The notes under the pieces are model-generated. The model was not told the origin of the DNA, did no database searches, and saw nothing but the letters and a program-made list of their open reading frames with translations. From the NCBI GenBank assembly GCA_050486505.1, contig JBJHDK010000002.1, positions 1,292 through 65,291 of the forward strand: a DNA stretch of 64,000 bases. Direction: 5' to 3'. The translations under genes and the position numbers were made by a program. This stretch comes from Fibrobacteria bacterium (GTDB lineage Bacteria; Fibrobacterota; Fibrobacteria; UBA11236). Positions 1 through 64,000 of this stretch are shown in pieces (the stretch's first letter is position 1; the number at the start of each line of letters is the position of its first letter).

Positions 1-1211
1 TGCGCGCGCGCGGCGGGATAAGTCGCCGATGTTTCGGACGAGGGGCGAGCCGTTGCGCGCTCGACACGGTTCCATGTTCCCGTGTCGTTCTGGAAGAGCG
101 CCTTAAACAAGCCGAGCAACAGGGCGTAGTTCATCGAGACGAAATAGAACGGGATCAACAGGAACTTGTGCCGGCGGGCCCGGGACTTGGCAAGGTAACC
201 GAGCGCGGAGAACACGTAGAATGCCACCTGCAAGACGAGAAGGGACGCGTAAAACAGCGAAGCGGCCGCCAGCACGGCATTGGCGGCCAATGCGACGAGC
301 AGCACGATCGGAGCGATCCACCGCAAGAACTTGTGCGAGAAGAAGCCGTAAGCCACCAAGGGGTGCAACGGGTTCAAAAGAGGAGCGTAGCGCCGAAGAA
401 GGTTGAAGTTGGCCTGGCTGATGCGGACCTTGCGGTGAAACTCACCGTACGTGTCGAGCGATGTCTCCTCGCTGCCGATTGCCTGGGGTTCGTAGACAGC
501 TGCCTTTCCGGCGCGCAGCACGCGCGTGGTGACGAAGAAGTCATCCATTACCTTGCAGGCAGTGGGGATCGGGTGAAAAAGCTCCTTGCGGATGGCGTAG
601 ATTCCGCCGTTGGCCCCGATGACGATGCCAAGCGCCCCTTCCTGCTTCTTGATCTCCGATTCCAGATTCCAGTAAATGCTCTCGCCGATACTGAGGGCCG
701 ATTCACCAGCGTCGTGAAGAATGAGGCGTCCGCAGACGCAGCCCGTGTCGGGATCTTCGAAATGAGCCAGCAACTTCTGCAACACGTTTTTCAGGAGCAT
801 CGTGTTCGCGTCGCAGAAGACGAGAATGTCTCCCTGGGCCGCCGGAACCAACCTGTTCAGGACAGCGGCCTTTCCCTCCCGCTGGGGGAACGCGAAGAGC
901 TTGACGTCGGGGGCATACTGGGCTGCGATGGCCTCGGTGCGGTCGCTGGATCCGTCGGACCCGATCAGGATTTCCAGCTTGGATCGGGGGTATTCGAGCT
1001 CGAAGCAATTCCGGATCTTTTCCTCGAGAATTTTCTCCTCGTTGTAGGCAGCGATGATGATCGAAACCTTCGGGAGCTCCCTCCCGCCTCCGGCAACCGG
1101 AGCCGCTCGACGCGAGGGGACGATGCTACGGAGTACCGGAAGGGAGAGAGGGTACAGGATGTAAGTGTGCAGCAAAAGCGCCACCGACACCCAGAAAACG
1201 ACCTCGATCAT
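1..1211 (-). CDS. Family 2 glycosyltransferase (partial; start codon at 1211-1209, C-terminus beyond window start)
   Basis: My reverse-strand translation from ATG 1211: MIEVVFWVSVALLLHTYILYPLSLPVLRSI...KVSIIIAAYNEEKILEEKIRNCFELEYP...GSDGSSD...VFCDANTML. This is a typical GT2 fold with N-terminal TM helix and D/DxD motifs. No in-frame stop down to position 1. Not in the ORF track because it has no stop; the + ORF 168..1310 is its antisense. Confidence 0.75.
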   Translation of the reverse strand, partial: MIEVVFWVSVALLLHTYILYPLSLPVLRSIVPSRRAAPVAGGGRELPKVSIIIAAYNEEKILEEKIRNCFELEYPRSKLEILIGSDGSSDRTEAIAAQYAPDVKLFAFPQREGKAAVLNRLVPAAQGDILVFCDANTMLLKNVLQKLLAHFEDPDTGCVCGRLILHDAGESALSIGESIYWNLESEIKKQEGALGIVIGANGGIYAIRKELFHPIPTACKVMDDFFVTTRVLRAGKAAVYEPQAIGSEETSLDTYGEFHRKVRISQANFNLLRRYAPLLNPLHPLVAYGFFSHKFLRWIAPIVLLVALAANAVLAAASLFYASLLVLQVAFYVFSALGYLAKSRARRHKFLLIPFYFVSMNYALLLGLFKALFQNDTGTWNRVERATARPSSETSATYPAARA

Positions 1212-1723
1212 CCTTGTTCCTTCACGAACTCATCGAAGGTCATCTTGCGTTCACGCGCTCCGGAAGAAACGTACGTGAGCAACTGGAGCATCAGCTCGGG
1301 ATCGGCATAGGACGCGAATCGGCCGATGATCTCGCCCTTGGGGTTGATGAAAAGCAGCGTCGGGTAGCCGCTGACCCCCCAGATCGTTCCCGCCAACTCC
1401 CGGAAGGTCGTCGTCTGCCCGTGCCAGATGACGGGCTGGTCGCTTTCCGCATTGATCATCACGCTCTCGAAATTCTTCCAAAGCTCCGCAAGCACAGGCT
1501 CGGCGCGAAGGGTCACATTGTTGAGGCGCCGGCAATAACCGCACCAGTCGGTATAAACCGAAACGAAGACGTATTTGTCCGCCGACGCAGCGCGCTCCAG
1601 ACTCTGCTCAAGGGAAAGCCACCGCACCGATTTGGGAACGGACGAACGGTCGGGCTGGGCCGTCCCTGCGGAAGGGAGGAGCAACAGTGCGAAAGCAAGG
1701 ACTGCCGCAAGTGAACGCATCAT
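1208..1723 (-). CDS. Secreted thioredoxin-fold protein (WCGYC active site; TlpA/DsbD-like thiol:disulfide oxidoreductase family)
   Basis: Signal peptide MMRSLAAVLAFALLLLPSAGTAQ; WCGYC redox motif; 4-nt overlap (ATGA) with the GT2 gene start. Confidence 0.8.
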   Translation of the reverse strand: MMRSLAAVLAFALLLLPSAGTAQPDRSSVPKSVRWLSLEQSLERAASADKYVFVSVYTDWCGYCRRLNNVTLRAEPVLAELWKNFESVMINAESDQPVIWHGQTTTFRELAGTIWGVSGYPTLLFINPKGEIIGRFASYADPELMLQLLTYVSSGARERKMTFDEFVKEQG

Positions 1724-1735
1724 AACCGGAAAAGG

Positions 1736-2065
1736 CTAAAGAGAAGCGTCCAGCTTCTCCGCGATCTTGGCCTTGGGGTAGGCGCCGACCAGTTGCTGGA
1801 CCATTTCCCCGTTCTTGAAGAACATGATGGTGGGAATGCTGCGGATCCCGTAACGCGATGCGATTTCAGAGGCTTCGTCGGTATTCAGCTTGGCGACCTT
1901 CGCCTTGCCTTGATACTCCTTGGCGATTTCTTCGACGACGGGGCCGACCATTCGGCAAGGACCGCACCAAGGAGCCCAGAAATCCACCAGAACCGTTCCT
2001 TGGTACTGGGCCACTTCCTGATCGAAGTTCTCGTTCGTCAACTCAACCACTGCTTCACCGGCCAT
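1736..2065 (-). CDS. trxA: Thioredoxin
   Basis: 109 aa; canonical WCGPC motif; full-length thioredoxin-1-like sequence. Confidence 0.95.
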   Translation of the reverse strand: MAGEAVVELTNENFDQEVAQYQGTVLVDFWAPWCGPCRMVGPVVEEIAKEYQGKAKVAKLNTDEASEIASRYGIRSIPTIMFFKNGEMVQQLVGAYPKAKIAEKLDASL

Positions 2066-2381
2066 TGGGCTCTCCTTGTTTTTCTTGTTGCAACGCCTCG
2101 ATCCGCGCGACGACCCGTTCCTGGAAAGGCCTCCAAGCGTCGGGGTTCCCGGCTAGTTGCATGTAATGCTCATGAAACTCCGCGGATGTCATCCCATGTT
2201 GGGCCAAAACGACCCGCCTCATCTCCGCCGCCCTTTCAATGTCATGATCCAGAGCGAGGGAGACCAGCTTCAAATCCGCGTACAAATCTACAAATTTGGC
2301 ATCAGGGGTATGCTCATCGGTGCCACAGGCCACAAGAAAAAGCAGGCTCCAAATTCCCAATATTGCCCGCTTTTCTACCAT
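2055..2381 (-). CDS. Hypothetical lipoprotein
   Basis: Lipobox LFLVAC-G after MVEKRAILGIWSL; start chosen at the internal Met (2381) of track ORF 2055..2411; overlaps trxA start by 11 nt. Confidence 0.5.
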   Translation of the reverse strand: MVEKRAILGIWSLLFLVACGTDEHTPDAKFVDLYADLKLVSLALDHDIERAAEMRRVVLAQHGMTSAEFHEHYMQLAGNPDAWRPFQERVVARIEALQQEKQGEPNGR

Positions 2382-2472
2382 ACTGCCCTCTTTTCCACAA
2401 TCTAACGCCAATCGGCTGATCCGGCGTACGGGGAACGTCGCGACCGCGTCACGTTTTTGTCAGCACCCGCCT

Positions 2473-3378
2473 TCACGCACCGAACAGCCCCCTCGCGAAA
2501 GTTTCCCGGTCGAAAGGGAGCAGATCATCCAACCCCTCTCCGACTCCGACCCAGCGGACGGGCGCATCGAACTCCCTTGAAAGCGTCAGGACCGCCCCTC
2601 CCTTCGCTGTTCCGTCAAGCTTCGTGATGACCAGCCCGTCGAGCGGCACCACGGCTCCGAAGCCCTTGAACTGGGGAATGGCATTTTGCCCGGTATTCCC
2701 GTCGACCACCAGCAAAGCCTGGTGAGGAAGGGCCGGGTCGTGCTTGCGAAGCACCCGAATCAACTTGCGCAGCTCCTCCATGAGGTTGTCGCGCGTGTGC
2801 AGGCGGCCCGCGGTGTCGATGAGCAAGACATCATGACCGCGGGCCTTGGCGGCGGCGTAGGCATCATACGCCACCGAGGCGGCATCGGCCCCCTCATGGT
2901 GCTTGATGACTTCGACCCCGGCCCGATCGGCCCAGGTTTCGAGCTGTGCCACCGCTCCGGCGCGAAAGGTATCGCAGGCGGCGAGCAGCACCTTCTTGCC
3001 CTCGCCGAGGTAACGGTGCGCGATTTTCGCCACCGATGTCGTCTTGCCGGCGCCGTTGACTCCGATGAACAAGACGACGAACGGCTTGGGAAGGGGCGAG
3101 GGAAGGGGGGCCGGCTCGCGCAGGAGTTCCTTGGCCTCCTCGGCGAGCCAGGTCAGCAGGAGTTCCGGGGTCACGTCGCGGCCGTGCGCCCGTTCCCGAA
3201 GCCCTTCGAGCAGGCGCTGGGTCGTCTCGATGCCGATGTCGGCCGCGAGCAGCCGCTCCTCGAGGGACTCCAGGGTCTCTTCCGTGAGAAGGCCCTTGCC
3301 GAAGGCGCCCAGCAGCTCGCGCGTCAGGCTTTCGCGGGTGCGCGAAAGGCCCGAGCGTATCTTGTCGAACAATCCCAT
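2473..3378 (-). CDS. ftsY: Signal recognition particle receptor FtsY (short form)
   Basis: NG domain with GVNGAGKTT P-loop, DTAGR and TKLDG motifs. Confidence 0.95.
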   Translation of the reverse strand: MGLFDKIRSGLSRTRESLTRELLGAFGKGLLTEETLESLEERLLAADIGIETTQRLLEGLRERAHGRDVTPELLLTWLAEEAKELLREPAPLPSPLPKPFVVLFIGVNGAGKTTSVAKIAHRYLGEGKKVLLAACDTFRAGAVAQLETWADRAGVEVIKHHEGADAASVAYDAYAAAKARGHDVLLIDTAGRLHTRDNLMEELRKLIRVLRKHDPALPHQALLVVDGNTGQNAIPQFKGFGAVVPLDGLVITKLDGTAKGGAVLTLSREFDAPVRWVGVGEGLDDLLPFDRETFARGLFGA

Positions 3379-3400
3379 TGCGAGGGGATCCGAACTGCGC

Positions 3401-4003
3401 CTAGAAGCGCGGGGAGACGATGTCGACGAGCCCGTAAGCCTTCGCTTCCTCGGACGTCATGAACTTGTCGCGGTCGGTGTCTTGCTCGATCTTGTCGACA
3501 TCGTGGCCGGAGTGGTCGGAGAGGATCTTGTTCAACGTCTGACGAATGCGCAGCATTTCCTCCGCCTGGATCTCGATGTCTGACGCGGGGCCGAACATGT
3601 GGCCGGAGATCAGGGGTTGGTGGATCATGACGCGGGCGTTGGGCCAAGCGTAGCGCTTGCCCTTGCGTCCCGCGGCGAGCAGCACCGCTCCCATGCTCGC
3701 AGCCTGGCCGCACACAACGGTCGCCACCGGGGACTTCACCGCCTGCATGACGTCATAGATGGCCAGCCCCGAGGAAATCACGCCACCCGGGCTATTAATG
3801 AAGAATGTGATTTCTTCGTTGCCCTTTGAGTCGAGATAGAGGAACTGCTTCACGAGACGCTCGGCCGCAACGTCGTCCACCGGCGTCCAAAGGAAAATCT
3901 TGCGCTGCTTCAGGAAGGATTCTGCGATTTCCTTGGCCAGGGCAAAGCCCTCGTCCTTATCCTTCTCCTTGTCCTTGTCGTCATTCAACAAAAAATCGCG
4001 CAT
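3401..4003 (-). CDS. clpP: ATP-dependent Clp protease proteolytic subunit
   Basis: ClpP-family motifs IFL..PVDD, GQAASMGA (Ser nucleophile), MIHQP (His). Confidence 0.9.
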   Translation of the reverse strand: MRDFLLNDDKDKEKDKDEGFALAKEIAESFLKQRKIFLWTPVDDVAAERLVKQFLYLDSKGNEEITFFINSPGGVISSGLAIYDVMQAVKSPVATVVCGQAASMGAVLLAAGRKGKRYAWPNARVMIHQPLISGHMFGPASDIEIQAEEMLRIRQTLNKILSDHSGHDVDKIEQDTDRDKFMTSEEAKAYGLVDIVSPRF

Positions 4004-4104
4004 AAAACCGCCTGAGTTTCAGTGTTTTGGGGAGAAGATACATCCGCCCCGTAACCATGGAAATGCGTTTCAGGATGGAACAGGGGGCAATCAATACAAC
4101 ATAC

Positions 4105-4190
4105 AGCAAAACAGCAATACAACAATAGGGAAGCCGGAATTCGATCGCCCGCCCCTTTATTGTTGTACTGCTGTACTGTCCATTGTTTTA
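4105..4190. repeat. Long imperfect inverted repeat (~35-nt arms, ~32-nt loop) in the AT-rich cysS-clpP intergenic region
   Basis: CAATACAACATACAGCAAAACAGCAATACAACAAT ... ATTGTTGTACTGCTGTACTGTCCATTGTTTTACTGTACACTG; arms built from repeated CAATACAACA / TGTACTG units; local GC far below the window average. Confidence 0.5.
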
Positions 4191-4202
4191 CTGTACACTG
4201 CC

Positions 4203-5633
4203 CTACTGCCTCTCCCATTCCATCGTCCCGTCCGGGTTGTCTTTCAGCACGAAGCCAGCGGCGCGGAACCGGTCCCTGATCGCGTCACTGCGCGCCCAGT
4301 CCTTGTTCTTGCGGGCTTCGGCGCGCTCCGCCAGAAGCGGGACGAGTTCGGCGGGCAACTCGACCGCGTCCTCCGTTTCGGCGGGCTCCGTCAGACGAAG
4401 TCCGAGCATGGTGTCGAACAGCGCCACCAGCCCCGCACGCTCGCCCTCGAGCAAGTCGGGATCCTTCAGCATGAGGTTCATGATGCCGAGTGCCTGGGGG
4501 AAGTTCAGATCATCGCCGACCGCCTCCTCGAAACGGGCGCGCCACTCGAGTGCGCGGTCGGAGCGCACGGGGGCCGCCTTGCCGATGAACGGATCGGTAC
4601 GCTTGCGCAGGTTGCGCAGGGAATCGCGCGCGGTGTCCATGCCCTGGTAGCTGAAGTTCAGGTAATTGCGGTAGTGCGCCGTCAAGCAGAAGTAGCGGTA
4701 ATCCATGGCCGAGTAACCCTGCCTGATCAGCACATCGAGCGTGATGAACTCGCCGGAGGACTTGGACATTTTGCCCGCCCCCCCTTTGCACGTCTCGTCA
4801 GGCGCCTCGAGCAACCAGCCGCCGTGGATCCAGAAGCGCGCGAACGGCTTGCCGGTGGCGCACTCCGATTGCGCGATCTCGTTGGTGTGATGCACGCGGA
4901 TGTGGTCGGTGCCCCCGCAGTGGATGTCGATGGTCTCGCCCAGCAGCTTCATCGCCATCGCGGAGCATTCGACGTGCCATCCCGGAAACCCGCGGCCCCA
5001 CGGGGAGTCCCATTCCATCTGTCGTTGCGCGTCTTTGGGCGAAAACTTCCACAGCGCAAAGTCGGTGGGATTACGCTTCCCCTCCGCCATGGCGACGCGC
5101 GCCCCCGCCTGCATTCCCTCGAGGTCGAGCTTCGCGAAGTCGGCATAACGCGGAAACTTCGCTGTGTCGAAATACACGCCATCTTCGGGCACGACATAAG
5201 CGTAACCCTTCTCCTCGAGCTCGCGCACCAGTTCGATCTGCTCGGGAATGTGCCCCGTCGCCTTGGGCCAGGCGGTGGGCTCACGCAGGTTGAGCGCCTT
5301 CCAGTCCTTGAAGAAGGCCTGCGCATACTGTTCCGCGATGTCCCACACCGACTTGCCCTCGCGGCGGGCACCCTTCTCCATCTTGTCTTCGCCGGTGTCG
5401 GCGTCGGAGGTGAGGTGGCCAACGTCGGTGATGTTGACCACATGCTGTACGGTGTATCCGGCGTGCTCGAGGGCGCGGCGCAACAGGTCCTCGAAGACGT
5501 AGGTGCGCAGGTTGCCGATGTGGGCGAAGTGGTACACCGTCGGGCCGCAGCAGTACATCTTCACGATCCCGGGCGTGATGGGTTCGAAGGGCTGCTTGGC
5601 ACGGGCGGCGGTATTGTAAAGATGGAGCTGCAT
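4203..5633 (-). CDS. cysS: Cysteine--tRNA ligase
   Basis: HIGN and KMSKS class-I aaRS motifs; full-length CysRS. Confidence 0.95.
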   Translation of the reverse strand: MQLHLYNTAARAKQPFEPITPGIVKMYCCGPTVYHFAHIGNLRTYVFEDLLRRALEHAGYTVQHVVNITDVGHLTSDADTGEDKMEKGARREGKSVWDIAEQYAQAFFKDWKALNLREPTAWPKATGHIPEQIELVRELEEKGYAYVVPEDGVYFDTAKFPRYADFAKLDLEGMQAGARVAMAEGKRNPTDFALWKFSPKDAQRQMEWDSPWGRGFPGWHVECSAMAMKLLGETIDIHCGGTDHIRVHHTNEIAQSECATGKPFARFWIHGGWLLEAPDETCKGGAGKMSKSSGEFITLDVLIRQGYSAMDYRYFCLTAHYRNYLNFSYQGMDTARDSLRNLRKRTDPFIGKAAPVRSDRALEWRARFEEAVGDDLNFPQALGIMNLMLKDPDLLEGERAGLVALFDTMLGLRLTEPAETEDAVELPAELVPLLAERAEARKNKDWARSDAIRDRFRAAGFVLKDNPDGTMEWERQ

Positions 5634-5773
5634 GGGTCACCAAAGATAGTAGGGGCGACCCGCCGGGTCGCCCTCGGCACAGGGAGCACGCAAGGATCGC
5701 CGCCGCGCGCGCCGCGTACTGTGCGCCCCGACAGGGAGTCGATGTCCCCGCAAAGGCGAGCCACGGCTCGCCC

Positions 5774-7255
5774 CTACTCCTCCCCGACACCCACAACGGT
5801 GATGTACAGGATGCCGTGGCTCAACGGCAATTCCAAAAGTTCGTTGGCAAGGTCGTCGTAGTAGCCGCCGATGCCCGACGAGCCGAGATCGCGGTGCACC
5901 GCCCACAACTGGATGCGCTCGCCGATCATGCCGCAGTCCATGCAGGCGTAGCGATACCCGCGATCCCCGTACGCGTCGACCAGCGCCTCGATGTCGGCCG
6001 TGTACACGAGGGCGAAGGCGCAGTCCGAGGCGATGTCCTGGCCGAGGCTGACGGCGTGCATGTCGGCCCTGAAATCTCCCGCGCGCTTGAGGCTCCACTC
6101 CTGCGTCGCGGGATCGACGGCGTAAACGCCGGGCTCGATCCCGTCCACGGAAAAGGCGACGACGTGCAGCCCGAGAACGTCCCGGGTGAGGGTGACCTGC
6201 TCCACGCCCGCCGCCGGACGGAGCGCGAATCGCAGCATGTCCTCCGCATCGCGCAAGGAGATGGATGCGCCGGTGAAGCGCCGCGTCGAACGACGGCGAA
6301 GAATCACCGGCTGCGGGTTGAAGTCCGCCTCCCCGGGCCTGGCCTGTCGTCCGAACCTTGCCGCGTCGTCAGGCAAGGACAGTCCGCCGACCGCTGGACG
6401 CAAGGGGTCGCTCAGCGCAATGCGCTCGCAGGCGTTTTGCTGCACCTGCATGGCGTCGTCGGAGTCGGCACGGGTGATGGCCACCTCGGGGAGCGGTCCC
6501 GGAAACTGTCCCCCGCCGGGGGGAAGATGGCCTCCGGGCCCCAAAGCGATCCCCAGCAAGGGAAACTCCTCCTTGCGTCCGAGGAAAAGAAGTTCCTCGA
6601 GGCCGTCGTCCCGGAACCCGCCGAGCACGCGGGCATCGATTCCCATGGCCGCCGCGACCTCGAGCAGGTTGGCGGCGGCGTGCCCCGTGTCAAGGAGGAT
6701 GCGGCGGTAGGCACGCTCCTTGTAACGCCAGGCGCTGCGCGCGTAAACGCCCGTGAAAAGCACCATGCAGCGGGTTTTGGCGACGACGGAATGTCCCAGA
6801 AAGTGGTGCCTCAGATCGGCAAAGAAATCTCCCTGCCAAACCGGAATGAGAGCGTTGCGCAAGGAGTGGTAGTGGTAAATGCCCGCGGGGAGATCGACGA
6901 AATCGCGTACGGCGACGTAAACCTCGGTCGGGTAGAGCCCGCCTGCGGACGGGGCTGCGCGCAGGTACCAATCGTTGCCCCCGCCCGTGACGCGCGCGGT
7001 GAGTCCCAACGTCAGGTGCAGCAGGCGGACAAGCGCGGGCAGGGCCTCGTCTCCCAGCCAAGGGGCGACGGGGCCGAACGGCGCATCGACTTCCTCGAAG
7101 AGCCCCCGCAACTGCGGAACGAGGTCGACGCTGCGACCCTCGGGCGCATCCTTGAAGGGCTCGGGTTGCTCCGTCCAACGGACCGTGCCGAGGCGATCAA
7201 TGGTTTCGGGCCGGTATTTGGTGAGCTCGTGGTAGCGCGCGGTAAAACTTGGCAC
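5774..7255 (-). CDS. SagB/ThcOx-type dehydrogenase (tandem nitroreductase-fold domains)
   Basis: 493 aa; two nitroreductase-like halves; the ~500-aa SagB-type architecture; no adjacent cyclodehydratase. Confidence 0.65.
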   Translation of the reverse strand: MPSFTARYHELTKYRPETIDRLGTVRWTEQPEPFKDAPEGRSVDLVPQLRGLFEEVDAPFGPVAPWLGDEALPALVRLLHLTLGLTARVTGGGNDWYLRAAPSAGGLYPTEVYVAVRDFVDLPAGIYHYHSLRNALIPVWQGDFFADLRHHFLGHSVVAKTRCMVLFTGVYARSAWRYKERAYRRILLDTGHAAANLLEVAAAMGIDARVLGGFRDDGLEELLFLGRKEEFPLLGIALGPGGHLPPGGGQFPGPLPEVAITRADSDDAMQVQQNACERIALSDPLRPAVGGLSLPDDAARFGRQARPGEADFNPQPVILRRRSTRRFTGASISLRDAEDMLRFALRPAAGVEQVTLTRDVLGLHVVAFSVDGIEPGVYAVDPATQEWSLKRAGDFRADMHAVSLGQDIASDCAFALVYTADIEALVDAYGDRGYRYACMDCGMIGERIQLWAVHRDLGSSGIGGYYDDLANELLELPLSHGILYITVVGVGEE

Positions 7256-7326
7256 GGATTCAAGTTAGGCAGGGAGGCTCTTTTTGTACACTATACCCCC
7301 ATGTTTCCGCCAGGCTGTCCCCGTTC

Positions 7327-10300
7327 ATGACGCGCCACGCGCTGTGCGCCCTGGCCGCGCTTTTCCTGCTTCACGGCGCGCATGCGGGCGGATTCACGCT
7401 CAACCGCAATGCCGCGCACATCGACTGGCGCACCGCCGAGACCGAGCATTTCAGGTTTCACTACCCCCGCGAGCTTGAGGACGTGGCGGGTCACATTGCC
7501 GGAATCGCCGAAGAGGTGGCTGCCGACAAGCTGGCCCGTTACGCCATCACGCTACCCAACAAGGTCGAATTCGTCGTGCGCGACGACATCTTCTCCAACG
7601 GTTGGGCGAACGCCCTGCAAAACACCATGACCGTGTGGGCCACGGACTGGGACTTTCCGGTGCGCGGCACCCACAACTGGATCCGCGACGTCGTCACCCA
7701 CGAGTTCGCCCATCTTGTTTCAATCCAGTCGGGGTCGAAGCTGCCCAGCTTCTTGCAGGGCGTGGTCGCAGGGTTCGAAGGATATTACAACGCGCCCCTG
7801 CAACCCCGTCTCGCGACCATTTTTCCCTTCACGCACCAGCCCGCATGGTTCGCCGAGGGCGTCGCTCAATACGAATCGGAACTTTCCGGGTATGACGCAT
7901 GGGATTCCCATCGCGACATGCTCCTGAGGATTTCGGCCCTGGAGAACCGCCTCCTGCCGATCGAGCGCATGAGCGTCTTCGCCGGCAATGCGCTTGAGTA
8001 CGAGCTGGGCCCATACACGCAAGGCTTCGCCCTCACCCGCTTCATCGCCGAACGTTACGGCGACGAAGCCGTATTGCGACTTTGGGCCGAGAATGCCCGG
8101 ATCCATCGCCAGACGATGTCGGGGTCGATGCAGCGCGTCCTCGGCAAAAGCGACCGCGAGGTGTTCCGGGAGTGGAGAAGCGAAATCACGGCACGTTACA
8201 CCGACCAGGTCCGCGACCTGGGCGAGCTGCACCAAGGGCAGAAGCTCACCTCGAAGGGCTTCTACAACTACTACCCGCGCTGGGACGCGAAAGGCGAGGG
8301 GGTTTTCTTCGTCAGCAATGCCGGGCGCGACGACTTCCGCGCGACGCTCGGGCGGGTGGCGCTCGAGGATACCGTCAAGCCCGAGGAAGAACGGTTCGAG
8401 CCCGTGCCCGGCATCAGGGGATTCTTCGATGTCGCCGCGGACGACAGCACCTTCCTGTACGCGTCGGCCCGCGAGCGGGACAGGAACGGAGTCCACACCC
8501 TCGACATCTACCAGCGCAACCTGCGGCGCGACGCGCGATTCTTCGAGAGACAGGATCCCACCGAGAAGCGCTTCACCCGCGACCTCAATGCCGTGCATCC
8601 GAACTACGCCCCTGACGGAACGCGCATCGCCTTCGTATATGCCGAGGCTTCGAATTTCTTTCTCGCGGTCGCACCGGTTCCCGAAGGGGACTCCCTGGAT
8701 GCGGAGGACGTCCGCACGCTCTTCCCTCCGCCCGAATTGCTGGAGAGGAGATTCGGCTTCAACATCTATACCCCGAAGTTTTCCCCCGACGGGGAGCGTA
8801 TCCTGTTCTCTTGGTTTGACGGGGCGGAACGCAACATCGGCATCATCAACGCCGACGGATCGGGGTTCCAGGGATTGGTCACCGGCCCCGAGGACGCGCG
8901 CGACCCGGAGTGGGACCCCGATGGAAACTCCTTCTACTATGCCTCGGACAAGACCGGCATTTTCAACCTCTACCGTTTCGACCTGACGACCGGCGACACG
9001 GAGCCCGTCACCAATGTGCTTGGCGGCGCCTTCCTGCCCTCCGTTTCGCCCGACGGGGAACGCATCGCCTACGTGAATTACGACCGCGACGGTTTTTCCA
9101 TCTACGTGTTGCACGACCCCGTTCGCGTGAACGTACCCGCGGCCTCGCATCTGGAGCAGCGACATGCGACATCGGCGCCGCCCGCGCTCGAGTTCGCCGG
9201 GCTAGGGCGCTCCTATACCCCGGTGCCGACCCGGGGGATTCTTACGCCCATCCTTTTCGGGCAGCAGACACTGGCGGCCACCCGCGAGAAGGGCGTCATC
9301 CCCGAACAGGGGGTCACCAAGTGGCTCGCCGGAGCCTCGGGGTACCTCACCGATCCCGTGCTCAAGAACGAGCTCTCCGCCGTGCTGCTCGCGGAAATCG
9401 GCAACGGGTTCGCATACTTCGGCAGGCACAGCGCATTGGTGTCTCCCGACAAGGAATCGCAGCTCTACGTCGACATCACCAACAATGCCACTCCGGTGAC
9501 CCTGCAGGCATCCTTCTTCCGCGGGAACCTCAACACCTTCGACACCGTCACCGTCCGCGACCAGCCGCAGCCCGGCGGCGGCGTGGCCGACGAGCAACTG
9601 CGCCAGGATTACGCGCTCACGTTCCGCAGCGTGGAAGCCGCCGCGGCCTACAATCTGTTCGACGCCCAGGCAGTGGGAACCTGGGATCGTCCCAGCCACG
9701 TGCGCATGGCACTCGGCTACGATTGGAACGACTTCAACTTCTACGATCTCGGCGGCGGGCAGGGGTTCGCCTTCACCTACTACAAGAGCCTGCGCCTGAC
9801 CACGAGCCTGAATCTTCACGGCTCGGGCTACAGCGACAAGGGGTTGGTGGCTCCGAGAGGTTTCGCCGCGATCCTGGCTCACACCTTCCGCGAGAGCGAT
9901 CTCTTCGGTTGCGACAGCGATTACATCAGCGACTGTTTCGACTTCGAGGGCGGCGCCCTTCGTCCCCGCTACCAAACCTACCGGTTTCACGAACTCGATG
10001 CCGGGGCGACCTACGGTCGCGCAATGCCGTGGTCGCGCAATGCCAGCATCGTCGCATCGGTGTTCGCCTCGAGCCTCGCCGACTGGTCGCTCACCCGCAG
10101 CGAACTCGCCGCCGACACGCTCGACCGCTTTTTCGAGAGAGGCCTGTTCCTGCGCGGCTACCCCTTCCTGCGCGACATCGAAAGCCTCGCCTTCGGCGGG
10201 GAGAATTCCATCACGCTCAGCCTTGATCTCAATCAACCCCTGATCGCCGACATTTATCGCAACTACTGGACGGTGTTCGTCGAGGATCTTTATCTGCACC

Positions 10301-10668
10301 TGTTCTGGGAAGCCGGGCGGGCATGGAATGGATCGATGTGGGATGCTGAGTTGTTCTCCCCCTCGGCGTGGACGCCGGAGCGTCGGGCTGACGGCTGGTA
10401 CCAAAGCGTGGGCGGAGGCCTCAAGCTGAACGCGCGCATCTACCACAACTATCCTTTTCTCGTGTACTTTCAGGCCGCGCGCGCGCTTTCGGGCCTACCC
10501 GACGGCGAAGGCGGATTCATCGCCTTGGACAACGTGCGCGTCGCCGGTTTCGAAACTCCCGCCAGCCGCATCGAGTTCGGCGTGAGCTTCGGGCTCTACA
10601 GCGGCCTGCTCACCCGCAGAAGCGAGCGCCACCCCCTGAATCCGGAGTCGCCCTTTGCCAGGCGCTAG
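7327..10668 (+). CDS. Secreted multidomain protein: N-terminal HExxH zinc-metallopeptidase-like domain, TolB/PD40-type beta-propeller repeats, C-terminal beta-rich Omp85-like region
   Basis: Signal peptide MTRHALCALAALFLLHGAHA from the internal Met of track ORF 7249..10668; HEFAHL...FAEGVAQYE motifs; repeats of the PDG(E/T)RIAF / SPDGERI(L/A) type; C-terminal alternating hydrophobic strands (GFAFTYY, LKLNARIYHNYPFLVYF, RIEFGVSFGLY). Confidence 0.8.
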   Translation: MTRHALCALAALFLLHGAHAGGFTLNRNAAHIDWRTAETEHFRFHYPRELEDVAGHIAGIAEEVAADKLARYAITLPNKVEFVVRDDIFSNGWANALQNTMTVWATDWDFPVRGTHNWIRDVVTHEFAHLVSIQSGSKLPSFLQGVVAGFEGYYNAPLQPRLATIFPFTHQPAWFAEGVAQYESELSGYDAWDSHRDMLLRISALENRLLPIERMSVFAGNALEYELGPYTQGFALTRFIAERYGDEAVLRLWAENARIHRQTMSGSMQRVLGKSDREVFREWRSEITARYTDQVRDLGELHQGQKLTSKGFYNYYPRWDAKGEGVFFVSNAGRDDFRATLGRVALEDTVKPEEERFEPVPGIRGFFDVAADDSTFLYASARERDRNGVHTLDIYQRNLRRDARFFERQDPTEKRFTRDLNAVHPNYAPDGTRIAFVYAEASNFFLAVAPVPEGDSLDAEDVRTLFPPPELLERRFGFNIYTPKFSPDGERILFSWFDGAERNIGIINADGSGFQGLVTGPEDARDPEWDPDGNSFYYASDKTGIFNLYRFDLTTGDTEPVTNVLGGAFLPSVSPDGERIAYVNYDRDGFSIYVLHDPVRVNVPAASHLEQRHATSAPPALEFAGLGRSYTPVPTRGILTPILFGQQTLAATREKGVIPEQGVTKWLAGASGYLTDPVLKNELSAVLLAEIGNGFAYFGRHSALVSPDKESQLYVDITNNATPVTLQASFFRGNLNTFDTVTVRDQPQPGGGVADEQLRQDYALTFRSVEAAAAYNLFDAQAVGTWDRPSHVRMALGYDWNDFNFYDLGGGQGFAFTYYKSLRLTTSLNLHGSGYSDKGLVAPRGFAAILAHTFRESDLFGCDSDYISDCFDFEGGALRPRYQTYRFHELDAGATYGRAMPWSRNASIVASVFASSLADWSLTRSELAADTLDRFFERGLFLRGYPFLRDIESLAFGGENSITLSLDLNQPLIADIYRNYWTVFVEDLYLHLFWEAGRAWNGSMWDAELFSPSAWTPERRADGWYQSVGGGLKLNARIYHNYPFLVYFQAARALSGLPDGEGGFIALDNVRVAGFETPASRIEFGVSFGLYSGLLTRRSERHPLNPESPFARR

Positions 10669-11596
10669 GCGCAAGCGGGTCGCCCCGGCGTCGCCGCAAC
10701 CCCCGGGTTATGCGTACGTCAACGGTCGCATCACGCGCGCGGACCGCGCCGCCATCTCCGTCTTCGACCGCGGCCTCGTCCTGGGCGACGGGCTCTTCGA
10801 AACACTGCGGGCGCATCACGGAGTTCCGGAGTTCCTCGACCTGCATTACCGGCGCCTCGTGAAATCAGCGCGCCGCTTGCGCATCCGCGTGCCCGTGACG
10901 GAGACGGAGCTGCGCGACATCATCGCGACGCTGTGTCGCAAAAGCCGGATGTACGACGCCGCGGTCCGCATCACCCTGACGCGCGGCCGCTATTTCGGCG
11001 GCCTCGCCATCGACCCCGAGGTTCCCCCATCGCTCATCGTCGTGGTGTTGCCGGTGCAACCGCTTCCCACCGACATCCTCGCACGCGGGGTGAAAGTGGC
11101 GGTGTCCTCGATCAACAAAACAGCCGCATCGGGCCTCGACCCGCGCATCAAGTCGATCAACTATCTGGCCAACATCTTCGCCAAGGCCGAAGGCGACCGC
11201 AAGGGGTGCTACGAGGCGATTCTGCTCGGCCCGCGCGGCGAGATCGCCGAATTGTCCACCTCAAGTTTCTTCTGCGTGCTCAAGGGCGTGGTCGTCACGC
11301 CCCCCATCGACACCGGCATCCTGCCCGGCATCACCCGCCAGGTGCTGCTGCGCGAGATGAAGCGGCACCGTATCCCCTTCCGCGAGGCGGAAGTGTTTCC
11401 CAAGGACGTGGAGAAGATGTCGGAAGCGTTCCTGTGTTCCTCGGTGCGCGGCCCGGTGCCGATCGCGCGCATCGACGGAAAGAAGGTGGGAACGGGCAAG
11501 CCGGGCTCGATTTTCGCGCGACTCAGGGATCTGTATCAGGATGCGTGCGAGAGGGAGTTGCGAGTCGCGAGTTACGAGTTACGAGTTACGAAGTAA
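10655..11596 (+). CDS. Class IV (fold-type IV) aminotransferase: aminodeoxychorismate lyase / branched-chain or D-amino-acid aminotransferase family
   Basis: Family-typical N-terminus YAYVNGRI...; length about 300 aa; the last ~13 codons (ELRVASYELRVTK) and the stop lie inside the heptamer repeat arm. Confidence 0.8.
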   Translation: MPGARRKRVAPASPQPPGYAYVNGRITRADRAAISVFDRGLVLGDGLFETLRAHHGVPEFLDLHYRRLVKSARRLRIRVPVTETELRDIIATLCRKSRMYDAAVRITLTRGRYFGGLAIDPEVPPSLIVVVLPVQPLPTDILARGVKVAVSSINKTAASGLDPRIKSINYLANIFAKAEGDRKGCYEAILLGPRGEIAELSTSSFFCVLKGVVVTPPIDTGILPGITRQVLLREMKRHRIPFREAEVFPKDVEKMSEAFLCSSVRGPVPIARIDGKKVGTGKPGSIFARLRDLYQDACERELRVASYELRVTK

Positions 11597-11770
11597 AAGG
11601 CGATGCATCGGGATCGCTTGCTCCATGCCTGAAGGCATCACGCCCTTCCTGCTCCTCTGCTTGAATGCTGCATCTTTTCGTCATTCATGAAATTCTGCAC
11701 GCCACCCACAAGATCCCTGTAGAGCGGTTTCATTCGTAACTCGTAATTCGTAACTCGTAATTCTCAACTC
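11555..11770. repeat. Heptamer-repeat inverted-repeat element, copy A: 5 GAGTYRC units (11555-11589), 146-bp unique core, 5 GTAAYTC units (11736-11770)
   Basis: Left arm GAGTTGC GAGTCGC GAGTTAC GAGTTAC GAGTTAC; right arm GTAACTC GTAATTC GTAACTC GTAATTC TCAACTC is its inverted complement; sits between convergent genes and supplies both their stops. Confidence 0.8.
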
Positions 11771-12513
11771 CTTTTCGCTTCCACCACCCAGTCCCACGGC
11801 CACGGCTCCTTCATCCAGCGCGGCGGGTCGGGAAACTCCGTGTCCCAGCCGTACTCCACCTTCTCCACGGAATCGACCGTGAAGCCGGAGGAGCCGAGCA
11901 AGACGCGTAGTTCCTCCCGCAGATAGTGCTTCGTGCGCACGCCGTCGATCGCGAGGATTCCGCCCAGCGCATCGCGGCCCCCGGATCCGGACAACGTTGT
12001 CGGCAAGGGGATGCCGCGCTTCGCCCGGGAACGGCGCATCCACTCCGTGCGACGCGCGTGCGCGAACAGCGAGGATTCAAGTGAGGGGACGAGCATCAAT
12101 AATGTGCCGCCCTTGCGCGTCGCGCGTGCGAGGCGCCGCAGGACGCGCTCCCGTGTCGCGGCTGAAGGCATGATGAGCACGTTCGCGCAAAGGGTAAAGT
12201 CCGCCTCGCCGACTCCGGCATCCGGGTCGGACAAGTCCTCGCGCAGAAAGGAAACGTTCTTCAGGTCCGCATGAAGCGCGCGCGCTCGGCGCACGCATTC
12301 TCCGGACAGGTCGGACGCCCACACCGTGCCGAAGCCGCTGGACAGCAGCGGGAGGTATTTCCCCACCCCGCAGCCGAAATCGAACGCAGTCGCCCGTCGA
12401 TTCGCGTGCCGCCGGATGCGCTTCAGCAGGACGCCGTTCCGGTCTCCCGCCAGAGAGTCGAAAATCTCCCCGTCATAATCCCTCGCCACGGTCTCCCAAT
12501 ACTTCCGGTCCAT
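11764..12513 (-). CDS. Class I SAM-dependent methyltransferase
   Basis: FDFGCGVGKY glycine-rich SAM motif; 249 aa; stop TGA lies within the repeat arm. Confidence 0.8.
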   Translation of the reverse strand: MDRKYWETVARDYDGEIFDSLAGDRNGVLLKRIRRHANRRATAFDFGCGVGKYLPLLSSGFGTVWASDLSGECVRRARALHADLKNVSFLREDLSDPDAGVGEADFTLCANVLIMPSAATRERVLRRLARATRKGGTLLMLVPSLESSLFAHARRTEWMRRSRAKRGIPLPTTLSGSGGRDALGGILAIDGVRTKHYLREELRVLLGSSGFTVDSVEKVEYGWDTEFPDPPRWMKEPWPWDWVVEAKRS

Positions 12514-12531
12514 CTCCCCGCCTTTCTCCCC

Positions 12532-13143
12532 TCACGCCCTCCCCAACCACGTATCCAGCCCCTGCAGAATCATCTCGATGGCGAAGGTCCCGATCACGAT
12601 CGCCATCACGCGGCCGGTAATGTCCCAGTAGCGGCTGACAAGCGCCTCGTTGCGCGAGTTCACATGGTCGTGGATGGCTTTCAGCACAAACAAGGCCACG
12701 GTGGTCGCCAGCAATGCGGAAACGATCGCCAGCAACGCGAACCCCGGCGACAGACGGCCCCCGGCCATGATGCTTGCGCTCACGGTCGCCGGCCCGATCA
12801 TGAAGGGCATGGCCACGGCCCCTCCGAAGTGGCGGGGGTCTCCCCGAAACACGCTCACCGAGTCCGCCCCCCCTTGAATGAACCGAAGGCCGACCATCAC
12901 GAAGATGATGCCTCCGAAGATCTGGAAGGCGGCGTAGCGCGCCTGCAGCACATCGGTGAACACGACGTCTCCGACGAGCGCGAAAACGAAGAACACCGTC
13001 ACGCTAATGAACGCGCCGCGCGCGACCACGAGACCGAACGTCCTGGAGTCGAGCGTCCGGATCAGGGGAGCGAGGTACACGCTCATCAGGAACGGGTTCA
13101 AAAGAACGAAAAGCAGCAGCGTGGAACTGGTGAAGTCGGACAT
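12532..13143 (-). CDS. MarC family (UPF0056) integral membrane protein
   Basis: About 200 aa, six TM helices, conserved LLNPF-type N-terminus; start taken at the internal Met MSDFTSS. Confidence 0.75.
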   Translation of the reverse strand: MSDFTSSTLLLFVLLNPFLMSVYLAPLIRTLDSRTFGLVVARGAFISVTVFFVFALVGDVVFTDVLQARYAAFQIFGGIIFVMVGLRFIQGGADSVSVFRGDPRHFGGAVAMPFMIGPATVSASIMAGGRLSPGFALLAIVSALLATTVALFVLKAIHDHVNSRNEALVSRYWDITGRVMAIVIGTFAIEMILQGLDTWLGRA

Positions 13144-13222
13144 GAAGGTCTCCCGCGAGTTCATATAGAACGTCTCCGCGCCAGATGCAAAACCCGTGCG
13201 CGCAAGGACTTAATTTTGCCGC

Positions 13223-13645
13223 ATGCGCTGGCATTCCACAGAACTGCGCGTGCGCGCACCGCGCCGCGGCCTGCACGACGTCACCGGTGAGGTCGCTGAG
13301 GCGGTCCGAGGCTTCGGCATGCGCGAAGGCATCCTCTTTCTGTTTCTCCGCCACACCAGCGCGTCCCTGTGCATCAGCGAAAACTGGGATCCCACGGCGC
13401 GTCGCGACCTGGAGGTCTTCCTCGATCGCATCGCGCCGGACGGAGAGCCCTGGCACGCGCATACACTGGAGGGCGAGGACGACTCCCCCTCCCATATGCG
13501 CTCCATTCTCACCGGCGTGGACCTCACAATTCCCGTGGCGGAAGGGAAGATGCAGCTGGGGACCTGGCAGGGCATCTACCTCTGCGAGCACCGCAAGCAT
13601 CCCGAGACCCGCACTTTGCTCTTGAGGGGTTTGAGAGCGGATTGA
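13223..13645 (+). CDS. YjbQ/UPF0047 family protein (secondary thiamine-phosphate synthase-like)
   Basis: 140 aa with the LVTGEV..., HTSASL and HLxxIL signature blocks of UPF0047. Confidence 0.8.
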   Translation: MRWHSTELRVRAPRRGLHDVTGEVAEAVRGFGMREGILFLFLRHTSASLCISENWDPTARRDLEVFLDRIAPDGEPWHAHTLEGEDDSPSHMRSILTGVDLTIPVAEGKMQLGTWQGIYLCEHRKHPETRTLLLRGLRAD

Positions 13646-13714
13646 CGGCCGGCGCATGTTCGGGGTGTTGTGATTAAATAAACTTCCCGAACCGATCCGG
13701 CACACGGAGGCTCC

Positions 13715-14287
13715 ATGACGCTCACGCACGATCCCGCCCTGCATTTCGCAAGACTGCTCGCTTCCCGCCCCGAGATTCGGCGCGCGGGCGTGCCACGCAC
13801 CCTGAAAAAAGGCGGCCAGGTCTTCCGTGATGACGATGCCGACCGCATCTTCGTCCTGGAACACGGTCTCATCAAGCTCTGCTTCATCCCCCCCGACGGC
13901 AAGGAATGGATCCGCTCCTTCGTCGCGGCGCCGGGCGCCTTCGGCATGCGTTACCTGCAAACGCGGGACGAAACCGAGAGGGGAGATTTTCTCGCGATCT
14001 GCCTCGAGAACTGCACCCTCGTCGCCTACCCGTACGACTTGCTCAACCGACTCGGCGGCGAAGACCCGGAGGTCGCGCGCGCGGGCCTCGACCTCATCCA
14101 CCACTACACCATGCAGCGGGAGCGGCGCTGGCGCAACATGCTTTCCCTGTCCACCGAAAAGGCCTACAGGGCGTTTCTCGAAGAGCACCCCGACATCGCC
14201 ACGCGCATCACCCAGGCCGACACCGCGCGCTACCTGGGCATCACGCCGGTGGCGCTCAGCCGCATCCGCGGGCACATGGATCATTGA
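13715..14287 (+). CDS. Crp/Fnr family transcriptional regulator
   Basis: cNMP-binding-like N-domain plus C-terminal HTH (TRITQADTARYLGITPVALSR); RBS GGAGG upstream. Confidence 0.8.
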   Translation: MTLTHDPALHFARLLASRPEIRRAGVPRTLKKGGQVFRDDDADRIFVLEHGLIKLCFIPPDGKEWIRSFVAAPGAFGMRYLQTRDETERGDFLAICLENCTLVAYPYDLLNRLGGEDPEVARAGLDLIHHYTMQRERRWRNMLSLSTEKAYRAFLEEHPDIATRITQADTARYLGITPVALSRIRGHMDH

Positions 14288-14398
14288 GCCGGAAAGCATG
14301 GGGAACCCTGCCGGTTCCCCCTCCGTCGGGGTTTTCTTCACGGGGAACCCCCGAATCCCCCTGAAATTCTACCTTTGCCCGCTCTTCGGGCACCAGTA

Positions 14399-14475
14399 GC
14401 TCAGCTGGATAGAGCGTCGCCCTCCGAAGGCGAAGGTCACAGGTTCGACTCCTGTCTGGTGTACCACCTCACCCA
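14399..14475 (+). tRNA. tRNA-Arg (anticodon CCG)
   Basis: Folds by hand into a cloverleaf: acceptor GCACCAG/CTGGTGT, D-arm GCTC-AGCTGGATA-GAGC, anticodon loop CTCCGAA, T-arm ACAGG-TTCGACT-CCTGT, 3' ACCA. Confidence 0.85.
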
Positions 14476-14484
14476 TCCGCATCC

Positions 14485-14796
14485 TCATCGCGCCTCCCGC
14501 CGCCAGGCCAGGATCCACCCCGCATCGCGGTGGCGCACGATCGCGCGACCTGCAGCGATAGCCCGGCGCACTTCCGTGTCGCGGCGCTTCAGCCAGAGCT
14601 CCAGCCGGAGCGCCTCCGGCTTTCCCGACACCTTTCGCCTCCACACGCACTCCGCCGGACGGCGGGACGGCACCATGTACCGGGCGCCCTTTCCGGAGTT
14701 GTGCATCGCCAGACGGCGCTCCAGATCGTTCGTTACCCCGCAATAAAGGGAGCCGTCGCGGCAGCGCAGGAGGTAGACGATCCAGGGGGATTTCAT
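14485..14796 (-). CDS. GIY-YIG nuclease family protein (UPF0213-like)
   Basis: WIVYLLRCRDGSLYCGVTNDLERRLAMHNSGKGARY is a canonical GIY-YIG block; start taken at the internal Met of track ORF 14485..14874; lies immediately 3' of the tRNA-Arg. Confidence 0.75.
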   Translation of the reverse strand: MKSPWIVYLLRCRDGSLYCGVTNDLERRLAMHNSGKGARYMVPSRRPAECVWRRKVSGKPEALRLELWLKRRDTEVRRAIAAGRAIVRHRDAGWILAWRREAR

Positions 14797-15134
14797 GGGG
14801 TTCCGCCTCGAAACCCCTCTGCGGAGGGGCTGGAAGAATGAAAAACCCGGTTTCCGCTTTTTCCGAAATCGCACCGAAACGGTGTTCCGGTCCCGGGTTC
14901 AAATCGCCTTAACGCATTGAAAGAACAAATACTTATAAAACAAGCGGCCGGTTTCGGGATGCGCAAAACCCGGGCAGGGAGGGCACTTCCGGGCGCACCC
15001 CCGATTTTTCCTTGTGTTTTTTTTTCATTTAACACCTATCTTTTTCGTTGAGTCCTTTTGAAGTTCATGTGCCCTGTGTCCAGAGCCGCTCCATTTGGAT
15101 TTCACAATCCAACCCCCCCTCAAGGAAATAGTGT

Positions 15135-15434
15135 ATGAATCTGTTCGTCGGTAACCTCGCATGGGCCACGACCCAAGCGGATCTGGAAGCGGCTTTCGGC
15201 GCCTACGGTGAAGTGTCCTCTGCAAAGATCATGACGGATCGCGAAACGGGAAAGTCCCGCGGCTTCGCCTTCGTCGACATGCCCAATGACTCCGAGGCCC
15301 GCAAGGCCATCGAAGAGCTGAATGGCAAGGACCTCAAGGGTCGCGCCATCAACGTGAACGAAGCGCGTCCCCGCGAAGAGCGTCCGCGCTCCGGCGGCTT
15401 CGGCGGTGGCGACCGCGGCCCCCGTCGCTGGTAA
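15135..15434 (+). CDS. RNA-binding protein (RRM/RNP-1 domain, Gly/Arg-rich tail)
   Basis: RNP-2 LFVGNL and RNP-1 RGFAFV motifs; long AT-richer 5' leader. Confidence 0.9.
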   Translation: MNLFVGNLAWATTQADLEAAFGAYGEVSSAKIMTDRETGKSRGFAFVDMPNDSEARKAIEELNGKDLKGRAINVNEARPREERPRSGGFGGGDRGPRRW

Positions 15435-15449
15435 GCTTCGGAAGTCATC

Positions 15450-15488
15450 AAAAAAGAACCCGCCCAGAAGGGCGGGTTCTTTTTTTTG
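15450..15488 (+). terminator. Rho-independent terminator
   Basis: AAAAAAGAACCCGCCC agaa GGGCGGGTTCTTTTTTTT: GC stem plus U-tract. Confidence 0.85.
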
Positions 15489-15511
15489 TCCGTGCGCGGC
15501 GCGGAGGCGAA

Positions 15512-16648
15512 TCAGCGCACGGCGTACTTGGCCAGCGCTTCGGAAGCCGGAGAGGCCACCGGTTTGACGAGATACCGGATATCGGGCCACGTTCCGGTGA
15601 GAATCACGGCATATCCTTGGTCGACACCCGTGGCGACGTATGACGACATGTCGCCGCCGAAGGATTCTTCGGTGGCGAGGTCGCCCGTGTGCGTGCGTGT
15701 CGCCAAGTCGATCTTCTCCACGCCGCCTTCCAAGTCGCCGTAGCCGGCGACGCCGGCGATGTACCAGACACCATCATGAACGGACGCGGCAATCGGATTA
15801 CGAAAGTTCAGGGGAATGGTGTCGGTGATCGTGCGCGTGGCGGCGTCGATCACGAGCACCAGCGACGTGTCATTCGCTTGCCACTGGTGATCGAGGCGTT
15901 GCAGGGCGACGAAAACATTGCCGCCGTGCGCCGCGACAAGGGACATGCGCGGGACATTCGTCGAGGAGTCGCGTGAATACGCCGACAGGTCGATCGAATC
16001 CCGGGCACCGCCGTCGATGGCATCGGGATCAACGATCAGGAGGTGGGTGGAATTATAGCGCGGAATCCACGCCTTGCCGCCGGCGATGGCCACACCGTAG
16101 GGATTGGAGTTCGGCCCTGCCTGAACGTCCAGGGTGATGTTGCGGCCGGGACGATTTCCCTCGAATCCCGTCACGACGCCGATCGAGCGGTCGAGCAGAT
16201 AAACCCTGCCGTCCGCGGCGGCGACCGAGGGATCGGATCCGATCGACCCCACGCTCTGGCGGATGCGCCCCGCCACGGGATCGATGACGCTCACCCCGCC
16301 TTCCACGTAATCGGTTTCCGTGACGACGACGTGGCCATCCGCGGTGAACGCAAGCGAGGTAGGAGGCAGAAGCTGCGGATAGTAAGCCGTAATGATCCCG
16401 GTGGAAACATCCACAGCGGCCACACCGGGCTCCGACGCGTGGCGGTTCCCTGCATAGAGAATACCGTCGCGGTATGCGAGTCCGGAGACATCGGTCAGGC
16501 TGTCCACCGACTTTCCGACCCAGGCGGAATTCGTGCCCGAGACACCGGAATTCCCGGAAGGGCCGGAATCGAAAAGGTTGCAGGCGGAGAGCAACAGGGC
16601 GGTCGCCCCGAGAAGCCCGATGCGTGGAAGGGAGTGATGTGTTTTCAT
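15512..16648 (-). CDS. Beta-propeller surface lipoprotein, BtuG-like (cobalamin-binding partner of BtuB in Bacteroidota)
   Basis: Lipobox LLLSAC; repeated propeller-blade pattern; immediately downstream of the B12-riboswitch-controlled TonB receptor. Confidence 0.6.
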   Translation of the reverse strand: MKTHHSLPRIGLLGATALLLSACNLFDSGPSGNSGVSGTNSAWVGKSVDSLTDVSGLAYRDGILYAGNRHASEPGVAAVDVSTGIITAYYPQLLPPTSLAFTADGHVVVTETDYVEGGVSVIDPVAGRIRQSVGSIGSDPSVAAADGRVYLLDRSIGVVTGFEGNRPGRNITLDVQAGPNSNPYGVAIAGGKAWIPRYNSTHLLIVDPDAIDGGARDSIDLSAYSRDSSTNVPRMSLVAAHGGNVFVALQRLDHQWQANDTSLVLVIDAATRTITDTIPLNFRNPIAASVHDGVWYIAGVAGYGDLEGGVEKIDLATRTHTGDLATEESFGGDMSSYVATGVDQGYAVILTGTWPDIRYLVKPVASPASEALAKYAVR

Positions 16649-16657
16649 GTAGTTCCT

Positions 16658-18628
16658 TTACAGGTTGAGGGAAAGACCGAGCGACCAGGTCCGACCGCTT
16701 CGGGGACTGTAGACGAAGTCCCGATACTGTCGGTCGGTGAGATTTCGGACATCGAGGGAGAGTCTGATCGGGCCGCGATGCAAGGCACCGTGGGCACCCC
16801 ACTCCACCTCGGCATCCCGGCGCGATACGGGAAGGTTGGCTTCGCCCGGATACCATGGGCTCCGGAAACCGAGCGTCGGTCCCAGGCGCGCGCCCTCGAA
16901 CGGCTTGGCGAAGAATCCCGCGTGCGCCTCGACGGGACTGTGGTGCGCGGGGCGGTTTCCCGCGTGCAGTCCCTCGGTGATCTCCGCGCGCGACAGGGCG
17001 GCCGATGCCGCGGCTTCGAAACGGCGCGAATCCCATCCCCCTGAAAGTTCAAGACCGCGCACTTGGTAATCCGCACGGTTCTCGTACAGCAGAAAGGGAG
17101 AAGCGCCGCGCGCGCCAAGGCGGATCGGGTCGGTGTGAAGATTCCAGTATGCCTCCCAACGCGCGCTCCATGCCCCATGACCGAGGCCGTGCAGGATCGA
17201 AACCCCCGACGTTTCCTCCGGGCGCAGCGCTGTGTTCGCCTGCACGCCGTGGTTGTCGCCCAGCAATTCGCCGGAAGAAGGCGCGCGCTGCTCATGCTTG
17301 GCCACGGCCGCGAAGATCCCCACGGTCGTTTGCCATTGCAGTGCGGCACGCAATGTGGATGGCATGCGCGCCACCGAGACCCGATCTCCCTCGGGTGCGT
17401 CGGGATAGGCGCGCACCGCATCGGCATCGAAACGCACCGCCGCCGCCCGCGCCTCCAGCGTTGCGTTCAGGAACGGCGTGATGCCGTGATCCATGCGCCA
17501 CCCGAGCAGTGCCTCCAGCCTGCGCCCCGCGGGCGCGGACATGTTTTGCGAAAACGGCGTTTCGCGCGGATCGACGGTTTCGGCACGCAAATGAGCGTCC
17601 GTCGCGAAGGCCAGTGTCCCGGTCAGCGGAAGCCGCGCGCGCGCGTCCACCCCGGCGGATGTCGAGACCCGTTCCAACGCGTGCGAGAGATGGCCCAGCG
17701 TGCGACCGGGATCGCGATACGCGTCGGTGGCGCGATGCGCCTGCACGCCCGCCTCCCAGGACATGATCTCACCGTGATGCCGCGCGCGCCAGGCCCCCAT
17801 CCATGCCTCGCGCACCGTGTAGGCGCTTGATCCGGTGCCGAGCAACCCGGGATATTCCTTGCGCGATTCCAGCCAAAGCAGGGAGACGTCCTGGCCAAAA
17901 AACCCGTTTCCGGCGCGGGCCGAGGCACGGACCCCCCGGCTCCAGTACCCGTTGTTCCGCATGCGCGTGACACCGTCGTCGTCCGGATTGTGGATCGTGC
18001 CGTTGTCGTTGAACCATGGGTAATCGTTGCGGGCATGCTGGCCCTGCACACCGATCGACCATTGCGTCACCCCGTTTCCGCGAACGGTCACGGCGGACTC
18101 CGCGGTTCCATGCGAGCCACCCCGGGCGTGCGCTTCGGTTCGGTCGGCACCGTGGGAGGACAAATCGATGCGGGCCAGCATGCCGGAACCGACGACGTCG
18201 GGATCGACCCCGGTGCGCGCCTCCAGCGACGTGAACCAAAGCAACGGCCACTTGGAAAGATCGGGCGCGGGGTCGCCATCCTGGTTGAGGCGCATTCCGT
18301 CGACGTAGATCTCGATGGATGAGGCGCGCGCGCCGCGAAAACTCAATTCGGAGTAGCCGCCCAGCCCGCCCTGCCGGCGCACGCGAAAACCCGGCAACGA
18401 AGCGATCGCATCCTCAAGGGTCGCGAAACGGCGCAGGGCCTCGCCCTCGATGCGATGCGTGTCGGGTGAGGAGGACTCACTGCTGCGGCCGTACGCCTCC
18501 GTTCCCGGCAACTCGAGCGCTTCGGGCGTGACGCCATCGTCCGCGGCGACGGAAACCGCAAGGACAAACGGCACGGCGCGGGCGAAGGTCCGCGCAAAGA
18601 TCCGCTTTCCCGTAGGGACGTGCGGCAT
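16658..18628 (-). CDS. btuB: TonB-dependent outer-membrane receptor, BtuB-like (cobalamin)
   Basis: Plug and barrel motifs; C-terminal ...SLGLSLNL; start at internal Met MPHV (RBS AAGGAAGG upstream) rather than the track start 18709, which falls inside a palindrome; cobalamin riboswitch upstream. Confidence 0.8.
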   Translation of the reverse strand: MPHVPTGKRIFARTFARAVPFVLAVSVAADDGVTPEALELPGTEAYGRSSESSSPDTHRIEGEALRRFATLEDAIASLPGFRVRRQGGLGGYSELSFRGARASSIEIYVDGMRLNQDGDPAPDLSKWPLLWFTSLEARTGVDPDVVGSGMLARIDLSSHGADRTEAHARGGSHGTAESAVTVRGNGVTQWSIGVQGQHARNDYPWFNDNGTIHNPDDDGVTRMRNNGYWSRGVRASARAGNGFFGQDVSLLWLESRKEYPGLLGTGSSAYTVREAWMGAWRARHHGEIMSWEAGVQAHRATDAYRDPGRTLGHLSHALERVSTSAGVDARARLPLTGTLAFATDAHLRAETVDPRETPFSQNMSAPAGRRLEALLGWRMDHGITPFLNATLEARAAAVRFDADAVRAYPDAPEGDRVSVARMPSTLRAALQWQTTVGIFAAVAKHEQRAPSSGELLGDNHGVQANTALRPEETSGVSILHGLGHGAWSARWEAYWNLHTDPIRLGARGASPFLLYENRADYQVRGLELSGGWDSRRFEAAASAALSRAEITEGLHAGNRPAHHSPVEAHAGFFAKPFEGARLGPTLGFRSPWYPGEANLPVSRRDAEVEWGAHGALHRGPIRLSLDVRNLTDRQYRDFVYSPRSGRTWSLGLSLNL

Positions 18629-18691
18629 GATTCCTTCCTTCCGCGGGGCTGGGCCGCGGAACGATTGTCTGCGTCTGTCGAGGGGGCGGGC

Positions 18692-18719
18692 GTAGGGGCA
18701 AATAATCATTTGCCCCTAC
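18692..18719. repeat. 28-bp palindrome copy 1 (GTAGGGGCAAATAATCATTTGCCCCTAC), extended by flanking GGGCGGGC/GCCCGCCC
   Basis: Read directly; lies in the btuB 5' leader between the riboswitch aptamer and the start codon; near-identical copy at 62963-62990. Confidence 0.8.
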
Positions 18720-18804
18720 ATCGCCCGCCCTCGTCCCGAAGAGCAGCGCGTGAACCCGCAGGTGAGTCTTCTGGCTTGCGGCGGGAACCCCTGTTGGGGG
18801 GATC

Positions 18805-18985
18805 CGGAAGTCTTCCGCCTTCCCGCCCGGCGCCCCGTTCCCCGAAGGGGGGGGATGGCCTGGACAGTGGCTGGCGCGCGCAGTTGCGGGCGCCGGGAAA
18901 ACATCAACCGCTTACAGCGACGAGCTCGCTCCCGATTCGCACGGGATTCCTCGTTATGCCCTTCCGAACCGTTCGGAGGGCTCCC
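18805..18985 (-). ncRNA. Cobalamin (adenosylcobalamin) riboswitch
   Basis: The minus strand reads ...AGGAATCCCGTGCGAATCGGGAGC...GCTGTAAGCGG...GCAACTG...GCCACTG...GGGAAGGC. This matches E. coli btuB leader blocks (AGGGAAUCCAGUGCGAAUCUGGAGCUGAC...GCAGCGGUAAGG) plus the B12 box GCCACTG and GGGAAGGC. Sits upstream of a TonB receptor. Confidence 0.8.
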
Positions 18986-19107
18986 TGTGAGCGAATGGAA
19001 TAGTAGTCAATGCGGATAGCGGGGCGTCAAACGGGCGACCCCACGGGTCGCCCGTACATGAATCGATGCCGAAGGAATGTAGGGCCGAGCCGCTGGCTCG
19101 CCCGAAA

Positions 19108-20655
19108 TCAACGTGCCCGCAGCGCCCGCAGGTCTGACCGCCCCTGATGCTGGATCATGAACGCGATCTGCTCGCCGGCCTCCATCTCCCGAATCGCGTT
19201 CGAAAGCTGGCGCGCGTCGCGGACCGGACGGAAGTTGGGATCCTGACGCCGCTTGAAATGCGTGATCAGCATTCCCTCGCGCAAGCCGTTCTCGGCGGCG
19301 GAAGAGCCGTCCATGACTTCCAGAACGACCACGCCCGCTGCTTCGGGCGCGAGGTTGAAACGCTGGCGCGACGTCGCGTCGGGGGCGTCGAATCTCATCC
19401 CGAGCTTGCCCGAACTATAGCCGCCCCGGGTATCCTCCCCTTCAGGTAAGGACGGCCCGTCGACATCATCTCCTTCCTCGCCAGGTCTCGCCCCGATCTT
19501 CGCGTTGATGCGCGTCTTTTTTCCATCGCGCCAAAGCTCGACAGGATAGCTCTCATTCGGGCGCAGATCCGCGACGAGGTTGCGCAGGTGGGACGCGTCC
19601 TGGATCTCCGACCCGTCGATGGTGAGAATGATGTCGCCCGTGCGGATGCCGGCGCGCGCCGCCGGCGAGTTCGGAACGACCTCGCGCACGAGGGCACCGT
19701 GCAGCCGCTCGAGGCCGAGCGCCCCGGCGAGGTTCTCGTCGACGTTGTCGATGGCGACGCCGAGGTACCCGCGCGTCACGCGACCGTCGTAGATCAGGTC
19801 CTCGGCGACCTTGATCGCCATGTTGATGGGAATCGCGAAGCTGACGCCCATGTAGCCGCCGGTTCGCGTGTAAATGGCGGAGTTGATGCCCACGACCTCG
19901 CCGCGCAGGTTGACCAAGGGGCCGCCGGAGTTTCCGGGGTTCACCGCCGCATCGGTCTGGATGAAGTTCTGGTAGGAATCCGGGCCGCCGATGCGGTCGC
20001 GGCGCCCCTTCGCAGACACGATGCCCGCGGTCACGGTGTTCTGGAGGGCGAAGGGGTTGCCGATGGCCAGCACGCGCTCGCCGATGCGGACCTTGTCAGC
20101 GTCGCCGAATGCCAGTGGGTGGAGTTCGCCGCGCGGCGCATCGATCTTCAGCACGGCAACGTCGGTCTGGCGATCGATCCCCACGATGCGCGCTTCGTAG
20201 CTCTTGCGGTTGGGAAAGCCGACCTTCACGATGTCGGCGCCCTCGAGGACGTGCGCATTGGTAAACACGTATCCGTCACGGGAAACCACGAAACCCGAGC
20301 CGCCGCCCAGCGGGATGTTGCGGCCCGGTGCGCGTTCCTCCGGCATGCGGGGCTGGGGAATTCCGAAGAAGTCGAAGAACGGGTTGTGTTGCTGGCGTTG
20401 CTGTTGCGGCGTCCAGCGCCGCTCCGTGGTGATCGAGACCACGCCCGGCGTGACCGCATCGACGACCTTGACATAGAGATCGTTGTACTCGTTCACCCGC
20501 CGGGGGTCGGTCTGGGCCAAAGCCCCCTTGCCCAGCTCCACGCTGCCGCGGGCAGGGCGGGCGTCCTTGTCGCCTTGTGCCACGGCACAGGTTGCGGCAA
20601 AGACCACGCCGGCAAGCCCCAATGCTACGCGTCTCGTCCAATTCGGCTGAAACAT
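19108..20655 (-). CDS. Periplasmic serine endoprotease, DegP/HtrA (Do) family, two PDZ domains
   Basis: Signal peptide; catalytic blocks TNAHV, GNSGGPLVN; two PDZ-like regions. Confidence 0.9.
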   Translation of the reverse strand: MFQPNWTRRVALGLAGVVFAATCAVAQGDKDARPARGSVELGKGALAQTDPRRVNEYNDLYVKVVDAVTPGVVSITTERRWTPQQQRQQHNPFFDFFGIPQPRMPEERAPGRNIPLGGGSGFVVSRDGYVFTNAHVLEGADIVKVGFPNRKSYEARIVGIDRQTDVAVLKIDAPRGELHPLAFGDADKVRIGERVLAIGNPFALQNTVTAGIVSAKGRRDRIGGPDSYQNFIQTDAAVNPGNSGGPLVNLRGEVVGINSAIYTRTGGYMGVSFAIPINMAIKVAEDLIYDGRVTRGYLGVAIDNVDENLAGALGLERLHGALVREVVPNSPAARAGIRTGDIILTIDGSEIQDASHLRNLVADLRPNESYPVELWRDGKKTRINAKIGARPGEEGDDVDGPSLPEGEDTRGGYSSGKLGMRFDAPDATSRQRFNLAPEAAGVVVLEVMDGSSAAENGLREGMLITHFKRRQDPNFRPVRDARQLSNAIREMEAGEQIAFMIQHQGRSDLRALRAR

Positions 20656-20814
20656 GGCGAATCCTTTCGTGAATCGCCCGATATTTTACAAAGCCGGGCC
20701 GGATTTTCCATGAATCCGCCCGTTCCGGGGCGTGGCCCGTCCGATCGGAAGGCCATTCCCGGAGGGCCCTTTAGCTACCTTTGCCGTCCCAAAACCAACT
20801 TCAAAGGAACAAGC

Positions 20815-22233
20815 ATGGCACAAGCGGACATCGGACTCATCGGCCTCGCGGTGATGGGTGAAAACCTCGTCCTCAACATGGAAAGCCGGGGCTACACGGT
20901 TGCAGTCTACAACCGCACCACCTCCAAGGTGGATGATCTCGTCAATGGACGCGGCAAGGGAAAGAAGCTCGTGGGCGCTCACTCCATCGAGGAGTTCGTC
21001 GGATCCCTCAAGTCGCCCCGCAAGATCATGATGATGGTCAAGGCCGGTCCCGCCGTGGATGCTCTCATCGAGCAACTCATCCCCCATCTCGACAAGGGCG
21101 ACATCCTCATCGACGGCGGCAACAGCTACTTCCCCGACAGCATCCGCCGCACGAAGGATCTTGAGGCCAAGGGCTTCCGTTTCCTGGGCGTGGGTGTCTC
21201 CGGCGGCGAAGAAGGCGCCCTGAAGGGGCCCTCCATCATGCCGGGCGGTTCGGACAGCGCGTGGGAAGATGTCCGCCCGATTTTCCAGGCCATCGCCGCC
21301 AAGGTCGGCCCCAAGGCCGACATCCCCTGCTGCGAATGGGTCGGCGCCGACGGCGCAGGCCACTATGTGAAGATGGTGCACAACGGCATCGAGTACGGCG
21401 ACATGCAGCTGATCTGCGAGGCCTACGCGATGATGAAGCACCTGCTGGGCATGACCCCGCCCGAGATGGCCGAGGTCTTCACCAAGTGGAACGAGGGGCC
21501 CCTGGACTCCTACCTCATCGAAATCACCCGCGACATCCTGAAGAAGAAGGATCCCGAGAGCGGCAAGTGGATGGTGGACGTTATCCTCGACAAGGCCGGC
21601 CAGAAGGGCACAGGCAAGTGGACCTCGCAGAACGCCCTCGACCTCGGCATTCCCATCCCCACCATGATGGAAGCCGTCGTGGCCCGCAGCCTCTCCGCGC
21701 TCAAGGACGAGCGCGTCGCCGCCGGCCGCCGCTTCGCCGCGCCCGCGCTGCGCACCCCCGAGGATCGCGAGAAATTCCTGCAGGCGATTCACGACGCGCT
21801 CTACGCCTCCAAGATCATGTCGTACGCGCAGGGTTTCCAGCTGCTGCGCGCCGCGGCGACGGAGTACAAGTGGGATCTCAACTACGGTTCGGTCGCCCTG
21901 CTTTGGCGCGGCGGCTGCATCATCCGTGCCCGCTTCCTCGAGGAGATCAAAAAGGCCTTCGACGCCGAGCCGGGCCTCAAGAACCTGATCCTTGCGCCGT
22001 ACTTCACCGACGTGATCCAGAAAAGCGAGTCGAACTGGCGGCGCGCCGTTTCCGAGGCGGTGCTCTCGGGCATCGCGGTACCCGCATTCACCTCCGCGCT
22101 GGCCTACTACGACGGTTACCGCAGCCCCGAACTCCCGGCGAACCTGCTCCAGGCGCAGCGCGACTACTTCGGCGCGCACACCTACGAGCGCATCGACAAG
22201 CCCGGATCCTTCCACACGGAGTGGCTGGGGTAA
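20815..22233 (+). CDS. gnd: 6-phosphogluconate dehydrogenase (decarboxylating)
   Basis: GLIGLAVMGENLVLN Rossmann N-terminus; full-length 473 aa with conserved Gnd blocks; start at internal ATG of the 881-aa track ORF. Confidence 0.95.
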   Translation: MAQADIGLIGLAVMGENLVLNMESRGYTVAVYNRTTSKVDDLVNGRGKGKKLVGAHSIEEFVGSLKSPRKIMMMVKAGPAVDALIEQLIPHLDKGDILIDGGNSYFPDSIRRTKDLEAKGFRFLGVGVSGGEEGALKGPSIMPGGSDSAWEDVRPIFQAIAAKVGPKADIPCCEWVGADGAGHYVKMVHNGIEYGDMQLICEAYAMMKHLLGMTPPEMAEVFTKWNEGPLDSYLIEITRDILKKKDPESGKWMVDVILDKAGQKGTGKWTSQNALDLGIPIPTMMEAVVARSLSALKDERVAAGRRFAAPALRTPEDREKFLQAIHDALYASKIMSYAQGFQLLRAAATEYKWDLNYGSVALLWRGGCIIRARFLEEIKKAFDAEPGLKNLILAPYFTDVIQKSESNWRRAVSEAVLSGIAVPAFTSALAYYDGYRSPELPANLLQAQRDYFGAHTYERIDKPGSFHTEWLG

Positions 22234-22269
22234 TCCCCCGGCGCCCCAAGGGGGAGCGGGAAATTTTCA

Positions 22270-22300
22270 AGGGCGTCCCGATGGGACGCCCTTTTCGTTT
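22270..22300 (+). terminator. Rho-independent terminator of gnd
   Basis: GGGCGTCCC gat GGGACGCCC followed by TTTTCGTTTC. Confidence 0.85.
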
Positions 22301-22425
22301 CATCGTGCCCAAGACAAGCAAGCGCGACCTGGGTATCGTGCCCGTTCATCTCGCTGGAGGGGGCCATCCTTCTTTAGTGCGCGGACTCATCCGCGATGAT
22401 TTCGCACTTCGCGCTTCCCGCTTCT

Positions 22426-24276
22426 CTATTCGGAAAACCGCACCCGCAAAAGCCCTGCGCGCAGCTGCACGGGGATCCCGACGCGGGTTTCGCCATCCGC
22501 GCGCAGGGCGGCATGGAGGCGGCGCCCCTGAAGGTCGAAGAGCTCGACCCTGCGCATTCCCTGCGGCCACGCCAGATCGCCCCCCCGATGCACATGCAGG
22601 AAGCCCTGCACCTGGCGTTCGCGCATCTCCGTTGCGGTACGCCGCACGCTCACCGGCAGACAGCTTCCGGTATATTCGATCCGGGCGATGCGGGTGGCAT
22701 TCGAGGACTGGAAGAATCCGGCCGCGTAATGCGCCACGTACAACGCCCCATCGTGGGGGCCGACCTGGATGTCGATCATCCCGACCGCGCCCGAAGGCCT
22801 GAACGTCGCCGCAAAGCCGGGGAAATCCTCGACCGAAACGACCTCCGTCCCCGAATCATTGAGGGTGACGAGCTTGACCCAGTTCCGGGCGTTCTCGAAA
22901 ATCAACCACTTGCCGTCGAGATGAGGCGGCATCTTGACCAACGACGCAAGCGTTCCCTTGTAGCGCAGCATCGGGCCGCTGAATGCCGACGTGTTGCTGA
23001 CGGTCCCGAAACCGTAAGCGGGATTGTTCTGGCCGCTGTTCCTCGAGATCGGCAAGATGGACGGCTCCGCCGGGGTCAGGCGCGTGACGCCCGTGTTCAG
23101 GGGAGAGTTGTTGAACACGCTGTCCGGATTCTGCGGGGGAAGGCTGTAGCTCGAGCTTGCCGGGTTCCACATGGCGTAGCCACGGTTCGGCCCGACGAAA
23201 TAAGGCCAGCCGTGAAACCCCGGGCCGCGGACGACATTGAACTCATCGTTTCCGACCGGACCACGCGATGCGGTGGTGGAGACGTTGTCGGGACCGACAT
23301 CTCCGTAGAACAGCCAGCCCGTCTCCTTGTCCACGTGCAGGCTGTAGGGGTTGCGATGCCCCAGCGTGTAGATCTCGGGAAGGATCTTCGTCGTGTCTTC
23401 GCCCGCGACCCATGCCCCGCCAAGCTGCCGGTAAACGTCGCGATAATTCCCCGGAGGAATGGAGTAGCCCTTTTCGGAACCATCGGGCTTGATGCGGAAG
23501 ATCTTGCCGCGCCAGTCCATGGTGTTGGTCACCGCCGCCTGGTTGTCCTGCGTCGGGTTGTTCGAGTTCATGGGCGCGAAGTTGTCGGAGTTCTCGACGT
23601 TGTTGCCTGTGCTGAAGTACAGGTTGCCGTCGGCATCCCAGCTCATGGCGCCGCCCTGATGACAGCAAATGCCCATGCTCCACGGCATGTCGATGAGCAC
23701 CTTCTCGCTGGCCGGGTCGAAGTCTCCATTGGGTAGCACGGTGAAGCGTGAAAGGCGGTTGAGCTCGCCGAGCGCCACGCGGGGGTTGTAGATCACGTAG
23801 GCTTGGCGGTTGGTTTCGAAGTCGGGATCGAATGTGACGTAGCGAAGCCCGTACTCGCGGCTGTTGCCGGCGAGCTGCCCGGTGCCGAGCCCGGTGGACA
23901 CTTCGAGGGTCAGCACGGTGCGCGCCGTGTTGGTGGCGGGATCGAACGCCCTGATGCGCCCGGTGGTGTTGTTCGTCGAATTCGTCAAGGTCGTGCGCCG
24001 CTCGGTCCAGTACACCGTGCCGTCGGTGTGCACGTGCAGGCCCACCGGTTCGATCATGTTCGGATCGTGGACGATCGCATTCTGGTTCGCCCCGCGCGCA
24101 ACCAGCACCACCTCGCGAAAATCCGAAGGTGCAAGATCGGGGCACCCGGGCCATGTCAGGGCGCCATGCGACAGGCCGACCCCGGCCCCTGCGAACAGCA
24201 CGGCGGAAACGAGGGGATAAATGGGGGGACGGGTGGGCATGAGTGCTCCGGACGGAGGTGAATGAAGTGTTTTCAT
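22426..24276 (-). CDS. PQQ-dependent (soluble glucose/sorbosone dehydrogenase-like) beta-propeller oxidoreductase with C-terminal extension
   Basis: Signal peptide after internal Met MKTLHSPP; the GHRNP motif characteristic of the SGDH/YliI family; about 616 aa. Confidence 0.65.
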   Translation of the reverse strand: MKTLHSPPSGALMPTRPPIYPLVSAVLFAGAGVGLSHGALTWPGCPDLAPSDFREVVLVARGANQNAIVHDPNMIEPVGLHVHTDGTVYWTERRTTLTNSTNNTTGRIRAFDPATNTARTVLTLEVSTGLGTGQLAGNSREYGLRYVTFDPDFETNRQAYVIYNPRVALGELNRLSRFTVLPNGDFDPASEKVLIDMPWSMGICCHQGGAMSWDADGNLYFSTGNNVENSDNFAPMNSNNPTQDNQAAVTNTMDWRGKIFRIKPDGSEKGYSIPPGNYRDVYRQLGGAWVAGEDTTKILPEIYTLGHRNPYSLHVDKETGWLFYGDVGPDNVSTTASRGPVGNDEFNVVRGPGFHGWPYFVGPNRGYAMWNPASSSYSLPPQNPDSVFNNSPLNTGVTRLTPAEPSILPISRNSGQNNPAYGFGTVSNTSAFSGPMLRYKGTLASLVKMPPHLDGKWLIFENARNWVKLVTLNDSGTEVVSVEDFPGFAATFRPSGAVGMIDIQVGPHDGALYVAHYAAGFFQSSNATRIARIEYTGSCLPVSVRRTATEMRERQVQGFLHVHRGGDLAWPQGMRRVELFDLQGRRLHAALRADGETRVGIPVQLRAGLLRVRFSE

Positions 24277-24486
24277 TGTAACACGAAACCGCTTCGTTCG
24301 CCTTCCGTTTTCACGGAATCGGAACCCCGGGGGCAAAACTGCCGGAGATCGGGCCGAAAACCGTCCTCCCGTCCGCCTCCCTGATTGATTCTGCCCGCCG
24401 GTCTAGGTAAGTTTCCCCGACAGCAAGGGGATACGCCGGCCCGGGACTTTTCACCCCGGAGCGCCCGATCCTCCGGAGACCGCCGC

Positions 24487-26058
24487 ATGAAAGTCCTCTT
24501 CCTGAACCCTCCCTATTTCCCGATGTTTTCACGGGAATCCCGCAGCCCGAGCGTGACCAAGTCCAGCACCCTGTACTGGCCCATGTTCATGTGCTACGCC
24601 GCAGGTTGCGTCGAGGAGGACGGGAACGAATTGCTGGTGCTCGACTCCCCGGCCATGGACCTGGATCTCGCCGCCACGCTCGAAAAGGTGAAGGCCTTCA
24701 AGCCCGACTTTGCCGTCCTGAACACCTCGACACCCTCCATCAACAACGACATGCGCGTCGGCAAGGCGATCAAGGAAGCCGTGGGATGCCCCATTGCCAT
24801 GATGGGAACGCACGCCACCGCAGAACCGATCGAGATCCTCGAGCGCGAGCCCGCCATCGACTACGTCATCATGGGCGAGGCGGACTACACCGCCCGTGAG
24901 CTGGTGCGGCACCTGCGCGGCGACGGTCCCGACGCGATCGCGAAGGTCGCGGGAATCGCCTACCGCACGGGGGACGACTTCCATAAAACCCCCGAGCGCC
25001 CGAAGATCGAGGATCTCGACTCCCTGCCGTGGGTCAGCAAGGTGTACCGCAAGCACCTGTTCTCCTGCTACAAGCGTTACTTCTACGGGGCGAACATCAA
25101 CCCCCTCATCGTCATCCTTTCGGGACGCGGGTGTCCGTTCCGCTGCACCTACTGCGTCATCCCCCAGACGTTGACCGGCCACACCTACCGCAAGCGCTCC
25201 ATCGGCGATGTCGTGGACGAACTGGAATACATCAAATCCGCGTTCCCGGATCTGGGCGAAGTGTTCTTCGAGGACGACACCTTCACGGCCCACCCCACCC
25301 GCACCGCCGAACTTTGCGACGAGATCGTCAGGCGCGGGTTGAAGATCACCTGGTCCGCCAACGCCCGCGCCGACGTGAAGCCGGATGTCTTGTTGAAGAT
25401 GAAGCAGGCAGGGTGCCGGGAACTCTGCGTGGGCTTCGAATCCTGTTCCACCGATGTGCTCAAGAACGTCAAGAAGGGTCTGGCCAACGGCATGTCGGAA
25501 CGCTTCATGGAAGGCGCCAACAAGGCGGGCATCCTCATCCACGGCTGCTTCATGGTGGGGAACCTCGGCGACACCCCGGAAACCCTGCAGGCCACGCTCG
25601 AGTTCGCGAAAAAACTGAACCCGAATACCGCACAGTTCTATCCCATCATGGCCTATCCCGGAACCTCCGCCTACGAAGAGGCACGGGCGCGCGGCGAACT
25701 CGCTTCCGAAGACTACGACAAATGGCTCGACAAGGACGGCCAGCACAACACCACCGTCATCCGCAAAGGGCTGACCTCGCAGCAGCTGGTTGATTTCTGC
25801 GACCGCGCGCGGCGCGAATTCTACCTCCGTCCCCGCTACGTGTGGAAGCAGGCGATGATGGCCCTGACCAACAGCCGCGAGCGCTACCGCGTCTTCCGCG
25901 GCGCGGGCACCCTCTTCCGGCATCTCTTCCGCAAGCACGGAGCGCCGCAGGCGGCCAGCGAATACTCCGGGCGCCCCAAGGAGCCCTCGGCCCGCGAATT
26001 GACGGCCGCCCAGAAGGTGTCCTCCACCGAACGGCAAACTGTTTCCACGGACGCGTGA
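24487..26058 (+). CDS. B12-binding-domain radical SAM protein (class B radical SAM)
   Basis: N-terminal cobalamin-binding-like domain, then CPFRCTYC (CX3CX2C) radical SAM cluster motif; 523 aa from the internal ATG of the track ORF. Confidence 0.85.
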   Translation: MKVLFLNPPYFPMFSRESRSPSVTKSSTLYWPMFMCYAAGCVEEDGNELLVLDSPAMDLDLAATLEKVKAFKPDFAVLNTSTPSINNDMRVGKAIKEAVGCPIAMMGTHATAEPIEILEREPAIDYVIMGEADYTARELVRHLRGDGPDAIAKVAGIAYRTGDDFHKTPERPKIEDLDSLPWVSKVYRKHLFSCYKRYFYGANINPLIVILSGRGCPFRCTYCVIPQTLTGHTYRKRSIGDVVDELEYIKSAFPDLGEVFFEDDTFTAHPTRTAELCDEIVRRGLKITWSANARADVKPDVLLKMKQAGCRELCVGFESCSTDVLKNVKKGLANGMSERFMEGANKAGILIHGCFMVGNLGDTPETLQATLEFAKKLNPNTAQFYPIMAYPGTSAYEEARARGELASEDYDKWLDKDGQHNTTVIRKGLTSQQLVDFCDRARREFYLRPRYVWKQAMMALTNSRERYRVFRGAGTLFRHLFRKHGAPQAASEYSGRPKEPSARELTAAQKVSSTERQTVSTDA

Positions 26059-26741
26059 ACGCCCCTCTGAGAATCGCCGTCCTCGCCTCGGGGGGCGGCT
26101 CCAACTTCCAGGCCCTTCTGGATCATGCCCGCGCCGGAGACCTCCCGGCGCGGTTCGTTTTCGTGGCATCCAACAACAGCAGGGCCGGAGCACTCGAGCG
26201 GGCAAGGTCCGCCGGGATTCCAGCCCACCACGTCAGTGCCCGCACCGAAGGATCGGAAGAGGCCGCCGTTGCGCGCCTCCTGTCCCTGCTCGACGCGCAT
26301 TCGCCGGACCTGCTGGTGCTCGCGGGCTTCATGAAAAAAGTCCCCGACGAGATTCTCGCCCGCATGAAAAACCGCGTGGTCAATATCCATCCGGCGCTGC
26401 TCCCCGAATTCGGAGGCGCGGGAATGTACGGCGCCCACGTGCACGAGGCCGTCGTGAACGCCGGCCGCAAGGAGTCGGGGATGACCGTGCACATGGTCAA
26501 CGGCGAATACGACAAGGGACAGGTCGTGCTGCAGCGCCGCGTCTCCCTTCCTTCCGGCGCCGACGCGGATGAAGCCGGCCGGCGCGTGCTCGCGCTGGAA
26601 CACGACAGCCTCTGGCGTGTTCTCAAAGGCTTCGCGGACGGCGACATCGTTCCCACGGAATACGATGATCCCGCACGGGCCGTCCGCATCAACCCCGATT
26701 GGGCGGCGCGCATGCAGGCGCTCGCCCCCCCCAACGCGTGA
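26055..26741 (+). CDS. purN: Phosphoribosylglycinamide formyltransferase
   Basis: LRIAVLASGGGSNFQAL N-terminus and conserved His/Asp region (HPALLP); GTG start overlapping the rSAM stop (GTGA). Confidence 0.8.
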   Translation: MNAPLRIAVLASGGGSNFQALLDHARAGDLPARFVFVASNNSRAGALERARSAGIPAHHVSARTEGSEEAAVARLLSLLDAHSPDLLVLAGFMKKVPDEILARMKNRVVNIHPALLPEFGGAGMYGAHVHEAVVNAGRKESGMTVHMVNGEYDKGQVVLQRRVSLPSGADADEAGRRVLALEHDSLWRVLKGFADGDIVPTEYDDPARAVRINPDWAARMQALAPPNA

Positions 26742-27394
26742 GAGCGGACCCCTGGCCCGCGCTGCTCGCGCACGATCTTGCCTTCGCGGCGCGCGGGCCC
26801 GTCTGCGGGATCGACGAAGTCGGGCGCGGCCCCCTCGCGGGAAACGTGGTGGCGGCCTGTGTCATTCTCGACCTCGGGAATGACGGGGGTTCCCTTCCCG
26901 GCCTGAACGACTCCAAACGGGTCTCTCCGGTGAAGCGCTCCCTTCTGGACGCGCGTATCCGGGAGACCGCCGTCGCGTTCTCCATCGGTGAAGCGACTCC
27001 CCGGGAAATCGACGACATCAACATCCTTCAGGCCACTTTTCTCGCCATGCGTCGCGCCATTGACGCCTTGCCGGTGCGCCCGGGCCTCCTCCTTGTGGAC
27101 GGGAACCAAATACTCCCAGGCATCGACATCCCGCAAGTCTCACTCGTCGGAGGCGACGGGCTCTCCGCCTCCATCGCCGCGGCGTCGATCCTTGCGAAGG
27201 TTGCCCGCGACCGGCAGCTCGAGCAGGCGGGGATGCAATGGCCGGGATACGGGTTCGAGCGGCACAAGGGTTATGGCACCGCCGAGCATCGCAAAGCACT
27301 CCTCCACCAAGGGTTCACGCCCCTGCACCGGAAGACATTCTGCAGCGCGATTCTGGATGCACGCGAATCACCGATCACGGAGGTTCCCCGATGA
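26738..27394 (+). CDS. rnhB: Ribonuclease HII
   Basis: GIDEVGRGPLAGNVV...DSK catalytic blocks; start uncertain (GTG 26738 overlapping the purN stop, or TTG 26699 as in the track). Confidence 0.8.
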   Translation: MRADPWPALLAHDLAFAARGPVCGIDEVGRGPLAGNVVAACVILDLGNDGGSLPGLNDSKRVSPVKRSLLDARIRETAVAFSIGEATPREIDDINILQATFLAMRRAIDALPVRPGLLLVDGNQILPGIDIPQVSLVGGDGLSASIAAASILAKVARDRQLEQAGMQWPGYGFERHKGYGTAEHRKALLHQGFTPLHRKTFCSAILDARESPITEVPR

Positions 27395-28401
27395 GGGCCT
27401 CGAAGGCAAAGCCAGCCCCCTCGAAAATGCGTTCCTGGGTTTCAAACGCAGCGCGTATCGGTATCGGCATCTTCGTGGTGTGGGCGCTGGTACGCACCGG
27501 TGCGCTCAAGCCCGAGTTGCTCGGAGACGCAATCACGGGGCATCCGTTCCTGTATGCGACGGCCTTTTTCGTGTATCTCGTGCCGCTGCAAATCCTCGCC
27601 TGCGGACGCTGGTACTGGCTCCTGCGTTCGGCGAAAGTTTCCATCACCCTGAAGGAAACCGCTCGCCTGCATTTCACGGGTCTTTTTTTCAGCGGCTTTC
27701 TTCCCGGCGGCATGGGGGGAGATCTGGTGAAGGGATGGTACCTCGTGCGGGGACGCGACCGGATCGAAGGCGCGGCGGCGCTGGGGACGCTGGTGGTCGA
27801 TCGCATCATCGGCCTCTTCGGACTCATCGGTCTGGCGGCACTGACCACGCTGTTCAACGCCGGGGTATGGAAAGCTTCGCCCGTCCTGGCAACGCAGTCG
27901 ACCGTTATTCTCGCGGCTGCCGGCGGCATGCTGGCGATGACCTTCGCGTATCTCTCGCCTTGGAAGCCACGCTGGCTTCCGGAACCTGCACGCGAGGGTA
28001 ATGCCCGGGGATTCCTGATGGAACTCGCAGCGGCGCTCACGGCTTTCCGGAGCGCACCGCGCGTCTTCGTCGGAGGCATCCTCATTTCCATGATGGTACA
28101 CTTCTGCCTCGTCACGGTGTACGCCCTTTGCGGCGGCGCCCTCGAGGTCCCGCTCTCCTTCCGCTTGCATGCCTATGTCGCGCCCGTGCTGACCTTCGTG
28201 AACGGAATTCCCATTTCGCCTGGGGGCCTCGGCGTGGGCGAAGCGGCGGGCATGGTGCTCTACGATCTGGCCGGCGCGCCGCACTCCCAAGCGGAGATCC
28301 CCGCACTCGTGCGAACGATCGTGTTGATGACCGCGCTTCTCAGCGCGCCGGCATATCTCTTCATCAAGCAACAGAGGACGGGCCGTTCCGAAAACGCCTG
28401 A
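27391..28401 (+). CDS. UPF0104 / lysylphosphatidylglycerol-synthase-TM-region-like (flippase-like) membrane protein
   Basis: About 336 aa, 7-8 TM helices, family-typical GGxGxxEA-like block (PGGLGVGEAAGM); ATGA overlap with rnhB. Confidence 0.65.
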   Translation: MRASKAKPAPSKMRSWVSNAARIGIGIFVVWALVRTGALKPELLGDAITGHPFLYATAFFVYLVPLQILACGRWYWLLRSAKVSITLKETARLHFTGLFFSGFLPGGMGGDLVKGWYLVRGRDRIEGAAALGTLVVDRIIGLFGLIGLAALTTLFNAGVWKASPVLATQSTVILAAAGGMLAMTFAYLSPWKPRWLPEPAREGNARGFLMELAAALTAFRSAPRVFVGGILISMMVHFCLVTVYALCGGALEVPLSFRLHAYVAPVLTFVNGIPISPGGLGVGEAAGMVLYDLAGAPHSQAEIPALVRTIVLMTALLSAPAYLFIKQQRTGRSENA

Positions 28402-28491
28402 CGCCCCCGAGGAGGCTCCGACCTCCGCGGCCGCGGCCCTCATGAACTAACTTCCCCGGCAAGCACGCGACAGCGAACCCCCGGAGGCAGC

Positions 28492-28677
28492 ATGGATTTC
28501 ACCAAACCCCGTACATGGACCGTGGCAGAGATCGGCTGCCTGAAGTGGGCATCCATTCTCATCGGCGCTGTGATCGGCGCCTACATCCCCGATCTGGTCA
28601 AGCAATACGTTTGGGTCTTCGTGATCTCGGCGGCCATCCTTTCCATCAAGCCGATCTCGGGGTACTTCCGAAAGTGA
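28492..28677 (+). CDS. Small hydrophobic hypothetical protein (61 aa)
   Basis: Two predicted TM segments; weak support, no recognizable RBS check possible. Confidence 0.3.
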   Translation: MDFTKPRTWTVAEIGCLKWASILIGAVIGAYIPDLVKQYVWVFVISAAILSIKPISGYFRK

Positions 28678-28723
28678 ACCCGAAAACCCTGACGCTCCGA
28701 ACGCATTCCCCCACCCCCACCTC

Positions 28724-28772
28724 CCAACTCCCAACTCCCAACTCCCAACTCATAACTCGTAACTCGTAACTC
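28724..28772. repeat. Heptamer tandem repeat, half-element B: 4x CCAACTC, 1x ATAACTC, 2x GTAACTC
   Basis: Seven contiguous 7-nt units ending 3 nt before the ATG at 28776; same unit family as the inverted arms at 11555-11770 and 48691-48843; no inverted partner found nearby. Confidence 0.75.
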
Positions 28773-28775
28773 AAC

Positions 28776-29729
28776 ATGGGCACCTTCCAGCTCGCGGCCA
28801 CGGTTATCGCAGCCGTCATGCTGTTCCTGCACAGCCTGCAGTCCTTCTCGCGCGAAGTGCGCGTGCTGGGGCGCGACCGCCTACGCCTGTGGCTTGCGGC
28901 TGCGACGAAGAACCGCATTTACGGATTCACCCTCGGCGCGCTTTTCACGGCCCTGGTACAATCCTCGAGCGCAGTGTCGGCGCTGGCCATCGCCCTTGTC
29001 AACGGGGGCATGCTTTCCTTCACAGGTTCGCTTTCGGTGCTGCTGGGAGCGAAGGTCGGCACGACCATCACCGCGTGGCTGGTGAGCTTCAAGCTGACGG
29101 GGCTGGGTGCCTACGCCATCATCCTCGGCACCGTGATCTCGATGCTTCCCTACGGCATGCGGGTCATCGGCAAAAGCGTCTTTTACTTCGGGCTCATTTT
29201 CCTTTCGCTTGATTTGATTTCCACGGCACTGAGGCCCCTCCAGGACGATCCATGGCTGATCGACATCCTCTCCCTGGCCGCGACGCCATGGATCGGCGTG
29301 ATCGTGGGCGCGCTCGCCACGGCTCTGTTGCAGTCCTCGAGCGTGACGGCGGGTCTCGCCGTGCTGCTGGTGCTGCAGGGAGTTCTCGACCCGACGGGCG
29401 GCGTGGCCATCGTGATCGGGGCGAATGTCGGAACGACCGCGACAGCGCTCATCGCAAGCATCCCGATGGACCGCCCGGCCAAGCGGGCGGCGCTCGCGTA
29501 TCTCTTGTTCAACGGCACAGGCGCGCTCCTCTTCCTTCCCTTCATCCAGCCCTTCGCGACATTCACGCTCGGGCTGGTCGACACGCCCGCGGTGGGCGTG
29601 GCCTTGGCGCAGTTGTTGTTCAACCTGAGCACGGCCATTCTGTTCCTGCCCTTGCTCGGTCCGATCGGCCGATGGCTCGACCCCAGCGCCGGCCCGGATC
29701 TGCTGGCCGACATGCCCAGGCCCAAATAG
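28776..29729 (+). CDS. Na+/phosphate (Na/Pi) cotransporter family protein
   Basis: Duplicated QSSSA(V/T) Na/Pi-cotransporter signature; multi-TM. True start may be the internal Met at about 28818, since the repeat occupies the RBS position. Confidence 0.75.
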   Translation: MGTFQLAATVIAAVMLFLHSLQSFSREVRVLGRDRLRLWLAAATKNRIYGFTLGALFTALVQSSSAVSALAIALVNGGMLSFTGSLSVLLGAKVGTTITAWLVSFKLTGLGAYAIILGTVISMLPYGMRVIGKSVFYFGLIFLSLDLISTALRPLQDDPWLIDILSLAATPWIGVIVGALATALLQSSSVTAGLAVLLVLQGVLDPTGGVAIVIGANVGTTATALIASIPMDRPAKRAALAYLLFNGTGALLFLPFIQPFATFTLGLVDTPAVGVALAQLLFNLSTAILFLPLLGPIGRWLDPSAGPDLLADMPRPK

Positions 29730-29783
29730 TTAGATGTATCATGTTCTTGTGAACACGTGTGAATCCTCACAAAGGAGGTTAAC

Positions 29784-30371
29784 ATGGGATTTCGTATCCC
29801 CCCGGCCGCAATGATCCTGATTGCGGCTTTCCTGACGGTCACCAGCACTCCGGTTTTCGGCGAGACCGGAGAGGGGGGCAAGTATTCCATCGGTTTCGGT
29901 GCCGGCCTCACGGGAGGGTTCGGGCTTTCCTTCAAATACTGGATCGACGAAAAGAGCGCGCTCCAAATCAACTTTCTTCCGTTGTATTTCGAGGAAAAGT
30001 ACCCCGAGGACGGAGACTACTACTTCGACCCGAGAATCAGCGGATACTCAAACGAAGGAATGATCAGCCTGGGCGCACTTTACAAGCACGAGCTCGGAAG
30101 CGCGCAAAGCATGGGCCTGTCGGTTTTCACATATGGCGGCGGCAACTGGCTGGGAATCTTCAACAACAAGGACTACCGAACCGAAACGCGGATTGTGAAG
30201 AGCAACGAAACGCGGCACATTTCCTCTGCAGGCGGGGGGTTCGGAGGAACCCTGACCATCTGGCGCATAGAACTTTCCGGCATGCTGGGGTTTTTCGGGT
30301 CATACGACGCTTTTTCCGGTACGAAGAGCCTTTTGCCTTCCATCGATGCCGCTGCGCACTTTCGCCTTTGA
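29784..30371 (+). CDS. Outer-membrane beta-barrel protein (small porin/OmpW-like family)
   Basis: Signal peptide; alternating-hydrophobic beta-strand pattern; C-terminal aromatic (…AAHFRL). Confidence 0.5.
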   Translation: MGFRIPPAAMILIAAFLTVTSTPVFGETGEGGKYSIGFGAGLTGGFGLSFKYWIDEKSALQINFLPLYFEEKYPEDGDYYFDPRISGYSNEGMISLGALYKHELGSAQSMGLSVFTYGGGNWLGIFNNKDYRTETRIVKSNETRHISSAGGGFGGTLTIWRIELSGMLGFFGSYDAFSGTKSLLPSIDAAAHFRL

Positions 30372-30512
30372 CGCGAAGAACGCATCCCGGTCCGACTTTT
30401 CGCTTGCTTCGACGGAGTCCCTTCGTATACTGAAGTGTAGGGGCCCGTCCGTGGCGATGGCAGGATCCGGTGTCGCGGACGAGCCCTCCTTTACCCCGCA
30501 AAGGAGGATGTC

Positions 30513-30815
30513 ATGAGCGACGCAAAAGAAGACAAAGAACTCTACCGCCAAAAGCGACAGGCGCAGCTTGACGAATGGAAAGCCGAACTTGATCGCCTGA
30601 AGGCCAAGGCCATGGGTGCCAAGGCCGATGCGCAAATCGCCATCAACAAGCAGATCGAAGCCCTCGAGCCGAAACTCAAGGACGCCCGCGCCAAGCTTTC
30701 CGAATTGTCCTCGGCGAGCGGCGAAGCGTGGCATTCCCTGAAGCACGGGGTCGAATCCGCGTGGGATTCGATCAAGTCATCCGTGTCGGAGGCTTCGGAC
30801 AAGTTCCGGAAGTGA
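30513..30815 (+). CDS. Hypothetical coiled-coil protein (100 aa)
   Basis: Heptad-rich Lys/Glu/Ala composition; RBS AAGGAGGA upstream. Confidence 0.5.
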   Translation: MSDAKEDKELYRQKRQAQLDEWKAELDRLKAKAMGAKADAQIAINKQIEALEPKLKDARAKLSELSSASGEAWHSLKHGVESAWDSIKSSVSEASDKFRK

Positions 30816-30866
30816 CGCTCGGAAAAGCACGTCGCGCGGGAGGTTCCTGCTAACTTTCCGCGCGAC

Positions 30867-32381
30867 GTGACCACGGAGCCACCCCCGAACACAGAACTGC
30901 AGACGCAGGACACCCCCCGTCCCTCCCCCGAGGCCGAGACGCGTCTCCTGCGTCGCAAGATCCGACGCACCATCGCCGCCGCGGCCATCGGGGCGCACCT
31001 ACTCGGCATTCTATCGTCGTTCGACGCCGTCATGTCGACGCGCACCTCGCAAGGCGCGGTGGCTTGGGTCATCTCGCTCAACACCTTCCCCTGGCTCGCC
31101 GTGCCCGCCTACTGGGTATTCGGGCGCACCAAGTTCCAGGGATACGTGATCGGCCGGCAAGCCGACGACTCGGTGCTGCATGCGGCCGTCTCCGAAAAGC
31201 TCGACCGCTTGCGCGAGCACGCCGCGACATTCCCGCCCGAGGCACGCCACCTCAAGGTGATCGAGCGCCTGGCGAAAATGCCGATGGTCGGAGGCAATCG
31301 CGCCGAACTTCTGATCGACGGCGACGCGACCTTCTCGAGCATGTACGCCGGCATCGAGGCGGCGGAGCGCTACGTGCTGATGCAGTTCTACATCGTGCGC
31401 AACGACTCGGTGGGAAACGCTTTCCAGCGGCTGTTGATGCGCAAGGCCCGCGAGGGCGTGAAGGTGTACTTCCTGTACGACGAAATCGGCAGCCACCGCT
31501 TGCCGGGTTCGTGGCTGCGCGAGATGGCCGCGTCGGGCGTGGAGGTGCGGCGCTTCCATTCGACACAGGGACGGGGAAACCGCTTCCAGCTGAATTTCCG
31601 CAACCACCGCAAAATCCTCGTGACCGACGGAACGAAGGGTTGGGTGGGGGGACTCAACCTGGGCGACGAGTATTTGGGGCGCGATCCTCGCATCGGTCCA
31701 TGGCGCGACACGCACCTGAAGCTGGAGGGCCCCGCCGCGCTTTCGCTTCAATTGTCTTTCGCCGAGGATTGGCACTGGGCGGCGGGGGCGCTTCCCGAGC
31801 TCGACTGGGATCCCGTTCCGGCCGAGGAGCCCGGCCTGCCGGTGCTCGTGCTTCCCTCGGGTCCCGCCGACCGTTTCGAAACCGCGAGCCTGATGGCTCA
31901 GAACGCCATTCATTCGGCGCAGCACCGGCTGTGGATCTCGAGCCCGTACTTCGTGCCCGACGAAGGGGTCATCGCCGCGCTCAAACTGGCGGCCTTCCGA
32001 GGCGTCGACGTGCGCGTGCTCATCCCCGAGCGTCCCGACAACATCCTGACCTATTTCGCGGCCTATGCCTTCCTCGGCCCGCTGCTCGAGGCCGGGGTCG
32101 CGGTCCACCGATATGAGGACGGATTCCTGCACGCGAAAACGATGCTGATCGACGACGATCGCTCCGCCGTGGGAACGGTGAATTTCGACAATCGCTCCTT
32201 CCGCCTCAACTTCGAGATCACGGCCTGGGTCGTGGACGAGGGCTTCGCCACGGGAATGGAAGCGATGTTCAGCGACGACTTTTCCCGGGCCCGGCAGATG
32301 GTGCCCGAGGATGTTTTCGGGCGTCCCCTGTGGTTCCGGGCACTTTCCCGGGCGGCGCACCTGACCGCCCCGTTGTTGTAA
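30867..32381 (+). CDS. cls: Cardiolipin synthase (phospholipase D family, two HKD motifs)
   Basis: Two N-terminal TM helices; HRKILVTDG and HAKTMLIDD HKD motifs. The track start is a GTG that sits inside a 12-bp hairpin stem, so the exact start is uncertain. Confidence 0.8.
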   Translation: MTTEPPPNTELQTQDTPRPSPEAETRLLRRKIRRTIAAAAIGAHLLGILSSFDAVMSTRTSQGAVAWVISLNTFPWLAVPAYWVFGRTKFQGYVIGRQADDSVLHAAVSEKLDRLREHAATFPPEARHLKVIERLAKMPMVGGNRAELLIDGDATFSSMYAGIEAAERYVLMQFYIVRNDSVGNAFQRLLMRKAREGVKVYFLYDEIGSHRLPGSWLREMAASGVEVRRFHSTQGRGNRFQLNFRNHRKILVTDGTKGWVGGLNLGDEYLGRDPRIGPWRDTHLKLEGPAALSLQLSFAEDWHWAAGALPELDWDPVPAEEPGLPVLVLPSGPADRFETASLMAQNAIHSAQHRLWISSPYFVPDEGVIAALKLAAFRGVDVRVLIPERPDNILTYFAAYAFLGPLLEAGVAVHRYEDGFLHAKTMLIDDDRSAVGTVNFDNRSFRLNFEITAWVVDEGFATGMEAMFSDDFSRARQMVPEDVFGRPLWFRALSRAAHLTAPLL

Positions 32382-32417
32382 GCCGCGGACATTGACCGCT
32401 CGGGCGGGAATCCATAG

Positions 32418-33758
<1,341 letters not shown>

Positions 33759-33863
33759 GCGGCCTCCGGAACAGCACCGCGCTTCGGGATTTTCCCCGGA
33801 GCGCGGGCGTCTTTCTTGGTATACTGATACAGCGTTTTCACCTCTATTTTTCAGGAGTTTTTC

Positions 33864-34196
33864 ATGCACGTCCAGGTCAACACAGACAACCAGATCGAAG
33901 GCCATGAGCGGATGATCCAGTACACGCAGAAATTGGTGGGGGGCGCGCTGGAGCGATTCGGTGATTGGGTGACCCGTGTCGAGGTGCACCTGACCGACGA
34001 GAACAGTGCCGCCAAGGATGTCGGGAACGACAAGCGCTGCGTGATGGAAGCCCGCATCGCCGGTCGCCAGCCTTCCGCGGTCACACATTTCGCCCCCTCC
34101 ATCGACGAAGCCTTGAACGGGGCGCTCGTGAAACTCGAGAAAGTCCTCAACAACATGCAGGAGAAGGATCAGGACGCGCGCCATCGCGTGAAATAA
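33864..34196 (+). CDS. hpf: Ribosome hibernation promoting factor / RaiA family
   Basis: About 110 aa; alignment pattern consistent with the YfiA/HPF fold; terminator immediately downstream. Confidence 0.65.
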   Translation: MHVQVNTDNQIEGHERMIQYTQKLVGGALERFGDWVTRVEVHLTDENSAAKDVGNDKRCVMEARIAGRQPSAVTHFAPSIDEALNGALVKLEKVLNNMQEKDQDARHRVK

Positions 34197-34247
34197 GGCG
34201 CCCAGCCCGGCGCTTTCGCCGAAATTGATTTTGAGAGCTATCCTATT

Positions 34248-34285
34248 GGGCCCCGATTCCGCTTACGGGATCGGGGCCTTTTTCA
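34248..34285 (+). terminator. Rho-independent terminator
   Basis: GGGCCCCGATTCC gcttac GGGATCGGGGCC followed by TTTTTC. Confidence 0.8.
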
Positions 34286-34301
34286 TCACACGGAGTTTCC
34301 C

Positions 34302-34409
34302 ATGAGCAAAAGTCAGGATAGCCAGAAGAGCACCAAGAAGGCGCCCGCCAAGTCGATGAAGGAAAAGAAGGCGGACAAGAAGCTGAAGAAAGCAAGCAAG
34401 AAGTACTAG
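34302..34409 (+). CDS. Small lysine-rich protein (35 aa; MSKSQDSQKSTKKAPAKSMKEKKADKKLKKASKKY), absent from the ORF track
   Basis: ATG preceded by GGAG 8 nt upstream and placed right after a terminator; strongly basic composition; short, so low confidence. Confidence 0.35.
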   Translation: MSKSQDSQKSTKKAPAKSMKEKKADKKLKKASKKY

Positions 34410-34518
34410 CAGCCGACATAACGGGATTACGATGGGGGGACTCCGGGAGTCCTCCCTTTTCTTTGGGGGAAGCGGGTCCCTTGCCGGGTACGGGGCCGTG
34501 TACGCACATTCCGGAGTG

Positions 34519-35121
34519 ATGCGCAAACCTCCTACGTTGCTCACCGCGATCTCACTCGCATTCCTCGCGTTTTCCCTGTCGGGCTGCGCATGGCGGGTCA
34601 TGGCTCCGCCGCCGCCCACCGATCCCGTCACCGTCCATCTCACGGCATACGCCCTGCATTCGCGCGTCGCCGTGCCCGATGAAGAAGGCACGGGCCGCAT
34701 GATCGAATACGGTTTCGGCGACTGGGACTATTACGCCCTGCAACGTACGGGCGCGTGGCGCGGGTTCCGCGCGCTGTTCTTTTCGCGCGCCTCGGCCTTT
34801 TCGCGCAGGGAACTTCCCGCGCGTGACGATCCCGAAGCGTTCCGTGTACTAGCGGGGGGAAAGCGTACGCTGTCGGTGGAGGTCGAGCGGGAACGCGCGG
34901 ACGCGTTGCGCGAGGAACTGGAGGCGCGCTGGCACGCGCTGGACTCCGCCGGTGCGGATTTCGCGATCCGCGCGGGCAGCGGGGTGGAATTGCGCAGGAC
35001 GGAGGAGCGGTATCACCTGTTCCGCAATTCGAACCACCGCAGCGCGACGTGGATGCGCGAGTTGGGCTGCGAGGTGCGCGGGACCGCGATCACGAACCGG
35101 TTCAGGGAAGCGGTGAGGTGA
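34519..35121 (+). CDS. Hypothetical lipoprotein
   Basis: Lipobox FSLSGC after the internal Met MRKPPTLL. Confidence 0.5.
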   Translation: MRKPPTLLTAISLAFLAFSLSGCAWRVMAPPPPTDPVTVHLTAYALHSRVAVPDEEGTGRMIEYGFGDWDYYALQRTGAWRGFRALFFSRASAFSRRELPARDDPEAFRVLAGGKRTLSVEVERERADALREELEARWHALDSAGADFAIRAGSGVELRRTEERYHLFRNSNHRSATWMRELGCEVRGTAITNRFREAVR

Positions 35122-35165
35122 TGATGCTTACGCAAAGGTGACGTCAGCCCGTTCGGAATCTGGGA

Positions 35166-35597
35166 TCACTCACAACCTTCCGGATCAAGGCGCTGCAAGT
35201 CCAAATCGTAGCGTGAAATTCCGTCGCGGTCAGGATCGACCGGGTAAACGTTCATGATGCCCTTGACACTCGATGACGTCACCTCGGAAAACCTGAACGA
35301 GGCGGTCCTGAAGCCGCACATGTCCTGAAAACACCGGGTGATGCCATCCTTGATGATCACATCCTGAACGACGGAATCCATGGTCATGGTTGCCGGACGG
35401 ACACTGTACTGGTATGCTGATCCGGCTTCAACTGTATCGCTGCTAAAGCGCATGACCAAGTCAGGAGGCTCCTTTGCGGAGCATTCCTCGAAGATGATTC
35501 CGGAATGCGGTGTGGGTCGGTGACACTCATCGCAGACGGGATCCGGGAGGCAGCCTGCAATGATGATCGCCGCGAAAAGCAGAAGCAACTTTGGCAT
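35166..35597 (-). CDS. Hypothetical Cys-rich lipoprotein
   Basis: MPKLLLLFAAIIIAGC lipobox; several CxxC pairs. Confidence 0.5.
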   Translation of the reverse strand: MPKLLLLFAAIIIAGCLPDPVCDECHRPTPHSGIIFEECSAKEPPDLVMRFSSDTVEAGSAYQYSVRPATMTMDSVVQDVIIKDGITRCFQDMCGFRTASFRFSEVTSSSVKGIMNVYPVDPDRDGISRYDLDLQRLDPEGCE

Positions 35598-35681
35598 CCC
35601 GTCAACCTCCCGGCCACCTACACGCAGCGCATGACTCACTATTCACTCTTTCCCGCCACCCTTTTAAGGAAGCGGAGAACA

Positions 35682-37130
35682 TCAAACCCGCAACTCCTCG
35701 CCCTTCAAATCCTTCCAGTCGTTCCACCGCGCCAGTGCGGGCGCGACGTGGTCCTTCAGGAACTCCTCCGTCTGCTCCTTCGATCGGCCCGTGTACTTCG
35801 ACGGGTCGAGCATTTGCGTCAGCTTCTCCACCGTGGTGTCGAAGGACTTGTCGGCCGCGATGCGTTCGAGCAGATCGTTGGCGTTGCCGTGCTCCTTCAC
35901 CTGCCGCGCCGCCTCCACCGAATGCACGCGGATCTGCTCATGCAGCTCCTGCCGGTTGCCGCCGCGCTTCACCGCGTCCATCATGATGTTCTCGGTGAGC
36001 ATGAAGGGAAGCTCCTCGCGCAGGCGCCGCTCGATCACCTTGGGATACACCACCAGGTTCGACGACACGTTCTCCGCGATGATCAGCATCGCGTCGGCGG
36101 CCAGGAACGCCTGCGCCACCGAAAGGCGCTTGTTGGCCGAGTCGTCGAGCGTGCGTTCGAACCACTGCGTCGAGGACGTGAACGCCACCGAGGCATGCAG
36201 CGACTGCACGTAGCGCGCCAGCGACCCGATGCGCTCGCTGCGCATGGGGTTGCGCTTGTAGGCCATCGCCGAGGAGCCGATCTGGTTCTTCTCGAACGGT
36301 TCCTCGACCTCTTTGAGATTCTGCAACAGGCGCAAGTCGGTGGAATACTTCGACAGCGACTGCGCGAGGCTCGAGAGCGCCGCGAGCACGCGCGCGTCGA
36401 GCTTGCGCGTGTAGGTCTGGCCCGAGACGGGGAGGCTACGCGTGAACCCTGCGCGGCGCGTGACTTCGTCGTCGAGCTTCTTCACCTTCGCGTGGTCGCC
36501 CTCGAACAACTCGAAGAAGCTCGCCTGCGTGCCGGTGGTTCCCTTCACGCCGAGGAACGGCAGGCTTTCGGCCACCTGCACAACCTCTTCCAGGTCGAGC
36601 AACAATTCCTGGATCCACAGCGTGGCGCGTTTACCCACCGTCACCGGCTGCGCCGGCTGGAAATGCGTGAAGCCCAGCGCGGGCTGCGCCTTCCATGTGT
36701 CCGCGAAGGACGCCAGGGAGTTGATCGTCCGCAACAGGCGGCGGCGAAGAAGGTGCAGGCCTTCCTTCATCTGGATCAGATCGGTGTTGTCGGCCACGTA
36801 GGCCGAGGTCGCGCCGAGGTGGATGATGCCGGCGGCCTTGGGGCATTGCTTCCCGTAGGCGTGCACGTGCGCCATCACGTCGTGGCGGACACGTTTTTCC
36901 TGCGCCTCGGCCTCCGCGAAATCGATGTCCGTCGCGTGCGCCTTCAACTCCGCGATCTGTTCATCCGTGATCGGGAGGCCCAGTTCCTGCTCGGCTTCGG
37001 CGAGGTGGATCCACAGCGTGCGCCAGGTCTGGTGCTTGAATTGGGGAGAAAAAAGAAAGCTCATCTCCCGCGAAGCATAGCGGCGGATGAGGGGGTTATC
37101 GTACTGGGCGTAGGCGTTTTCGGTGCTCAT
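35682..37130 (-). CDS. purB: Adenylosuccinate lyase
   Basis: Full-length fumarate-lyase-family protein with GSSAMAYKRNP signature; start at internal Met MSTEN. Confidence 0.95.
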   Translation of the reverse strand: MSTENAYAQYDNPLIRRYASREMSFLFSPQFKHQTWRTLWIHLAEAEQELGLPITDEQIAELKAHATDIDFAEAEAQEKRVRHDVMAHVHAYGKQCPKAAGIIHLGATSAYVADNTDLIQMKEGLHLLRRRLLRTINSLASFADTWKAQPALGFTHFQPAQPVTVGKRATLWIQELLLDLEEVVQVAESLPFLGVKGTTGTQASFFELFEGDHAKVKKLDDEVTRRAGFTRSLPVSGQTYTRKLDARVLAALSSLAQSLSKYSTDLRLLQNLKEVEEPFEKNQIGSSAMAYKRNPMRSERIGSLARYVQSLHASVAFTSSTQWFERTLDDSANKRLSVAQAFLAADAMLIIAENVSSNLVVYPKVIERRLREELPFMLTENIMMDAVKRGGNRQELHEQIRVHSVEAARQVKEHGNANDLLERIAADKSFDTTVEKLTQMLDPSKYTGRSKEQTEEFLKDHVAPALARWNDWKDLKGEELRV

Positions 37131-37184
37131 GGGGGGCAAAGGTACCCTCCGGGCGGCCCGGGGCAAAGCCTCGGGGCGGCGGGG

Positions 37185-37526
37185 TCATTTCTTCGCGGAT
37201 TTCGCCTTCGGCTTTGTCACGGATTTCGCGGCGGCCGCGGAATACGGGGGCGTGGCCTCCGCCACCTTCTCCGCCAGCATGTGCTTCATCAGGGACTGGT
37301 AGGGCATGTCCTTTTGGTTCGCCATCATCTTGATACGGTCCAGCATGCCCTTGGGAAGACGGATCGAAATCGTCTCCGTGGAGGGCTTGAGATTGGGCAT
37401 CGCAGGATTCAGGATTGCCTTGGTAAAGTCGAAGAAATCGGTCGCATCGTGCGTCGCCCAAAACTCATGTTCCTCATCTTCCGACTTGAATTTCGGGATT
37501 TCCTTCACCTTAGTCGACTTGCGCAT
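37185..37526 (-). CDS. brnA: BrnA antitoxin (type II TA)
   Basis: N-terminal ...EHEFWATHDATDFFD block typical of BrnA; Lys-rich C-terminus; overlaps the brnT 3' end. Confidence 0.75.
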   Translation of the reverse strand: MRKSTKVKEIPKFKSEDEEHEFWATHDATDFFDFTKAILNPAMPNLKPSTETISIRLPKGMLDRIKMMANQKDMPYQSLMKHMLAEKVAEATPPYSAAAAKSVTKPKAKSAKK

Positions 37527-37815
37527 AACGCTCCCTCTCTTTCTTCGACATTGCCCGGGCCGACACAACGCGGATCCGTTTTTCACGAAAGACAAAAACA
37601 ATCGTCAACATTCTGTCCGCACGGGAACGCCCCAAGCATGTATAGCGCATTTCCCTCTCCGGGTATTTGGCCACATCAAACAGAACGGGTCGGTTAAAGA
37701 ACACCTCCTCGGCTTCCACCTTGGACACTTTGTGCTTTTCCCAGTTCTTGGCCGCATTCCAATGATCCCATTCGAACCCTTCGATTTTTGCGAGCTTTTG
37801 GGCCAAGGTTTCCAT
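37510..37815 (-). CDS. brnT: BrnT toxin (DUF497 ribonuclease toxin)
   Basis: About 100 aa; FEWDxxKxxxNxxKHG-like block (FEWDHWNAAKNWEKHKVS); low-GC locus. Confidence 0.75.
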   Translation of the reverse strand: METLAQKLAKIEGFEWDHWNAAKNWEKHKVSKVEAEEVFFNRPVLFDVAKYPEREMRYTCLGRSRADRMLTIVFVFREKRIRVVSARAMSKKERERYAQVD

Positions 37816-37907
37816 GTATATGAAGAATATATACACGAAAAACTCTGTATGCAAGCACAATCATCACGGTCCAACGGATTCGCCCCCACAAGGAGCGATC
37901 ATACCGG

Positions 37908-39101
37908 TTATTGCCCCAGCACCTTCCGAAACGCGGTGATCACATCCGCCACATCCTTGTCCGACAACGCCGCCGACAACGGCAGGGATACCGTGCGATC
38001 ACCGATGTCAGCCGCCACGGGACACTCGGAACGCTTCCAGCCCAAGGCCTTGCGATAGTACGGATGCTCGCACAGCGCGCGGTAATGAACGCCCGCGCCG
38101 ATTCCTTCCGCCGTCAGTGCGGCAAGCACGAAATCCCGCTTTCGTCCCGCGTTCTTGCGAATCAGCGGCGTGTAGAGATGGTATGCGTGCCGCTCGTCCT
38201 TCCCAGGCTCCGCGGGAAGCGTCACCGGCAGATCGGCAAACGCCTCCTGATATGCCTTCCAGATCGCACGGCGGCGACGCCAGTTGGTTTCCACGCGGCG
38301 TAACTGGGGAGTCCCGATCGCCGCCTGCAAGTCGGTCATGTTGTACTTGTACCCGAGGTCGACCACATCGTAGTGCACATACCCTGAATCGGAATAGCGC
38401 CGCCACGCGTCCTTGCTCATGCCGTGCAGCGCCAGCCGCTTGGCACGATCCGCCACGGCGGCGCCCCGGGCAAGGATCATGCCCCCTTCGGCGGTGGTCA
38501 CGTTCTTCGTGGCGTAGAAACTGAAGCAGCCAGCATCGCCGAAGGTCCCCGCCTTGCGGCCGCGCCATTCCGTCTCAATGGCATGCGCGCAATCCTCGAT
38601 GACCTTGATCCGGTGCGTTCGCGCGATGTGCAGGATCGCATCCATGTCGCAGGCGCGGCCCGCGAAGTGGACCGGAAGAACCGCCTTCGTGCGCTTCGTG
38701 ACCTTGCGCGCGATTTCATCCGGACTGATGTTGAAAGTGACCGGATCGCAATCGGCGAGCACGGGCGTCGCGCCCGCGTGCAGGATCGCGTTGGCCGTCG
38801 CGCAAAACGTCATGGGCGTCGTGATCACTTCGTCGCCCGGGCCGACGCCGAGGGAAAGAATGGAGAGGTGCAGCGCCGCCGTGCAGGAATTCACCGCCAC
38901 GGTTCTCGCCGGATCCATGCCCTTGTACGCGGCGAAAGCCGCCTCGAATTCCGCGACCTTCGGGCCGGTACCGATCCAGCGCCGCCGCAGGGAATCGGTG
39001 ACGCCCGCGATCTCCTCGCGGCCGATGCGCGGAGCGCCGAAGACCAGGAAGTCCTTGCGAGAGCGGACGGGTCTTCCCCCGTCGATGGCGAGTTTCGGCA
39101 T
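37908..39101 (-). CDS. DegT/DnrJ/EryC1/StrS family sugar aminotransferase
   Basis: PLP-dependent fold type I; conserved Lys block (FSFYATKNVTTAEGG). Confidence 0.9.
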   Translation of the reverse strand: MPKLAIDGGRPVRSRKDFLVFGAPRIGREEIAGVTDSLRRRWIGTGPKVAEFEAAFAAYKGMDPARTVAVNSCTAALHLSILSLGVGPGDEVITTPMTFCATANAILHAGATPVLADCDPVTFNISPDEIARKVTKRTKAVLPVHFAGRACDMDAILHIARTHRIKVIEDCAHAIETEWRGRKAGTFGDAGCFSFYATKNVTTAEGGMILARGAAVADRAKRLALHGMSKDAWRRYSDSGYVHYDVVDLGYKYNMTDLQAAIGTPQLRRVETNWRRRRAIWKAYQEAFADLPVTLPAEPGKDERHAYHLYTPLIRKNAGRKRDFVLAALTAEGIGAGVHYRALCEHPYYRKALGWKRSECPVAADIGDRTVSLPLSAALSDKDVADVITAFRKVLGQ

Positions 39102-39161
39102 TGGGCAAAATTAACCGCCGCTCCGGCAAAGCGACGGGAGTCGTTCGTATCTTGACGCCTT

Positions 39162-40916
39162 ATGTCGATCGCGGGCTGCATCCATCCTCCCGGACACGGA
39201 CACGTGTTGGCGCCGGTGGTGGAACTCCTCCATCCTCGCCGCAATCGCGACGCGACAGCCCGCGACGGGTATTTCACCCATGAGGCCCTGCATCTCGTCG
39301 AAACGGCCGCCCGCGAGCCTTGCGGGCATGCCGGTGAAGGGGTCAGGTGCTGGATCGACGGGCGCATCGACAACACCGCCGACCTGCTCAGGCGCTTCGA
39401 TCCCGAAGGAGACCCCCGGCCCGCCTTCCTTTTCGCCCGGGCGCATGCCCGCGGCCTTCTTGAGCAGGTGCTGCAAGCCGCGGACGGAGATTTTTTCGCC
39501 GTCGTGCACGATGCCCCCGCGCGCAGACTGTTTTTGTGTAACGACCGTCTGGGACTGCGGCCGGCGTACTTCGCGGAGGCGGCGCCGGGATTCTTGTTCT
39601 GTACGCGCCTGCGAGGATTCGCCGCCTTCCCCGGGTTCGCGCCCCGGATTTCGCCGGACGCGCTGGAATGCTTTCTGGATCTGGGACATTTCGTCGGCGA
39701 CCTGACGTGGTTCGAGGGTGTCCGCCAGCTTGCGCCCGCGACCCTGCTTGAGGTGGACACCGTCGACGGAAAAATCCGGGCGGCACGGAGGTACTGGACC
39801 TGGGAGCGCATCGGGCGCAGGAGCATCGGACTCGAAGCGGCCGCCGAAGAACTGGGCGACCTGTTGCGCGATGCCGTCGCGCGCAGGATCCTTCCCGGAG
39901 AGCGCGTCGCGATCCTGCTGAGCGGGGGCCTCGACTCGCGCGCGATTCTCGCCTGTACCCTGCCGGAGCAATGCGCGGGAACGGCCACGTTCGGACAGCC
40001 GGGTTGCCGCGATCTTCTCTACGCGGAACGTGTCGCCCGCGCCGCCGGAGTTCCGCACCGCGCGCTCCCCCTGACGGAGCACGAATGGTTCCTCAACCGG
40101 CTCCACGCCGTCTGGAAGACCGACGGCATGAGCGGGCCCGCCGACCTGCAGGGATCGCGCTTTCTCGGCGACCTCCTCGCGATCTCCCCGGTGAACCTGA
40201 ACGGCTTCGCGGGCGACCTCGTCGCAGGCGGCAGCTATCTTGATCCGGCGCGCCTGGATACGCCGCCCGATGCCGCCTTCGCCGCGTCGCGTTACGGGCG
40301 CCACGCGCGCTGGTCCGACCCCGCGGACGCCTATTTCAGGTCGCCGCGCACCGACCCCTACATCCTCGCCAACAGGGTGCGACGACTCACCGTCTCCGGA
40401 ACCCTCGAAGTCGAAGACGCGATGGAGCAACGAAAGCCCTTCATGGACACGCGACTGCTCGAGTTCCTGTACTCCCTTCCCGAAGCGCACCGCCTGCACG
40501 GACGCGTGTACCTTCGCGCCATGTTGCGCCTGCGGCCCGACCTTTTCGCGCGCGTGCCATGGCAAAAAACCGGGCTCTCCCCACGCTTCGGAGACGGGTT
40601 TCCCGTGCGCGCATACTGCGCCGTCTTCCGCCGCCTGCAGCGCCTCGGCTGGCCCTCGGCCCCCACGGAGCTCGCCGACTTTCCCCGCTGGATCGCGGCG
40701 TCACCCGGCCCTTTCGGCACACTGCTCGAAGATCCTCGCGCACTCTGGCGCGACCTCGCGCCCGCGCGCCTGCACCATCACTTTCAGTGGCGCGCCCATC
40801 CCTCCGCCGCACAGGCGCGCCTTCAGTTGCAGGCCGCGGGCGTGGAAGCCTGGTTCCGCCAACTCTTCAACGGCACGCACCGCGACCCGGAAGTTTCCGA
40901 AGCACCGCCTGCATGA
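39162..40916 (+). CDS. Asparagine synthetase B-like protein (polysaccharide-cluster type; N-terminus lacks Cys2)
   Basis: AsnB-like synthetase domain with SGGLDS PP-loop; N-terminus MSIAGC rather than MC... Confidence 0.65.
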   Translation: MSIAGCIHPPGHGHVLAPVVELLHPRRNRDATARDGYFTHEALHLVETAAREPCGHAGEGVRCWIDGRIDNTADLLRRFDPEGDPRPAFLFARAHARGLLEQVLQAADGDFFAVVHDAPARRLFLCNDRLGLRPAYFAEAAPGFLFCTRLRGFAAFPGFAPRISPDALECFLDLGHFVGDLTWFEGVRQLAPATLLEVDTVDGKIRAARRYWTWERIGRRSIGLEAAAEELGDLLRDAVARRILPGERVAILLSGGLDSRAILACTLPEQCAGTATFGQPGCRDLLYAERVARAAGVPHRALPLTEHEWFLNRLHAVWKTDGMSGPADLQGSRFLGDLLAISPVNLNGFAGDLVAGGSYLDPARLDTPPDAAFAASRYGRHARWSDPADAYFRSPRTDPYILANRVRRLTVSGTLEVEDAMEQRKPFMDTRLLEFLYSLPEAHRLHGRVYLRAMLRLRPDLFARVPWQKTGLSPRFGDGFPVRAYCAVFRRLQRLGWPSAPTELADFPRWIAASPGPFGTLLEDPRALWRDLAPARLHHHFQWRAHPSAAQARLQLQAAGVEAWFRQLFNGTHRDPEVSEAPPA

Positions 40917-40940
40917 CGCGCAGGCAACAGGAGCCCCCCC

Positions 40941-41594
40941 ATGAGAATCGACATCTGGTCCGACATCGTCTGCCCCTGGTGCTACATCGGGAAGCGCCGC
41001 CTGGAACAAGCGCTGGAGGAGCTTCCCGACGGCGCCGCCCACCAAGTGGTCTGGAGAAGCTACGAGCTCAACCCGAACGCTCCGCGCGCGTCAACGGAAA
41101 CAACCCGTGACATGCTCGCGCGCAAATACGGGGTCGCCCCGGAAAAGGCAGTCGCCATGCAGGCACACGTCACTGCCATCGCGGAGGGCTGCGGACTCGA
41201 CTACCACCTCGACCAGACACGGCCCGAGAGCTCCTTCGACGCTCACCGGCTCGTGCATCTCGCCAAGGCCTCCGGATTGCAAGGTGAAATGAAGGAACGC
41301 CTGCTCCGTGCTTATTTCACGGAAGGCCTTTCCATCAACGACAAGGCTACGCTGATCCGCTTGGCCGAAGAGGTCGGACTGGGGGGAACCTCCGCGGCCG
41401 AAACCCTGGACGGGGACGCCTTCGCGGACGCCGTGCGCGCCGATGAAGAAGAAGCCCTGCGCATCGGAATCCGGGGCGTTCCGTTCTTCGTGTTCAATGG
41501 ATCCCTCGCGCTTTCGGGCGCGCAACCGGTGGAAACATTCCGGGAGGCGTTGATGGAAGCGGCAAGTGGAATGCCAAGAGGAGATGGAACCTGA
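40941..41594 (+). CDS. DsbA/FrnE family dithiol oxidoreductase
   Basis: DIVCPWCYIG active site; FrnE-like length. Confidence 0.85.
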   Translation: MRIDIWSDIVCPWCYIGKRRLEQALEELPDGAAHQVVWRSYELNPNAPRASTETTRDMLARKYGVAPEKAVAMQAHVTAIAEGCGLDYHLDQTRPESSFDAHRLVHLAKASGLQGEMKERLLRAYFTEGLSINDKATLIRLAEEVGLGGTSAAETLDGDAFADAVRADEEEALRIGIRGVPFFVFNGSLALSGAQPVETFREALMEAASGMPRGDGT

Positions 41595-41621
41595 AAGGAC
41601 GGCGTACGAGGACGGAACGCC

Positions 41622-43073
41622 TTATCTCATTTTTTCCCGCAGGTCACGTAACGCCTCCCGCGCCGCAACCGGCGTAAACAGGCGCGCCACCAGCACAAAC
41701 AAGAGCGCGGCACCGAGCCCCGGTATGACCAATTCAAGAGCAGGCGACAACGACAAGCGCGCGGCGAGAAACGATGCCGCCCACGCCGCCGGAATCGCGG
41801 GAACAAGCGCCCAACCCGCCGCGCGGGCGATCGCCTTCGGTGCGACTCCCAACCAGCGGCGCGGCAGTTCAAAATCGAGGGGCAGGGTCAGCACGGTCAC
41901 GAACAACATCGCAACGGCTACCCCGAGCGTGCCGTAACGCGAGCCTGCCAGAATCGCAAGCACGCGTGCCGTCAACACGAGGACATTGACCCCGAAGCTG
42001 ACGCCCGCCTTCCCCAACGCAAGCACAAGGTTTCCCAAGGCGTTTCCCATCACGATCAGGAATCCCAGGACCGCCATCACGCGCAGTACCGGGATCGCGG
42101 GTTCCCAGCCCGTGCCGAGGACGGCCCGCAACAGGGGATCCGCAAGGCCGAGCAGCAACGCGTAAACCACCGAGGCCGGTAAAGCCAGCAGGGAAAGGGA
42201 ACGCAGATAGGCGCTCGCCATGCGCGCCCGGTCTCCCTGCATGCGCGCCAGCAAGGGAAGCAAGGTGCGCGTCACGAAAGGGCCGAACAGCGCGGCGGGC
42301 TTGAGCGCGATCTGCGCCGCCATGGAATAAAAGCCCGCCGCTGCGGGACCAAGCAAGGCCGCCACCAGCAGGCGATCGAGGTTGCCCGCCGCGTTGTTCA
42401 GGGCGCGCTCGCCCATCTGGAAGGCGCCGAACCCGGAAAGAGGCCGCAGGTCGGCGACCTGCAGCCGGGGAAGAGGCCGGAGCCCCGACAGCGCGCCGAG
42501 CAGCACGAAGCGGGATCCGACCAATGCGAGCTGGCCTGCGATGAGGGCCATGGGCTCTGCGCGCCAAAGGATCCATGCCACCGCGACCGCCAGCGCGATC
42601 ACCGCCGCGCCGATCTCTCCAAGCGCGAGCCGCTTGAAGCGGAGTTGTCGCTGCAGGCGGGCCTGAAACACAGCCGCGGGGCCAAAGAAGGGAAGCGACA
42701 GCGCGGCGATCCACAGCAGCGGCGCCAACCCTTCCAGCCGCAGCACCGTCGCGATGCCGCCGGCGAGCGCGACCAATGCCACGCACAAGACCGCTCCGGA
42801 AGATGCGGCGGCCCACCAGGCGCTGGCCCAGGTTTTTTCGGGGGACGACTCGCGCTGAACCAACGCGTTCGTCATTCCCAGGTCCGCGAACCCCCACATG
42901 AAGCCGGTCACCGCCAGGGCGACCGCAGCCAGCCCGAACTCCGCGGGAGTCAGCCAGCGCGCAAGCACCACGAGCTGAACCAGCTGGGACACCAACGTCG
43001 CAACGGCAGCGGAGGCGTTCCAGCGAAGCGCGGCGCCGGCGGCACGCCCCAACGACGGAGTTTCGGCTTCCAT
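41622..43073 (-). CDS. Polysaccharide flippase (MOP/Wzx family)
   Basis: About 480 aa, at least 12 TM helices; start at internal Met MEAE, overlapping the upstream GT stop. Confidence 0.7.
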   Translation of the reverse strand: MEAETPSLGRAAGAALRWNASAAVATLVSQLVQLVVLARWLTPAEFGLAAVALAVTGFMWGFADLGMTNALVQRESSPEKTWASAWWAAASSGAVLCVALVALAGGIATVLRLEGLAPLLWIAALSLPFFGPAAVFQARLQRQLRFKRLALGEIGAAVIALAVAVAWILWRAEPMALIAGQLALVGSRFVLLGALSGLRPLPRLQVADLRPLSGFGAFQMGERALNNAAGNLDRLLVAALLGPAAAGFYSMAAQIALKPAALFGPFVTRTLLPLLARMQGDRARMASAYLRSLSLLALPASVVYALLLGLADPLLRAVLGTGWEPAIPVLRVMAVLGFLIVMGNALGNLVLALGKAGVSFGVNVLVLTARVLAILAGSRYGTLGVAVAMLFVTVLTLPLDFELPRRWLGVAPKAIARAAGWALVPAIPAAWAASFLAARLSLSPALELVIPGLGAALLFVLVARLFTPVAAREALRDLREKMR

Positions 43074-44227
43074 CACGAGTTCAGGAAGGCGGGCAGTCCC
43101 CGCGCGTAAGCATCCCAATGCCAGCGCGTGCGCGCGACACGGCATGCAGCCGAGTGGGTTTCGTGGTTCCCGATCAATTGACGAAGGGCACGGGCGATAT
43201 CGTCGGGCGAAAACGCATCGGCCGCCACTCCCACACTCTCCTCTGCCAGCAAGGCCCTGTGGGCGGGATTGTCGCTGAACAACACGGGAATTCCGACCTG
43301 GACATAGTCAAAGATTTTATTGGAAAGCGTCAAGGCGAAGCTCTCGCACACCGGCTGCACGAGATGAATGCCGATGTGCGCGGCCGACATTTTCGAAGGG
43401 AGCGCTTCAAAGGGGACTGTCCCATGAAAAACGATACGGTCCCCGGCACCCGAGGCGAGCGCCTTTTCGCGCAACGATGCCTCCGCAACGCCGCCGCCAT
43501 AAACGTCGAGCGTGAGCCCGGGATGCGACGACATGACGACGAACAATTCCGGAAGCCCGCTTGCCTCCCGCAGGCTCCCCTGATACACGAGCTTCACGGG
43601 TTCGCCCGGGCGCGGGGATTCCGGCGAAGGTTCCCCCCCTCCTCCCCTGGCCTGCAACGGCATATTGGGCAAAAGGTGGAAGCGTACGCGGGGATGGCGG
43701 GCCTGCAGGCGTTCGAGAATCGCGGGGCTGACGGTGACGGCTTTTCGGATCAATGCGAAACCGGCATTTTCCCACGCCGTCCAGAACAGGCGGCGAGTGG
43801 CGCGGCTTCGCACCATCGGCGTTTCCAGGAACAACTCGTGGGAGTCGTACACGACCATGCGCCCGCGCAACCTCCCCCACAAGGCGAGCCAGAACAGCGG
43901 CGGGGCATCGAGGGAGATCCACACCCGGGCGGGCGTGCGCCACAGCAGGGGAAGCGACCGGAACATCCACGTCACGAATGCCGGCAGGAACCCCTGCAGG
44001 TGCGAGCGGCGCGTCAGAACGCGGATGTCGAACCCGTCCCAGGCAGGCCCCGGGGGATGCAAGGGTTGATCGCAGCAAATCACCGGCCGATAGCCGGCCT
44101 CGCGCAACGTCGTCGCGAGCTTGTAGCAGCGATGATCGGTCGACAGATCGGTGAGGATCGCGAGGAGAATCTCGGGGGAATCCTGCCCGGTCGATCCGGT
44201 GGATTGGTTGGGAAGGGGGGAAGTCAT
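43073..44227 (-). CDS. Glycosyltransferase (GT4-like)
   Basis: GT-B fold; C-terminal E-x7-E-like region (LSNKIFDYVQVGIPVL). Confidence 0.75.
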   Translation of the reverse strand: MTSPLPNQSTGSTGQDSPEILLAILTDLSTDHRCYKLATTLREAGYRPVICCDQPLHPPGPAWDGFDIRVLTRRSHLQGFLPAFVTWMFRSLPLLWRTPARVWISLDAPPLFWLALWGRLRGRMVVYDSHELFLETPMVRSRATRRLFWTAWENAGFALIRKAVTVSPAILERLQARHPRVRFHLLPNMPLQARGGGGEPSPESPRPGEPVKLVYQGSLREASGLPELFVVMSSHPGLTLDVYGGGVAEASLREKALASGAGDRIVFHGTVPFEALPSKMSAAHIGIHLVQPVCESFALTLSNKIFDYVQVGIPVLFSDNPAHRALLAEESVGVAADAFSPDDIARALRQLIGNHETHSAACRVARTRWHWDAYARGLPAFLNS

Positions 44228-44296
44228 GCGATTCCGGTGGAAAATGCAAAAAGGAAGACGGAGCGGCCGGGCGCCGCTTCATATCTTTGATTTTCC

Positions 44297-45448
44297 GTGA
44301 CCCGCACCGCCTTAAACCCGAACCTGACGCGCAGATGTCTGCCAGGACTGCTTGCCCTTGCAATCTCTCCCCTGTTGCGCGCATTGCTCCTGCCACTGCG
44401 CCGCCGCAGCCGTGAGGATGCTCCCGTTACCGTCTTCGCCAGCTACATGGTCGGCGACCTGTTCATGGCCTTGCCGGCGCTGAAGCGCATCGCGGCCGCG
44501 ATCCCGGTGCGCGTACTCTGCCGCGCAGACTGCGTGAGCTTCCTTGAACGCGAAGGCATCCCTGCGGCGCCCTTCACCAACAGCTTCCGGATCCGCCCCA
44601 CCGTTTCAACCTTCCTCGAAACCTGGCGTTCCGCATGGAGCCTCCGCGGCCACCTTGACGGCATCGCGCTGGACCTCGACGCGGATCCCCGCACGGCATT
44701 CTGGTTGCGCATTGCCGGAGTCGCGCGCGTCGTTTCCTACCGCCGCGCCTACGGAATCCTGTTCGATGATGCGTTCGCCCTGCCTTCCGGCGCCGTGCAC
44801 CAAGCCGACCGCGACATGGCGGTGGTGGAGGAGTTCTTGCGGAGGCACGTCCTGAACGGGAGACGGGCGACGGCAGACGGGAGAGCTCCCAGTATGGGCG
44901 ACCTTCCCGGCCTTCGCCGGGGTGACGGGGTCGCCCTTACGGAGAGAGTGTATCACCCCCCTCCCCCGTCTCCCGCCTGGCTCCTCTCAGTCTGGACGCG
45001 CAAGCCCGCAAAAAACTGGCCGCTCCCGAGCTGGGAGGCATTCATGCAACGCCTTCAGGAAAAGGGGGTTCCCTTCGCGGTCATCGACGCCCCCGATGGA
45101 GACGCGGAGTTCCGGGCCTTCCGGGAGCGGTGGAACGGGCGGGTCGACTTTGCACGCGGAAGCCTCGTCGAAATCGCGGACAGAGTCCGCTCCTCCGCGG
45201 GCGTGATCGCCACCGACAACTTCCTCGGCCACATGGCCGGGTATTACGGGAAACCCGTCCTGTGGATCAACGTCTGCTCGCCCGCGGAACAGGTGGAACC
45301 GCGTGGCCCCCGAACAGTGCGCGTGCAGGCGAAGGATCCGCGACAAGCGAAGGAGCTGGATTCCGAAACGGTGTGGCGAACCTTCGAGGATCTTCGCGCA
45401 GGCGCACCTGCGGCGGCTTCAACGTCTTCCGCTACTCGGGCAAGCTGA
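44297..45448 (+). CDS. Glycosyltransferase family 9 (heptosyltransferase-like)
   Basis: GT9-type architecture (…GDLFMALPALKRI…, C-terminal …TDNFLGHMAGYYGKPVL). Confidence 0.7.
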   Translation: MTRTALNPNLTRRCLPGLLALAISPLLRALLLPLRRRSREDAPVTVFASYMVGDLFMALPALKRIAAAIPVRVLCRADCVSFLEREGIPAAPFTNSFRIRPTVSTFLETWRSAWSLRGHLDGIALDLDADPRTAFWLRIAGVARVVSYRRAYGILFDDAFALPSGAVHQADRDMAVVEEFLRRHVLNGRRATADGRAPSMGDLPGLRRGDGVALTERVYHPPPPSPAWLLSVWTRKPAKNWPLPSWEAFMQRLQEKGVPFAVIDAPDGDAEFRAFRERWNGRVDFARGSLVEIADRVRSSAGVIATDNFLGHMAGYYGKPVLWINVCSPAEQVEPRGPRTVRVQAKDPRQAKELDSETVWRTFEDLRAGAPAAASTSSATRAS

Positions 45449-46928
45449 CTCCACCGGGAAGATCGAGGTGCTCCGTCGAGAGCACCGTACCGGCCGGATC
45501 GATCAACACTCGCCAAACTTCCTCCACGCCGGCACGGATCTTCCGCAAGGTCACGTCGGCCCCCTGCGGGCCTGCGGAACCCTCGGTGCGGATCGTGTCT
45601 CCGTTGACGTAAGCCGCAACCGTGGACATCATCCCCTCGAAGGCCTGCCCGATAGGCAACGGAACCTCGGGAATGAAGGCCGAAACCGTGCTCCGGACAG
45701 GACCCGTGCGCCAGTTGCGCGCGACGACGAAGTCGAGCAACTTGTGCTCGTCGATTTTCTCGGGAGCGCTTCCCAGCAACAACCGATAACTTGCGCCGTA
45801 TCGAACAAGGGAATCCCGATAGAAATACACCGTGTCGATCTGCATGCGCGCAGTGTCTCCTGCAAGGAGCAGGGCGCCATCTCCGGTTCCTTCGAAAGCA
45901 AAGGATGCCGTCGCACCATTCATGAGATGACGTTCTTCGTGCAGGCGCAGTTGCAGCAATGTGTCTCCGCCCTCCCCCGCGCCACGGCGCATGCCGGCCC
46001 GCATGTTCAACGTCAGCCTGCGGACTCCCGTGGGCGCGGAACTCCCGCGGACAATCCGGAAGAGTTCAACGACCCCGGATCCGGTTTCATCCCACAGGCG
46101 ACGATCCCAGTCCGCATCGCGGATGAGCGTCCATTCCAGGGTGTCCCCGCCCGCCGCCCGGCGGAGATGCTCGAACTCCTCGGGCACCGCCCCGGGTTCC
46201 GCATAAGCGCCTTCGGGACCATGGATGCGCACGCGCTTGCGATCCGTGCCACCATCGGGAAGCGGAGTCACGGTGGTGAATGTCGCCTCATCGAAGGTTT
46301 CCGTACGGTTCGAATTGACAAGGCGGTACGTTCTTCGCGAACCGTTCGCCTCGATGAGTGCGCCGCGCACCTCGAGAGGCATCAGCCAGCGCTCCGGATC
46401 CGCCTGAATCGAGTCGAGAAGCGATGAGACGGGCGTGACCGAAAAACGGTCGCGGATGAAGACGACCAGCGTGTCGGACCGCGAAAGTCCAGGAAGCTCC
46501 TGCTGCGCATAGGCATGAAGGCGTCCGAAGAGCAGCGCTTCCTGAATGCGGGTTCCGCCCAGGTCCAGTTGCCAGAGCGAGAGATCGATGGTGTCAAGGG
46601 TCGACTTCGCCAAGCCTCCGGCAGGGGGGGAGACCGTTGCGGCCATCAGGGATTTACCCAGCCCGGTCCCGGGCTGCGGCAGCTCGACCTGCAGGGAATC
46701 GAGCCCGTCGAGGTCGGGAGGTTCGGGCAATTCGAGATCCTGAAGCTGCTGCCACTGCGTCGCCGAGGCAACGTCGGTGACGGTGACGCGGCCGAGGTTC
46801 TGCACGGTGTTCGGAAAGTCTTCTCCCCCGCCACCGCCGCTGAACAGGGAGCCCCCCTCCTCAAGAAGGCACGCCGAAAGCACGCAGGCCGATGCCACGG
46901 CCAACATGCTTCGGACGGGCGAAATCAT
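45432..46928 (-). CDS. Hypothetical lipoprotein (498 aa)
   Basis: Lipobox VLSAC; Gly-rich linker; no recognizable family. Confidence 0.5.
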   Translation of the reverse strand: MISPVRSMLAVASACVLSACLLEEGGSLFSGGGGGEDFPNTVQNLGRVTVTDVASATQWQQLQDLELPEPPDLDGLDSLQVELPQPGTGLGKSLMAATVSPPAGGLAKSTLDTIDLSLWQLDLGGTRIQEALLFGRLHAYAQQELPGLSRSDTLVVFIRDRFSVTPVSSLLDSIQADPERWLMPLEVRGALIEANGSRRTYRLVNSNRTETFDEATFTTVTPLPDGGTDRKRVRIHGPEGAYAEPGAVPEEFEHLRRAAGGDTLEWTLIRDADWDRRLWDETGSGVVELFRIVRGSSAPTGVRRLTLNMRAGMRRGAGEGGDTLLQLRLHEERHLMNGATASFAFEGTGDGALLLAGDTARMQIDTVYFYRDSLVRYGASYRLLLGSAPEKIDEHKLLDFVVARNWRTGPVRSTVSAFIPEVPLPIGQAFEGMMSTVAAYVNGDTIRTEGSAGPQGADVTLRKIRAGVEEVWRVLIDPAGTVLSTEHLDLPGGVSLPE

Positions 46929-47803
46929 GCCTTTCCCTTGCGCACCTTCACGCGTCGCGACTTGGGAAAGAGCTGGATCGAGAGCTGCAAGATCATTTCG
47001 GGATCGGTGTCCTTCTCAACGAGGTCCAACATCTCCTTGCGGAAACGTTCGGCAAGATCCATCAACTTAAGGCGCGTCTCCTCGCTGACCATCACGAGCA
47101 GGGTGGAGATATGCCGGTCTGCGGGGCCAAACTTAAATGGAACCTCGGACGCCTGCAAAATCCACTCCCGGTTCAGGCGCCGCACCAGGGCCGACAGGGT
47201 CGGCGGGGGTTCGACAAATTTCTGGGTCACATGGTAGCGCCCCCCGCTCCCGCGGATGATGAGCCCCCAGACTTCAAGATCCTGGACGTACTTGCGAACC
47301 AGCGCCGGCGCAAGAGGGGGCTCCAGGAACTTCCCCAGCATCTCGCAATCGCCACGAAAGTCGAATGCATTCACGGCACAGCGCACCAATGCGTACCTGT
47401 AGTCCTGATAGTACTTGACCAACGAGGGACTGAACCGCGCGAAACGGCTGCGGTTACGGCGCTGCAGGATGTCCTTGTAGGCCCGTTGCCGCACGGAATC
47501 CTTCCTGGCCTGCCCGAACTCGACGAGAAGCAGCAGGAACTCCGTCTCCGCTTCATTGAGACCGAAGACGGGTGCCATCTTGAGAGCCTGGTTCCGGCTC
47601 AACGTACGCTTGCCGATGATGACGTCCAGGAGGTACCCGGGGTTCGTGATCCCCGCCTCACGGGCGAACTTGCGGTGAGACCAGGATGGATCCTCCGCCT
47701 TCAGGCCTTCGAATGCGGCCTTCAGGTACGCCCTGAAATCGTCATACTGGTAGACGTTCGGGCGTTCAGGAATTTTCGGTCCAGCTTCCATTCGGTCGCT
47801 CAC
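46925..47803 (-). CDS. TIGR02147-like hypothetical protein (FCB-group family; HTH-like N-domain)
   Basis: ATGA overlap with the downstream lipoprotein gene; N-terminal HTH-like block (REAGITNPGYLLDVIIGKRTLS). Confidence 0.5.
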   Translation of the reverse strand: MSDRMEAGPKIPERPNVYQYDDFRAYLKAAFEGLKAEDPSWSHRKFAREAGITNPGYLLDVIIGKRTLSRNQALKMAPVFGLNEAETEFLLLLVEFGQARKDSVRQRAYKDILQRRNRSRFARFSPSLVKYYQDYRYALVRCAVNAFDFRGDCEMLGKFLEPPLAPALVRKYVQDLEVWGLIIRGSGGRYHVTQKFVEPPPTLSALVRRLNREWILQASEVPFKFGPADRHISTLLVMVSEETRLKLMDLAERFRKEMLDLVEKDTDPEMILQLSIQLFPKSRRVKVRKGKA

Positions 47804-48228
47804 AGGAAAAAAACAGAACCCGCCGCCCCTTCAGGACGACGGGTTCGTGGGGCCGGAAGCACGGGCTTCCGGCCCCGGTTCAGGCGCACTCCCAGGCCCC
47901 CGCCCGGTTGCGCGCCTCCTCTCCCCCTTCGATCCTGTCTGCAAGAAAACCGGACACCCGGGGACGGTCGGTAATTTCACGTGACGAATGTACCGTGGTG
48001 CTCCAGACGTTGCAACATCATTTTGATGGCAAGATAACAATCAACGTTCATTTTATGGCGATTATTGGATTTAAATGCAGTTATTTCTCCTTTTCATATC
48101 GTTTTGGATTCGATTATTCGATAACATTATGCGGTCGACAAGTCCTTGTGCCCGCTTTTTCTGCGGAATTGCCGGGGATGCGGAAAACGGCTAGATAGTT
48201 CGAACACCCGAAACTCAAGGAGTAACCC

Positions 48229-48696
48229 ATGGAAATGGATATCGGATTGGCCAAAAAAGACCGCCAAAAGATTGCAACGGGGCTGTCGCGCGTTCTGGCG
48301 GACAGCTATACCCTCTATCTCAAAACGCACAATTTCCATTGGAATGTGACCGGGCCGATGTTCCAGACTCTCCATCTGATGTTCGAGACGCATTATACCG
48401 AACTTGCCGTGGCGGTGGACGACATCGCGGAGCGCATTCGCGCCTTGGGGCACCCCGCACCCGGAACCTACAAGGCGTTCGAAAAACTCTCTTCGATTCC
48501 GATGGAGGACGGCGTACCGAAGGCGACTGACATGATCCGCTCGCTGGTCAAGGGCCACGAGGCTGTGGCAAAAACCGCCCGCACCGCCTTCGTTGACGCG
48601 GATGCCGCTGGCGACGAGCCCACGGCCGACCTCCTGACCCAACGCATGCAGGTGCATGAGAAGACCGCGTGGATGCTCCGCAGCCTGCTGGAATAA
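48229..48696 (+). CDS. dps: DNA starvation/stationary phase protection protein Dps
   Basis: Ferritin-like ferroxidase residues (HWNVTG...HLMFE); the stop TAA lies inside the first repeat unit. Confidence 0.95.
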   Translation: MEMDIGLAKKDRQKIATGLSRVLADSYTLYLKTHNFHWNVTGPMFQTLHLMFETHYTELAVAVDDIAERIRALGHPAPGTYKAFEKLSSIPMEDGVPKATDMIRSLVKGHEAVAKTARTAFVDADAAGDEPTADLLTQRMQVHEKTAWMLRSLLE

Positions 48697-48843
48697 TTAC
48701 GAATTAAGAATTACGAATTTAACGCAGATGTCGCTGCCGCATGAAGAGTCCGTGCGCCATGCAAACGTGAATCGCCGAAGTCCGAGTTCAAGACGCCGCC
48801 CTTCATTCGTAATTCGTAATTCGTAATTCTTAATTCTTATCGC
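48691..48843. repeat. Heptamer-repeat inverted-repeat element, copy C: arms TAATTAC GAATTAA GAATTAC GAATTTA (48694-48721) and GTAATTC x3 TTAATTC TTATCGC (48809-48843), 87-bp core
   Basis: Arms are inverted complements; the dps stop (48694-96) and the hldE stop (48837-39) each fall inside an arm. Confidence 0.8.
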
Positions 48844-50288
48844 CTGCGAATCTTCTCAATGATCCCGGTGGTCGAAAGCCCCGGGATTTTTTCGACCACG
48901 TGAATGCGGCCGCCATGGCTGCGCACGAGCGGCGCCTCGATGCAGTCGGTACCGTACTCGGAGCCGTTCACGTGCACGTCGGGCCTGACTTCGTCGAGAA
49001 ACGGCATCGGCTCCTCCTCGTCGAAGACATGCACATAGTCCACGCAGCGCAAGGCGAGCAGCATGCGCGCCCGTTCCGCCTCGGGCACAAGCGGGCGATC
49101 CGCCGACTTGTAGCGCTTCACTGAGGCGTCGCTGTTGAGACCGACGATCAGCACGTCACCCTGACGCTTCGCTTCTTCAAGGATGTGAAGGTGTCCCGCG
49201 TGCAGCAGGTCGAAGGATCCGTTCACGGTCACGATGCGCTTCGCCTGCTTGCGCAGCAGCATCGCAAGCGCAGCCAGGCCCGCACGCTCGACCAGCCGGG
49301 TTCCGTTCAATGAATCCTGCAGCAACTCCTCGCGGGTGACGGTCGCGGTTCCCAGTTTTCCGACCACGATCCCTGCTGCGCGGTTCGCAAATTCTGCGGC
49401 GTCGCGGATCGATAACTTCGCGGAAATTCCGAGGACGAACGCCGCAGCGACCGTGTCCCCGGCCCCCGAGACATCGAAGATCTCCCGCGCCGATGTCGGC
49501 AGGCGAAAGCTTTCGCCGGAATCCCGGTCGAAGAATGCAAGGCCTTCGGGCCCCAAGGTCAATAACACGTGCGACGCGAACCGCTTTCGGAGGGCATCCC
49601 CTGCCGCCGACACCTTTTCGGGGGATGCTTCGCAGGCATCCCACCCCAGAAGCCCGAGCGACTCCTTCCAGTTGGGCGTCACGTAGTCGACTCCCCGATA
49701 GCGCGAACCATGCTGCGGACGCGGATCGACCAGCACCGGAATGCCGGCGCCCCGCGCGACCTCGAGGATTGCACGCGCGAGTTCTTCCGTGAAGACCCCC
49801 TTGGCATAGTCGGAGACCACGATCGCGCGCGCATCCGACAGGTGGCGGCGCGCGGACGCCAGGATCGCACCTGCCAGTTCCGATGAAATTTCCGTCGTGT
49901 CCTCGCGGTCGAGGCGAAGCAATTGCTGTCGCTGCCCGACCAGCCGTGTTTTGGTCAACGTCGGCCGGCCATCATCGAAGGCCTCCAGCCCGATGTTCGA
50001 GGCCGCGCACAACGCATCGAAAGTGATCCCGGCAACGTCACGTGCATTTCGCAGGGTGAAAAGCACTGGTTCCCCGCCCAAGGACGCGATGTTCGCGGCC
50101 GTGTTCGCGGCACCCCCCAGTACCTGCCGGGTCTTCCCGGGGTCAACCCGCAAGATGGGAACAGGGGCCTCCGGAGAAAGACGCGAGCAGTCGCCGGTGA
50201 GATATTCATCCACCATGCTGTCGCCCAGCACAAGAATTTTCGCTCCCCTGATGCGGGTCAGCGCGTCGCGCATGTCCATGGGGGTCAA
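48837..50288 (-). CDS. hldE: Bifunctional D-glycero-beta-D-manno-heptose-7-phosphate kinase / heptose-1-phosphate adenylyltransferase
   Basis: N-terminal ribokinase-like domain plus C-terminal cytidylyltransferase-like domain (GSFDLLHAGH). Confidence 0.9.
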   Translation of the reverse strand: MTPMDMRDALTRIRGAKILVLGDSMVDEYLTGDCSRLSPEAPVPILRVDPGKTRQVLGGAANTAANIASLGGEPVLFTLRNARDVAGITFDALCAASNIGLEAFDDGRPTLTKTRLVGQRQQLLRLDREDTTEISSELAGAILASARRHLSDARAIVVSDYAKGVFTEELARAILEVARGAGIPVLVDPRPQHGSRYRGVDYVTPNWKESLGLLGWDACEASPEKVSAAGDALRKRFASHVLLTLGPEGLAFFDRDSGESFRLPTSAREIFDVSGAGDTVAAAFVLGISAKLSIRDAAEFANRAAGIVVGKLGTATVTREELLQDSLNGTRLVERAGLAALAMLLRKQAKRIVTVNGSFDLLHAGHLHILEEAKRQGDVLIVGLNSDASVKRYKSADRPLVPEAERARMLLALRCVDYVHVFDEEEPMPFLDEVRPDVHVNGSEYGTDCIEAPLVRSHGGRIHVVEKIPGLSTTGIIEKIRRR

Positions 50289-50358
50289 TTCTATGAAAAT
50301 TCGAAGCGCCGGACCCCACGAACCGCGATGTTTCGGCTGTAACTACATTCCGCCGACG

Positions 50359-50832
50359 ATGTTGCGGATGAACCATCGCTTGCGTGCCGGCGGAGTTGCG
50401 TGGGGAATTTGCCTCCTCTACGTGCTTTTCCTGTTCGCGCCGCGCTTCGAGCTGTTCTCCCACGTCCATGAGCATGGGGATCGCCCCCATCATCACGGTT
50501 TCCTGAGCGCGCACGACGCGGTCTTGCAACAAACCGTGCGCGCCCTCGGGGAGGCACCTGCACCGAAGGGTTCTTCCGGGGCGGGATCCGCCTCCGCAAA
50601 CGCCCTCCTGCCCCTCGAGGCGGGCGTCGCCGGAGTGGCCCCCCAAAAGGGCATCGTGCATTCCCACTACCAGGAAGACCCCAATCTTCTGGGGCTGGGA
50701 AGCGATCCCTCCCGGATTCCGGAGGCGCGGGTGTTCCCGCCCGCCGTTCCGCCGGCGGAGCGCCCTGCCGCCACCGCGCATGTCGCGGCCACGGCGCGCG
50801 CGCCACCGTCCCCCGCTGCCGCGGTCGCCTGA
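50359..50832 (+). CDS. His-rich small membrane protein, hypothetical
   Basis: One TM helix followed by HVHEHGDRPHHHGF; sits upstream of a lipoprotein-TonB receptor unit; weak. Confidence 0.3.
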   Translation: MLRMNHRLRAGGVAWGICLLYVLFLFAPRFELFSHVHEHGDRPHHHGFLSAHDAVLQQTVRALGEAPAPKGSSGAGSASANALLPLEAGVAGVAPQKGIVHSHYQEDPNLLGLGSDPSRIPEARVFPPAVPPAERPAATAHVAATARAPPSPAAAVA

Positions 50833-50908
50833 CGACCTCGAGCGACGTCCCGAACGCGCCTCCGATCGGAGTACGCGTGACCCATGCCATCCTTCCAGGA
50901 GAACCGAG

Positions 50909-51679
50909 ATGCCCCTCTCGATCCGCAGGCCCGTCCTGTTCCATCGCTTCGTGCCCTTCGCCGCGGCTTGGGCGCTCGCCCTCGCGGGCTGCGCCACCGA
51001 TGCCGACGTGCGTCCGCGCAACGGAGTCATCGACTTCCACATCGCCGCGGGAAACGCCGGTTTCACCACCCGCCTCGGTGCGGATTCCCTCGTCTGGAAC
51101 CTCGACGCCGCCCTCGCCACCGTGGGCGAAATCGGCATCCACTGGGAACGGCTTCTCGCCAAGCCGGCGCACGACGTCCCCGGAGGCAGGCCTTCGCCCA
51201 AGATCTACGAGTATTTCGCCGTTGATTTGTTGCGGACACAGGCATTGCAAACCATCGCGGTCCCCGCGGCGATCTACGACCACGTCCACATGATTTTCCG
51301 GCCGGCGAGTGAAACAACCCGCGGCATCGACTCGCTGCCGGCCTTGCTGGGGCACAGCCTGTATTTCTCGGGAACCGTCACGGATGGAATCGACACATTG
51401 CCGTTCCGCGTCGAAATCGACAGCACGTATCGCGAGAACGACCTCGGGGATGCCGTCTTCAGCCTCCAGGTCCTTGCGGACCAACGCTATCGCATGTTCC
51501 TGGCTCCGGAGCTGGATCTCTGGTTCTCCGGAATCCTGCGCGGCGACCTTGTGCCCACGGCGGGGGACACCGTCGTCATCCGCCACGACAACGCAAACCG
51601 GCCCGCCGCGCTCAAGCTCGAAACCCGTTACACCCTGGACAACGCCTTCGGCGTGATGGTGGAAGCGCATGCGCCTTGA
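50909..51679 (+). CDS. Hypothetical lipoprotein (partner of TonB-dependent receptor)
   Basis: Lipobox LALAGC; overlaps the receptor start by 11 nt. Confidence 0.55.
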   Translation: MPLSIRRPVLFHRFVPFAAAWALALAGCATDADVRPRNGVIDFHIAAGNAGFTTRLGADSLVWNLDAALATVGEIGIHWERLLAKPAHDVPGGRPSPKIYEYFAVDLLRTQALQTIAVPAAIYDHVHMIFRPASETTRGIDSLPALLGHSLYFSGTVTDGIDTLPFRVEIDSTYRENDLGDAVFSLQVLADQRYRMFLAPELDLWFSGILRGDLVPTAGDTVVIRHDNANRPAALKLETRYTLDNAFGVMVEAHAP

Positions 51680-53792
51680 CCTCGCATGCTTCCGGGACGT
51701 CTTCGAGCGCCTGACCCTCGCCGTGGGATTCCTCGCCATCTCTGCGATGGCGGCGGGAGCACACCCATCCGCAGCAGCGGAAGATACCACCGGTGCCGAC
51801 CTGGAATTCGAACCGCATACGGTGACCGGCCGGGAACGCGACACCACGGCATCAAGGCCCTACCGGACACGCGTCACGGATCGCGGGGATCTGGATCGCG
51901 CTGTTTCCAACAACATCCTCGACGTGCTCGACCGGCAACCCGGACTCTTCAAGCAAATCGACTGTTCCGTCTGCAACACCGCGCAGATCCGGCTGCTGGG
52001 GTTGAACGGAGCCTACACCCAGGTGCTCGTCGACGGCGTCCCGTCCCATACCGGGCTCTCCATGATCCACGGCATCGAGCAAATTCCCCTCGCCAACATC
52101 GAACGCATCGAGGTAATCCAGGGCGTGGGCAGCGTGCGGCACGGCGGCAACGCCGTCGCGGGCATCATCAACATCGTCACCGCCCGACCCGGCCCGGTGC
52201 CCGAGGCCAACGTCTCCGTGCGGTACGGCGACTCCAACGAGCAGGACTACCAGGCATCCTATTCGGGTATGCATGGCGGCAAGGGCGTGCAGTTTTCCTT
52301 CGCCAAGCACTCGAGCCCGCAAATCAATTCCGACGGCAACCACGTGTACGATGTCGCGGAATTCGACCGCTCCACCTTCTCGGGGCGGTTGTCCGTGCCT
52401 TTGGGAAGCCGGGTTTCCCTCTTCTACGCCTTTCAGGCGGGAAGCGAGGAACGATTCGGGGGGACCGTGTCCAGTTCACGCCGCTGGATAGGGGACTTTC
52501 AACCCGAGTCCACCTTCACCGACGGGTTCGGCCAGACCGTGACGCAGCCATTGATTTATCAGGAGTACGTGCAAAGCCGCCGCGTGAGCTACGAGACCGG
52601 ATACACCGCGCATCTTGATGGCGGACTCGTGCAAAGTTCCCGCATCAACTTCACCGAGCACTACCAGAACGGGTATTACGGTTATCAACACTTGGAAGCC
52701 AAGCAGCGCCTGTTGTTCGTTGAGAACGATTGGACCTGGTACCGGCCCCGGCACGAAATTTCCCTGGGTGCATCCTACCAGGACGATTCCTTCCGCGACA
52801 ACCGCTCGCTCGGAAATCACTCCCACCGCGTGCCCGCGCTCTATGCACAGGACATCTGGAATCCCGCAGACGATTGGCGCGTGCTGGCGGGCGTCCGCGG
52901 CGATTTCCACAACGTGCATGGGCTGCTGTTTTCTCCGCGCGCGGGCCTCCACTACGGAGGCATCCCCGAGCTCGGCTTGCGCATCAACGCGGGCGCAGGC
53001 TTCCGCACCTTCAACCTCTTCAGCGAGGATCACGCCGCCGTCACCACTGCGCTCTACGTTCCGGACCCACTGGACGGACTCGATGCCGAGCGCTCTTGGT
53101 CGGTCGTGACGGGAGCGGAATGGTTCCCCCTCGCCCGCACAAACACCTTGTGGAACGTCGTGCTTGATGCCTCCGCTTACCAGACCTGGATCACCGGGTT
53201 CATCCAGCCGCGCTACCTGCCGGAGTTCACCGTGGATGGACGACAGCGCGTGCGCTACGAGAATCTTGACGGCCGCACCGTCGCGCGCGGCCTGCAGCTG
53301 ACCGGGGAATTGACGTCTCCGTTCGGCCTGGAGTTCGACGGGGGAATCAACCTGCTCGACAATTACAACACGCGAAGCGGGGAACAGACGCGACTTTACA
53401 ACACGCCGCGCCACACGGCTTCACTGGCCGCATCGCAAACCTTCGCGCGCACGGGTACGACCCTGCTGGCCGATGCAGCGCATGTCGGTCCGCAACGACT
53501 GCGCGAAGTACGCTTCGGCCCTCCGCCGGAGAGCGGGCCCGACGACGGCCTCGTGCAACCGGAGCGCGAGTCGGAATCCTATCGGATTTTCAATGCCGGA
53601 ATCGAGCAACGATTGGGAGCCTTCGTGGCCTCGCTCTCGGTGCGCAACATCGGGGATTTTTACCAGGCCCGGCGCGAACCCGTGTTTTACTCACACGAAT
53701 ACAACGTCATCACCAACTCCGTATTCGCCCCCCTCAAGGGGCGATCCATCCACCTTGGAATACGCGGCCGGTTTCAGGCCGGAAACTTTTAG
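51669..53792 (+). CDS. TonB-dependent outer-membrane receptor
   Basis: Plug (IERIEVIQG...) and 22-strand barrel; C-terminal ...RFQAGNF ending in Phe. Confidence 0.85.
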   Translation: MRLDLACFRDVFERLTLAVGFLAISAMAAGAHPSAAAEDTTGADLEFEPHTVTGRERDTTASRPYRTRVTDRGDLDRAVSNNILDVLDRQPGLFKQIDCSVCNTAQIRLLGLNGAYTQVLVDGVPSHTGLSMIHGIEQIPLANIERIEVIQGVGSVRHGGNAVAGIINIVTARPGPVPEANVSVRYGDSNEQDYQASYSGMHGGKGVQFSFAKHSSPQINSDGNHVYDVAEFDRSTFSGRLSVPLGSRVSLFYAFQAGSEERFGGTVSSSRRWIGDFQPESTFTDGFGQTVTQPLIYQEYVQSRRVSYETGYTAHLDGGLVQSSRINFTEHYQNGYYGYQHLEAKQRLLFVENDWTWYRPRHEISLGASYQDDSFRDNRSLGNHSHRVPALYAQDIWNPADDWRVLAGVRGDFHNVHGLLFSPRAGLHYGGIPELGLRINAGAGFRTFNLFSEDHAAVTTALYVPDPLDGLDAERSWSVVTGAEWFPLARTNTLWNVVLDASAYQTWITGFIQPRYLPEFTVDGRQRVRYENLDGRTVARGLQLTGELTSPFGLEFDGGINLLDNYNTRSGEQTRLYNTPRHTASLAASQTFARTGTTLLADAAHVGPQRLREVRFGPPPESGPDDGLVQPERESESYRIFNAGIEQRLGAFVASLSVRNIGDFYQARREPVFYSHEYNVITNSVFAPLKGRSIHLGIRGRFQAGNF

Positions 53793-53867
53793 CGACACCC
53801 CTGTTCACCCCACCCGAAAGGACAACCCGTGACAGACGCGCATCCAACCCGAACGAAAGGGAAAGAC

Positions 53868-54749
53868 ATGGCACAGACCCCTCGAAATACATGGTCGCTG
53901 ACCACAATGACAATGGCATCGGCATTCGCATTGGCGCTTGCCGGATGCTTCAGCACCGACAACAAGAAGGAAGACGGTCCCGGTACCATCGAATTCCGCA
54001 TTCAGGGTGAAGACATTCCGTACCACAATCTTCTCGGTGAGGACGACCTCGGTTATGTGTACGCGGATTCGGCCACCATCGAGTATGCGTACATGATCGT
54101 GCGCTCGCCGAAGTTGAACCCCGCGGGACACGGCCACCATCACTCGCTCGCGAAGACCGGTGCGACGCTACATTCGGGTGTCAACCTTCCCGGTTTCTTC
54201 GCGGTCGATTTGCTGCAGGGGGCGACGCTCGGTACGGTTGAGGGCGTGGATCCGGGAAACTACGGGATCAACCCGGAGATCACGATCTATCCGGCCAATG
54301 CTTCGGAGCGGGCGGGAGACAACATGACGGATTTCAACGAAGCGCTGGCGCAGATCCCCGAGGGGTACTCTTTCCGGTTCGGCGGGATGTTGTACATGAA
54401 GGACACGGCCGTGGGCGCGGTGCGCTATGAGGTCCGCCAAAACGTCGCGGGCATCGTCTCGATCGAGGAGTTCCCCCCGGATGGGGGCGACGGCACGCCC
54501 CTCGTCGTGAGGCCCGGCAAAACCCTCGTGGCCAGCTTCCATCCGCACATCGATCATGCGCTGGAAGTGCTTGCGGATGAAAACCAACTGGATTGGGCGT
54601 CGTTGGAGATGTCGGGAGACACCGTGGTTTTTTCCCCCGCGACGAACAACCTCGTCCTGGTCGGTAGTGACAGCGTGAATATTTATCAGGCGCTCGAGGG
54701 CAAGATCAAGCAGGGCGACCACTGGGATGTAAACGTCATTCCGGATTGA
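53868..54749 (+). CDS. Hypothetical lipoprotein
   Basis: Lipobox LALAGC; contains a HGHHH stretch; immediately downstream of the receptor. Confidence 0.55.
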   Translation: MAQTPRNTWSLTTMTMASAFALALAGCFSTDNKKEDGPGTIEFRIQGEDIPYHNLLGEDDLGYVYADSATIEYAYMIVRSPKLNPAGHGHHHSLAKTGATLHSGVNLPGFFAVDLLQGATLGTVEGVDPGNYGINPEITIYPANASERAGDNMTDFNEALAQIPEGYSFRFGGMLYMKDTAVGAVRYEVRQNVAGIVSIEEFPPDGGDGTPLVVRPGKTLVASFHPHIDHALEVLADENQLDWASLEMSGDTVVFSPATNNLVLVGSDSVNIYQALEGKIKQGDHWDVNVIPD

Positions 54750-54783
54750 ACGTCCCCGGATGGCGGCGCGGCTCTCGACTGGC

Positions 54784-55794
54784 CTACAGGGCCAACCGCC
54801 GTGCCAATGCAAGGAGCTCGCGATCGAGCTCCTTTTTCTTTCCGACCGCGTCGGCGAAGGGGACGAGTACCATCTCGCCGCCCGCCTCGCCGGCCATCTT
54901 GCCCGTCTCGCCCGCCATCGCGGAGCGTACCGCATACGCGCCGAGGCGCGTGGCAAGCAAGCGATCGCGCGCGGTGGGGGAGCCGCCGCGCTGCATGTGC
55001 CCAAGCACCGACACGCGATAGTCGTCGCCGGTGATTTTTCGCATTTCCTCGGCAAGCGCGGGTGCGCCGCCGGGGAAGGCTCCTTCGGCGACCACGACGA
55101 TGCTGCTCGTCTTGCCCGCCTTGCGGCCCCGATGCAGGCGATCGCATGTCGCCTTGAGGTCAACCGGATCCTCGGGAACAAGCACCTCTTCGGCGCCGCC
55201 GCACAGCGCGACCTGCAGCGCGATGAAGCCGGCGTGCCGACCCATCACCTCGACGAGGAAGTAGCGCTCGTGCGATTCGGCCGTGTCGCGGATCTTGTCG
55301 ATGGCCTCGAGCGCGGTGGTCACCGCAGTATCGTAGCCGATCGTTTCCTCGGTGCCATACAAGTCGTTGTCGATGGTCCCGGGAAGCCCGAGCACGATGC
55401 CGTCCCAAACCTCCTGCAGGGCCATGCACCCCGTCAGCGTTCCGTTCCCGCCGATGGCGATCAAGGCGTCGACGGCATGGGCGCGGAGGGTTTCCGCTGC
55501 GCTTGCCAGCCCCTCGGGGGTTCCGAACTCCGGGCAGCGCGAGGTGCGTAGCACCGTACCGCCGCGCTGCACGATGTTGGAGACGTCGCGCGGCCCCAAA
55601 GGATGCAATTCTTCCTTCAGCAAGCCGTAGTATCCGCGCTGAACCCCAAGGACAACATGCCCCAGCGAACAGGCTTCGCGCACCACGCCGCGCACCGCGG
55701 CATTCATTCCGGGGGCATCCCCCCCGCTGGTCAGGACTGCGAATCGTAGATGTGCCATGGCGAAAGAGTAAGCATTTCGCGCTTTCACCGACAT
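54784..55794 (-). CDS. pfkA: ATP-dependent 6-phosphofructokinase
   Basis: GGDAPGMNAA, GGNGT and MGR catalytic blocks. Confidence 0.9.
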   Translation of the reverse strand: MSVKARNAYSFAMAHLRFAVLTSGGDAPGMNAAVRGVVREACSLGHVVLGVQRGYYGLLKEELHPLGPRDVSNIVQRGGTVLRTSRCPEFGTPEGLASAAETLRAHAVDALIAIGGNGTLTGCMALQEVWDGIVLGLPGTIDNDLYGTEETIGYDTAVTTALEAIDKIRDTAESHERYFLVEVMGRHAGFIALQVALCGGAEEVLVPEDPVDLKATCDRLHRGRKAGKTSSIVVVAEGAFPGGAPALAEEMRKITGDDYRVSVLGHMQRGGSPTARDRLLATRLGAYAVRSAMAGETGKMAGEAGGEMVLVPFADAVGKKKELDRELLALARRLAL

Positions 55795-55894
55795 CTTCCC
55801 GAATTCACGCGCCGGATTGCAAGCCCTGCCTTATCTTAACCTTTGCCGGCCGCATGCAGCGGCGCGCGAAAGCACCGGACATCAAGGAGGCTCC

Positions 55895-56341
55895 ATGAGT
55901 GGACTCGTCGATCTCGGAAACCGCATCCTGAACATTGCACCATCCTGGTCCTGGCTGCCGCCCCTGCTGGCGCGTATCGCGATGGGCTGGGTATTTATCA
56001 CTTCGGGTCTCGGAAAGCTGCAAAACCTCGACAGGGTCACCGGCTTTTTCAACAGCCTCGGAATTCCGGCTCCCGGAGCGATGGCTCCTTTCGTCGGCAC
56101 GGTCGAACTTGTTGCCGGCGTGCTTCTGATCGCGGGACTCGCGACACGCCTCTCGGCCATTCCTCTCGTCATCATCATGGTCGTCGCGCTCCTGACCGCA
56201 ATCGGCCCGAGTGTCGAAGGACTGCGCGGGCTGTTCGGCACACAGGAATTTCTGTACGTCATCATGCTGATCTGGCTCATGGTCGCGGGCCCGGGCCCCG
56301 TCTCCATCGATTCGAAGGTATCCGGCAAATACCGAAGCTGA
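55895..56341 (+). CDS. DoxX family membrane protein
   Basis: Four TM helices, about 150 aa, DoxX-like. Confidence 0.75.
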   Translation: MSGLVDLGNRILNIAPSWSWLPPLLARIAMGWVFITSGLGKLQNLDRVTGFFNSLGIPAPGAMAPFVGTVELVAGVLLIAGLATRLSAIPLVIIMVVALLTAIGPSVEGLRGLFGTQEFLYVIMLIWLMVAGPGPVSIDSKVSGKYRS

Positions 56342-56463
56342 GAGGATCACCATCCACGCTTCCAGGAGCCGCCCCACCAGGGCGGCTTTTTTCTGCGTGT
56401 CCCGGCAAAATCCCCGAAAATCGCGCGGGTTGGCGAAGCCGACCCCCACCTCCAAAAAACCAC

Positions 56464-56489
56464 TTGACATTGAATTAGAATCATTCTAA
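56464..56489 (+). promoter_or_regulatory. Putative promoter (-35 TTGACA) overlapping a 7-1-7 inverted repeat TTAGAATcATTCTAA (PerR/Fur-box-like)
   Basis: Perfect 7-1-7 palindrome with the same geometry as Per boxes; ends 3 nt before the ATG of the Fur-family gene, suggesting leaderless autoregulated transcription. Confidence 0.55.
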
Positions 56490-56492
56490 ACT

Positions 56493-56909
56493 ATGGGCAT
56501 GGCACCGCTTCTCACCAAGCACCGCGAGACGATCCTCACCGTGGTTCAGTCCAGCAAGGACCACCCCACGGCGCGGCAGGTTTTCGAGCGTTCCCTGAAA
56601 AAGGATCCGCGCTTGAGCATGGCGACGGTGTACAACTCCCTGAACTTCCTGACGAGCGGGGGCTACATCCGCCGCATGGAAGCGGGCGAGGAAGGAACGC
56701 GCTACGACGGAATCCTCGCACGGCATGACCACCTGATCTGCCGCCAGTGCGGCCACATCGAAGACGTGGACGTTCTTCCCTCGGACAAGGCGCGCGTCGC
56801 GTCCTTCCCGCATTTCCAGGTCGAAGAGGTCACGCTACGTGTGACGGGACTGTGCGCCTCTTGCCGCAAGCAGTCCCGTCAAGGCAATGGAACCGCAATC
56901 ACGCCCTGA
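56493..56909 (+). CDS. Fur family transcriptional regulator (PerR-like)
   Basis: Winged-helix N-domain plus CRQCGH....C.SC metal-site motifs; sits next to dps and ahpC. Confidence 0.85.
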
Positions 56910-56926
56910 GTTTTTTTGGAATCACG

Positions 56927-56941
56927 TTAGAATTAGTCTAA
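56927..56941 (+). promoter_or_regulatory. Second Per-box-like 7-1-7 repeat TTAGAATtAGTCTAA upstream of dps paralog
   Basis: One mismatch from a perfect inverted repeat; 18 nt upstream of the dps2 start. Confidence 0.5.
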
Positions 56942-56958
56942 ATCAATTGGAGGTCCCC

Positions 56959-57435
56959 ATGAAAGCACCCACCATCCAGATCGGCATCAAGGAGGCGGAC
57001 CGCAAGAAGGTCGCCGAAGGGCTTTCCCGCGTGCTGGCCGACAGCTACACGCTTTACCTGAAAACGCACAACTTCCACTGGAACGTGACCGGTCCAATGT
57101 TCCAGACCTTGCACCTCATGTTCGAGGAGCAATACACGGAACTCGCCACGGCCGTGGACACCATCGCGGAGCGCATCCGCGCCCTCGGCTTCCCGGCCCC
57201 GGGAACCTACTCGGCATACGCGAAACTCTCCTCGATCTCAGAGGAAGAGGGCGTGCCCGAGGCGAAGGAAATGATCCGCTTGCTCGTGCAGGGAAACGAG
57301 GCCGTCGCCCGTACGGCGCGCGAAACCTTCCCCGCCGCGGAGAAGGCCGGAGACGAACCCACCGCCGACCTGCTGACCCAGCGCATGCAGGTCCACGAGA
57401 AAACCGCGTGGATGCTGCGGTCGCTGCTGGAATAG
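56959..57435 (+). CDS. dps: Dps paralog (about 75% aa identity to the copy at 48229)
   Basis: Nearly identical core and C-terminus to the first Dps; RBS GGAGG upstream. Confidence 0.95.
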
Positions 57436-57513
57436 ATGTGCAGGGGCGACGCATGCGTCGCCCTCAACAGAGAGCCAACCACACAGAGTCACCCAAACGA
57501 AAGGATCCATCAC

Positions 57514-58101
57514 ATGTCAACCCTCGTCACCAAACCCGCGCCCGCGTTCAAGGCCAAGGCCGTGCTGCCCGACGGCAGCTTCGGCGAAGTCGACCTCGCA
57601 CAGTACCGCGGCAAGCACGTCATCGTGTATTTCTACCCGCTGGCGTTCACCTTCGTGTGTCCGACCGAAATCATCGCCTTCGACAAGAAGATCGAGGAGT
57701 TCAAGGCGCGCGGCTGTGAAATCGTCGGCGTCTCCGTCGACTCGCACCACACCCTCGCGGCCTGGCGCAACACGCCGGTCAAGGAGGGCGGCATCGGCGC
57801 CATCCGTCACCCGGTGGTGTCCGACCTGAACAAGCAGATCGCACGTGACTACGGCATCCTCTTCAACGAGGAAGTCGCCCTGCGCGGACTGTTCCTGATC
57901 GACAAGGAGGGCGTCGTGCGCCACGCGCTGGTGAACGACCTGCCGCTCGGCCGCAGTGTGGATGAAGCCATCCGCACGCTCGACGCACTGCAGTTCTTCG
58001 AGGAGAACGGCGAAGTCTGCCCGGCCAACTGGCACAAGGGCGACGAGGCCATCAAGGAAACCCGCGACTCCGTGGGTGCGTACCTGGCGAAGTCGGCCTG
58101 A
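57514..58101 (+). CDS. ahpC: Peroxiredoxin, AhpC/Tsa typical 2-Cys family
   Basis: FTFVCPTE peroxidatic Cys and C-terminal resolving Cys (VCPANW). Confidence 0.9.
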   Translation: MSTLVTKPAPAFKAKAVLPDGSFGEVDLAQYRGKHVIVYFYPLAFTFVCPTEIIAFDKKIEEFKARGCEIVGVSVDSHHTLAAWRNTPVKEGGIGAIRHPVVSDLNKQIARDYGILFNEEVALRGLFLIDKEGVVRHALVNDLPLGRSVDEAIRTLDALQFFEENGEVCPANWHKGDEAIKETRDSVGAYLAKSA

Positions 58102-58242
58102 CCCTTCCGGTCTTCCGCACGCTTTCGACGAAAGTGATGCGGGGGACCCCCTGTAAGCAAGCCTGCCCCCGCGCTGCGACTACGGAGACAAAGCGGGGGC
58201 GCAACGGAGGGGGCCGGAGCCAATTCGGTTCTCCGTTGCCAG

Positions 58243-58282
58243 GAGGCTCCGGATCCGTCCGGAGCCTCCACCGTTTTCGCCC
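58243..58282 (+). terminator. Putative terminator hairpin after ahpC
   Basis: GGAGGCTCCGGA tccg TCCGGAGCCTCC followed by ACCGTTTTCGCC; weak U-tract. Confidence 0.45.
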
Positions 58283-58350
58283 GTCGCAGCGCACGAAGCC
58301 GCGGCGGATACTTATGATGTTTGCGTTCGCCCGCGAAAGGAAGTGCGCGC

Positions 58351-59133
58351 ATGGACATTTTCTGGATCGCGGTCCTGGCCAGCCTTGCCGCGGGCGCCGC
58401 CACGGGACTTGGGGCGCTTCCGGTTCTTTTCTTCCGCACACTGTCCGCACGCATGCGCGACGGGTTCCTCGGCTTCAGCGCAGGCGTCATGCTCGCGGCG
58501 TCGGCGTTCTCCCTGATCATCCCCGGAATCGAAGCCGCTTCGGAGCGCACGGGCACGACGATCGCCGCGGTCATCGTCGGTGCGGGGATCCTGCTGGGCG
58601 GCGGCTTCGTTTGGTTGATCCACGCCTTGGTGCCGCACGAGCACTTCGTGAAGGGGGCGGAAGGGACGACGGTTGCCGAGGCCCGCAAAATCCGTCGCAT
58701 CTGGCTGTTCATCCTCGCCATCGCGGTCCACAACCTTCCCGAGGGACTGGCCGTCGGCGTCGGATTCGGAGGAGAAAACATCGGAAACGGAGTCGCCCTC
58801 GCCATCGGCATCGGGCTGCAAAACCTGCCCGAGGGTTTCGCTGTGGCGGTCGCATTGTTGGGAATCAAGGGAATGACGCCCTGGAGGGCGGCAGGCATCG
58901 CTTTGCTGACGGGCCTGCTCGAGCCCGTGGGCGGAGCGATCGGCGCCGGGCTTGTGACGACGTCGGTCCTGCTGCTTCCGTGGGGACTCGCCTTCGCGGC
59001 CGGGGCGATGCTCTTCGTCATCAGCAACGAGATCATCCCGGAGACTCACGCGCAGGGGAACGAGCGCGAGGCCACTGCAGGCCTCATGATCGGCTTCGTC
59101 GTGATGATGGTTCTCGATGTGACCTTGGGCTGA
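58351..59133 (+). CDS. zupT: ZIP family zinc/metal transporter
   Basis: HNLPEGLAVG and QNLPEGFAV ZIP signature helices. Confidence 0.85.
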   Translation: MDIFWIAVLASLAAGAATGLGALPVLFFRTLSARMRDGFLGFSAGVMLAASAFSLIIPGIEAASERTGTTIAAVIVGAGILLGGGFVWLIHALVPHEHFVKGAEGTTVAEARKIRRIWLFILAIAVHNLPEGLAVGVGFGGENIGNGVALAIGIGLQNLPEGFAVAVALLGIKGMTPWRAAGIALLTGLLEPVGGAIGAGLVTTSVLLLPWGLAFAAGAMLFVISNEIIPETHAQGNEREATAGLMIGFVVMMVLDVTLG

Positions 59134-59168
59134 CGCAGCATCAACCCAAGATCGCTTCGACAGGCAGG

Positions 59169-59648
59169 CTAGTGCCCGTGGTGGCGGTGGTAGAAGTCGT
59201 CGGGATCGGGCGGCGCGATGCCGCGGAGGGTTTCCTGGAGCATGATGGCGACTTCGATCAGGGTGTTCATGCGCAGCCGCGCCTCTTCGGACTCCTCATC
59301 CTCAGGAAAGGGCGCGAGACAATCGCGTAGTTCGCAATACCGCACGGCGCGCGCATAGGCATCCGGGAACGCCCTGCGATGACGTTCGAGAAACGCCATG
59401 CCGACATGGATGAAGGCCTCGGGCTGGTAATGCCCGTCAAGCACTTCCTCCGCTTTCTTCGAAGCCTGCACCACCCGGTAATCCGCATGCCAGTACCATG
59501 TGGCTACCGCCGCGATCAGTGCAACCACCAGACCGTATACCAGGTGGATTCCCTGCCTGTTTCCGGATCGGGGAGGCAGGGTCAGGGCCGTGATCAACAC
59601 AAACGCAGCCGTTGCCGCCACGGTCACGATCAACAAAGATGAATTCAT
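59169..59648 (-). CDS. Hypothetical membrane protein
   Basis: Two N-terminal TM helices; C-terminal His-rich tail (YHRHHGH). Confidence 0.5.
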
Positions 59649-59729
59649 GCGGTCTCCAGGAAACTCAAACGGTTACCCAAAATAGTCAAAGCAGGGAGGA
59701 GCATGGCTGTTCGCAAGGAAAGCGGCCAT

Positions 59730-59767
59730 GACAATCCCGGACAAACCGCGCTTTGTCCGGGATTGTC
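59730..59767. promoter_or_regulatory. 16-bp perfect inverted repeat (GACAATCCCGGACAAA-N6-TTTGTCCGGGATTGTC) in a divergent promoter region
   Basis: Read directly; lies between a divergent membrane-protein gene and the ABC substrate-binding-protein gene. Confidence 0.6.
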
Positions 59768-59897
59768 GTTCTTGATGCGGCCCCGGGGTGACAAATGTTC
59801 GTTTCTGTGCCTGCACCCGACAGAATCGGCGCGGCACGGTTTTTGTTTCGGACTTGGTGACGGAGTCCTCCCTTTCATTTTATGCACGGGGTCAAGC

Positions 59898-60905
59898 ATG
59901 CACACGATCAAGGTTTTCCTGCAGCGCGCCGGTCTCTCCGGCGTCGTCGCCGCTCTCGCCTTTTCACTCTCCATCGTCGCGCTCAAGGCGCAGGCAAGCC
60001 CGCTCAAGATCGGTTACAGCGACTGGCCGGGCTGGGTCGCCTGGGATATCGGCATCCAGAAAGGGTGGTTCAGGGAAGCAGGAGTCGACGTGGAGTTTCT
60101 GTGGTTCGAATACGTCCCCTCCATGGACGCTTTCGCCGCCGGCCAACTCGACGCGGTGGCGATGACCAATGGAGACGCCCTCGTCACGGGGTCAACAGGC
60201 GCGAAAAGCGTCGCCATCCTCCTCAACGACTACAGCAACGGCAATGACATGCTGGTCGCACGCCCCGGCATCCGTAATCTCGGGCAACTCAAGGGGAAGC
60301 GGATCGGCGTCGAGGTCGGCTTCGTCGGTCACTTGCTGCTGCTCAATGCCCTGCAGTCCGCAGGACTGAAGGAAACCGACGTGACCCTCGTCGACATTCC
60401 CACCGACCAGACCCCGCAGGCCCTCGGAGGCGGTCAGGTCGATGCCATCGTCGCCTGGCAACCGAACAGCGGACAAGCCCTCACCGCCCTGCCCGGTTCG
60501 CGCGCACTCTTCACCAGCGCAGACGCGCCGGGAATCATCTACGACGTGCTTGCCGTCAATCCACGCTCCCTCGCCACCCGCCGCGACGACTGGAAGAAGG
60601 TCGTGGGCGTGTGGTTCCGCATCGCCGACTTCATCAACGACCCCGCCAATCTCGCGGAAGCCAGCCGCATCATGGGAGCACGCGTGGGGCTTCCCGCCGA
60701 CGAGTACGCGAAACTGATGAAAGGCACCTTCTTTCTGGGCAAGGAAGGCAACCTGAAGCACTTCCGCGAAGGAAACGACCTGACCTCGGTGTTCCACTCC
60801 AACCGGGTGGTCGACGCGTTCAATCTCGAGTACGGGGTCTACGAGGAGTCGCAGAACGATCCCTCCTATCTCGATCCCTCGCTCGTGCTGGAGTTGGCGA
60901 AATAA
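59898..60905 (+). CDS. ABC transporter substrate-binding protein (NitT/TauT family)
   Basis: Signal peptide; NMT1/SsuA-like periplasmic binding fold. Confidence 0.75.
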
Positions 60906-61001
60906 AGCCCGCGTGACGGGTCTCCGGGCCCGGTTGAAATCAAGGTGCAACGGCGTTCCGCACTGTCTGGGCCGTCGCCGTCGCCTGGAGCCTTTTTCGA
61001 A

Positions 61002-62060
61002 ATGACTTCCACATCCAATGCGCCCTGGTTCGCCCTGCGCAAGGACGTTCCGGTGCGCGCGCGCGGGCTGATGCTGGTGATGGCCTTCGTGGTGCCGCTG
61101 GGGGTTTGGTCGGCGGTCAGTTATCTCCCGTTTCTCTGGCACCCGCTGGTGTTGATCACCGACCCCGGGGACGCGAGCGTCGAAGGGTTTCACGACTATC
61201 TCGCGCGCGGCATGCTTGTCGAACGCGACGTCTTCAACGAGCGTAACGCGGAGCTTGCCGATGCCGGCGCCGCACTCGCCACGGGCATCCGCAAGAACCC
61301 CATCTACCTGCCCGCCCCGCACCAGGTCGCCGTCGCCTTCTACACAGGCTTCAGAACCCCTCCCGTACGCACGGGGGACCTGTGGTTGCACGAGAGCCTC
61401 GCGCACAGCGTCCGCGTGATCTTCAAGGGATTCTTTCTCGCGGTCCTTCTCGGCCTTCCGCTCGGGGTCCTGTGCGGATCCTTCGCCTTCTGGTCGCGCA
61501 TCTTCGAGCCCTTCGTCGACTTCATCCGCTACATGCCCGCGCCCGTGTTCGGCGCGCTGGCCGTCGCGATCTGGGGACTGCACGACGCACCCAAGGTCGC
61601 GGTCATCTTCATCGGAACGTTCTTTCAGCTCGTGCTGGTGACGGCCAACACGACAAGAAAAGTGGACGGGGCGCTCCTGGAGGCCGCACAAACCTTGGGG
61701 TGCTCGCGCCGCCAAATGCTTTTGCACGTGATCATCCCGTCCGCGATGCCGGGGCTGTACCGCGACCTGCGCATCCTGCTCGGCTGGGCTTGGACCTACC
61801 TCGTGGTGGCGGAACTCATCGGGGTGAAGTCAGGCATCACGGCCTTCCTTTATCAGGCGCAACGCTACAAGCAATTCGACAACGTGTATGCCGCCATGCT
61901 GATGATCGGGTTGATCGGGTTGTTCTCCGACCAGATCCTCGCCTGGATCGAAAAGCGGATCTTTCCCTGGCAGGAAGGTGCGCGTTCCTTCAGCAATCCG
62001 TTCCGTCGGCGCGCGACGCGCGTTGTGCCTGCCGCGTTGAACCCCGGAGGCACGCCGTGA
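61002..62060 (+). CDS. ABC transporter permease (NitT/TauT family)
   Basis: Six TM helices; EAA-like loop (...[21 protein letters not shown]). Confidence 0.8.
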
Positions 62061-62950
62061 ACGGCTTCAACTACAAGACGCAGTCCGAGGCCGTCGCGGA
62101 ACGTTTTCGCAAGCTCAAGGAACGCCCCGTCGTCCTGGAAGTCAACGGCCTGCAAAAGAGTTTCAGCGGAATGCATGTGCTGAAGGAAGTGAACCTCGAG
62201 GTGCGGCGACGGGAGTTCCTCTGCGTGGTCGGCGCATCGGGGTGCGGCAAGTCGACACTCGTGCGTCTTCTCGCCGGGCTTGAGGATCCGGACGGCGGCG
62301 AGGTGCTGCTCGACGGCAAGCCCGCGCGCGGGCCCTGCGCCTCACGGGGAATGGTCTTTCAGGGTTACACGCTGTTTCCATGGTTGAACGTGCGTCGCAA
62401 CATCATGTTCGGCCCGCGCATGCAGGGCAAGGGACGCGAGGCTTCCGCCGAGGAGGCCGACCAGTGGATCCAGCTCGTGGGGCTTTCCGATTTCGCGGAC
62501 GCTTACCCGCACCAGCTTTCGGGAGGCATGAAGCAGCGCGTCGCGATCGCGCGGGCCCTGGCAAACTCACCGCGCATCCTGCTCATGGACGAACCCTTCG
62601 GAGCCCTCGACGCGCAGACGCGCGCACAAATGCAGCGCAACCTGCTCCACATCTGGCGCAACGCCGACGTCACCATCGTCTTCATCACGCACGATCTCGA
62701 CGAGGCCATCTACCTCGCGGACCGCATCCTCGTGCTGCGCCCCAAGCCCGGCCCCGGACGCGAGAGCATCGCGGAACGCATCGAAGTCTCCGTCCCGCGA
62801 CCGCGCACCCCGGAACAGTTCGCCTCACCCGAGTTCGTCGCCACGCGTCGCCGCCTCGAAGAGTGGATCCATCCCGCCGGATCGGAGAACACGAACGAGG
62901 ACAACCTGCCCCGCCTGCGCCTCACCCGCGTGGGCGACGAGGTGGAATGA
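62057..62950 (+). CDS. ABC transporter ATP-binding protein
   Basis: Walker [10 protein letters not shown], signature LSGGMKQR, Walker B LLMDEPF; GTGA overlap with the permease. Confidence 0.85.
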
Positions 62951-62962
62951 CAGGGGACCGAT

Positions 62963-62990
62963 GTAGGGGCAAATGATCATTTGCCCCTAC
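62963..62990. repeat. 28-bp perfect palindrome copy 2 (GTAGGGGCAAATGATCATTTGCCCCTAC)
   Basis: Perfect self-complement; lies between the ABC ATPase stop and the DUF1989 gene; differs by 1 nt from the copy at 18692-18719. Confidence 0.8.
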
Positions 62991-63049
62991 CCTCGTCGCC
63001 CAAAAAAACCGTACGGATGAGGCATGCCTCATCCCAACAGGGAGATGAT

Positions 63050-63772
63050 ATGACACCCACTTTCCACACCGAAACCCTCCCCGGCGGGGCGGCCACCTCG
63101 CTCATCCTGCGGCGCGGCCTCGCACTGCGACTGACGTCGGGAGGCAACAGCGCGAACGTCTCCGCCCTGCTCTTCAACTCCGACCGTCCGCTGGAACGCT
63201 ACAACATGCCCGATACCCTGAAGGGGCAGTACACCGCCTTCCTGACGGCGGGCCGCGCCCTGTACTCCGACATGGGACGGGTGCTGTGCTCGATCACGGA
63301 AGACTCCTGCGGGTGGCACGACACCATCGGAGGGGTGCTTGATGCCCGGCGCGCTGCGGGAAAGTACGGTGTGCTGACCTACCAGCAGGCCCGCAACGAT
63401 TTCCACCGCAACGGGCGCGATAATTTTCTGATCGAACTCGCCAAGCACGGGCTCGGCAAGCGCGACCTGCACGCCAACGTCAATTTCTTCAGCAAGGTCG
63501 CCGTGGATGAGGAAGGCAGCCTGCGCTTCGTCGAGGGACACGCGTCTGCGGAATCCTTCGTGGAGCTGCGCGCGGAGATGAACACCTTGGTCGTTTTATC
63601 GAACACCCCGCATCCGCTCGCGCCCGCAGGCGCGTGGAATCCGCCGCCGGTCGGGCTCTCCGTGCGCGCCGTGCCGCCTCCCGACATGGACGACGCATGC
63701 CGGACATCCCGTCCCGAGAACGGGCGCGCCTTCGTCAACACCGAAACCCTGAACCGGTTGGAGACCGCCTGA
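63050..63772 (+). CDS. Urea-carboxylase-associated family protein (DUF1989)
   Basis: DUF1989-like sequence; placed after a NitT/TauT ABC transporter, as in urea carboxylase clusters. Confidence 0.65.
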   Translation: MTPTFHTETLPGGAATSLILRRGLALRLTSGGNSANVSALLFNSDRPLERYNMPDTLKGQYTAFLTAGRALYSDMGRVLCSITEDSCGWHDTIGGVLDARRAAGKYGVLTYQQARNDFHRNGRDNFLIELAKHGLGKRDLHANVNFFSKVAVDEEGSLRFVEGHASAESFVELRAEMNTLVVLSNTPHPLAPAGAWNPPPVGLSVRAVPPPDMDDACRTSRPENGRAFVNTETLNRLETA

Positions 63773-64000
63773 TGGCCATCCTGAACTACGTCGAAAGCGA
63801 ACTGCAGATCGAGAATGCGGTCTACGACCATATCCTCCCCGCCGGCGAAGGCTGGATGCACCGCATCCTGAAGGGGCAGACGTTTCGCATCACCGACCTC
63901 GAAGGGAACCAGGCGGTCGACACCCTGTTCTACAACGCCGCCGCTCCCGAGGAACGCTACGATGCCACGGAAACCCTCCTCGCCCAGGGCAACCTGTTCC
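63772..64000 (+). CDS. Second DUF1989 urea-carboxylase-associated protein (partial, continues past window end)
   Basis: ATG overlapping the upstream stop (TGATG); N-terminus MAILNYVESELQIENAVYDH...; no stop before 64000. Confidence 0.55.
   Translation, partial: MAILNYVESELQIENAVYDHILPAGEGWMHRILKGQTFRITDLEGNQAVDTLFYNAAAPEERYDATETLLAQGNLF

Follow-up and report, generated by a model that had tools for sequence, protein, structure and literature searches.

Why should a putative cobalamin-dependent radical SAM (rSAM) gene be packed together with purN, rnhB and a gene for a UPF0104 membrane protein? We addressed this question in a 64,000-nt stretch of DNA (the window) from an uncultured, high-GC member of the Fibrobacteria (Fibrobacterota). 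As read from the sequence, the rSAM gene extends on the forward strand from an ATG at 24487 to a TGA at 26058 (523 aa) and is followed on the same strand by purN (GTG 26055 to TGA 26741, 228 aa; phosphoribosylglycinamide formyltransferase), rnhB (GTG 26738 to TGA 27394, 218 aa; ribonuclease HII) and the UPF0104 gene (ATG 27391 to TGA 28401, 336 aa; PplT/LPG_synthase_TM membrane protein). Each stop codon overlaps the next start codon by 4 nt, namely as GTGA between rSAM and purN (26055-26058), as GTGA between purN and rnhB (26738-26741) and as ATGA between rnhB and the UPF0104 gene (27391-27394). All four frames (24487-28401) show a coding pattern, with a GC3 of 0.76-0.86 against a GC2 of 0.44-0.50.

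The next downstream starts, 26163 for purN and 26846 for rnhB, would both cost a conserved N-terminal motif, and the Pfam matches begin at residue 6 of PurN and at residue 23 of RNase HII. The upstream alternatives, a GTG at 25842 for purN and a TTG at 26699 for rnhB, would create overlaps of 217 and 43 nt, respectively. Because identical products of 523, 228, 218 and 336 aa are recorded on the 79,276-bp NCBI contig, an independent gene caller picked the same starts for all four genes. The GTGA, GTGA and ATGA overlaps reported in the first-pass annotation are therefore found by both approaches, and its caveat that remapped starts might abolish them was not borne out. Single 4-nt overlaps are common among bacteria generally. 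According to a heuristic ORF map of the window, they are possible in only 4 of about 30 same-strand neighbouring pairs, and three of these four are the junctions described here, so the compactness of the block is unusual for its surroundings.

A Shine-Dalgarno-like GGAGA (24475-24479, forward strand) lies 7 nt 5′ of the rSAM ATG, and a GGAGG (27379-27383, forward strand) within the 3′ end of rnhB precedes the UPF0104 ATG by 7 nt. Because no obvious Shine-Dalgarno sequence lies ahead of the GTG starts of purN and rnhB, ribosomes probably start on these two genes by termination-reinitiation at the GTGA overlaps. Co-translation of all four genes, as had been implied for the block, is likely. Because consensus scans found neither a sigma-70-like promoter in the 150-nt intergenic region upstream of the rSAM gene (24337-24486) nor a terminator downstream of the block, the boundaries of the operon are undefined. 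The four-gene operon itself is genuine and very compact.

The rSAM protein combines an N-terminal B12-binding domain (PF02310) with a Radical_SAM core (PF04055), in which the CX3CX2C cluster motif reads CPFRCTYC (residues 216-223). Its C-terminal tail from about residue 486 is variable and non-conserved, and the protein has no strongly hydrophobic (TM-like) segments. The top NCBIfam match was HpnJ (TIGR03471) with 369 bits, under the cut-off of 577.6; BchE (165 bits), PhpK (111 bits) and HpnR (87 bits) all scored far under their respective cut-offs, and the JGI label 'anaerobic Mg-protoporphyrin cyclase' was rejected as an over-annotation. Annotated HpnJ proteins align with the rSAM collinearly over their full length with 33-35% identity (E = 2e-87). 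In a neighbour-joining (NJ) tree, the Fibrobacterota rSAMs, which are 60-90% identical across the phylum, formed a clade with 100% bootstrap support. This clade joined a metagenomic HpnJ-like family found in glycan clusters and a Lawsonia plasmid enzyme, with just 63% bootstrap for its grouping with the HpnJ-like family, and true HpnJ was the sister group. The sequence thus places the rSAM as a cobalamin-dependent (class B) enzyme of an uncharacterised HpnJ-like family. The class B assignment of the first-pass annotation agrees with the domain matches and the cluster motif; among the families considered for its placement, the nearest characterised relative is HpnJ and not HpnP/HpnR, Fom3 or GenK. 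The methylase default had to be abandoned, because HpnJ is a proposed non-methylating enzyme for the ring contraction of a hopanoid sugar.

By their domain matches, the products of purN and rnhB are ordinary, genuine PurN and RNase HII. PurN scored 158.5 bits against TIGR00639 (cut-off 150.1), matched Pfam Formyl_trans_N and has a visible PurN-type LASGGGSNFQAL motif in its translation, and RNase HII scored 220.9 bits against NF000595 (cut-off 167) and matched Pfam RNase_HII. The UPF0104 protein matched Pfam PF03706 (LPG_synthase_TM; E = 8.8e-31) and TIGR00374 (59.7 bits, cut-off 43.2). It is polytopic judging from its hydrophobic segments and has two PGGxG motifs at residues 105 and 277. Its AlphaFold model (pLDDT 90.7) matched only MprF structures significantly in the PDB, with TM-scores of 0.57-0.66. 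These results agree with its earlier description as a flippase-family protein resembling the lysyl-PG-synthase TM region. As modelled, it is a stand-alone protein with an MprF flippase-domain fold (PplT/UPF0104) and predicted flippase activity, and its most likely role is that of a general lipid translocator of the inner membrane. An identity as HpnL was discarded, because the NCBIfam HpnL model gave no match; the likeness to HpnL is at the motif level only. In the literature, stand-alone PplT is usually single-copy and predicted to be a general lipid flippase, and GpgF is a predicted glycolipid flippase.

Synteny was compared among 26 species-level Fibrobacteria loci whose rSAMs are 70-90% identical. 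The order rSAM-purN-rnhB was present in 24 loci, with the UPF0104 gene next in 21, and an extra contig (L089) with a 68% identical rSAM contained all four genes. Intergenic gaps were mostly -4 to +30 nt. The 4-nt overlaps sit at differing junctions from genome to genome, so that the exact overlaps are not conserved. UPF0104 identity falls to 33% across relatives that retain the tight arrangement. One locus (L030) misses purN, two (L018 and L028) have two tandem UPF0104 paralogues, and two others (L010 and L012) have a metallophosphoesterase and a Wzx-like flippase where UPF0104 would be. The block is thus conserved and tight within one Fibrobacteria lineage, which answers the call of the first-pass annotation for a synteny check. 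The persistence of the tight four-gene arrangement, the flippase swap in L010 and L012 and the hpnJ-hpnL precedent could signal a real functional link. The surrounding order is DegP (reverse strand), 6PGD, Omp85, rSAM, purN, rnhB, UPF0104, RsmE and a small rSAM (both reverse strand), and this unrelated housekeeping synteny reaches well past the four genes. Because the block lies within this longer housekeeping run, adjacency need not imply a shared pathway.

Within the block, the rSAM gene is the separable member. Chromosome OY970309.1, which is nested within the rSAM clade of the NJ tree, has an intact Omp85-purN-rnhB-UPF0104 run without the rSAM gene, which lies 0.73 Mb off between a GT4 and a methyltransferase gene with GT2s adjoining. 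In genome GFS_4934, the UPF0104 gene is found next to RsmE on a separate contig, and rnhB is followed by an Rhs fragment. The Fibrimonadales orthologues (64-65% identity) are located inside Wzx/GT2/FdtA/DegT clusters. None of purN, rnhB and UPF0104 was found within 10 kb of the rSAM gene in any of 57 Fibrobacter-type loci, and just 2 of the 82 sister-family loci have a UPF0104 gene nearby. Relatives with the rSAM gene elsewhere among unrelated neighbours, a situation that the first-pass annotation had foreseen, therefore exist in Fibrobacter, in the Fibrimonadales and in OY970309.1. The Fibrobacter gene is apparently monocistronic (63-69% protein identity to the window rSAM, which exceeds the conservation of PurN or RNase HII inside the clade), and in another locus (L033) the neighbours are Macro domain and Ddl genes. 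The conservation of the rSAM and its housekeeping neighbourhood are also compatible with a core, non-glycan substrate.

Because the window operon neither contains nor adjoins a glycosyltransferase, deacetylase or sugar-nucleotide gene, the link to glycans stands entirely on relatives; the sole GT2 seen in the window is 23 kb away. In the HpnJ-like metagenomic family, a GT2 gene immediately followed the rSAM gene in 40 of the 61 loci with room for it, and in 58 of the 61 a member of that GT2 family was present at some position. Further genes around them encode GT4s, polyprenyl-phosphate sugar transferases, Alg13/14-like GTs, Wzx and methyltransferases, and the Lawsonia and Eleftheria homologues are likewise in glycan clusters. 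These contexts point to an envelope or lipid-linked role as the best-supported direction for the rSAM, which the first-pass annotation had offered as one possibility. The substrate of HpnJ is a lipid-linked glucosamine that the GT2 HpnI provides, and the chemistry of HpnJ is known from a knockout alone, not from biochemistry. HpnJ, as defined by the TIGRFAM model, is restricted to genomes with SHC and HpnH (10.1101/2025.07.29.667474).

On balance, we favour a lineage-specific co-expression operon in a conserved housekeeping synteny block, with an rSAM that likely modifies a lipid-linked envelope sugar. Co-expression, rather than a dedicated pathway, is probably what links the genes. In a dedicated module, the rSAM would alter the sugar that a membrane glycolipid carries as its head group on the cytoplasmic side, and the UPF0104 protein would flip the product to the outer leaflet, in the manner of hpnJ and hpnL, with purN and rnhB as passengers. 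We consider this unlikely. The pairing of both genes in 21 of 26 clade genomes and L089 despite the divergence of UPF0104, the tandem paralogues and the Wzx-like replacement at the same position speak for it, as do the bona fide hopanoid operons, which combine hpnJ with HpnL or HpnL-like genes and also have 4-nt overlaps, and the P. aeruginosa gpgSDF genes, which couple glycolipid synthesis to a predicted UPF0104 flippase. However, UPF0104 stays beside purN-rnhB when the rSAM gene is relocated, is unlinked from it in GFS_4934 and is absent or rare near it in Fibrobacter-type and sister-family loci; moreover, the window protein falls outside the HpnL subfamily, and the operon has no glycosyltransferase.

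Somewhat less probable still is an rSAM that has a cofactor, RNA or protein as its substrate and is grouped with purN, rnhB and RsmE by growth-linked expression. Such a core function would suit an enzyme that is present in all 85 retrieved Fibrobacterota loci (63-90% identity), exceeds PurN and RNase HII in conservation, has housekeeping neighbours in most lineages (DegP, 6PGD, Omp85 and RsmE, or Macro domain and Ddl genes) and is apparently monocistronic in Fibrobacter, but every informative context of orthologues and nearest relatives is a glycan cluster, the nearest characterised enzyme works on a lipid-linked sugar, and no rSAM relative was found beside RNA, cofactor or RiPP genes. That the overlaps are annotation artefacts of independently expressed genes is very improbable and largely refuted: the missing promoter and terminator and the shifting overlaps would fit, but the alternative starts truncate conserved domains or make long overlaps, the independent call is identical, order and tight spacing are retained in about 24 genomes, and of the four gene pairs in the window that can overlap by 4 nt, three are in this block. 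Under the favoured co-expression reading, the four genes would be transcribed as one unit, and the rSAM would act through a 5′-deoxyadenosyl radical, with cobalamin as an auxiliary cofactor, on a sugar of a lipid-linked envelope glycan or glycolipid; it would either contract the sugar ring to a cyclitol in the HpnJ manner or C-methylate the sugar. This substrate class and chemistry are proposals, and the glycosyltransferase supplying the substrate would be encoded elsewhere in the genome.

The dedicated B12 uptake unit noticed earlier in the window is present as a cobalamin riboswitch (18744-19003, reverse strand) upstream of a TonB-dependent receptor gene (16658-18709, reverse strand); its synteny extends to the nearest checked relatives only.

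Among known systems, E. coli YbhN/PplT and P. aeruginosa GpgF share the stand-alone architecture of the window UPF0104 protein, and for such members flippase activity is only predicted. The window protein lacks a fused synthase domain, and its gene has no lipid-synthesis gene directly beside it. A cardiolipin synthase gene 2.4 kb downstream is reminiscent of clsB-pplT in E. coli, an operon; this neighbour is not conserved in relatives. HpnJ has the same domain order and cluster motif as the window rSAM and is its best NCBIfam match by a wide margin, yet the score is sub-cut-off and the clade separate. The pairing of rSAM and UPF0104 genes has a real precedent, because bona fide hpnJ operons end with HpnL, a UPF0104-family membrane protein, and contain 4-nt overlaps: the order is hpnJ-hpnI-hpnL in Paraburkholderia graminis (HpnL model 340 bits, cut-off 195.65) and hpnI-hpnJ-hpnK-HpnL-like in Mycetohabitans. 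In contrast to the hopanoid side-chain operon hpnIJKL, neither the window nor any examined Fibrobacterota locus has hpnI, hpnK or a hopanoid gene, and the partner membrane protein is not an HpnL. The closest proteins outside Fibrobacterota belong to the HpnJ-like rSAM-GT2 family (48-51% identity; 41% for the Lawsonia intracellularis plasmid 1 enzyme), which shares the N-terminal NPPYFPMFSR.SRSP.VTKSSTLY motif with the Fibrobacterota rSAMs and a glycan-cluster setting with the Fibrimonadales and OY970309.1 orthologues, whereas purN and rnhB take the place of the GT2 gene in the window. Because this family has no characterised member, it gives context, not function. The calditol synthase Cds of Sulfolobus and QueE-type ring contraction are analogous in chemistry only: in the reaction type proposed for HpnJ, too, a radical mechanism would contract a lipid-linked hexose into a five-membered cyclitol. 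The class B sugar or lipid C-methylases MoeK5, Fom3, GenK and HpnP/HpnR, and also BchE, share superfamily and domain architecture with the window rSAM, and a published sequence-similarity network grouped HpnJ with Fom3 and MoeK5. Many class I methyltransferases lie near the rSAM relatives, so those clusters produce methylated sugars.

Four genes on the forward strand (24487-28401) encode a radical SAM (rSAM) enzyme, PurN, RNase HII (rnhB) and a UPF0104 membrane protein. The first-pass annotation had joined them by 4-nt overlaps reading GTGA, GTGA and ATGA, and both the sequence and an independent gene call bear this out. Gene 1 (523 aa) runs from ATG 24487 to TGA 26058, gene 2 (purN, 228 aa) from GTG 26055 to TGA 26741, gene 3 (rnhB, 218 aa) from GTG 26738 to TGA 27394 and gene 4 (336 aa) from ATG 27391 to TGA 28401, with the junctions GTGA, GTGA and ATGA in gene order. 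The translationally overlapping four-gene block is thus confirmed, stop and start overlap as NTGA at every junction, and no alternative start leaves the domains intact. Other start codons are implausible because the next starts downstream would remove conserved N-termini, whose Pfam matches start as early as residues 6 and 23, and those further upstream would lengthen the overlap to 217 nt for purN or to 43 nt for rnhB. The exact four products are already recorded on an NCBI contig; an independent gene caller therefore chose the same starts, and the overlaps withstood the re-mapping of starts that might have removed them.

All four frames show the codon-position GC pattern of genuine genes (GC3 of 0.76-0.86 in a window of 63% GC). 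In a heuristic ORF map of the window, a 4-nt overlap was possible in four of about 30 same-strand adjacent pairs, three of them inside the block, which is the most compact unit of the window. GGAGG lies 7 nt ahead of gene 4 and GGAGA 7 nt ahead of gene 1. No ribosome-binding site is visible in the sequence ahead of purN or rnhB, which would fit reinitiation at the overlaps. Consensus scans for promoters and terminators around the block gave chance-level results.

The gene 1 product carries a B12-binding domain at residues 33-139 (PF02310, 42.1 bits versus a cut-off of 32.1) followed by a radical SAM core at residues 212-374 (PF04055, 73.5 versus 29.5 bits), and hydropathy analysis revealed no strongly hydrophobic, transmembrane-like segment. 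The CX3CX2C [4Fe-4S] motif is CPFRCTYC (residues 216-223), and its three cysteines are invariant in the protein alignment A1. Domain order and cluster motif identify the product as a predicted class B (cobalamin-dependent) radical SAM enzyme. By far the best NCBIfam match was HpnJ (TIGR03471), which aligned over the full length with 369.1 bits against a curated cut-off of 577.6; all members of the Fibrobacterota and of the sister family described below that were tested on this model scored 359-497 bits and hence below the cut-off. The methylase families PhpK, HpnR, KedN5 and TsrM-type gave 30-111 bits. BchE (TIGR02026) was rejected as an identity with 165 bits versus a cut-off of 481, and because of this score the JGI labels found in the rSAM cluster, 'anaerobic magnesium-protoporphyrin IX monomethyl ester cyclase' (BchE) or 'YgiQ', are over-annotations. 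Sequence matches in the PDB were restricted to distant class B enzymes such as AprD4, TokK, TsrM and CysS.

Homologues with 60-90% identity to gene 1 all belong to the Fibrobacterota, which places the window in an uncultured, high-GC member of the class Fibrobacteria. Annotated HpnJ proteins share 33-35% identity with gene 1. In a neighbour-joining tree (477 columns, 100 bootstraps), the Fibrobacterota and HpnJ clades were each recovered at 100%, the latter excluding the former. The Fibrobacterota grouped at 63% with a family from glycan clusters and the Lawsonia enzyme, with HpnJ as sister; at this bootstrap value, the key node joining the Fibrobacterota to the glycan-cluster family is weakly supported. 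The hopanoid-pathway genes hpnI (GT2) and hpnK (deacetylase) and other hopanoid genes were absent from the window and from 85 Fibrobacterota loci. Score, clustering and clade placement thus all argue against gene 1 being an HpnJ equivalog.

For HpnJ itself, a knockout led to the proposal that the enzyme turns the glucosamine of a hopanoid-linked sugar into a cyclitol by ring contraction; HpnJ has never been reconstituted, and a similarity network places it with two methylases of sugars and phosphonates, MoeK5 and Fom3 (PMC13459092, PMC9204698). Annotated HpnJ genes lie in hpnJ-hpnI-hpnL or hpnI-hpnJ-hpnK-hpnL operons. The nearest relatives of gene 1 outside the Fibrobacterota (48-51% identity, below the HpnJ cut-off) are sited in glycan clusters, and a metagenome scan using their alignment yielded 80 further loci. 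In this sister family, the next gene on the same strand after the rSAM gene encodes a GT2 of one family in 40 of the 61 loci with room for it, and 58 of these 61 loci contain that GT2 family at some position. The surroundings also include GT4s, polyprenyl-phosphate sugar transferases, a GT9, Alg13/14-like transferases, Wzx, PMT_2 proteins and methyltransferases. The enzyme of Lawsonia intracellularis plasmid 1 (41% identical) is encoded among GT2s, GalE, a SIS protein, a HAD hydrolase, a GHMP kinase and methyltransferases, and the Eleftheria homologue adjoins a PIG-L deacetylase and glycosyltransferases. Two Fibrimonadales genomes carry the orthologue inside Wzx/GT2/Wzi/FdtA/DegT operons. At two loci (L087, 4710-6152; L177, 5419-6915), the glycan cluster has another B12-binding radical SAM gene, more divergent than the HpnJ-like one and a few genes from it or directly after it.

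The two middle genes are housekeeping genes by their matches. PurN passed its equivalog cut-off by a small margin (TIGR00639, 158.5 versus 150.1 bits), and the GAR-binding SG.GSN..A loop motif is seen as LASGGGSNFQAL close to the N-terminus; on these two grounds, a sugar N-formyltransferase tied to the rSAM enzyme was rejected as an identity for gene 2. RNase HII matched its equivalog NF000595 with 220.9 bits (cut-off 167) and PF01351 with 131 bits. A protein search with RNase HII was aimed at the genus Fibrobacter, asking whether purN-rnhB-UPF0104 occurs there without the rSAM gene; nearly all of its best 120 matches carried no name, the few named ones were Fibrobacteria or Fibrobacterota MAGs and one Clostridiales, and the genus Fibrobacter was not among them.

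Gene 4 matched PF03706 (LPG_synthase_TM, 107.9 versus 33.4 bits) and the 'flippase-like' TIGR00374 (59.7 versus 43.2 bits) in a stand-alone architecture. A sequence search of the PDB gave no match. The AlphaFold model (pLDDT 90.7, pTM 0.89) had MprF as all six of its top fold matches in the PDB (probability 1.00, TM-score 0.57-0.66), and gene 4 is accordingly modelled with the fold of the MprF transmembrane (flippase) domain and is a predicted flippase. HpnL (TIGR03476, cut-off 195.65 bits), the UPF0104-family protein of hopanoid operons, did not match gene 4 at E <= 0.01; the same model scored 340 bits on a P. graminis protein, and pairwise BLASTP of gene 4 with HpnL aligned the PGGLG motif alone. 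The gene for a cardiolipin synthase (30867-32381, forward strand; TIGR04265, 391.5 bits versus a cut-off of 290) is found 2.4 kb beyond the 3' end of gene 4. The two together resemble the clsB-pplT (ybhN) operon of E. coli; a cardiolipin synthase downstream of UPF0104 was not found in the related loci.

Because the first-pass annotation had regarded an rSAM gene elsewhere in relatives as a sign of fortuitous adjacency, the outcome of a synteny scan with one genome per species (80 Fibrobacterota loci) is relevant on both sides: the order is kept, tightly packed, in about 24 of 26 relatives, but the rSAM gene is also found elsewhere with other neighbours. Among the 26 loci with an rSAM identity of 70-90%, purN follows the rSAM gene in 24, rnhB is present in 25 and UPF0104 in 21, most gaps measuring -4 to +30 nt; all four genes also occur on one more contig, where the rSAM identity is 68%. 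The 4-nt overlaps fall at differing junctions from genome to genome, so the tight packing is conserved and the exact overlaps are not. The longer conserved order is DegP (reverse), 6-phosphogluconate dehydrogenase (6PGD), an Omp85-family gene, rSAM, purN, rnhB, UPF0104, RsmE (reverse) and a small rSAM gene (reverse).

Several relatives depart from this order. The Fibrobacteria-lineage chromosome OY970309.1 has Omp85-purN-rnhB-UPF0104 intact without the rSAM gene, which is found at a distance of 0.73 Mb, flanked by a GT4 and a methyltransferase gene and with two GT2s adjoining; because this genome is nested inside the clade in the tree, the move is derived. One locus (L030) is without purN. Two others (L010, 12883-15149; L012, 12898-15131) carry a metallophosphoesterase and a Wzx-like Polysacc_synt flippase in the position of UPF0104, a possible case of non-orthologous replacement by a different kind of flippase. 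Two tandem UPF0104 (LPG_synthase_TM) paralogues follow rnhB in L018 (12924-15055) and L028, the first of them overlapping the rnhB stop codon. In GFS_4934, an Rhs/YD-repeat C-terminal toxin-like fragment with the motif DYFGARYYDADIGLWISPDP lies directly 3' of rnhB (L039, 12965-13942), and UPF0104 is on a separate contig (L173) with RsmE, which suggests an Rhs-associated rearrangement.

In the 57 Fibrobacter-type loci (rSAM 63-69% identical), none of purN, rnhB and UPF0104 was found within 10 kb of the rSAM gene, which is apparently monocistronic and divergent from a MORN-repeat gene. In F. succinogenes and F. intestinalis the orthologue is 66-67% identical, locus L080 being that of F. intestinalis ATCC 43854. 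The MORN-repeat gene product, a MORN_2-repeat protein of about 200 aa (about 9356-9979, reverse strand), is conserved divergently upstream in L003-L005 and 52 Fibrobacter-type loci, and a 515-aa MORN_2 protein is likewise encoded upstream in L089. A DedA/VTT protein near the Fibrobacter rSAM was rejected as an alternative flippase partner; it has no operon link to the rSAM gene because the divergent MORN-repeat gene stands between them. Conserved synteny and these informative breaks together indicate that the four genes do not adjoin by chance, that their linkage is not obligatory either, and that the rSAM gene is the separable element.

In the window, the block is preceded by a cobalamin riboswitch with a TonB-dependent receptor, DegP (reverse), 6-phosphogluconate dehydrogenase (forward) and a secreted GSDH-like protein (reverse), and is followed by a Na/Pi cotransporter, two unknown ORFs, the cardiolipin synthase and an O-acetylhomoserine sulfhydrylase; no glycosyltransferase, deacetylase or hopanoid gene adjoins it. 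The riboswitch (18744-19003, 67.6 bits), the downstream receptor (16658-18709), which contains a Plug domain, and a protein of 378 aa without a family match (15512-16648), all on the reverse strand, look like a B12 uptake unit (15512-19003). The riboswitch-controlled receptor shows B12 import only and says nothing on the use of cobalamin by the rSAM enzyme. Among six relatives scanned, the riboswitch adjoins DegP in the three nearest (L008, L011, L012) and is absent there in the three more distant ones (L018, L026, L027).

Outside the block, the window has one further possible 4-nt overlap, which joins a thioredoxin/DsbD-like protein (1211-1735) to a GT2 with a Glyco_transf_21 match (4-1229, start at about 1211-1229, running off the window start), both on the reverse strand. 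Many sister-family loci have a thioredoxin before the rSAM gene and a GT2 after it, and the pair might be a displaced partner. As a missing HpnI-like partner, the GT2 is a poor candidate (HpnI, 29 bits; generic similarity to the sister-family GT2, with 29% identity over 114 aa), and it is probably unrelated.

Elsewhere in the window, an envelope-glycan gene group (37911-44278) comprises a DegT-family aminotransferase (37911-39110, reverse), an asparagine-synthase-like amidotransferase (39156-40913, forward), a DsbA-like protein (40917-41591, forward) and a GT4 (43076-44278, reverse); AT skew is unusually high (0.27) in the 42-44 kb bin. An HldE-like bifunctional PfkB kinase/cytidylyltransferase-like protein (48840-50342, reverse) suggests that the organism may synthesize ADP-heptose, an LPS-core-type sugar. 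A 496-aa protein with two nitroreductase-domain matches, a fused pair (5777-7264, reverse), and a 1140-aa protein with PD40/WD40-like beta-propeller repeats (7246-10665, forward) are also encoded.

Taken together, we consider it somewhat probable that the four genes form a co-expression operon specific to this lineage, set in a synteny block of housekeeping genes, and that gene 1 belongs to an uncharacterised, glycan-associated branch of HpnJ-like cobalamin rSAM enzymes. As the best-supported inference from its family and gene contexts, the enzyme would use radical chemistry, either ring contraction or C-methylation, to modify a sugar carried by a lipid-linked glycan or a glycolipid of the envelope. 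The first-pass annotation had named a lipid or envelope methylation role of the rSAM enzyme, together with the UPF0104 protein, as one possibility. Its interpretation is partly supported; the overlaps are real, and there is real precedent for such a pairing in the literature. PplT, a stand-alone and usually single-copy UPF0104 protein whose E. coli gene shares an operon with clsB, has been proposed as a general lipid flippase (10.1101/2022.03.11.483950), and GpgF is the predicted flippase of a GlcN-phosphatidylglycerol operon (PMC12713373). HpnL is a third stand-alone type in the literature, where no function is ascribed to it. However, a UPF0104 gene was near the rSAM gene in 0 of 57 Fibrobacter-type and 2 of 82 sister-family loci, and it remained with purN-rnhB when the rSAM gene moved in OY970309.1. 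Because of this rarity and this separation, we regard a dedicated rSAM-flippase module as unlikely.

By itself, the operon is an ordinary compact, mixed-function one of modest interest, and tight overlaps and a kept order do not require a shared pathway. The more useful by-product lies outside the hopanoid producers, where HpnJ-like cobalamin rSAM enzymes form a large, uncharacterised branch that is nearly always paired with a GT2 in surface-glycan clusters. Its rSAM gene is fixed and highly conserved throughout the Fibrobacterota, including the cellulolytic rumen genus Fibrobacter, and this family, more than the operon, is the part worth pursuing. If it performs ring contraction or C-methylation of lipid-linked sugars, it would define a new type of sugar modification in the envelope, offer a practicable way into HpnJ chemistry and add a B12-dependent step to the envelope biogenesis of organisms that apparently import the vitamin.

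A bolder proposal, which we put forward as a long shot, is that the rSAM enzyme and the PplT-type flippase form a non-hopanoid counterpart of hpnJ/hpnL: in Fibrobacteria, the aminosugar head group of a membrane glycolipid or of a lipid-linked glycan would be converted to a carbocyclic (cyclitol) residue and flipped outward, the glycosyltransferase being encoded elsewhere, and the widespread 'rSAM-GT2' family would mark a new route to carbasugars or C-branched sugars in bacterial surface glycans. If true, the proposed cyclitol product would stand beside bacteriohopanetetrol cyclitol ether and the archaeal calditol lipids as their bacterial analogue.

Follow-up and report, generated by a model that had tools for sequence, protein, structure and literature searches.

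The window, i.e. the whole 64-kb stretch of DNA that was analysed, comes from an uncultured Fibrobacteria-class bacterium and carries an array of seven heptamers directly in front of a gene for a Na/Pi cotransporter (Table 1). The array (28724-28772, plus strand) consists of four CCAACTC units, followed by one ATAACTC and two GTAACTC units, and only 3 nt (AAC, 28773-75) separate it from the ATG at 28776. This arrangement, described already in the earlier note, was recovered both by direct reading of the sequence and by Tandem Repeats Finder, which reported a period of 7 for 28716-28751 (5.1 copies, 96% matches) and for 28747-28773 (3.9 copies). Together with a degenerate 5' extension, the core array forms a 76-nt leader that contains 38 C and 3 G (50% C, 4% G). 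The C-rich strand of the core array is the sense strand of the transporter gene. In the independent Logan assembly L001 the array is identical over the covered part, the L001 contig starting inside it.

A period-7 autocorrelation scan revealed four strong arrays in the window. At a stringent threshold three arrays of period 7 remained, compared with none or one for each of the other periods in the range 4-15, and first-order Markov simulations (n=100) produced no period-7 array. The array is located in the 98-nt spacer between the ORFs 28492-28677 and 28776-29729 and is non-coding. As each of its last three units contains a TAA, all three reading frames are closed not more than 24 nt from the ATG. 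Given its iteration beyond chance, the excess of period 7 in the window and its non-coding location, the array is a heptanucleotide simple sequence repeat (SSR).

Table 1. Coordinates of the genes, repeat units and hairpin arms discussed in the text.
Feature	Position	Strand	Evidence or remark
Conserved membrane-protein ORF, 61 aa, SD GGAGG	28492..28677	+	synteny in L002, L003, L004, L011, L012
G-quadruplex-type motif, (GGGAGTT)4 then GGGAGGTGGGGGTGGGGG	28708..28746	-	regex; longest of 7 G4 motifs in 64 kb
Degenerate 5' extension, units CCCACCC, CCACCTC	28710..28723 (5' limit ~28710)	+	sequence read
CCAACTC units	28724-30, 28731-37, 28738-44, 28745-51	+	direct sequence read
ATAACTC unit	28752-58	+	direct sequence read
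GTAACTC units	28759-65, 28766-72	+	direct sequence read
Last three array units, TAA in each	28752..28772	+	sequence read and ORF boundaries
Na/Pi cotransporter gene, 317 aa	28776..29729	+	PF02690, E = 4.5e-47; N-terminal conservation; SD survey
GAGTTAC-type arm, opposite orientation	11555..11596	+	overlaps last 13 codons and stop of class-IV aminotransferase gene
GTAACTC/GTAATTC arm, partner of 11555-11596	11732..11770	+	repeat scan, fold
AATTACG arm	48695..48719	+	adjoins stop codon of Dps/ferritin-like gene
ATTCGTA/ATTCTTA arm, partner of 48695-48719	48800..48841	+	adjoins stop of minus-strand HldE-like gene

The 61-aa ORF and the Na/Pi cotransporter gene probably constitute a two-gene operon, in which the former is the first cistron. 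In the related locus L002 there are just 4 nt between the stop codon of the 61-aa ORF and the Na/Pi ATG, and a scan of 28401-28776, directed at sigma-70-type promoters and terminators, detected neither a sigma-70-like promoter nor a terminator-like site. The spacer is presumably transcribed together with the operon. An 84-aa ORF (28515-28769), which runs through the array in a frame other than that of the 61-aa ORF and ends 6 nt before ATG 28776, could in principle couple translation to the Na/Pi gene, but this is unlikely because it overlaps the conserved 61-aa ORF out of frame and extends through the array.

Judged by its conservation, ATG 28776 is the true start of the Na/Pi gene. The N-terminus M-x-x-FQLAAT is kept among homologues, with conservation of residues 4-14 (FQLAATVIAAV) extending to those of about 55% identity, and most differences between orthologues in codons 2-10 fall at third positions. 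An in-frame TAA (28767-69) lies two codons 5' of this ATG, and a longer N-terminus is therefore excluded. The earlier note had also considered a mis-annotated start, the next Met lying about 14 codons in, and a normal ribosome-binding site and start further downstream, which would leave the array in an untranslated spacer of no consequence. Translation from this Met15 (ATG 28818) appears highly improbable: the Pfam Na_Pi_cotrans profile alignment does begin only at residue 16, and two homologues (P0010, P0019) are called from that Met, but residues 4-14 and the third-position bias speak for the upstream start, distant homologues carry Leu at the position of Met15, and ATG 28818 is not preceded by a Shine-Dalgarno (SD) sequence.

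The leader and the orthologous junctions

Positions -20 to -3 of the Na/Pi gene contain no GGAG, GAGG or AGGA, whereas the neighbouring genes, i.e. gene 28492 upstream and genes 29784 and 30513 downstream, have SDs of the GGAGG or AGGAGG type. The last 30 nt 5' of the start codon have a G fraction of 0.07, the lowest among the 58 ORFs of the window. In the minimum-energy fold no base of the array or of the AUG is paired (z = +0.19), and the array is unpaired in the centroid fold as well. With a mean unpaired probability of 0.73 (rank 1/58, median 0.42), the region from -20 to +13 is predicted to be the least structured start region of the window, and the minimum free energy of the 130-nt segment is -18.5 kcal/mol, compared with a median of -40.7. 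The proposal that the array itself acts as the translation-initiation region is thus consistent with the SD-less, weakly structured start and with the similar leaders of orthologues (see below), rather than proven by them. As only 1 of the 58 ORFs of the 64-kb window has an array abutting its start codon, such a leader does not represent an initiation signal used throughout this genome.

A scan of a genome collection with the transporter protein found one relative, and the orthologous loci were drawn from exact-protein look-ups. Comparison of orthologous loci, suggested as a check in the earlier note, revealed that in sister lineages the equivalent spacer contains unrelated heptamer arrays (TTCTGAT, or an inverted GGGCTTAGGACTT / CCTAAGT pair) or none. 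The close orthologues whose leader is free-standing (L003/L012, L004 and L005) are all SD-less, with unpaired probabilities of 0.60-0.78 and G fractions of 0.07-0.10 in the leader, and have differing arrays or none. Since the leaders of the array-free orthologues L005, L011 and L008 are likewise SD-less and G-poor, the array is not needed for this type of leader and may be a passenger. The closest relative, L004 (87% identity), has a solo array too, and heptamer arrays occur beside the Na/Pi start codon in three lineages, independently. On the other hand, no arrays were found in 43 kb of the relatives L133 and L134, so the trait is patchy and not lineage-wide.

The two near-identical strains L003 and L012 differ at 7 sites in 2,272 aligned columns. 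Five of the seven lie inside arrays, namely the gain of one AGTGATG, the loss of one CCTAAGT and three substitutions exactly 7 nt apart, while the unique spacers are 100% identical. The arrays of this sister lineage, which include those at the orthologous site, are hypermutable in 7-nt steps, which supports the slippage or gene-conversion dynamics suspected earlier from the gradient of units within the array. In L003 inverted array pairs occupy at least three of four consecutive spacers, the 5' arm of the fourth being short and decayed, and AGTGATG and GGGCTTA units each recur at several sites.

Inverted partners and the placement of arrays

An inverted-repeat search of 27900-29700 did not place the array in any of the 25 longest of 95 pairs. 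A relaxed search of the whole window for GAGTTNN x3, allowing 3 mismatches, gave just two opposite-strand matches, one at 11555-11594 and a weak one at 48701, and nothing like a G-rich heptamer arm was seen 3' of the stop codon 28677 or within about 900 nt. The absence of an inverted partner, noted from the start, is upheld by both searches. Of the two terms then proposed, a degraded or a solo arm, the latter fits; the former is not directly supported, since no remains of a partner turned up. In the sister lineage L003/L012 the equivalent spacer does contain a full inverted pair.

The other arrays of the window are paired. The arms at 11555-11596 and 11732-11770 are predicted to form a stem of about 45 bp that spans a convergent intergenic spacer (dG -107.5 kcal/mol, z = -8.8), and a weaker fold (z = -3.6) is predicted for 48695-48719 with 48800-48841. 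The GTAACTC/GTAATTC unit family is found at 11.5, 28.7 and 48.7 kb, and 11569-11588 is perfectly complementary to 28753-28772 over 20 nt. Compared with one another, the spacers enclosed by the paired arrays of the window and of L003 match only in chance words of 7-9 nt. An origin of the pairs from a mobile element was considered and rejected, as the inter-arm spacers are without homology to each other or to other fetched sequences. Rfam at the gathering threshold found no family at the array; its only hits in the window, a tRNA and a cobalamin riboswitch, lie elsewhere.

Arrays of this kind also occur near genes in metagenome sequences. CCAACTC/CTAACTC arrays lie 6-19 nt 5' of long ORFs in the unrelated contigs L104, L100, L082 and L027, and L080 has a TTAACTC array 7 nt 5' of such an ORF. 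Of 149 AAYTC arrays, 38 have the start of a long ORF no more than 30 nt downstream on the sense strand. In the 120 metagenome loci, however, the sense and antisense orientations upstream of starts do not differ significantly (38 vs 29, p = 0.33), and in the high-GC subset the preference for the sense orientation is marginal (17 vs 7, p = 0.06). Arrays after stop codons are clearly biased, the sense strand having more G than C in 29 cases and fewer in 5 (p = 4e-5). In the high-GC loci (334 kb) there are 109 arrays, and 96 of these are not in called genes. The orientation rule is therefore solid next to stop codons, while the C-rich rule before starts is marginal.

Possible roles of the solo array

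Based on these observations, we suggest that the array was most likely born by slippage and that it either functions as an unstructured SD-independent leader or is tolerated as one. We assign a probability of roughly 0.6 to the reading that it is a solo heptanucleotide SSR, built by slippage, with a likely passive but real role in SD-independent initiation. The array would be built and resized by unit-wise slippage or unequal exchange, giving a G-poor leader of about 70 nt that is unable to base-pair. Because of this inability, 30S subunits could load on it without an SD, in an S1-type initiation on unstructured RNA. Initiation at the Na/Pi gene would thus be S1-type and SD-independent, and the number of units may affect expression and tune it.

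A less probable but serious alternative is that the array is a neutral by-product, i.e. a slippage repeat that accumulates where it is tolerated and adds nothing to a leader which was already SD-less and G-poor. The leaders of the three array-free orthologues, the unrelated units in the equivalent spacer of different lineages and the patchy array load among relatives all agree with this, as does the proposal of Mrazek et al., in the form in which it is cited in PMC4679880, that heptanucleotide repeats, the most abundant class, result from an interaction with DNA polymerase that favours slippage. Mere tolerance is harder to reconcile with the strong positioning of arrays at gene boundaries and their orientation after stop codons, with a start region that is the least structured of 58, and with the independent appearance of heptamer arrays at the same start codon in three lineages. 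If the array is neutral, the finding is an ordinary one.

It is also conceivable, although rather unlikely, that the array is what remains, as the 3' arm, of an earlier intercistronic hairpin, with a function in RNA processing or stability, whose 5' arm has been lost. The ancestral spacer would have had a G-rich arm at the upstream stop codon and a C-rich arm before the next start. This layout is seen in the equivalent spacer of L003/L012, where most of the final ~20 nt and of the AUG stays outside the predicted stem; pairs are frequent in the consecutive spacers of L003, and 28724-28772 is oriented as expected for a 3' arm in a window whose other arrays are paired. However, nothing resembling the G-rich arm is left after stop 28677, the closest relative is solo too, and the spacers are without shared homology, which makes the ancestry not reconstructable.

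The possibility that the repeat acts at the DNA level, with a G-quadruplex (G4) in the template strand and an i-motif in the sense strand modulating transcription, is considered unlikely. The G4 motif 28708-28746 ends 29 nt 5' of ATG 28776 with its G-rich strand antisense; the unit fits the formula (GGGANTN)n, and GGGGG tracts add to (GGGAGTT)4. An antisense G-rich strand less than 50 bp 5' of an ORF and a copy number of four perfect units are both typical of the Xanthomonas and Nostoc repeats, but Rehm et al. identified no regulatory role for the latter (PMC4692102). Moreover, most other arrays of this lineage, with GTAACTC, CCTAAGT, CATCACT, TTCTGAT and ACGATCC units, cannot form a G4, yet obey the same placement rules. 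As the orientation rule covers such units, it can be explained without invoking G4 formation.

It seems similarly unlikely that the leader is a rut site, which would recruit Rho and attenuate transcription into the transporter gene when not covered by ribosomes. Such sites are C-rich, G-poor, unstructured RNAs of about 70-80 nt, and the 76-nt leader, predicted to be fully unpaired, matches them in composition, a match of composition only. The excess of C over G is conserved in the leaders of the orthologues. SD-independent initiation, however, explains this composition equally well.

More doubtful is a role as a YAACUC platform, at which an RNA-binding regulator, or pairing in trans with GAGUUAC arms, would occlude the start codon. 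The 20-nt complementarity to the arm at 11.5 kb and the sharing of unit families by distant loci of one genome, both in the window and in L003, could be explained in this way, and S1, Csp or CsrA-like proteins were suggested by MacGregor as binders of the TAACTGA repeat (PMC4679880). Against this, the units at the equivalent site are completely different in sister lineages, the complementary arm already has a partner in cis, and no candidate protein was identified.

A bolder view, which we regard as improbable, is that the heptamer arrays of this lineage are a maintained post-transcriptional system and not the passive debris of slippage. Genome-specific unit families would be dispersed to gene boundaries, G-rich after stops and C-rich before starts; paired arms would form intercistronic or 3'-end RNA hairpins, while solo C-rich arms, such as 28724-28772, would be SD-independent landing pads for ribosomes, masked in trans by G-rich arms of other transcripts (e.g. 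11569-11588 on 28753-28772). If so, the patchy presence of arrays among close relatives would suggest that a factor specific to the lineage generates or disperses them.

Whichever view is preferred, the locus constitutes a compact natural experiment. At one conserved two-gene junction the variants differ by lineage: the spacer may be lacking, may consist of a simple G-poor leader, or may contain a solo array (three different unit types) or a full inverted pair. In all of these variants the Na/Pi gene is SD-less, in an organism whose neighbouring genes use SDs. The question posed is whether arrays matter for translation initiation or are tolerated junk.

Comparison with known repeat systems

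In many bacteria, no long simple repeats are as abundant in the genome as tandem heptamers. Heptamer repeats at start or stop codons, solo or in inverted pairs, have been described in Xanthomonas and Nostoc (PMC4692102), in Beggiatoaceae (PMC4679880) and in the hmw system of Haemophilus (PMC12721329).

The TAACTGA direct repeats are known from marine Beggiatoaceae, some Cyanobacteria and Bacteroidetes (MacGregor 2015, PMC4679880). As in the present case, these are forward tandem 7-nt units located a few nt from a start codon, where they overlap the position of the ribosome-binding site. Their spacers seldom contain a canonical SD, just as the Na/Pi gene is SD-less; like the arrays of the sister lineage L003/L012, they show indels in 7-nt steps between strains, and their distribution among relatives is patchy (PMC4679880). 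The core TAACT is comparable with TAACTCG / CAACTCC here. The unit is nevertheless a different one, the best register (TAACTCG) agreeing with TAACTGA at 5 of 7 positions. Whereas one unit dominates in BOGUAY, at 169 sites, several unit families coexist here, and Fibrobacterota are not among the phyla reported (PMC4679880). Furthermore, the TAACTGA repeats precede many genes, in contrast to the single ORF among 58 in the window, where most other arrays are inverted pairs at stop codons.

The (GGGANTN)n / GGGGA(C/T)T repeats of Xanthomonas and Nostoc are heptamers that lie within 50 bp of ORFs, with the G-rich strand antisense before them or sense after a stop codon, and frequently form inverted pairs; their function was left open by Rehm et al. 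2015 (PMC4692102). On the minus strand, GGGAGTT x4 and GGGAGGTGGGGGTGGGGG fit this unit and provide at least four G-tracts, and the G-rich strand is likewise antisense within 50 bp 5' of an ORF. A strongly intergenic location, frequent inverted pairs elsewhere in the genome and variation in length and sequence at equivalent sites of relatives are shared as well (PMC4692102). Here, however, only the CCAACTC block is G4-capable, in contrast to the GTAACTC part and most of the sister arrays.

In the 5'-UTR of hmw1A of Haemophilus influenzae, the length of a phase-variable (ATCTTTC)n repeat controls expression, which falls in inverse proportion to the number of repeats; the repeat comprises at least 11 units and forms a long hairpin with a G-rich right arm that is cleaved by RNase III (PMC12721329). 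Both systems have a pyrimidine-rich heptamer repeat in a gene leader, transcribed in hmw and presumably so here. They differ in that the present array is predicted to be unpaired, with no partner found, has 7-9 units and precedes a housekeeping-type transporter gene, not one for an adhesin. To our knowledge, hmw is the only heptamer-leader system with an experimentally established mechanism, and we know of no function for heptamer repeats otherwise.

The cyanobacterial STRRs (Mazel 1990) and the long 7-nt SSRs (Mrazek 2007), as cited in PMC4679880 and PMC4692102, are descriptive classes. As portrayed there, they share with the present arrays an over-representation of period 7, an intergenic location and several unit families per genome; slippage is the accepted source of their length changes. 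In these citations no defined function or placement rule is attached to them, and the Fibrobacteria lineage is new to the class.

A last comparison concerns the REP, REPIN and MITE type of repeat, as both there and here dispersed intergenic repeats occur as inverted pairs and as singlets. REP/REPIN/BIME elements of Proteobacteria are short dispersed intergenic repeats, paired or single, often at convergent gene ends or between cistrons, which are presumed to form RNA hairpins. REPs are imperfect palindromes of conserved sequence with a dedicated transposase, and not tandem heptamers. No such conserved element is recognizable here, the spacers between arms being without homology.

The array at the Na/Pi gene thus joins the bacterial heptamer repeats already known to be prone to slippage. 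It extends this phenomenon to Fibrobacterota, and the rule of G-rich arrays after stop codons (marginally also that of C-rich arrays before starts) extends to units incapable of forming a G-quadruplex.

The heptamer array and the transporter start codon

The seven heptamers that the earlier note placed directly before the ATG of the Na/Pi cotransporter gene are confirmed by the sequence and by Tandem Repeats Finder (period 7, 96% matches across 28716-28751, and a second period-7 row at 28747-28773). The array also occurs in an independent Logan assembly (L001), whose contig begins within it. Uniform blocks of four and two units flank a single intermediate unit, and the periodicity reaches in the 5' direction to about 28710 via two degenerate units, CCCACCC and CCACCTC. 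A period-7 autocorrelation scan of the window revealed four strong arrays (11555-11596, 11732-11763, 28713-28774 and 48800-48841), and a fifth, weaker one lies at 48695-48719. At a stringent threshold the window holds three arrays at period 7 and 0-1 at other periods in the range 4-15, while 100 first-order Markov simulations of it yielded none.

The suggestion that the annotated start might be wrong is contradicted by several observations. The N-terminal pattern M-x-x-FQL and a hydrophobic stretch are common to homologues from 87% to about 55% identity, most differences between close orthologues in codons 2-10 are third-position changes (e.g. GGC/GGA, GCG/GCC, ACG/ACT/ACC, GTT/GTC), and distant homologues carry Leu at the position of Met15. 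An in-frame TAA (28767-69) closes the frame two codons 5' of ATG 28776, and no SD-like sequence was seen before the next candidate, ATG 28818. These features indicate that ATG 28776 is the start codon and that the array truly abuts it; a misplaced start is thus very improbable.

Features of the window and of the orthologous junctions (percent identity in brackets)
Feature	Position	Strand	Description
Core array	28724-28772	+	CCAACTC x4, ATAACTC, GTAACTC x2; then AAC, then ATG 28776
Na/Pi cotransporter ORF	28776-29729	+	317 aa; PF02690, E = 4.5e-47
GAGTTAC-type arm	11555-11596		Partner of 11732-11770
GTAACTC/GTAATTC arm	11732-11770		Partner of 11555-11596
GGGCGAC-loop-GTCGCCC hairpins	Window 5653-5681, 19033-19061, 44896-44944, 57444-57471; L004 416-443; L009 10979, 11308
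Junction L002 (81%)			61-aa ORF stop 4 nt before ATG; spacer without array; GGATCGT/ACGATCC heptamer hairpin upstream of small ORF
Junction L004 (87%)			Different solo array, TTCTGAT x4, ending 11 nt before ATG
Junctions L003/L012 (82%/79%)			Inverted pair: GGGCTTAGGACTT at upstream stop; CCTAAGT x4 or x3 ending ~20 nt before ATG
Junctions L005, L011, L008 (78%, 70%, 64%)			No array in spacer

Leader composition and orthologous junctions

Judging from its start regions, the host uses SD sequences, whereas the transporter gene does not. Properly spaced GGAGG or AGGAGG motifs precede the 61-aa membrane-protein ORF upstream (28492), two downstream genes (29784 and 30513) and numerous further clean ATG starts of the window; no SD was found before ATG 28776. 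The G fraction of the last 30 nt before this ATG is 0.07, the lowest among 58 ORFs, and the 76 nt 5' of it comprise 38 C, 22 A, 13 T and 3 G. Predicted folding of 28678-28835 leaves the AUG and the complete array unpaired in both the minimum-energy and the centroid structure, with an energy that does not surpass that of shuffled sequences (z = +0.19). The predicted mean unpaired probability over -20..+13 is 0.73, the highest of the 58 ORFs (median 0.42), and the 130-nt folding energy is -18.5 kcal/mol versus a median of -40.7.

Orthologous junctions of several relatives were retrieved through exact-protein look-ups. The sole match in the species-representative genome collection was an 'uncultured Fibrobacteria bacterium' MAG (81% identity, synteny conserved), and the named homologues of the window's CysS are all from Fibrobacteria, Fibrobacterota or Fibrobacter. 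Orthologues with a free-standing leader, i.e. all but L002, which is tightly coupled, and L009, which is distant, have no SD; G makes up 0.07-0.17 of their last 40 nt, and their start regions are predicted to be largely unpaired (0.55-0.78). The paired arrays of L003 are predicted to form a hairpin that leaves the final ~20 nt, together with the AUG, largely free. As orthologues share it with or without an array, the conserved property is a G-poor, unstructured, SD-less leader, of which the heptamer array is one of several realisations. The spacer itself is a hot spot in which arrays built from unrelated units have emerged time and again.

Paired arrays, unit turnover and distribution

The remark that the array has no inverted partner holds: it is in none of the longest 25 pairs of an inverted-repeat search of 27900-29700, and GAGTTNN x3, allowing up to 3 mismatches, matched the + strand of the window only at 11555-11594 and, weakly, at 48701. 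The two arms at 11.5 kb are predicted to form a stem of ~45 bp spanning a convergent intergenic spacer (dG -107.5 kcal/mol, z = -8.8), and 48695-48719 and 48800-48841 are likewise predicted to pair (z = -3.6); the paired arms in the window adjoin or overlap the stop codons of flanking genes. Since the GTAACTC unit is common to the 28.7-kb array and the 11.5-kb pair, a solo arm of the same repeat family, one of the options raised earlier, is a fair description.

The GAGTTAC array lies within the 3' end of a class-IV aminotransferase ORF (10655-11596) and codes its last ~13 residues (ELRVASYELRVTK). The repeat appears to have rewritten this C-terminus, because the enzyme of the Fibrobacteria relative L133 stops about nine residues sooner (ACDKGIGNI*), with a mere two-unit proto-array, GGGAATTGGGAATA.

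Other elements were noted in the window. A further period-7 array, ACGGGAG x4 (44856-44884), directly precedes a REP-like hairpin (44896-44944), and the ORF call covering it (44297-45448) probably has an over-extended start. This hairpin belongs to a second repeat family, the intergenic, REP-like GGGCGAC-loop-GTCGCCC hairpins, which CTAC or TTAC often follows. A cobalamin riboswitch (RF00174, 67.6 bits; 18744-19003, minus strand) is located directly 5' of a gene for a TonB-dependent receptor (16658-18709, also on the minus strand). The perfect palindrome TTAGAATGATTCTAA (~56470-56495), between divergent ORFs 55805-56470 (-) and 56493-56909 (+) and adjoining a TTGACA hexamer, may be a Fur-box-like operator.

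L003 and L012, two samples of one lineage, differ at seven places over 2,272 aligned columns. One AGTGATG unit is inserted and one CCTAAGT unit deleted, and three substitutions exactly 7 nt apart all fall within one array; the coding sequence differs by one substitution and one 42-nt in-frame deletion (14 codons of the Na/Pi cotransporter gene, L003 8905-8946, in otherwise near-identical strains). Because the unique spacers between the arms are 100% identical, the arrays evolve much faster than their surroundings, by unit steps, with variants spreading among neighbouring units. This supports the earlier remark on slippage or gene conversion and explains the unit gradient of the window array. 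No homology was found among the spacers of different array pairs, which rules out a mobile element with a conserved core.

Array load is patchy, with at least eight arrays in 9.3 kb of L003 and five in 64 kb of the window. It differs sharply between close lineages, since the Fibrobacteria relatives L133 and L134 (CysS 82% and 75% identical) have no period-7 array in 43 kb. Heptamer arrays occupy each intergenic spacer of a five-gene co-directional cluster in L003 (5781-5934, 6954-7133, 7650-7830, 8046-8248). In at least three of these four spacers they form unambiguous inverted pairs, whose G-rich arm lies on the stop codon of the upstream gene and whose C-rich arm is found 10-30 nt ahead of the following start. 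One of the arms has grown to CCACTGT x9, its 5' partner being a short, decayed TTGGTAG array. The short-read contigs L001 and L012 start within heptamer arrays. As arrays break assemblies, metagenome data probably understate how frequent they are.

Metagenome contigs were scanned for AAYTCNN x4, with matches in at least 120; among the matches listed, GC ranges from 29 to 68% and many contigs have several period-7 arrays and inverted pairs with diverse units. High-GC loci totalling 334 kb contain 109 arrays, 96 of them outside called genes, and, by heuristic gene calls, the sense strand of arrays has G>C within 25 nt after stop codons (29 vs 5, p = 4e-5) and C>G within 25 nt before starts (17 vs 7, p = 0.06). 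A cruder ORF test of all contigs among the matches listed, also based on heuristic calls, weakly confirmed the stop rule (41 vs 23, p = 0.03) but not the start rule (38 vs 29). Arrays with the very units of the window array occur 6-19 nt 5' of long ORFs in unrelated contigs: ~30 CCAACTC/CTAACTC units end 6 nt before a 1,673-codon ORF (L104), a TTAACTC array lies 7 nt 5' of another (L080), and L100, L082 and L027 carry CTAACTC/CCAACTC arrays. In L082 (68% GC), 18 nt separate the end of an 11-unit CCTAACT/CCCAACT array (2481-2565) from the ATG of a Y-family-polymerase-like ORF (MYGDCTLLHVDADGFFAGVEQ), with no SD in this leader; an SOS-box-like palindrome (TAGAACGTTTGTTCTATA) lies upstream.

Possible role of the array and known heptamer systems

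It is close to certain that the array is a heptamer repeat built by slippage and that it lies between the cistrons of a small operon. We further propose that this repeat, as the whole leader of a gene translated without an SD, offers ribosomes an unstructured landing pad from which initiation can proceed independently of an SD, or is at least tolerated in that place, and that output may be tuned by the number of units; the composite explanation has a probability of about 0.6. The landing-pad reading is favoured because the G-free array would be unable to fold, a property common to the orthologous leaders.

Pure neutrality, which the array-free spacers of some orthologues would permit, is a rather unlikely alternative. 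Slightly less likely again is that the array is the 3' arm left over from an earlier hairpin like that of L003, for which L003 offers a model and the window no partner arm; this reading is compatible with the landing pad. The longest G4-type motif in the window is the CCAACTC block on the minus strand. We consider a template-strand G-quadruplex improbable, and equally so a Rho-loading site in this C-rich leader. A platform for a specific protein or a trans-pairing RNA is less credible still, the orthologous arrays having unrelated units.

Heptamers are the most abundant long simple repeats according to Mrazek et al., as cited in PMC4679880. TAACTGA repeats were described immediately 5' of start codons in Beggiatoaceae and in some Cyanobacteria and Bacteroidetes. 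They overlap the position at which a ribosome-binding site is expected, and translational roles via S1, Csp or CsrA-like proteins were proposed for them (MacGregor, PMC4679880); the window array differs from them in unit sequence and, going by the 64-kb window, where such an array precedes 1 of 58 ORFs, in genome-wide occurrence. In the hmw1A leader of H. influenzae, (ATCTTTC)n pairs with a G-rich arm, RNase III cuts, and more repeats lower expression (PMC12721329); unlike hmw, the window array is predicted to form no such hairpin, and unlike REP/MITE families it has no conserved element.

Also comparable are the GGGAATC-type repeats of Xanthomonas, about 185 in each of two genomes, of which 70 to 75 cases per genome are convergent (inverted) pairs (Rehm et al., PMC4692102). 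Their G-rich strand tends to be the antisense one in the 50 bp upstream of ORFs and the sense one in the 50 bp that follow stops, four units are favoured, and length and sequence vary among related species at the same intergenic sites; Rehm et al. found no function for them (PMC4692102). On the minus strand the CCAACTC block reads GGGAGTT, which conforms to their (GGGANTN)n definition. The array is real and was rightly described, and it belongs to an already known kind, at which a specialist's surprise would be modest: it displays the tandem iteration, period-7 excess and non-coding location of the generic heptamer-repeat class, and shares placement and G-tracts with the GGGANTN class. What surprise there is comes from one junction that offers a clean natural series, from the extension of heptamer repeats to Fibrobacterota and from an orientation rule independent of G4 potential.

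Follow-up and report, generated by a model that had tools for sequence, protein, structure and literature searches.

What kind of element can close two genes at once? In the window, i.e. the whole stretch of 64,000 nucleotides analysed here, the convergent genes dps and hldE run into facing arrays of seven-nucleotide units, which form the arms of an inverted repeat around a unique core. The preliminary description had taken this structure, here called copy B, for the second copy of a non-autonomous mobile element that is defined by its terminal heptamer arrays and inserts preferentially between convergent genes. That the element exists was confirmed by reading of the sequence, inverted-repeat search, tandem-repeat analysis (TRF) and folding, and it is indeed the second copy of a recurrent architecture, in which inverted heptamer arrays enclose unrelated cores. 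For its mobile nature, little support was obtained.

In copy B, which spans positions 48692-48839, four GAATTAC-type units lie opposite five or six GTAATTC-type units, separated by the core of 80-87 nt (Table 1). In agreement with the preliminary description, the element caps both stop codons, that of dps lying within the first left-arm unit and that of hldE directly following the last full right-arm unit; arms and core together occupy the entire spacer between the two codons. The previously given core length of 87 bp is correct if TTCATTC is not taken as a unit; counting TTCATTC as a degenerate inner unit shortens the core to 80 nt. The inverted-repeat search returned arms of 22-28 nt, 89-95% complementary depending on the register and 86-98 nt apart, and TRF detected period-7 arrays of 3.6 and 4.6 copies with 88-96% match, i.e. 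tandem heptamers of three or more units on both sides. The two arrays are convergent, close to each other, located on opposite strands and able to pair, and thus constitute an inverted heptamer pair. None of the units contains a G run, so that a G-tract capable of G-quadruplex formation, as in the Xanthomonas type, is lacking. The core matched nothing in Rfam, in the window or in the loci of relatives. No Rfam family exceeded the threshold at copy A or copy B, and at E-values up to 10 a single chance match of 11 bits was obtained, outside the element. Short reading frames in the cores (ATG to TAA, 29 codons on the minus strand of core B and 31 codons in core A) were rejected as small proteins; they are regarded as an artefact, since the ATG stems from the common GAATG junction of arm and core, and in other elements the ATG at this junction is directly followed by stop codons.

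Table 1. Positions of the heptamer-array loci and of the genes adjoining copy B in the window.
Feature	Position	Strand	Description
Copy A left arm	11555-11596		GAGTTGC GAGTCGC GAGTTAC x3 GAAGTAA; aminotransferase stop codon 11594-96
Copy A core	11597-11728		132 nt; unrelated to core B
Copy A right arm	11729-11770		TTCATTC GTAACTC GTAATTC GTAACTC GTAATTC TCAACTC; methyltransferase stop codon (minus strand) 11764-66
One-sided heptamer array	28709-28773	+	CCCAACT x4, CATAACT, CGTAACT x2; related to copies A and B
dps	48229-48696	+	Ferritin-like (Pfam), 155 aa; TAA stop codon 48694-96 within first left-arm unit
Copy B left arm	48692-48721		(AA)TAATTAC 48694-48700, GAATTAA 48701-07, GAATTAC 48708-14, GAATTTA 48715-21
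Copy B core	48722-48801		80 nt, ~60% G+C
Copy B right arm	48802-48839		TTCATTC 48802-08, GTAATTC x3 48809-29, TTAATTC 48830-36, TTA 48837-39
hldE	48837-50288	-	PfkB + CTP_transf_like; 483 aa as listed ORF, database copy 480 aa; convergent with dps

Three heptamer-array loci are present in the 64 kb, each located between ORFs or overlapping their last codons. A two-unit motif with up to 3 mismatches matched 18 times in the window, where 1.63 matches were expected, and 18 was reached in 0 of 100 shuffles; all matches but one fall within these three loci, and single GTAAYTC or GARTTAC units are found almost exclusively inside the arrays. Copy A (11555-11770) has the same layout as copy B, with GAGTTAC-type units, of which the units of copy B are an A/T-shifted variant, as noted before. 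Its stem comprises 46 positions and its arrays 5.3 and 3.9 period-7 copies (TRF). The similar starts and ends that the preliminary description had seen in cores A and B turned out to be merely degenerate innermost heptamer units (GAATTTA/GAAGTAA and TTCATTC) and do not represent a conserved core terminus. When translated, the left arm of copy A provides the last 14 codons of a class-IV aminotransferase. Homologues of this enzyme end in ACERE-x-x(-x)*, while the window protein adds about 10 residues, VASYELRVTK, from the heptamer arm; here, the repeat has become part of the coding sequence. The third locus is a one-sided array, which drifts from CCCAACT to CGTAACT and stops 3 nt ahead of the ATG of a Na/Pi cotransporter gene. 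A further period-7 stretch (TTCGCAC TTCGCGC TTCCCGC, 22401-22424) adjoins a glucose/sorbosone dehydrogenase-like gene (22426-24336, minus strand) at its stop codon. Apart from heptamers, the window contains a cobalamin riboswitch (18744-19003, minus strand) ahead of a TonB-dependent receptor gene, one tRNA gene (14390-14463) and, at 56493-57435, a second Fur and ferritin pair.

The arms form the stem in the predicted folds of copy B, with energies of -45.2 kcal/mol (z -3.2) for the plus strand and -51.4 kcal/mol (z -4.3) for the minus strand relative to shuffled sequences; for copy A, -97.7 kcal/mol (z -8.3) was obtained. The heptamer stems consist of 71-86% A+T, and the window has a G+C content of ~63%; its homologues carry names that suggest Fibrobacterota. 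Both copies sit at the 3' ends of convergent genes, the position expected of a bidirectional terminator. The terminator scan found no G+C-rich stem with U-tract within copy B and only a weak 5-bp candidate in core A. At other convergent pairs the window genome has classical bidirectional terminators, e.g. after position 15434, where the gene for a 99-aa RRM-type RNA-binding protein (15135-15434) is followed by a textbook example with A-tract, GC hairpin and T-tract (~15455-15495). A further strong hairpin with a T-run, similar to a terminator, is located immediately upstream of the DUF4423 gene (47816-47846, minus strand), where no gene to be terminated is obvious; in relative L121 a GC-rich hairpin-like stretch (~5895-5935) is likewise found just upstream of the DUF4423 gene. 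A wobble signature of the RNA level was sought in the arms of 24 elements of this design and proved uninformative: 16 mismatches are of the transition type and 15 are others. As G-U-compatible changes are not in clear excess, the mismatches do not demonstrate selection on the RNA.

Orthologous gene junctions were used to follow the history of the spacers. The databases contain no close strain of the source genome, the best HldE relative being 73% identical, and the order DUF4423-dps-hldE is kept in relatives with 70-73% identical HldE. In L125 the two genes are separated by 43 nt with a GC hairpin extending over the stop codon (-21.1 kcal/mol, z -6.4), in L310 by 66 nt with a 12-bp GC hairpin (-39.2 kcal/mol, z -4.2), and in L309 (positions 4444-4550; 73% identical HldE) by 107 nt with a long hairpin, the arms of which are inverted short repeats of the CAACA type (-43.6 kcal/mol, z -4.3). 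Heptamers of the GAATTAC type are absent from all three spacers. In the orthologues, the coding ends of dps and hldE are preserved and carry no repeats; the finding that the preliminary description had named as its refutation, the same sequence as ordinary conserved coding ends free of repeat structure, was not obtained. Dps ends in ...LLE* both in the window and in L125; hence, the left arm begins exactly at the stop codon. In L121 a truncated dps remnant is located downstream of hldE (5447-5530), with an intact Fur-ferritin-AhpC cluster elsewhere on the contig. In view of the spacers of L125, L310 and L309, a hairpin is the conserved feature of the dps/hldE junction, and the heptamer arms are the version of this lineage.

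The copy A site is informative in a different way. In L304, which encodes a 79% identical aminotransferase and the same convergent methyltransferase, the spacer consists of 49 nt, TAG GAATTGC GAATTG GGGGCGGGCTCGCCCC CATTCGC GATTCGC, i.e. of two heptamer-like units per side of a different, 18-nt GC hairpin core. The unit number at this site is thus 6 in the window and 2 in L304, and the core can be exchanged with the arms retained. In L303 (82%) an OsmC gene lies between aminotransferase and methyltransferase, with no heptamers there, while on the same contig a GTAATTC-type array adjoins the stop codon of MarC; the corresponding spacer in the window measures only 18 nt. Core A was considered as a remnant of such an OsmC gene and shows no similarity to it. 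In more distant relatives no arrays were found at the copy A site. The comparisons with L304 and L303 indicate that, within one clade, arrays have appeared, disappeared and changed in size at different spacers. A change in unit number was also observed between L135 and L170, which are 87% identical and have 3 and 4 units, respectively. The window spacers are 90-120 nt longer than those of the nearest orthologues. Since the orthologous spacers are much shorter, extra DNA must have entered or grown at copies A and B.

Arrays of this type are by no means restricted to the window genome. A scan for (GTAAYTC)3 in one genome per species returned at least 120 loci spread over many phyla, with Nostocales, Bacteroidota, Chloroflexota, Acidobacteriota, Verrucomicrobiota, Planctomycetota, Ignavibacteriota, Gemmatimonadota and others among the matches listed. 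The complete (GAATTAC)n-core-(GTAATTC)n architecture recurs in Acidobacteriota, Chloroflexota, Bacteroidota, Verrucomicrobiota, Planctomycetota, Gemmatimonadota and phage contigs. The cores of these elements measure 6-207 nt, are mutually unrelated and often are hairpins themselves. The arms mostly lie within a few bases of the stop or start codon of a neighbouring ORF, and the outermost unit is often TAATTAC, which provides the TAA. Among the matches listed for other genomes, only 8 of 152 arrays are located inside ORFs. Arm lengths are often unequal, e.g. 63 and 14 nt, which leaves a symmetric growth of both arms unsupported; single arrays are common, and some spacers consist wholly of several different heptamer arrays. 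Two further arrangements were observed. In one locus (L033, 40-500) a ~115-nt tandem repeat, each unit of which opens with (GAATTAC)3-4, is closed by an oppositely oriented GTCATTC-type array. In phage sequences (L154, 950-1060; L162, 1367-1477) the spacer is made of three abutting heptamer arrays, ACCCAGA, GAATTAC and GAACACG/AAACACG, extending as far as the start codon. An acidobacterial MAG (L010) has three GAATTAC-type hairpins in its S10/spc ribosomal-protein cluster, between L29 and S17 (2382-2439), S17 and L14 (3977-4037), and S14 and S8 (4324-4400).

The order of the two arms is strongly biased. A lenient detector found, among the matches listed, 28 pairs of the order GARTTAC...GTAAYTC and 13 of the opposite order; for non-cyanobacterial loci with a gap of at most 120 nt, 24 convergent pairs were counted among the matches listed versus 2 divergent ones. 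On viral contigs, GAATTACx2-N5-35-GTAATTCx2 occurs at 7 sites and the reverse order at 0. Across 24 such elements, 605 of 636 arm positions (95%) are Watson-Crick paired. The preference for GAATTAC as 5' arm and GTAATTC as 3' arm shows a directional constraint beyond base pairing. An alternative, in which each arm is an independent 3' array oriented by its own gene, was discarded, as the orientations relative to adjacent stop codons (38 versus 32) follow no clear rule.

In viral contigs (GTAATTC)3 was found in 47 stretches, compared with 4 and 3 for two permutations of the same composition; pure GTAACTC gave 5 stretches and a permutation of it, used as control, 7, and TAACTGA was found in 107. 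Portal, terminase and capsid genes identify the array-bearing contigs as real phages. Some of them have a hairpin every 1-2 kb, with loops of 13-14 nt. A common unusual protein was searched for in array-rich phage contigs and not found; the portal, terminase and capsid families are the only ones that recur. In phage L153 (1487-1600 and 2999-3110) one of the two hairpins directly follows a putative major capsid gene.

Based on these observations, we interpret copy B as two heptanucleotide simple-sequence-repeat arrays, built of GAATTAC and one-base variants thereof and facing each other in mirror orientation, and not as a transposed unit; for this explanation as a whole we estimate a probability of roughly 50%. 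The part that concerns the origin of the heptamer arrays in place is considered likely. The arrays would arise and change their length by replication slippage, and they would expand until a coding constraint is met, which would explain the position of the stop codons in the outermost units; in the case of copy A, the array would have extended into the gene and added about 10 codons. The two-unit version with a different core in L304 lets copy A look like the product of evolution in place, and the same is suggested by the L303 array at another junction, the 3 and 4 units in L135 and L170, and the occurrence of unequal and single arrays. Since the arrays are inverted, both convergent transcripts and the single-stranded DNA can fold a 24-46 bp A/U-rich stem around the core. 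This stem occupies the slot that in the relatives is filled by ordinary GC-rich hairpins. A selected role of the hairpin at the RNA level is proposed more tentatively and has somewhat less than an even chance in our judgement. The stem would then most likely be a transcript-end structure, acting as a barrier to 3' exonucleases or as a substrate of RNase III, while any termination would be weak at most. The missing U-tract and the tolerance of such hairpins within a ribosomal-protein operon make efficient termination unlikely. The three hairpins in the S10/spc cluster of L010 argue against efficient termination, and they are compatible with no function at all. Slippage alone leaves both the recurrence of one heptamer in distant phyla and phages and the near-constant arm order unaccounted for, and the interpretation does not cover the 80- and 132-nt cores.

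The hairpin may indeed be a neutral by-product: slippage-prone repeats would accumulate in spacers, the hairpin would be unselected, and the inverted layout would be incidental or reflect a mutational bias. The arrays occur in all kinds of spacers, adjoining stop as well as start codons and lying within a ribosomal-protein operon, and they largely spare ORFs among the matches listed; this speaks for a by-product, as do the drift of the unit sequence along the arrays, their coming and going between relatives and the frequently unequal arms. However, both arm orders would pair equally well, and yet one of them prevails among the non-cyanobacterial matches listed as well as in the viral contigs. 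The high Watson-Crick complementarity of the arms, the presence of a hairpin in the same slot in every orthologue examined, and a frequency of the heptamer in viral contigs that is ~7-15 times that of control heptamers also speak against a mere by-product. We regard this explanation as unlikely.

The biased arm order and the recurrence across phyla and phages leave room for a model based on protein recognition or on a dedicated mechanism. The arrays could be binding sites of a sequence-specific protein, with the hairpin being secondary; such a protein could be a binder of single-stranded RNA (RRM, cold-shock or S1, with ~7 nt per domain) or a DNA binder that coats the heptads. This would fit the conservation of the same heptamer across phyla and phages, its enrichment over control heptamers, the biased arm order, and the co-orientation of phage arrays with their genes. 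Some arrays moreover immediately precede start codons, in the manner described for TAACTGA arrays (PMC4679880), and an RRM-type protein is encoded in the window itself. Against it, no candidate protein is tied to the arrays by neighbourhood, as the viral loci share only structural phage genes; the units drift freely (GAGTTAC, GAATTAA, CCCAACT), and in paired elements the sites would be sequestered in the duplex. Protein binding as the primary role is considered improbable.

A similarly low probability, slightly below that of protein binding, is assigned to the mobile element of the preliminary description, i.e. a MITE- or foldback-like unit that is recognised via its terminal heptamer arrays and inserts between genes. 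It would account for the terminal inverted arms around a variable middle, for two full copies within 64 kb, for the absence of the repeat from the relatives' hldE/dps spacer and for the additional length of the window spacers. Some phage contigs carry many copies, and in phage L153 both hairpins are followed by the same ~25-nt segment with a ribosome-binding site. Several observations speak against it, however. The flanks of copy B (...CTGGAA|TAATTAC and TTAATTC|TTATCGCC) and of copy A (GAGAGG|GAGTTGC and TCAACTC|CTTTTC) contain no adjacent direct repeat that would represent a target-site duplication; GCCTGC occurs on both sides of copy B, 3-4 nt off and within conserved coding sequence. The arms start exactly at conserved stop codons, with no leftover spacer outside. 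Cores A and B match only themselves among the retrieved sequences, and different cores within one genome are seen in the window (A and B), L083 (a and b), L010 (a, b and c) and L042. One-sided arrays, unequal arms and the two-unit version with another core at the orthologous copy A site are likewise difficult to reconcile with transposition. When the 50 window ORFs were scored against Pfam, no transposase, recombinase, integrase or reverse transcriptase was detected; ~15 of them had no match of any kind. The supposed preference for convergent gene pairs is not upheld either, as elements also adjoin start codons and sit inside a ribosomal-protein operon. At their ends, integron attC sites have an inverse core RYYYAAC and a core GTTRRRY, and an integrase is encoded in the vicinity. 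Neither GAGTTAC/GTAACTC nor GAATTAC/GTAATTC agrees with this consensus, and no integrase scored among the 50 window ORFs, by which an attC site was rejected. The same applies to attC-like gene cassettes bounded by hairpins: the genes with such hairpins on both sides are the housekeeping genes miaA and rpsQ, which encodes ribosomal protein S17. Equally remote is the idea that GAATTAC-type hairpins are more than products of slippage and represent a modular RNA or DNA signal that is shared horizontally, with phages as carriers of many copies, written or maintained by a dedicated sequence-specific factor and read with fixed polarity. Such a signal would be, for instance, a universal RNase III/processing cassette or an insulator coated by protein, and its users would range from Acidobacteriota to Bacteroidota and include their phages.

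To our knowledge, heptamer repeats in bacteria have been noticed since 1990 and have no accepted function. The present case adds that hairpins sharing one design and one arm order are built from a single A/T-rich unit, GAATTAC, across many phyla and phage genomes, that these hairpins replace ordinary GC hairpins at orthologous gene junctions, and that they can rewrite gene ends by supplying stop codons or by adding a tail of 10 residues. If the hairpins act on transcripts, they offer a simple and evolvable route to transcript-end structures. Otherwise, they illustrate clearly how repeat expansion shapes spacers and C-termini, and both annotation and MITE-finding programs can be misled by them.

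Compared with known systems, the elements resemble bidirectional intrinsic terminators in their position, in the symmetric hairpin on both strands and in having an A-richer 5' and a U-richer 3' side; they differ from them by the A/U-rich stem of 24-46 bp, the loop of 80-132 nt, the missing U-tract and the occurrence of elements of the same kind inside an operon. With MITEs and REPINs they share short intergenic multi-copy units, inverted ends and hairpin potential. In MITEs and REPINs the internal sequence is conserved and the ends are defined, and as a rule there are target-site duplications or a cognate transposase, which for REPINs is RAYT; no such feature was found for the heptamer elements within the scope of the window.

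A closer relationship is seen with other bacterial heptamers, which are over-represented and have been attributed to slippage (Mrazek 2007, as cited in PMC4679880). Our literature search returned no searchable paper that prints the GAATTAC array sequence. TAACTGA arrays have been described in Beggiatoaceae, Cyanobacteria and Bacteroidetes, and binding of S1, Csp or CsrA was proposed (MacGregor 2015, PMC4679880). These and the cyanobacterial heptamers (PMC4679880) agree with the GAATTAC arrays in having 2-6 or more units, in being almost all intergenic and patchy across phyla, in adjoining start or stop codons and occurring in ribosomal-protein operons, and in having stop codons in all three frames of one reading direction. 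The one-sided window array, with TAACTCG units just before an ATG, closely matches the TAACTGA pattern upstream of start codons. TAACTGA arrays are, however, nearly all single and direct, with one inverted case among 170 (PMC4679880), whereas the GAATTAC form is paired and hairpin-forming with a unique core.

The best counterpart of the paired form is GGGAATC of Xanthomonas (Rehm et al. 2015, PMC4692102), where tandem 7-nt units, usually ~4 per array, are ~90% intergenic and located near the 3' end of the upstream ORF. Convergent opposite-strand pairs able to make stem-loops account for about 70 of the 186 arrays, and array length varies between related species while the single or paired type is usually kept (PMC4692102). 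Like these pairs, copy B consists of convergent inverted heptamer arrays that are intergenic and capable of forming a stem-loop. The Xanthomonas unit is G-rich and was studied for G-quadruplex formation (PMC4692102), while the GAATTAC unit is A/T-rich without G-tract; in addition, the latter is common to many phyla and phages, its arms overlap stop codons and its arm order is strongly biased. Copy B is an ordinary instance of the known heptanucleotide arrays in their paired hairpin form, and the polarity rule that holds across phyla is a small puzzle of its own.
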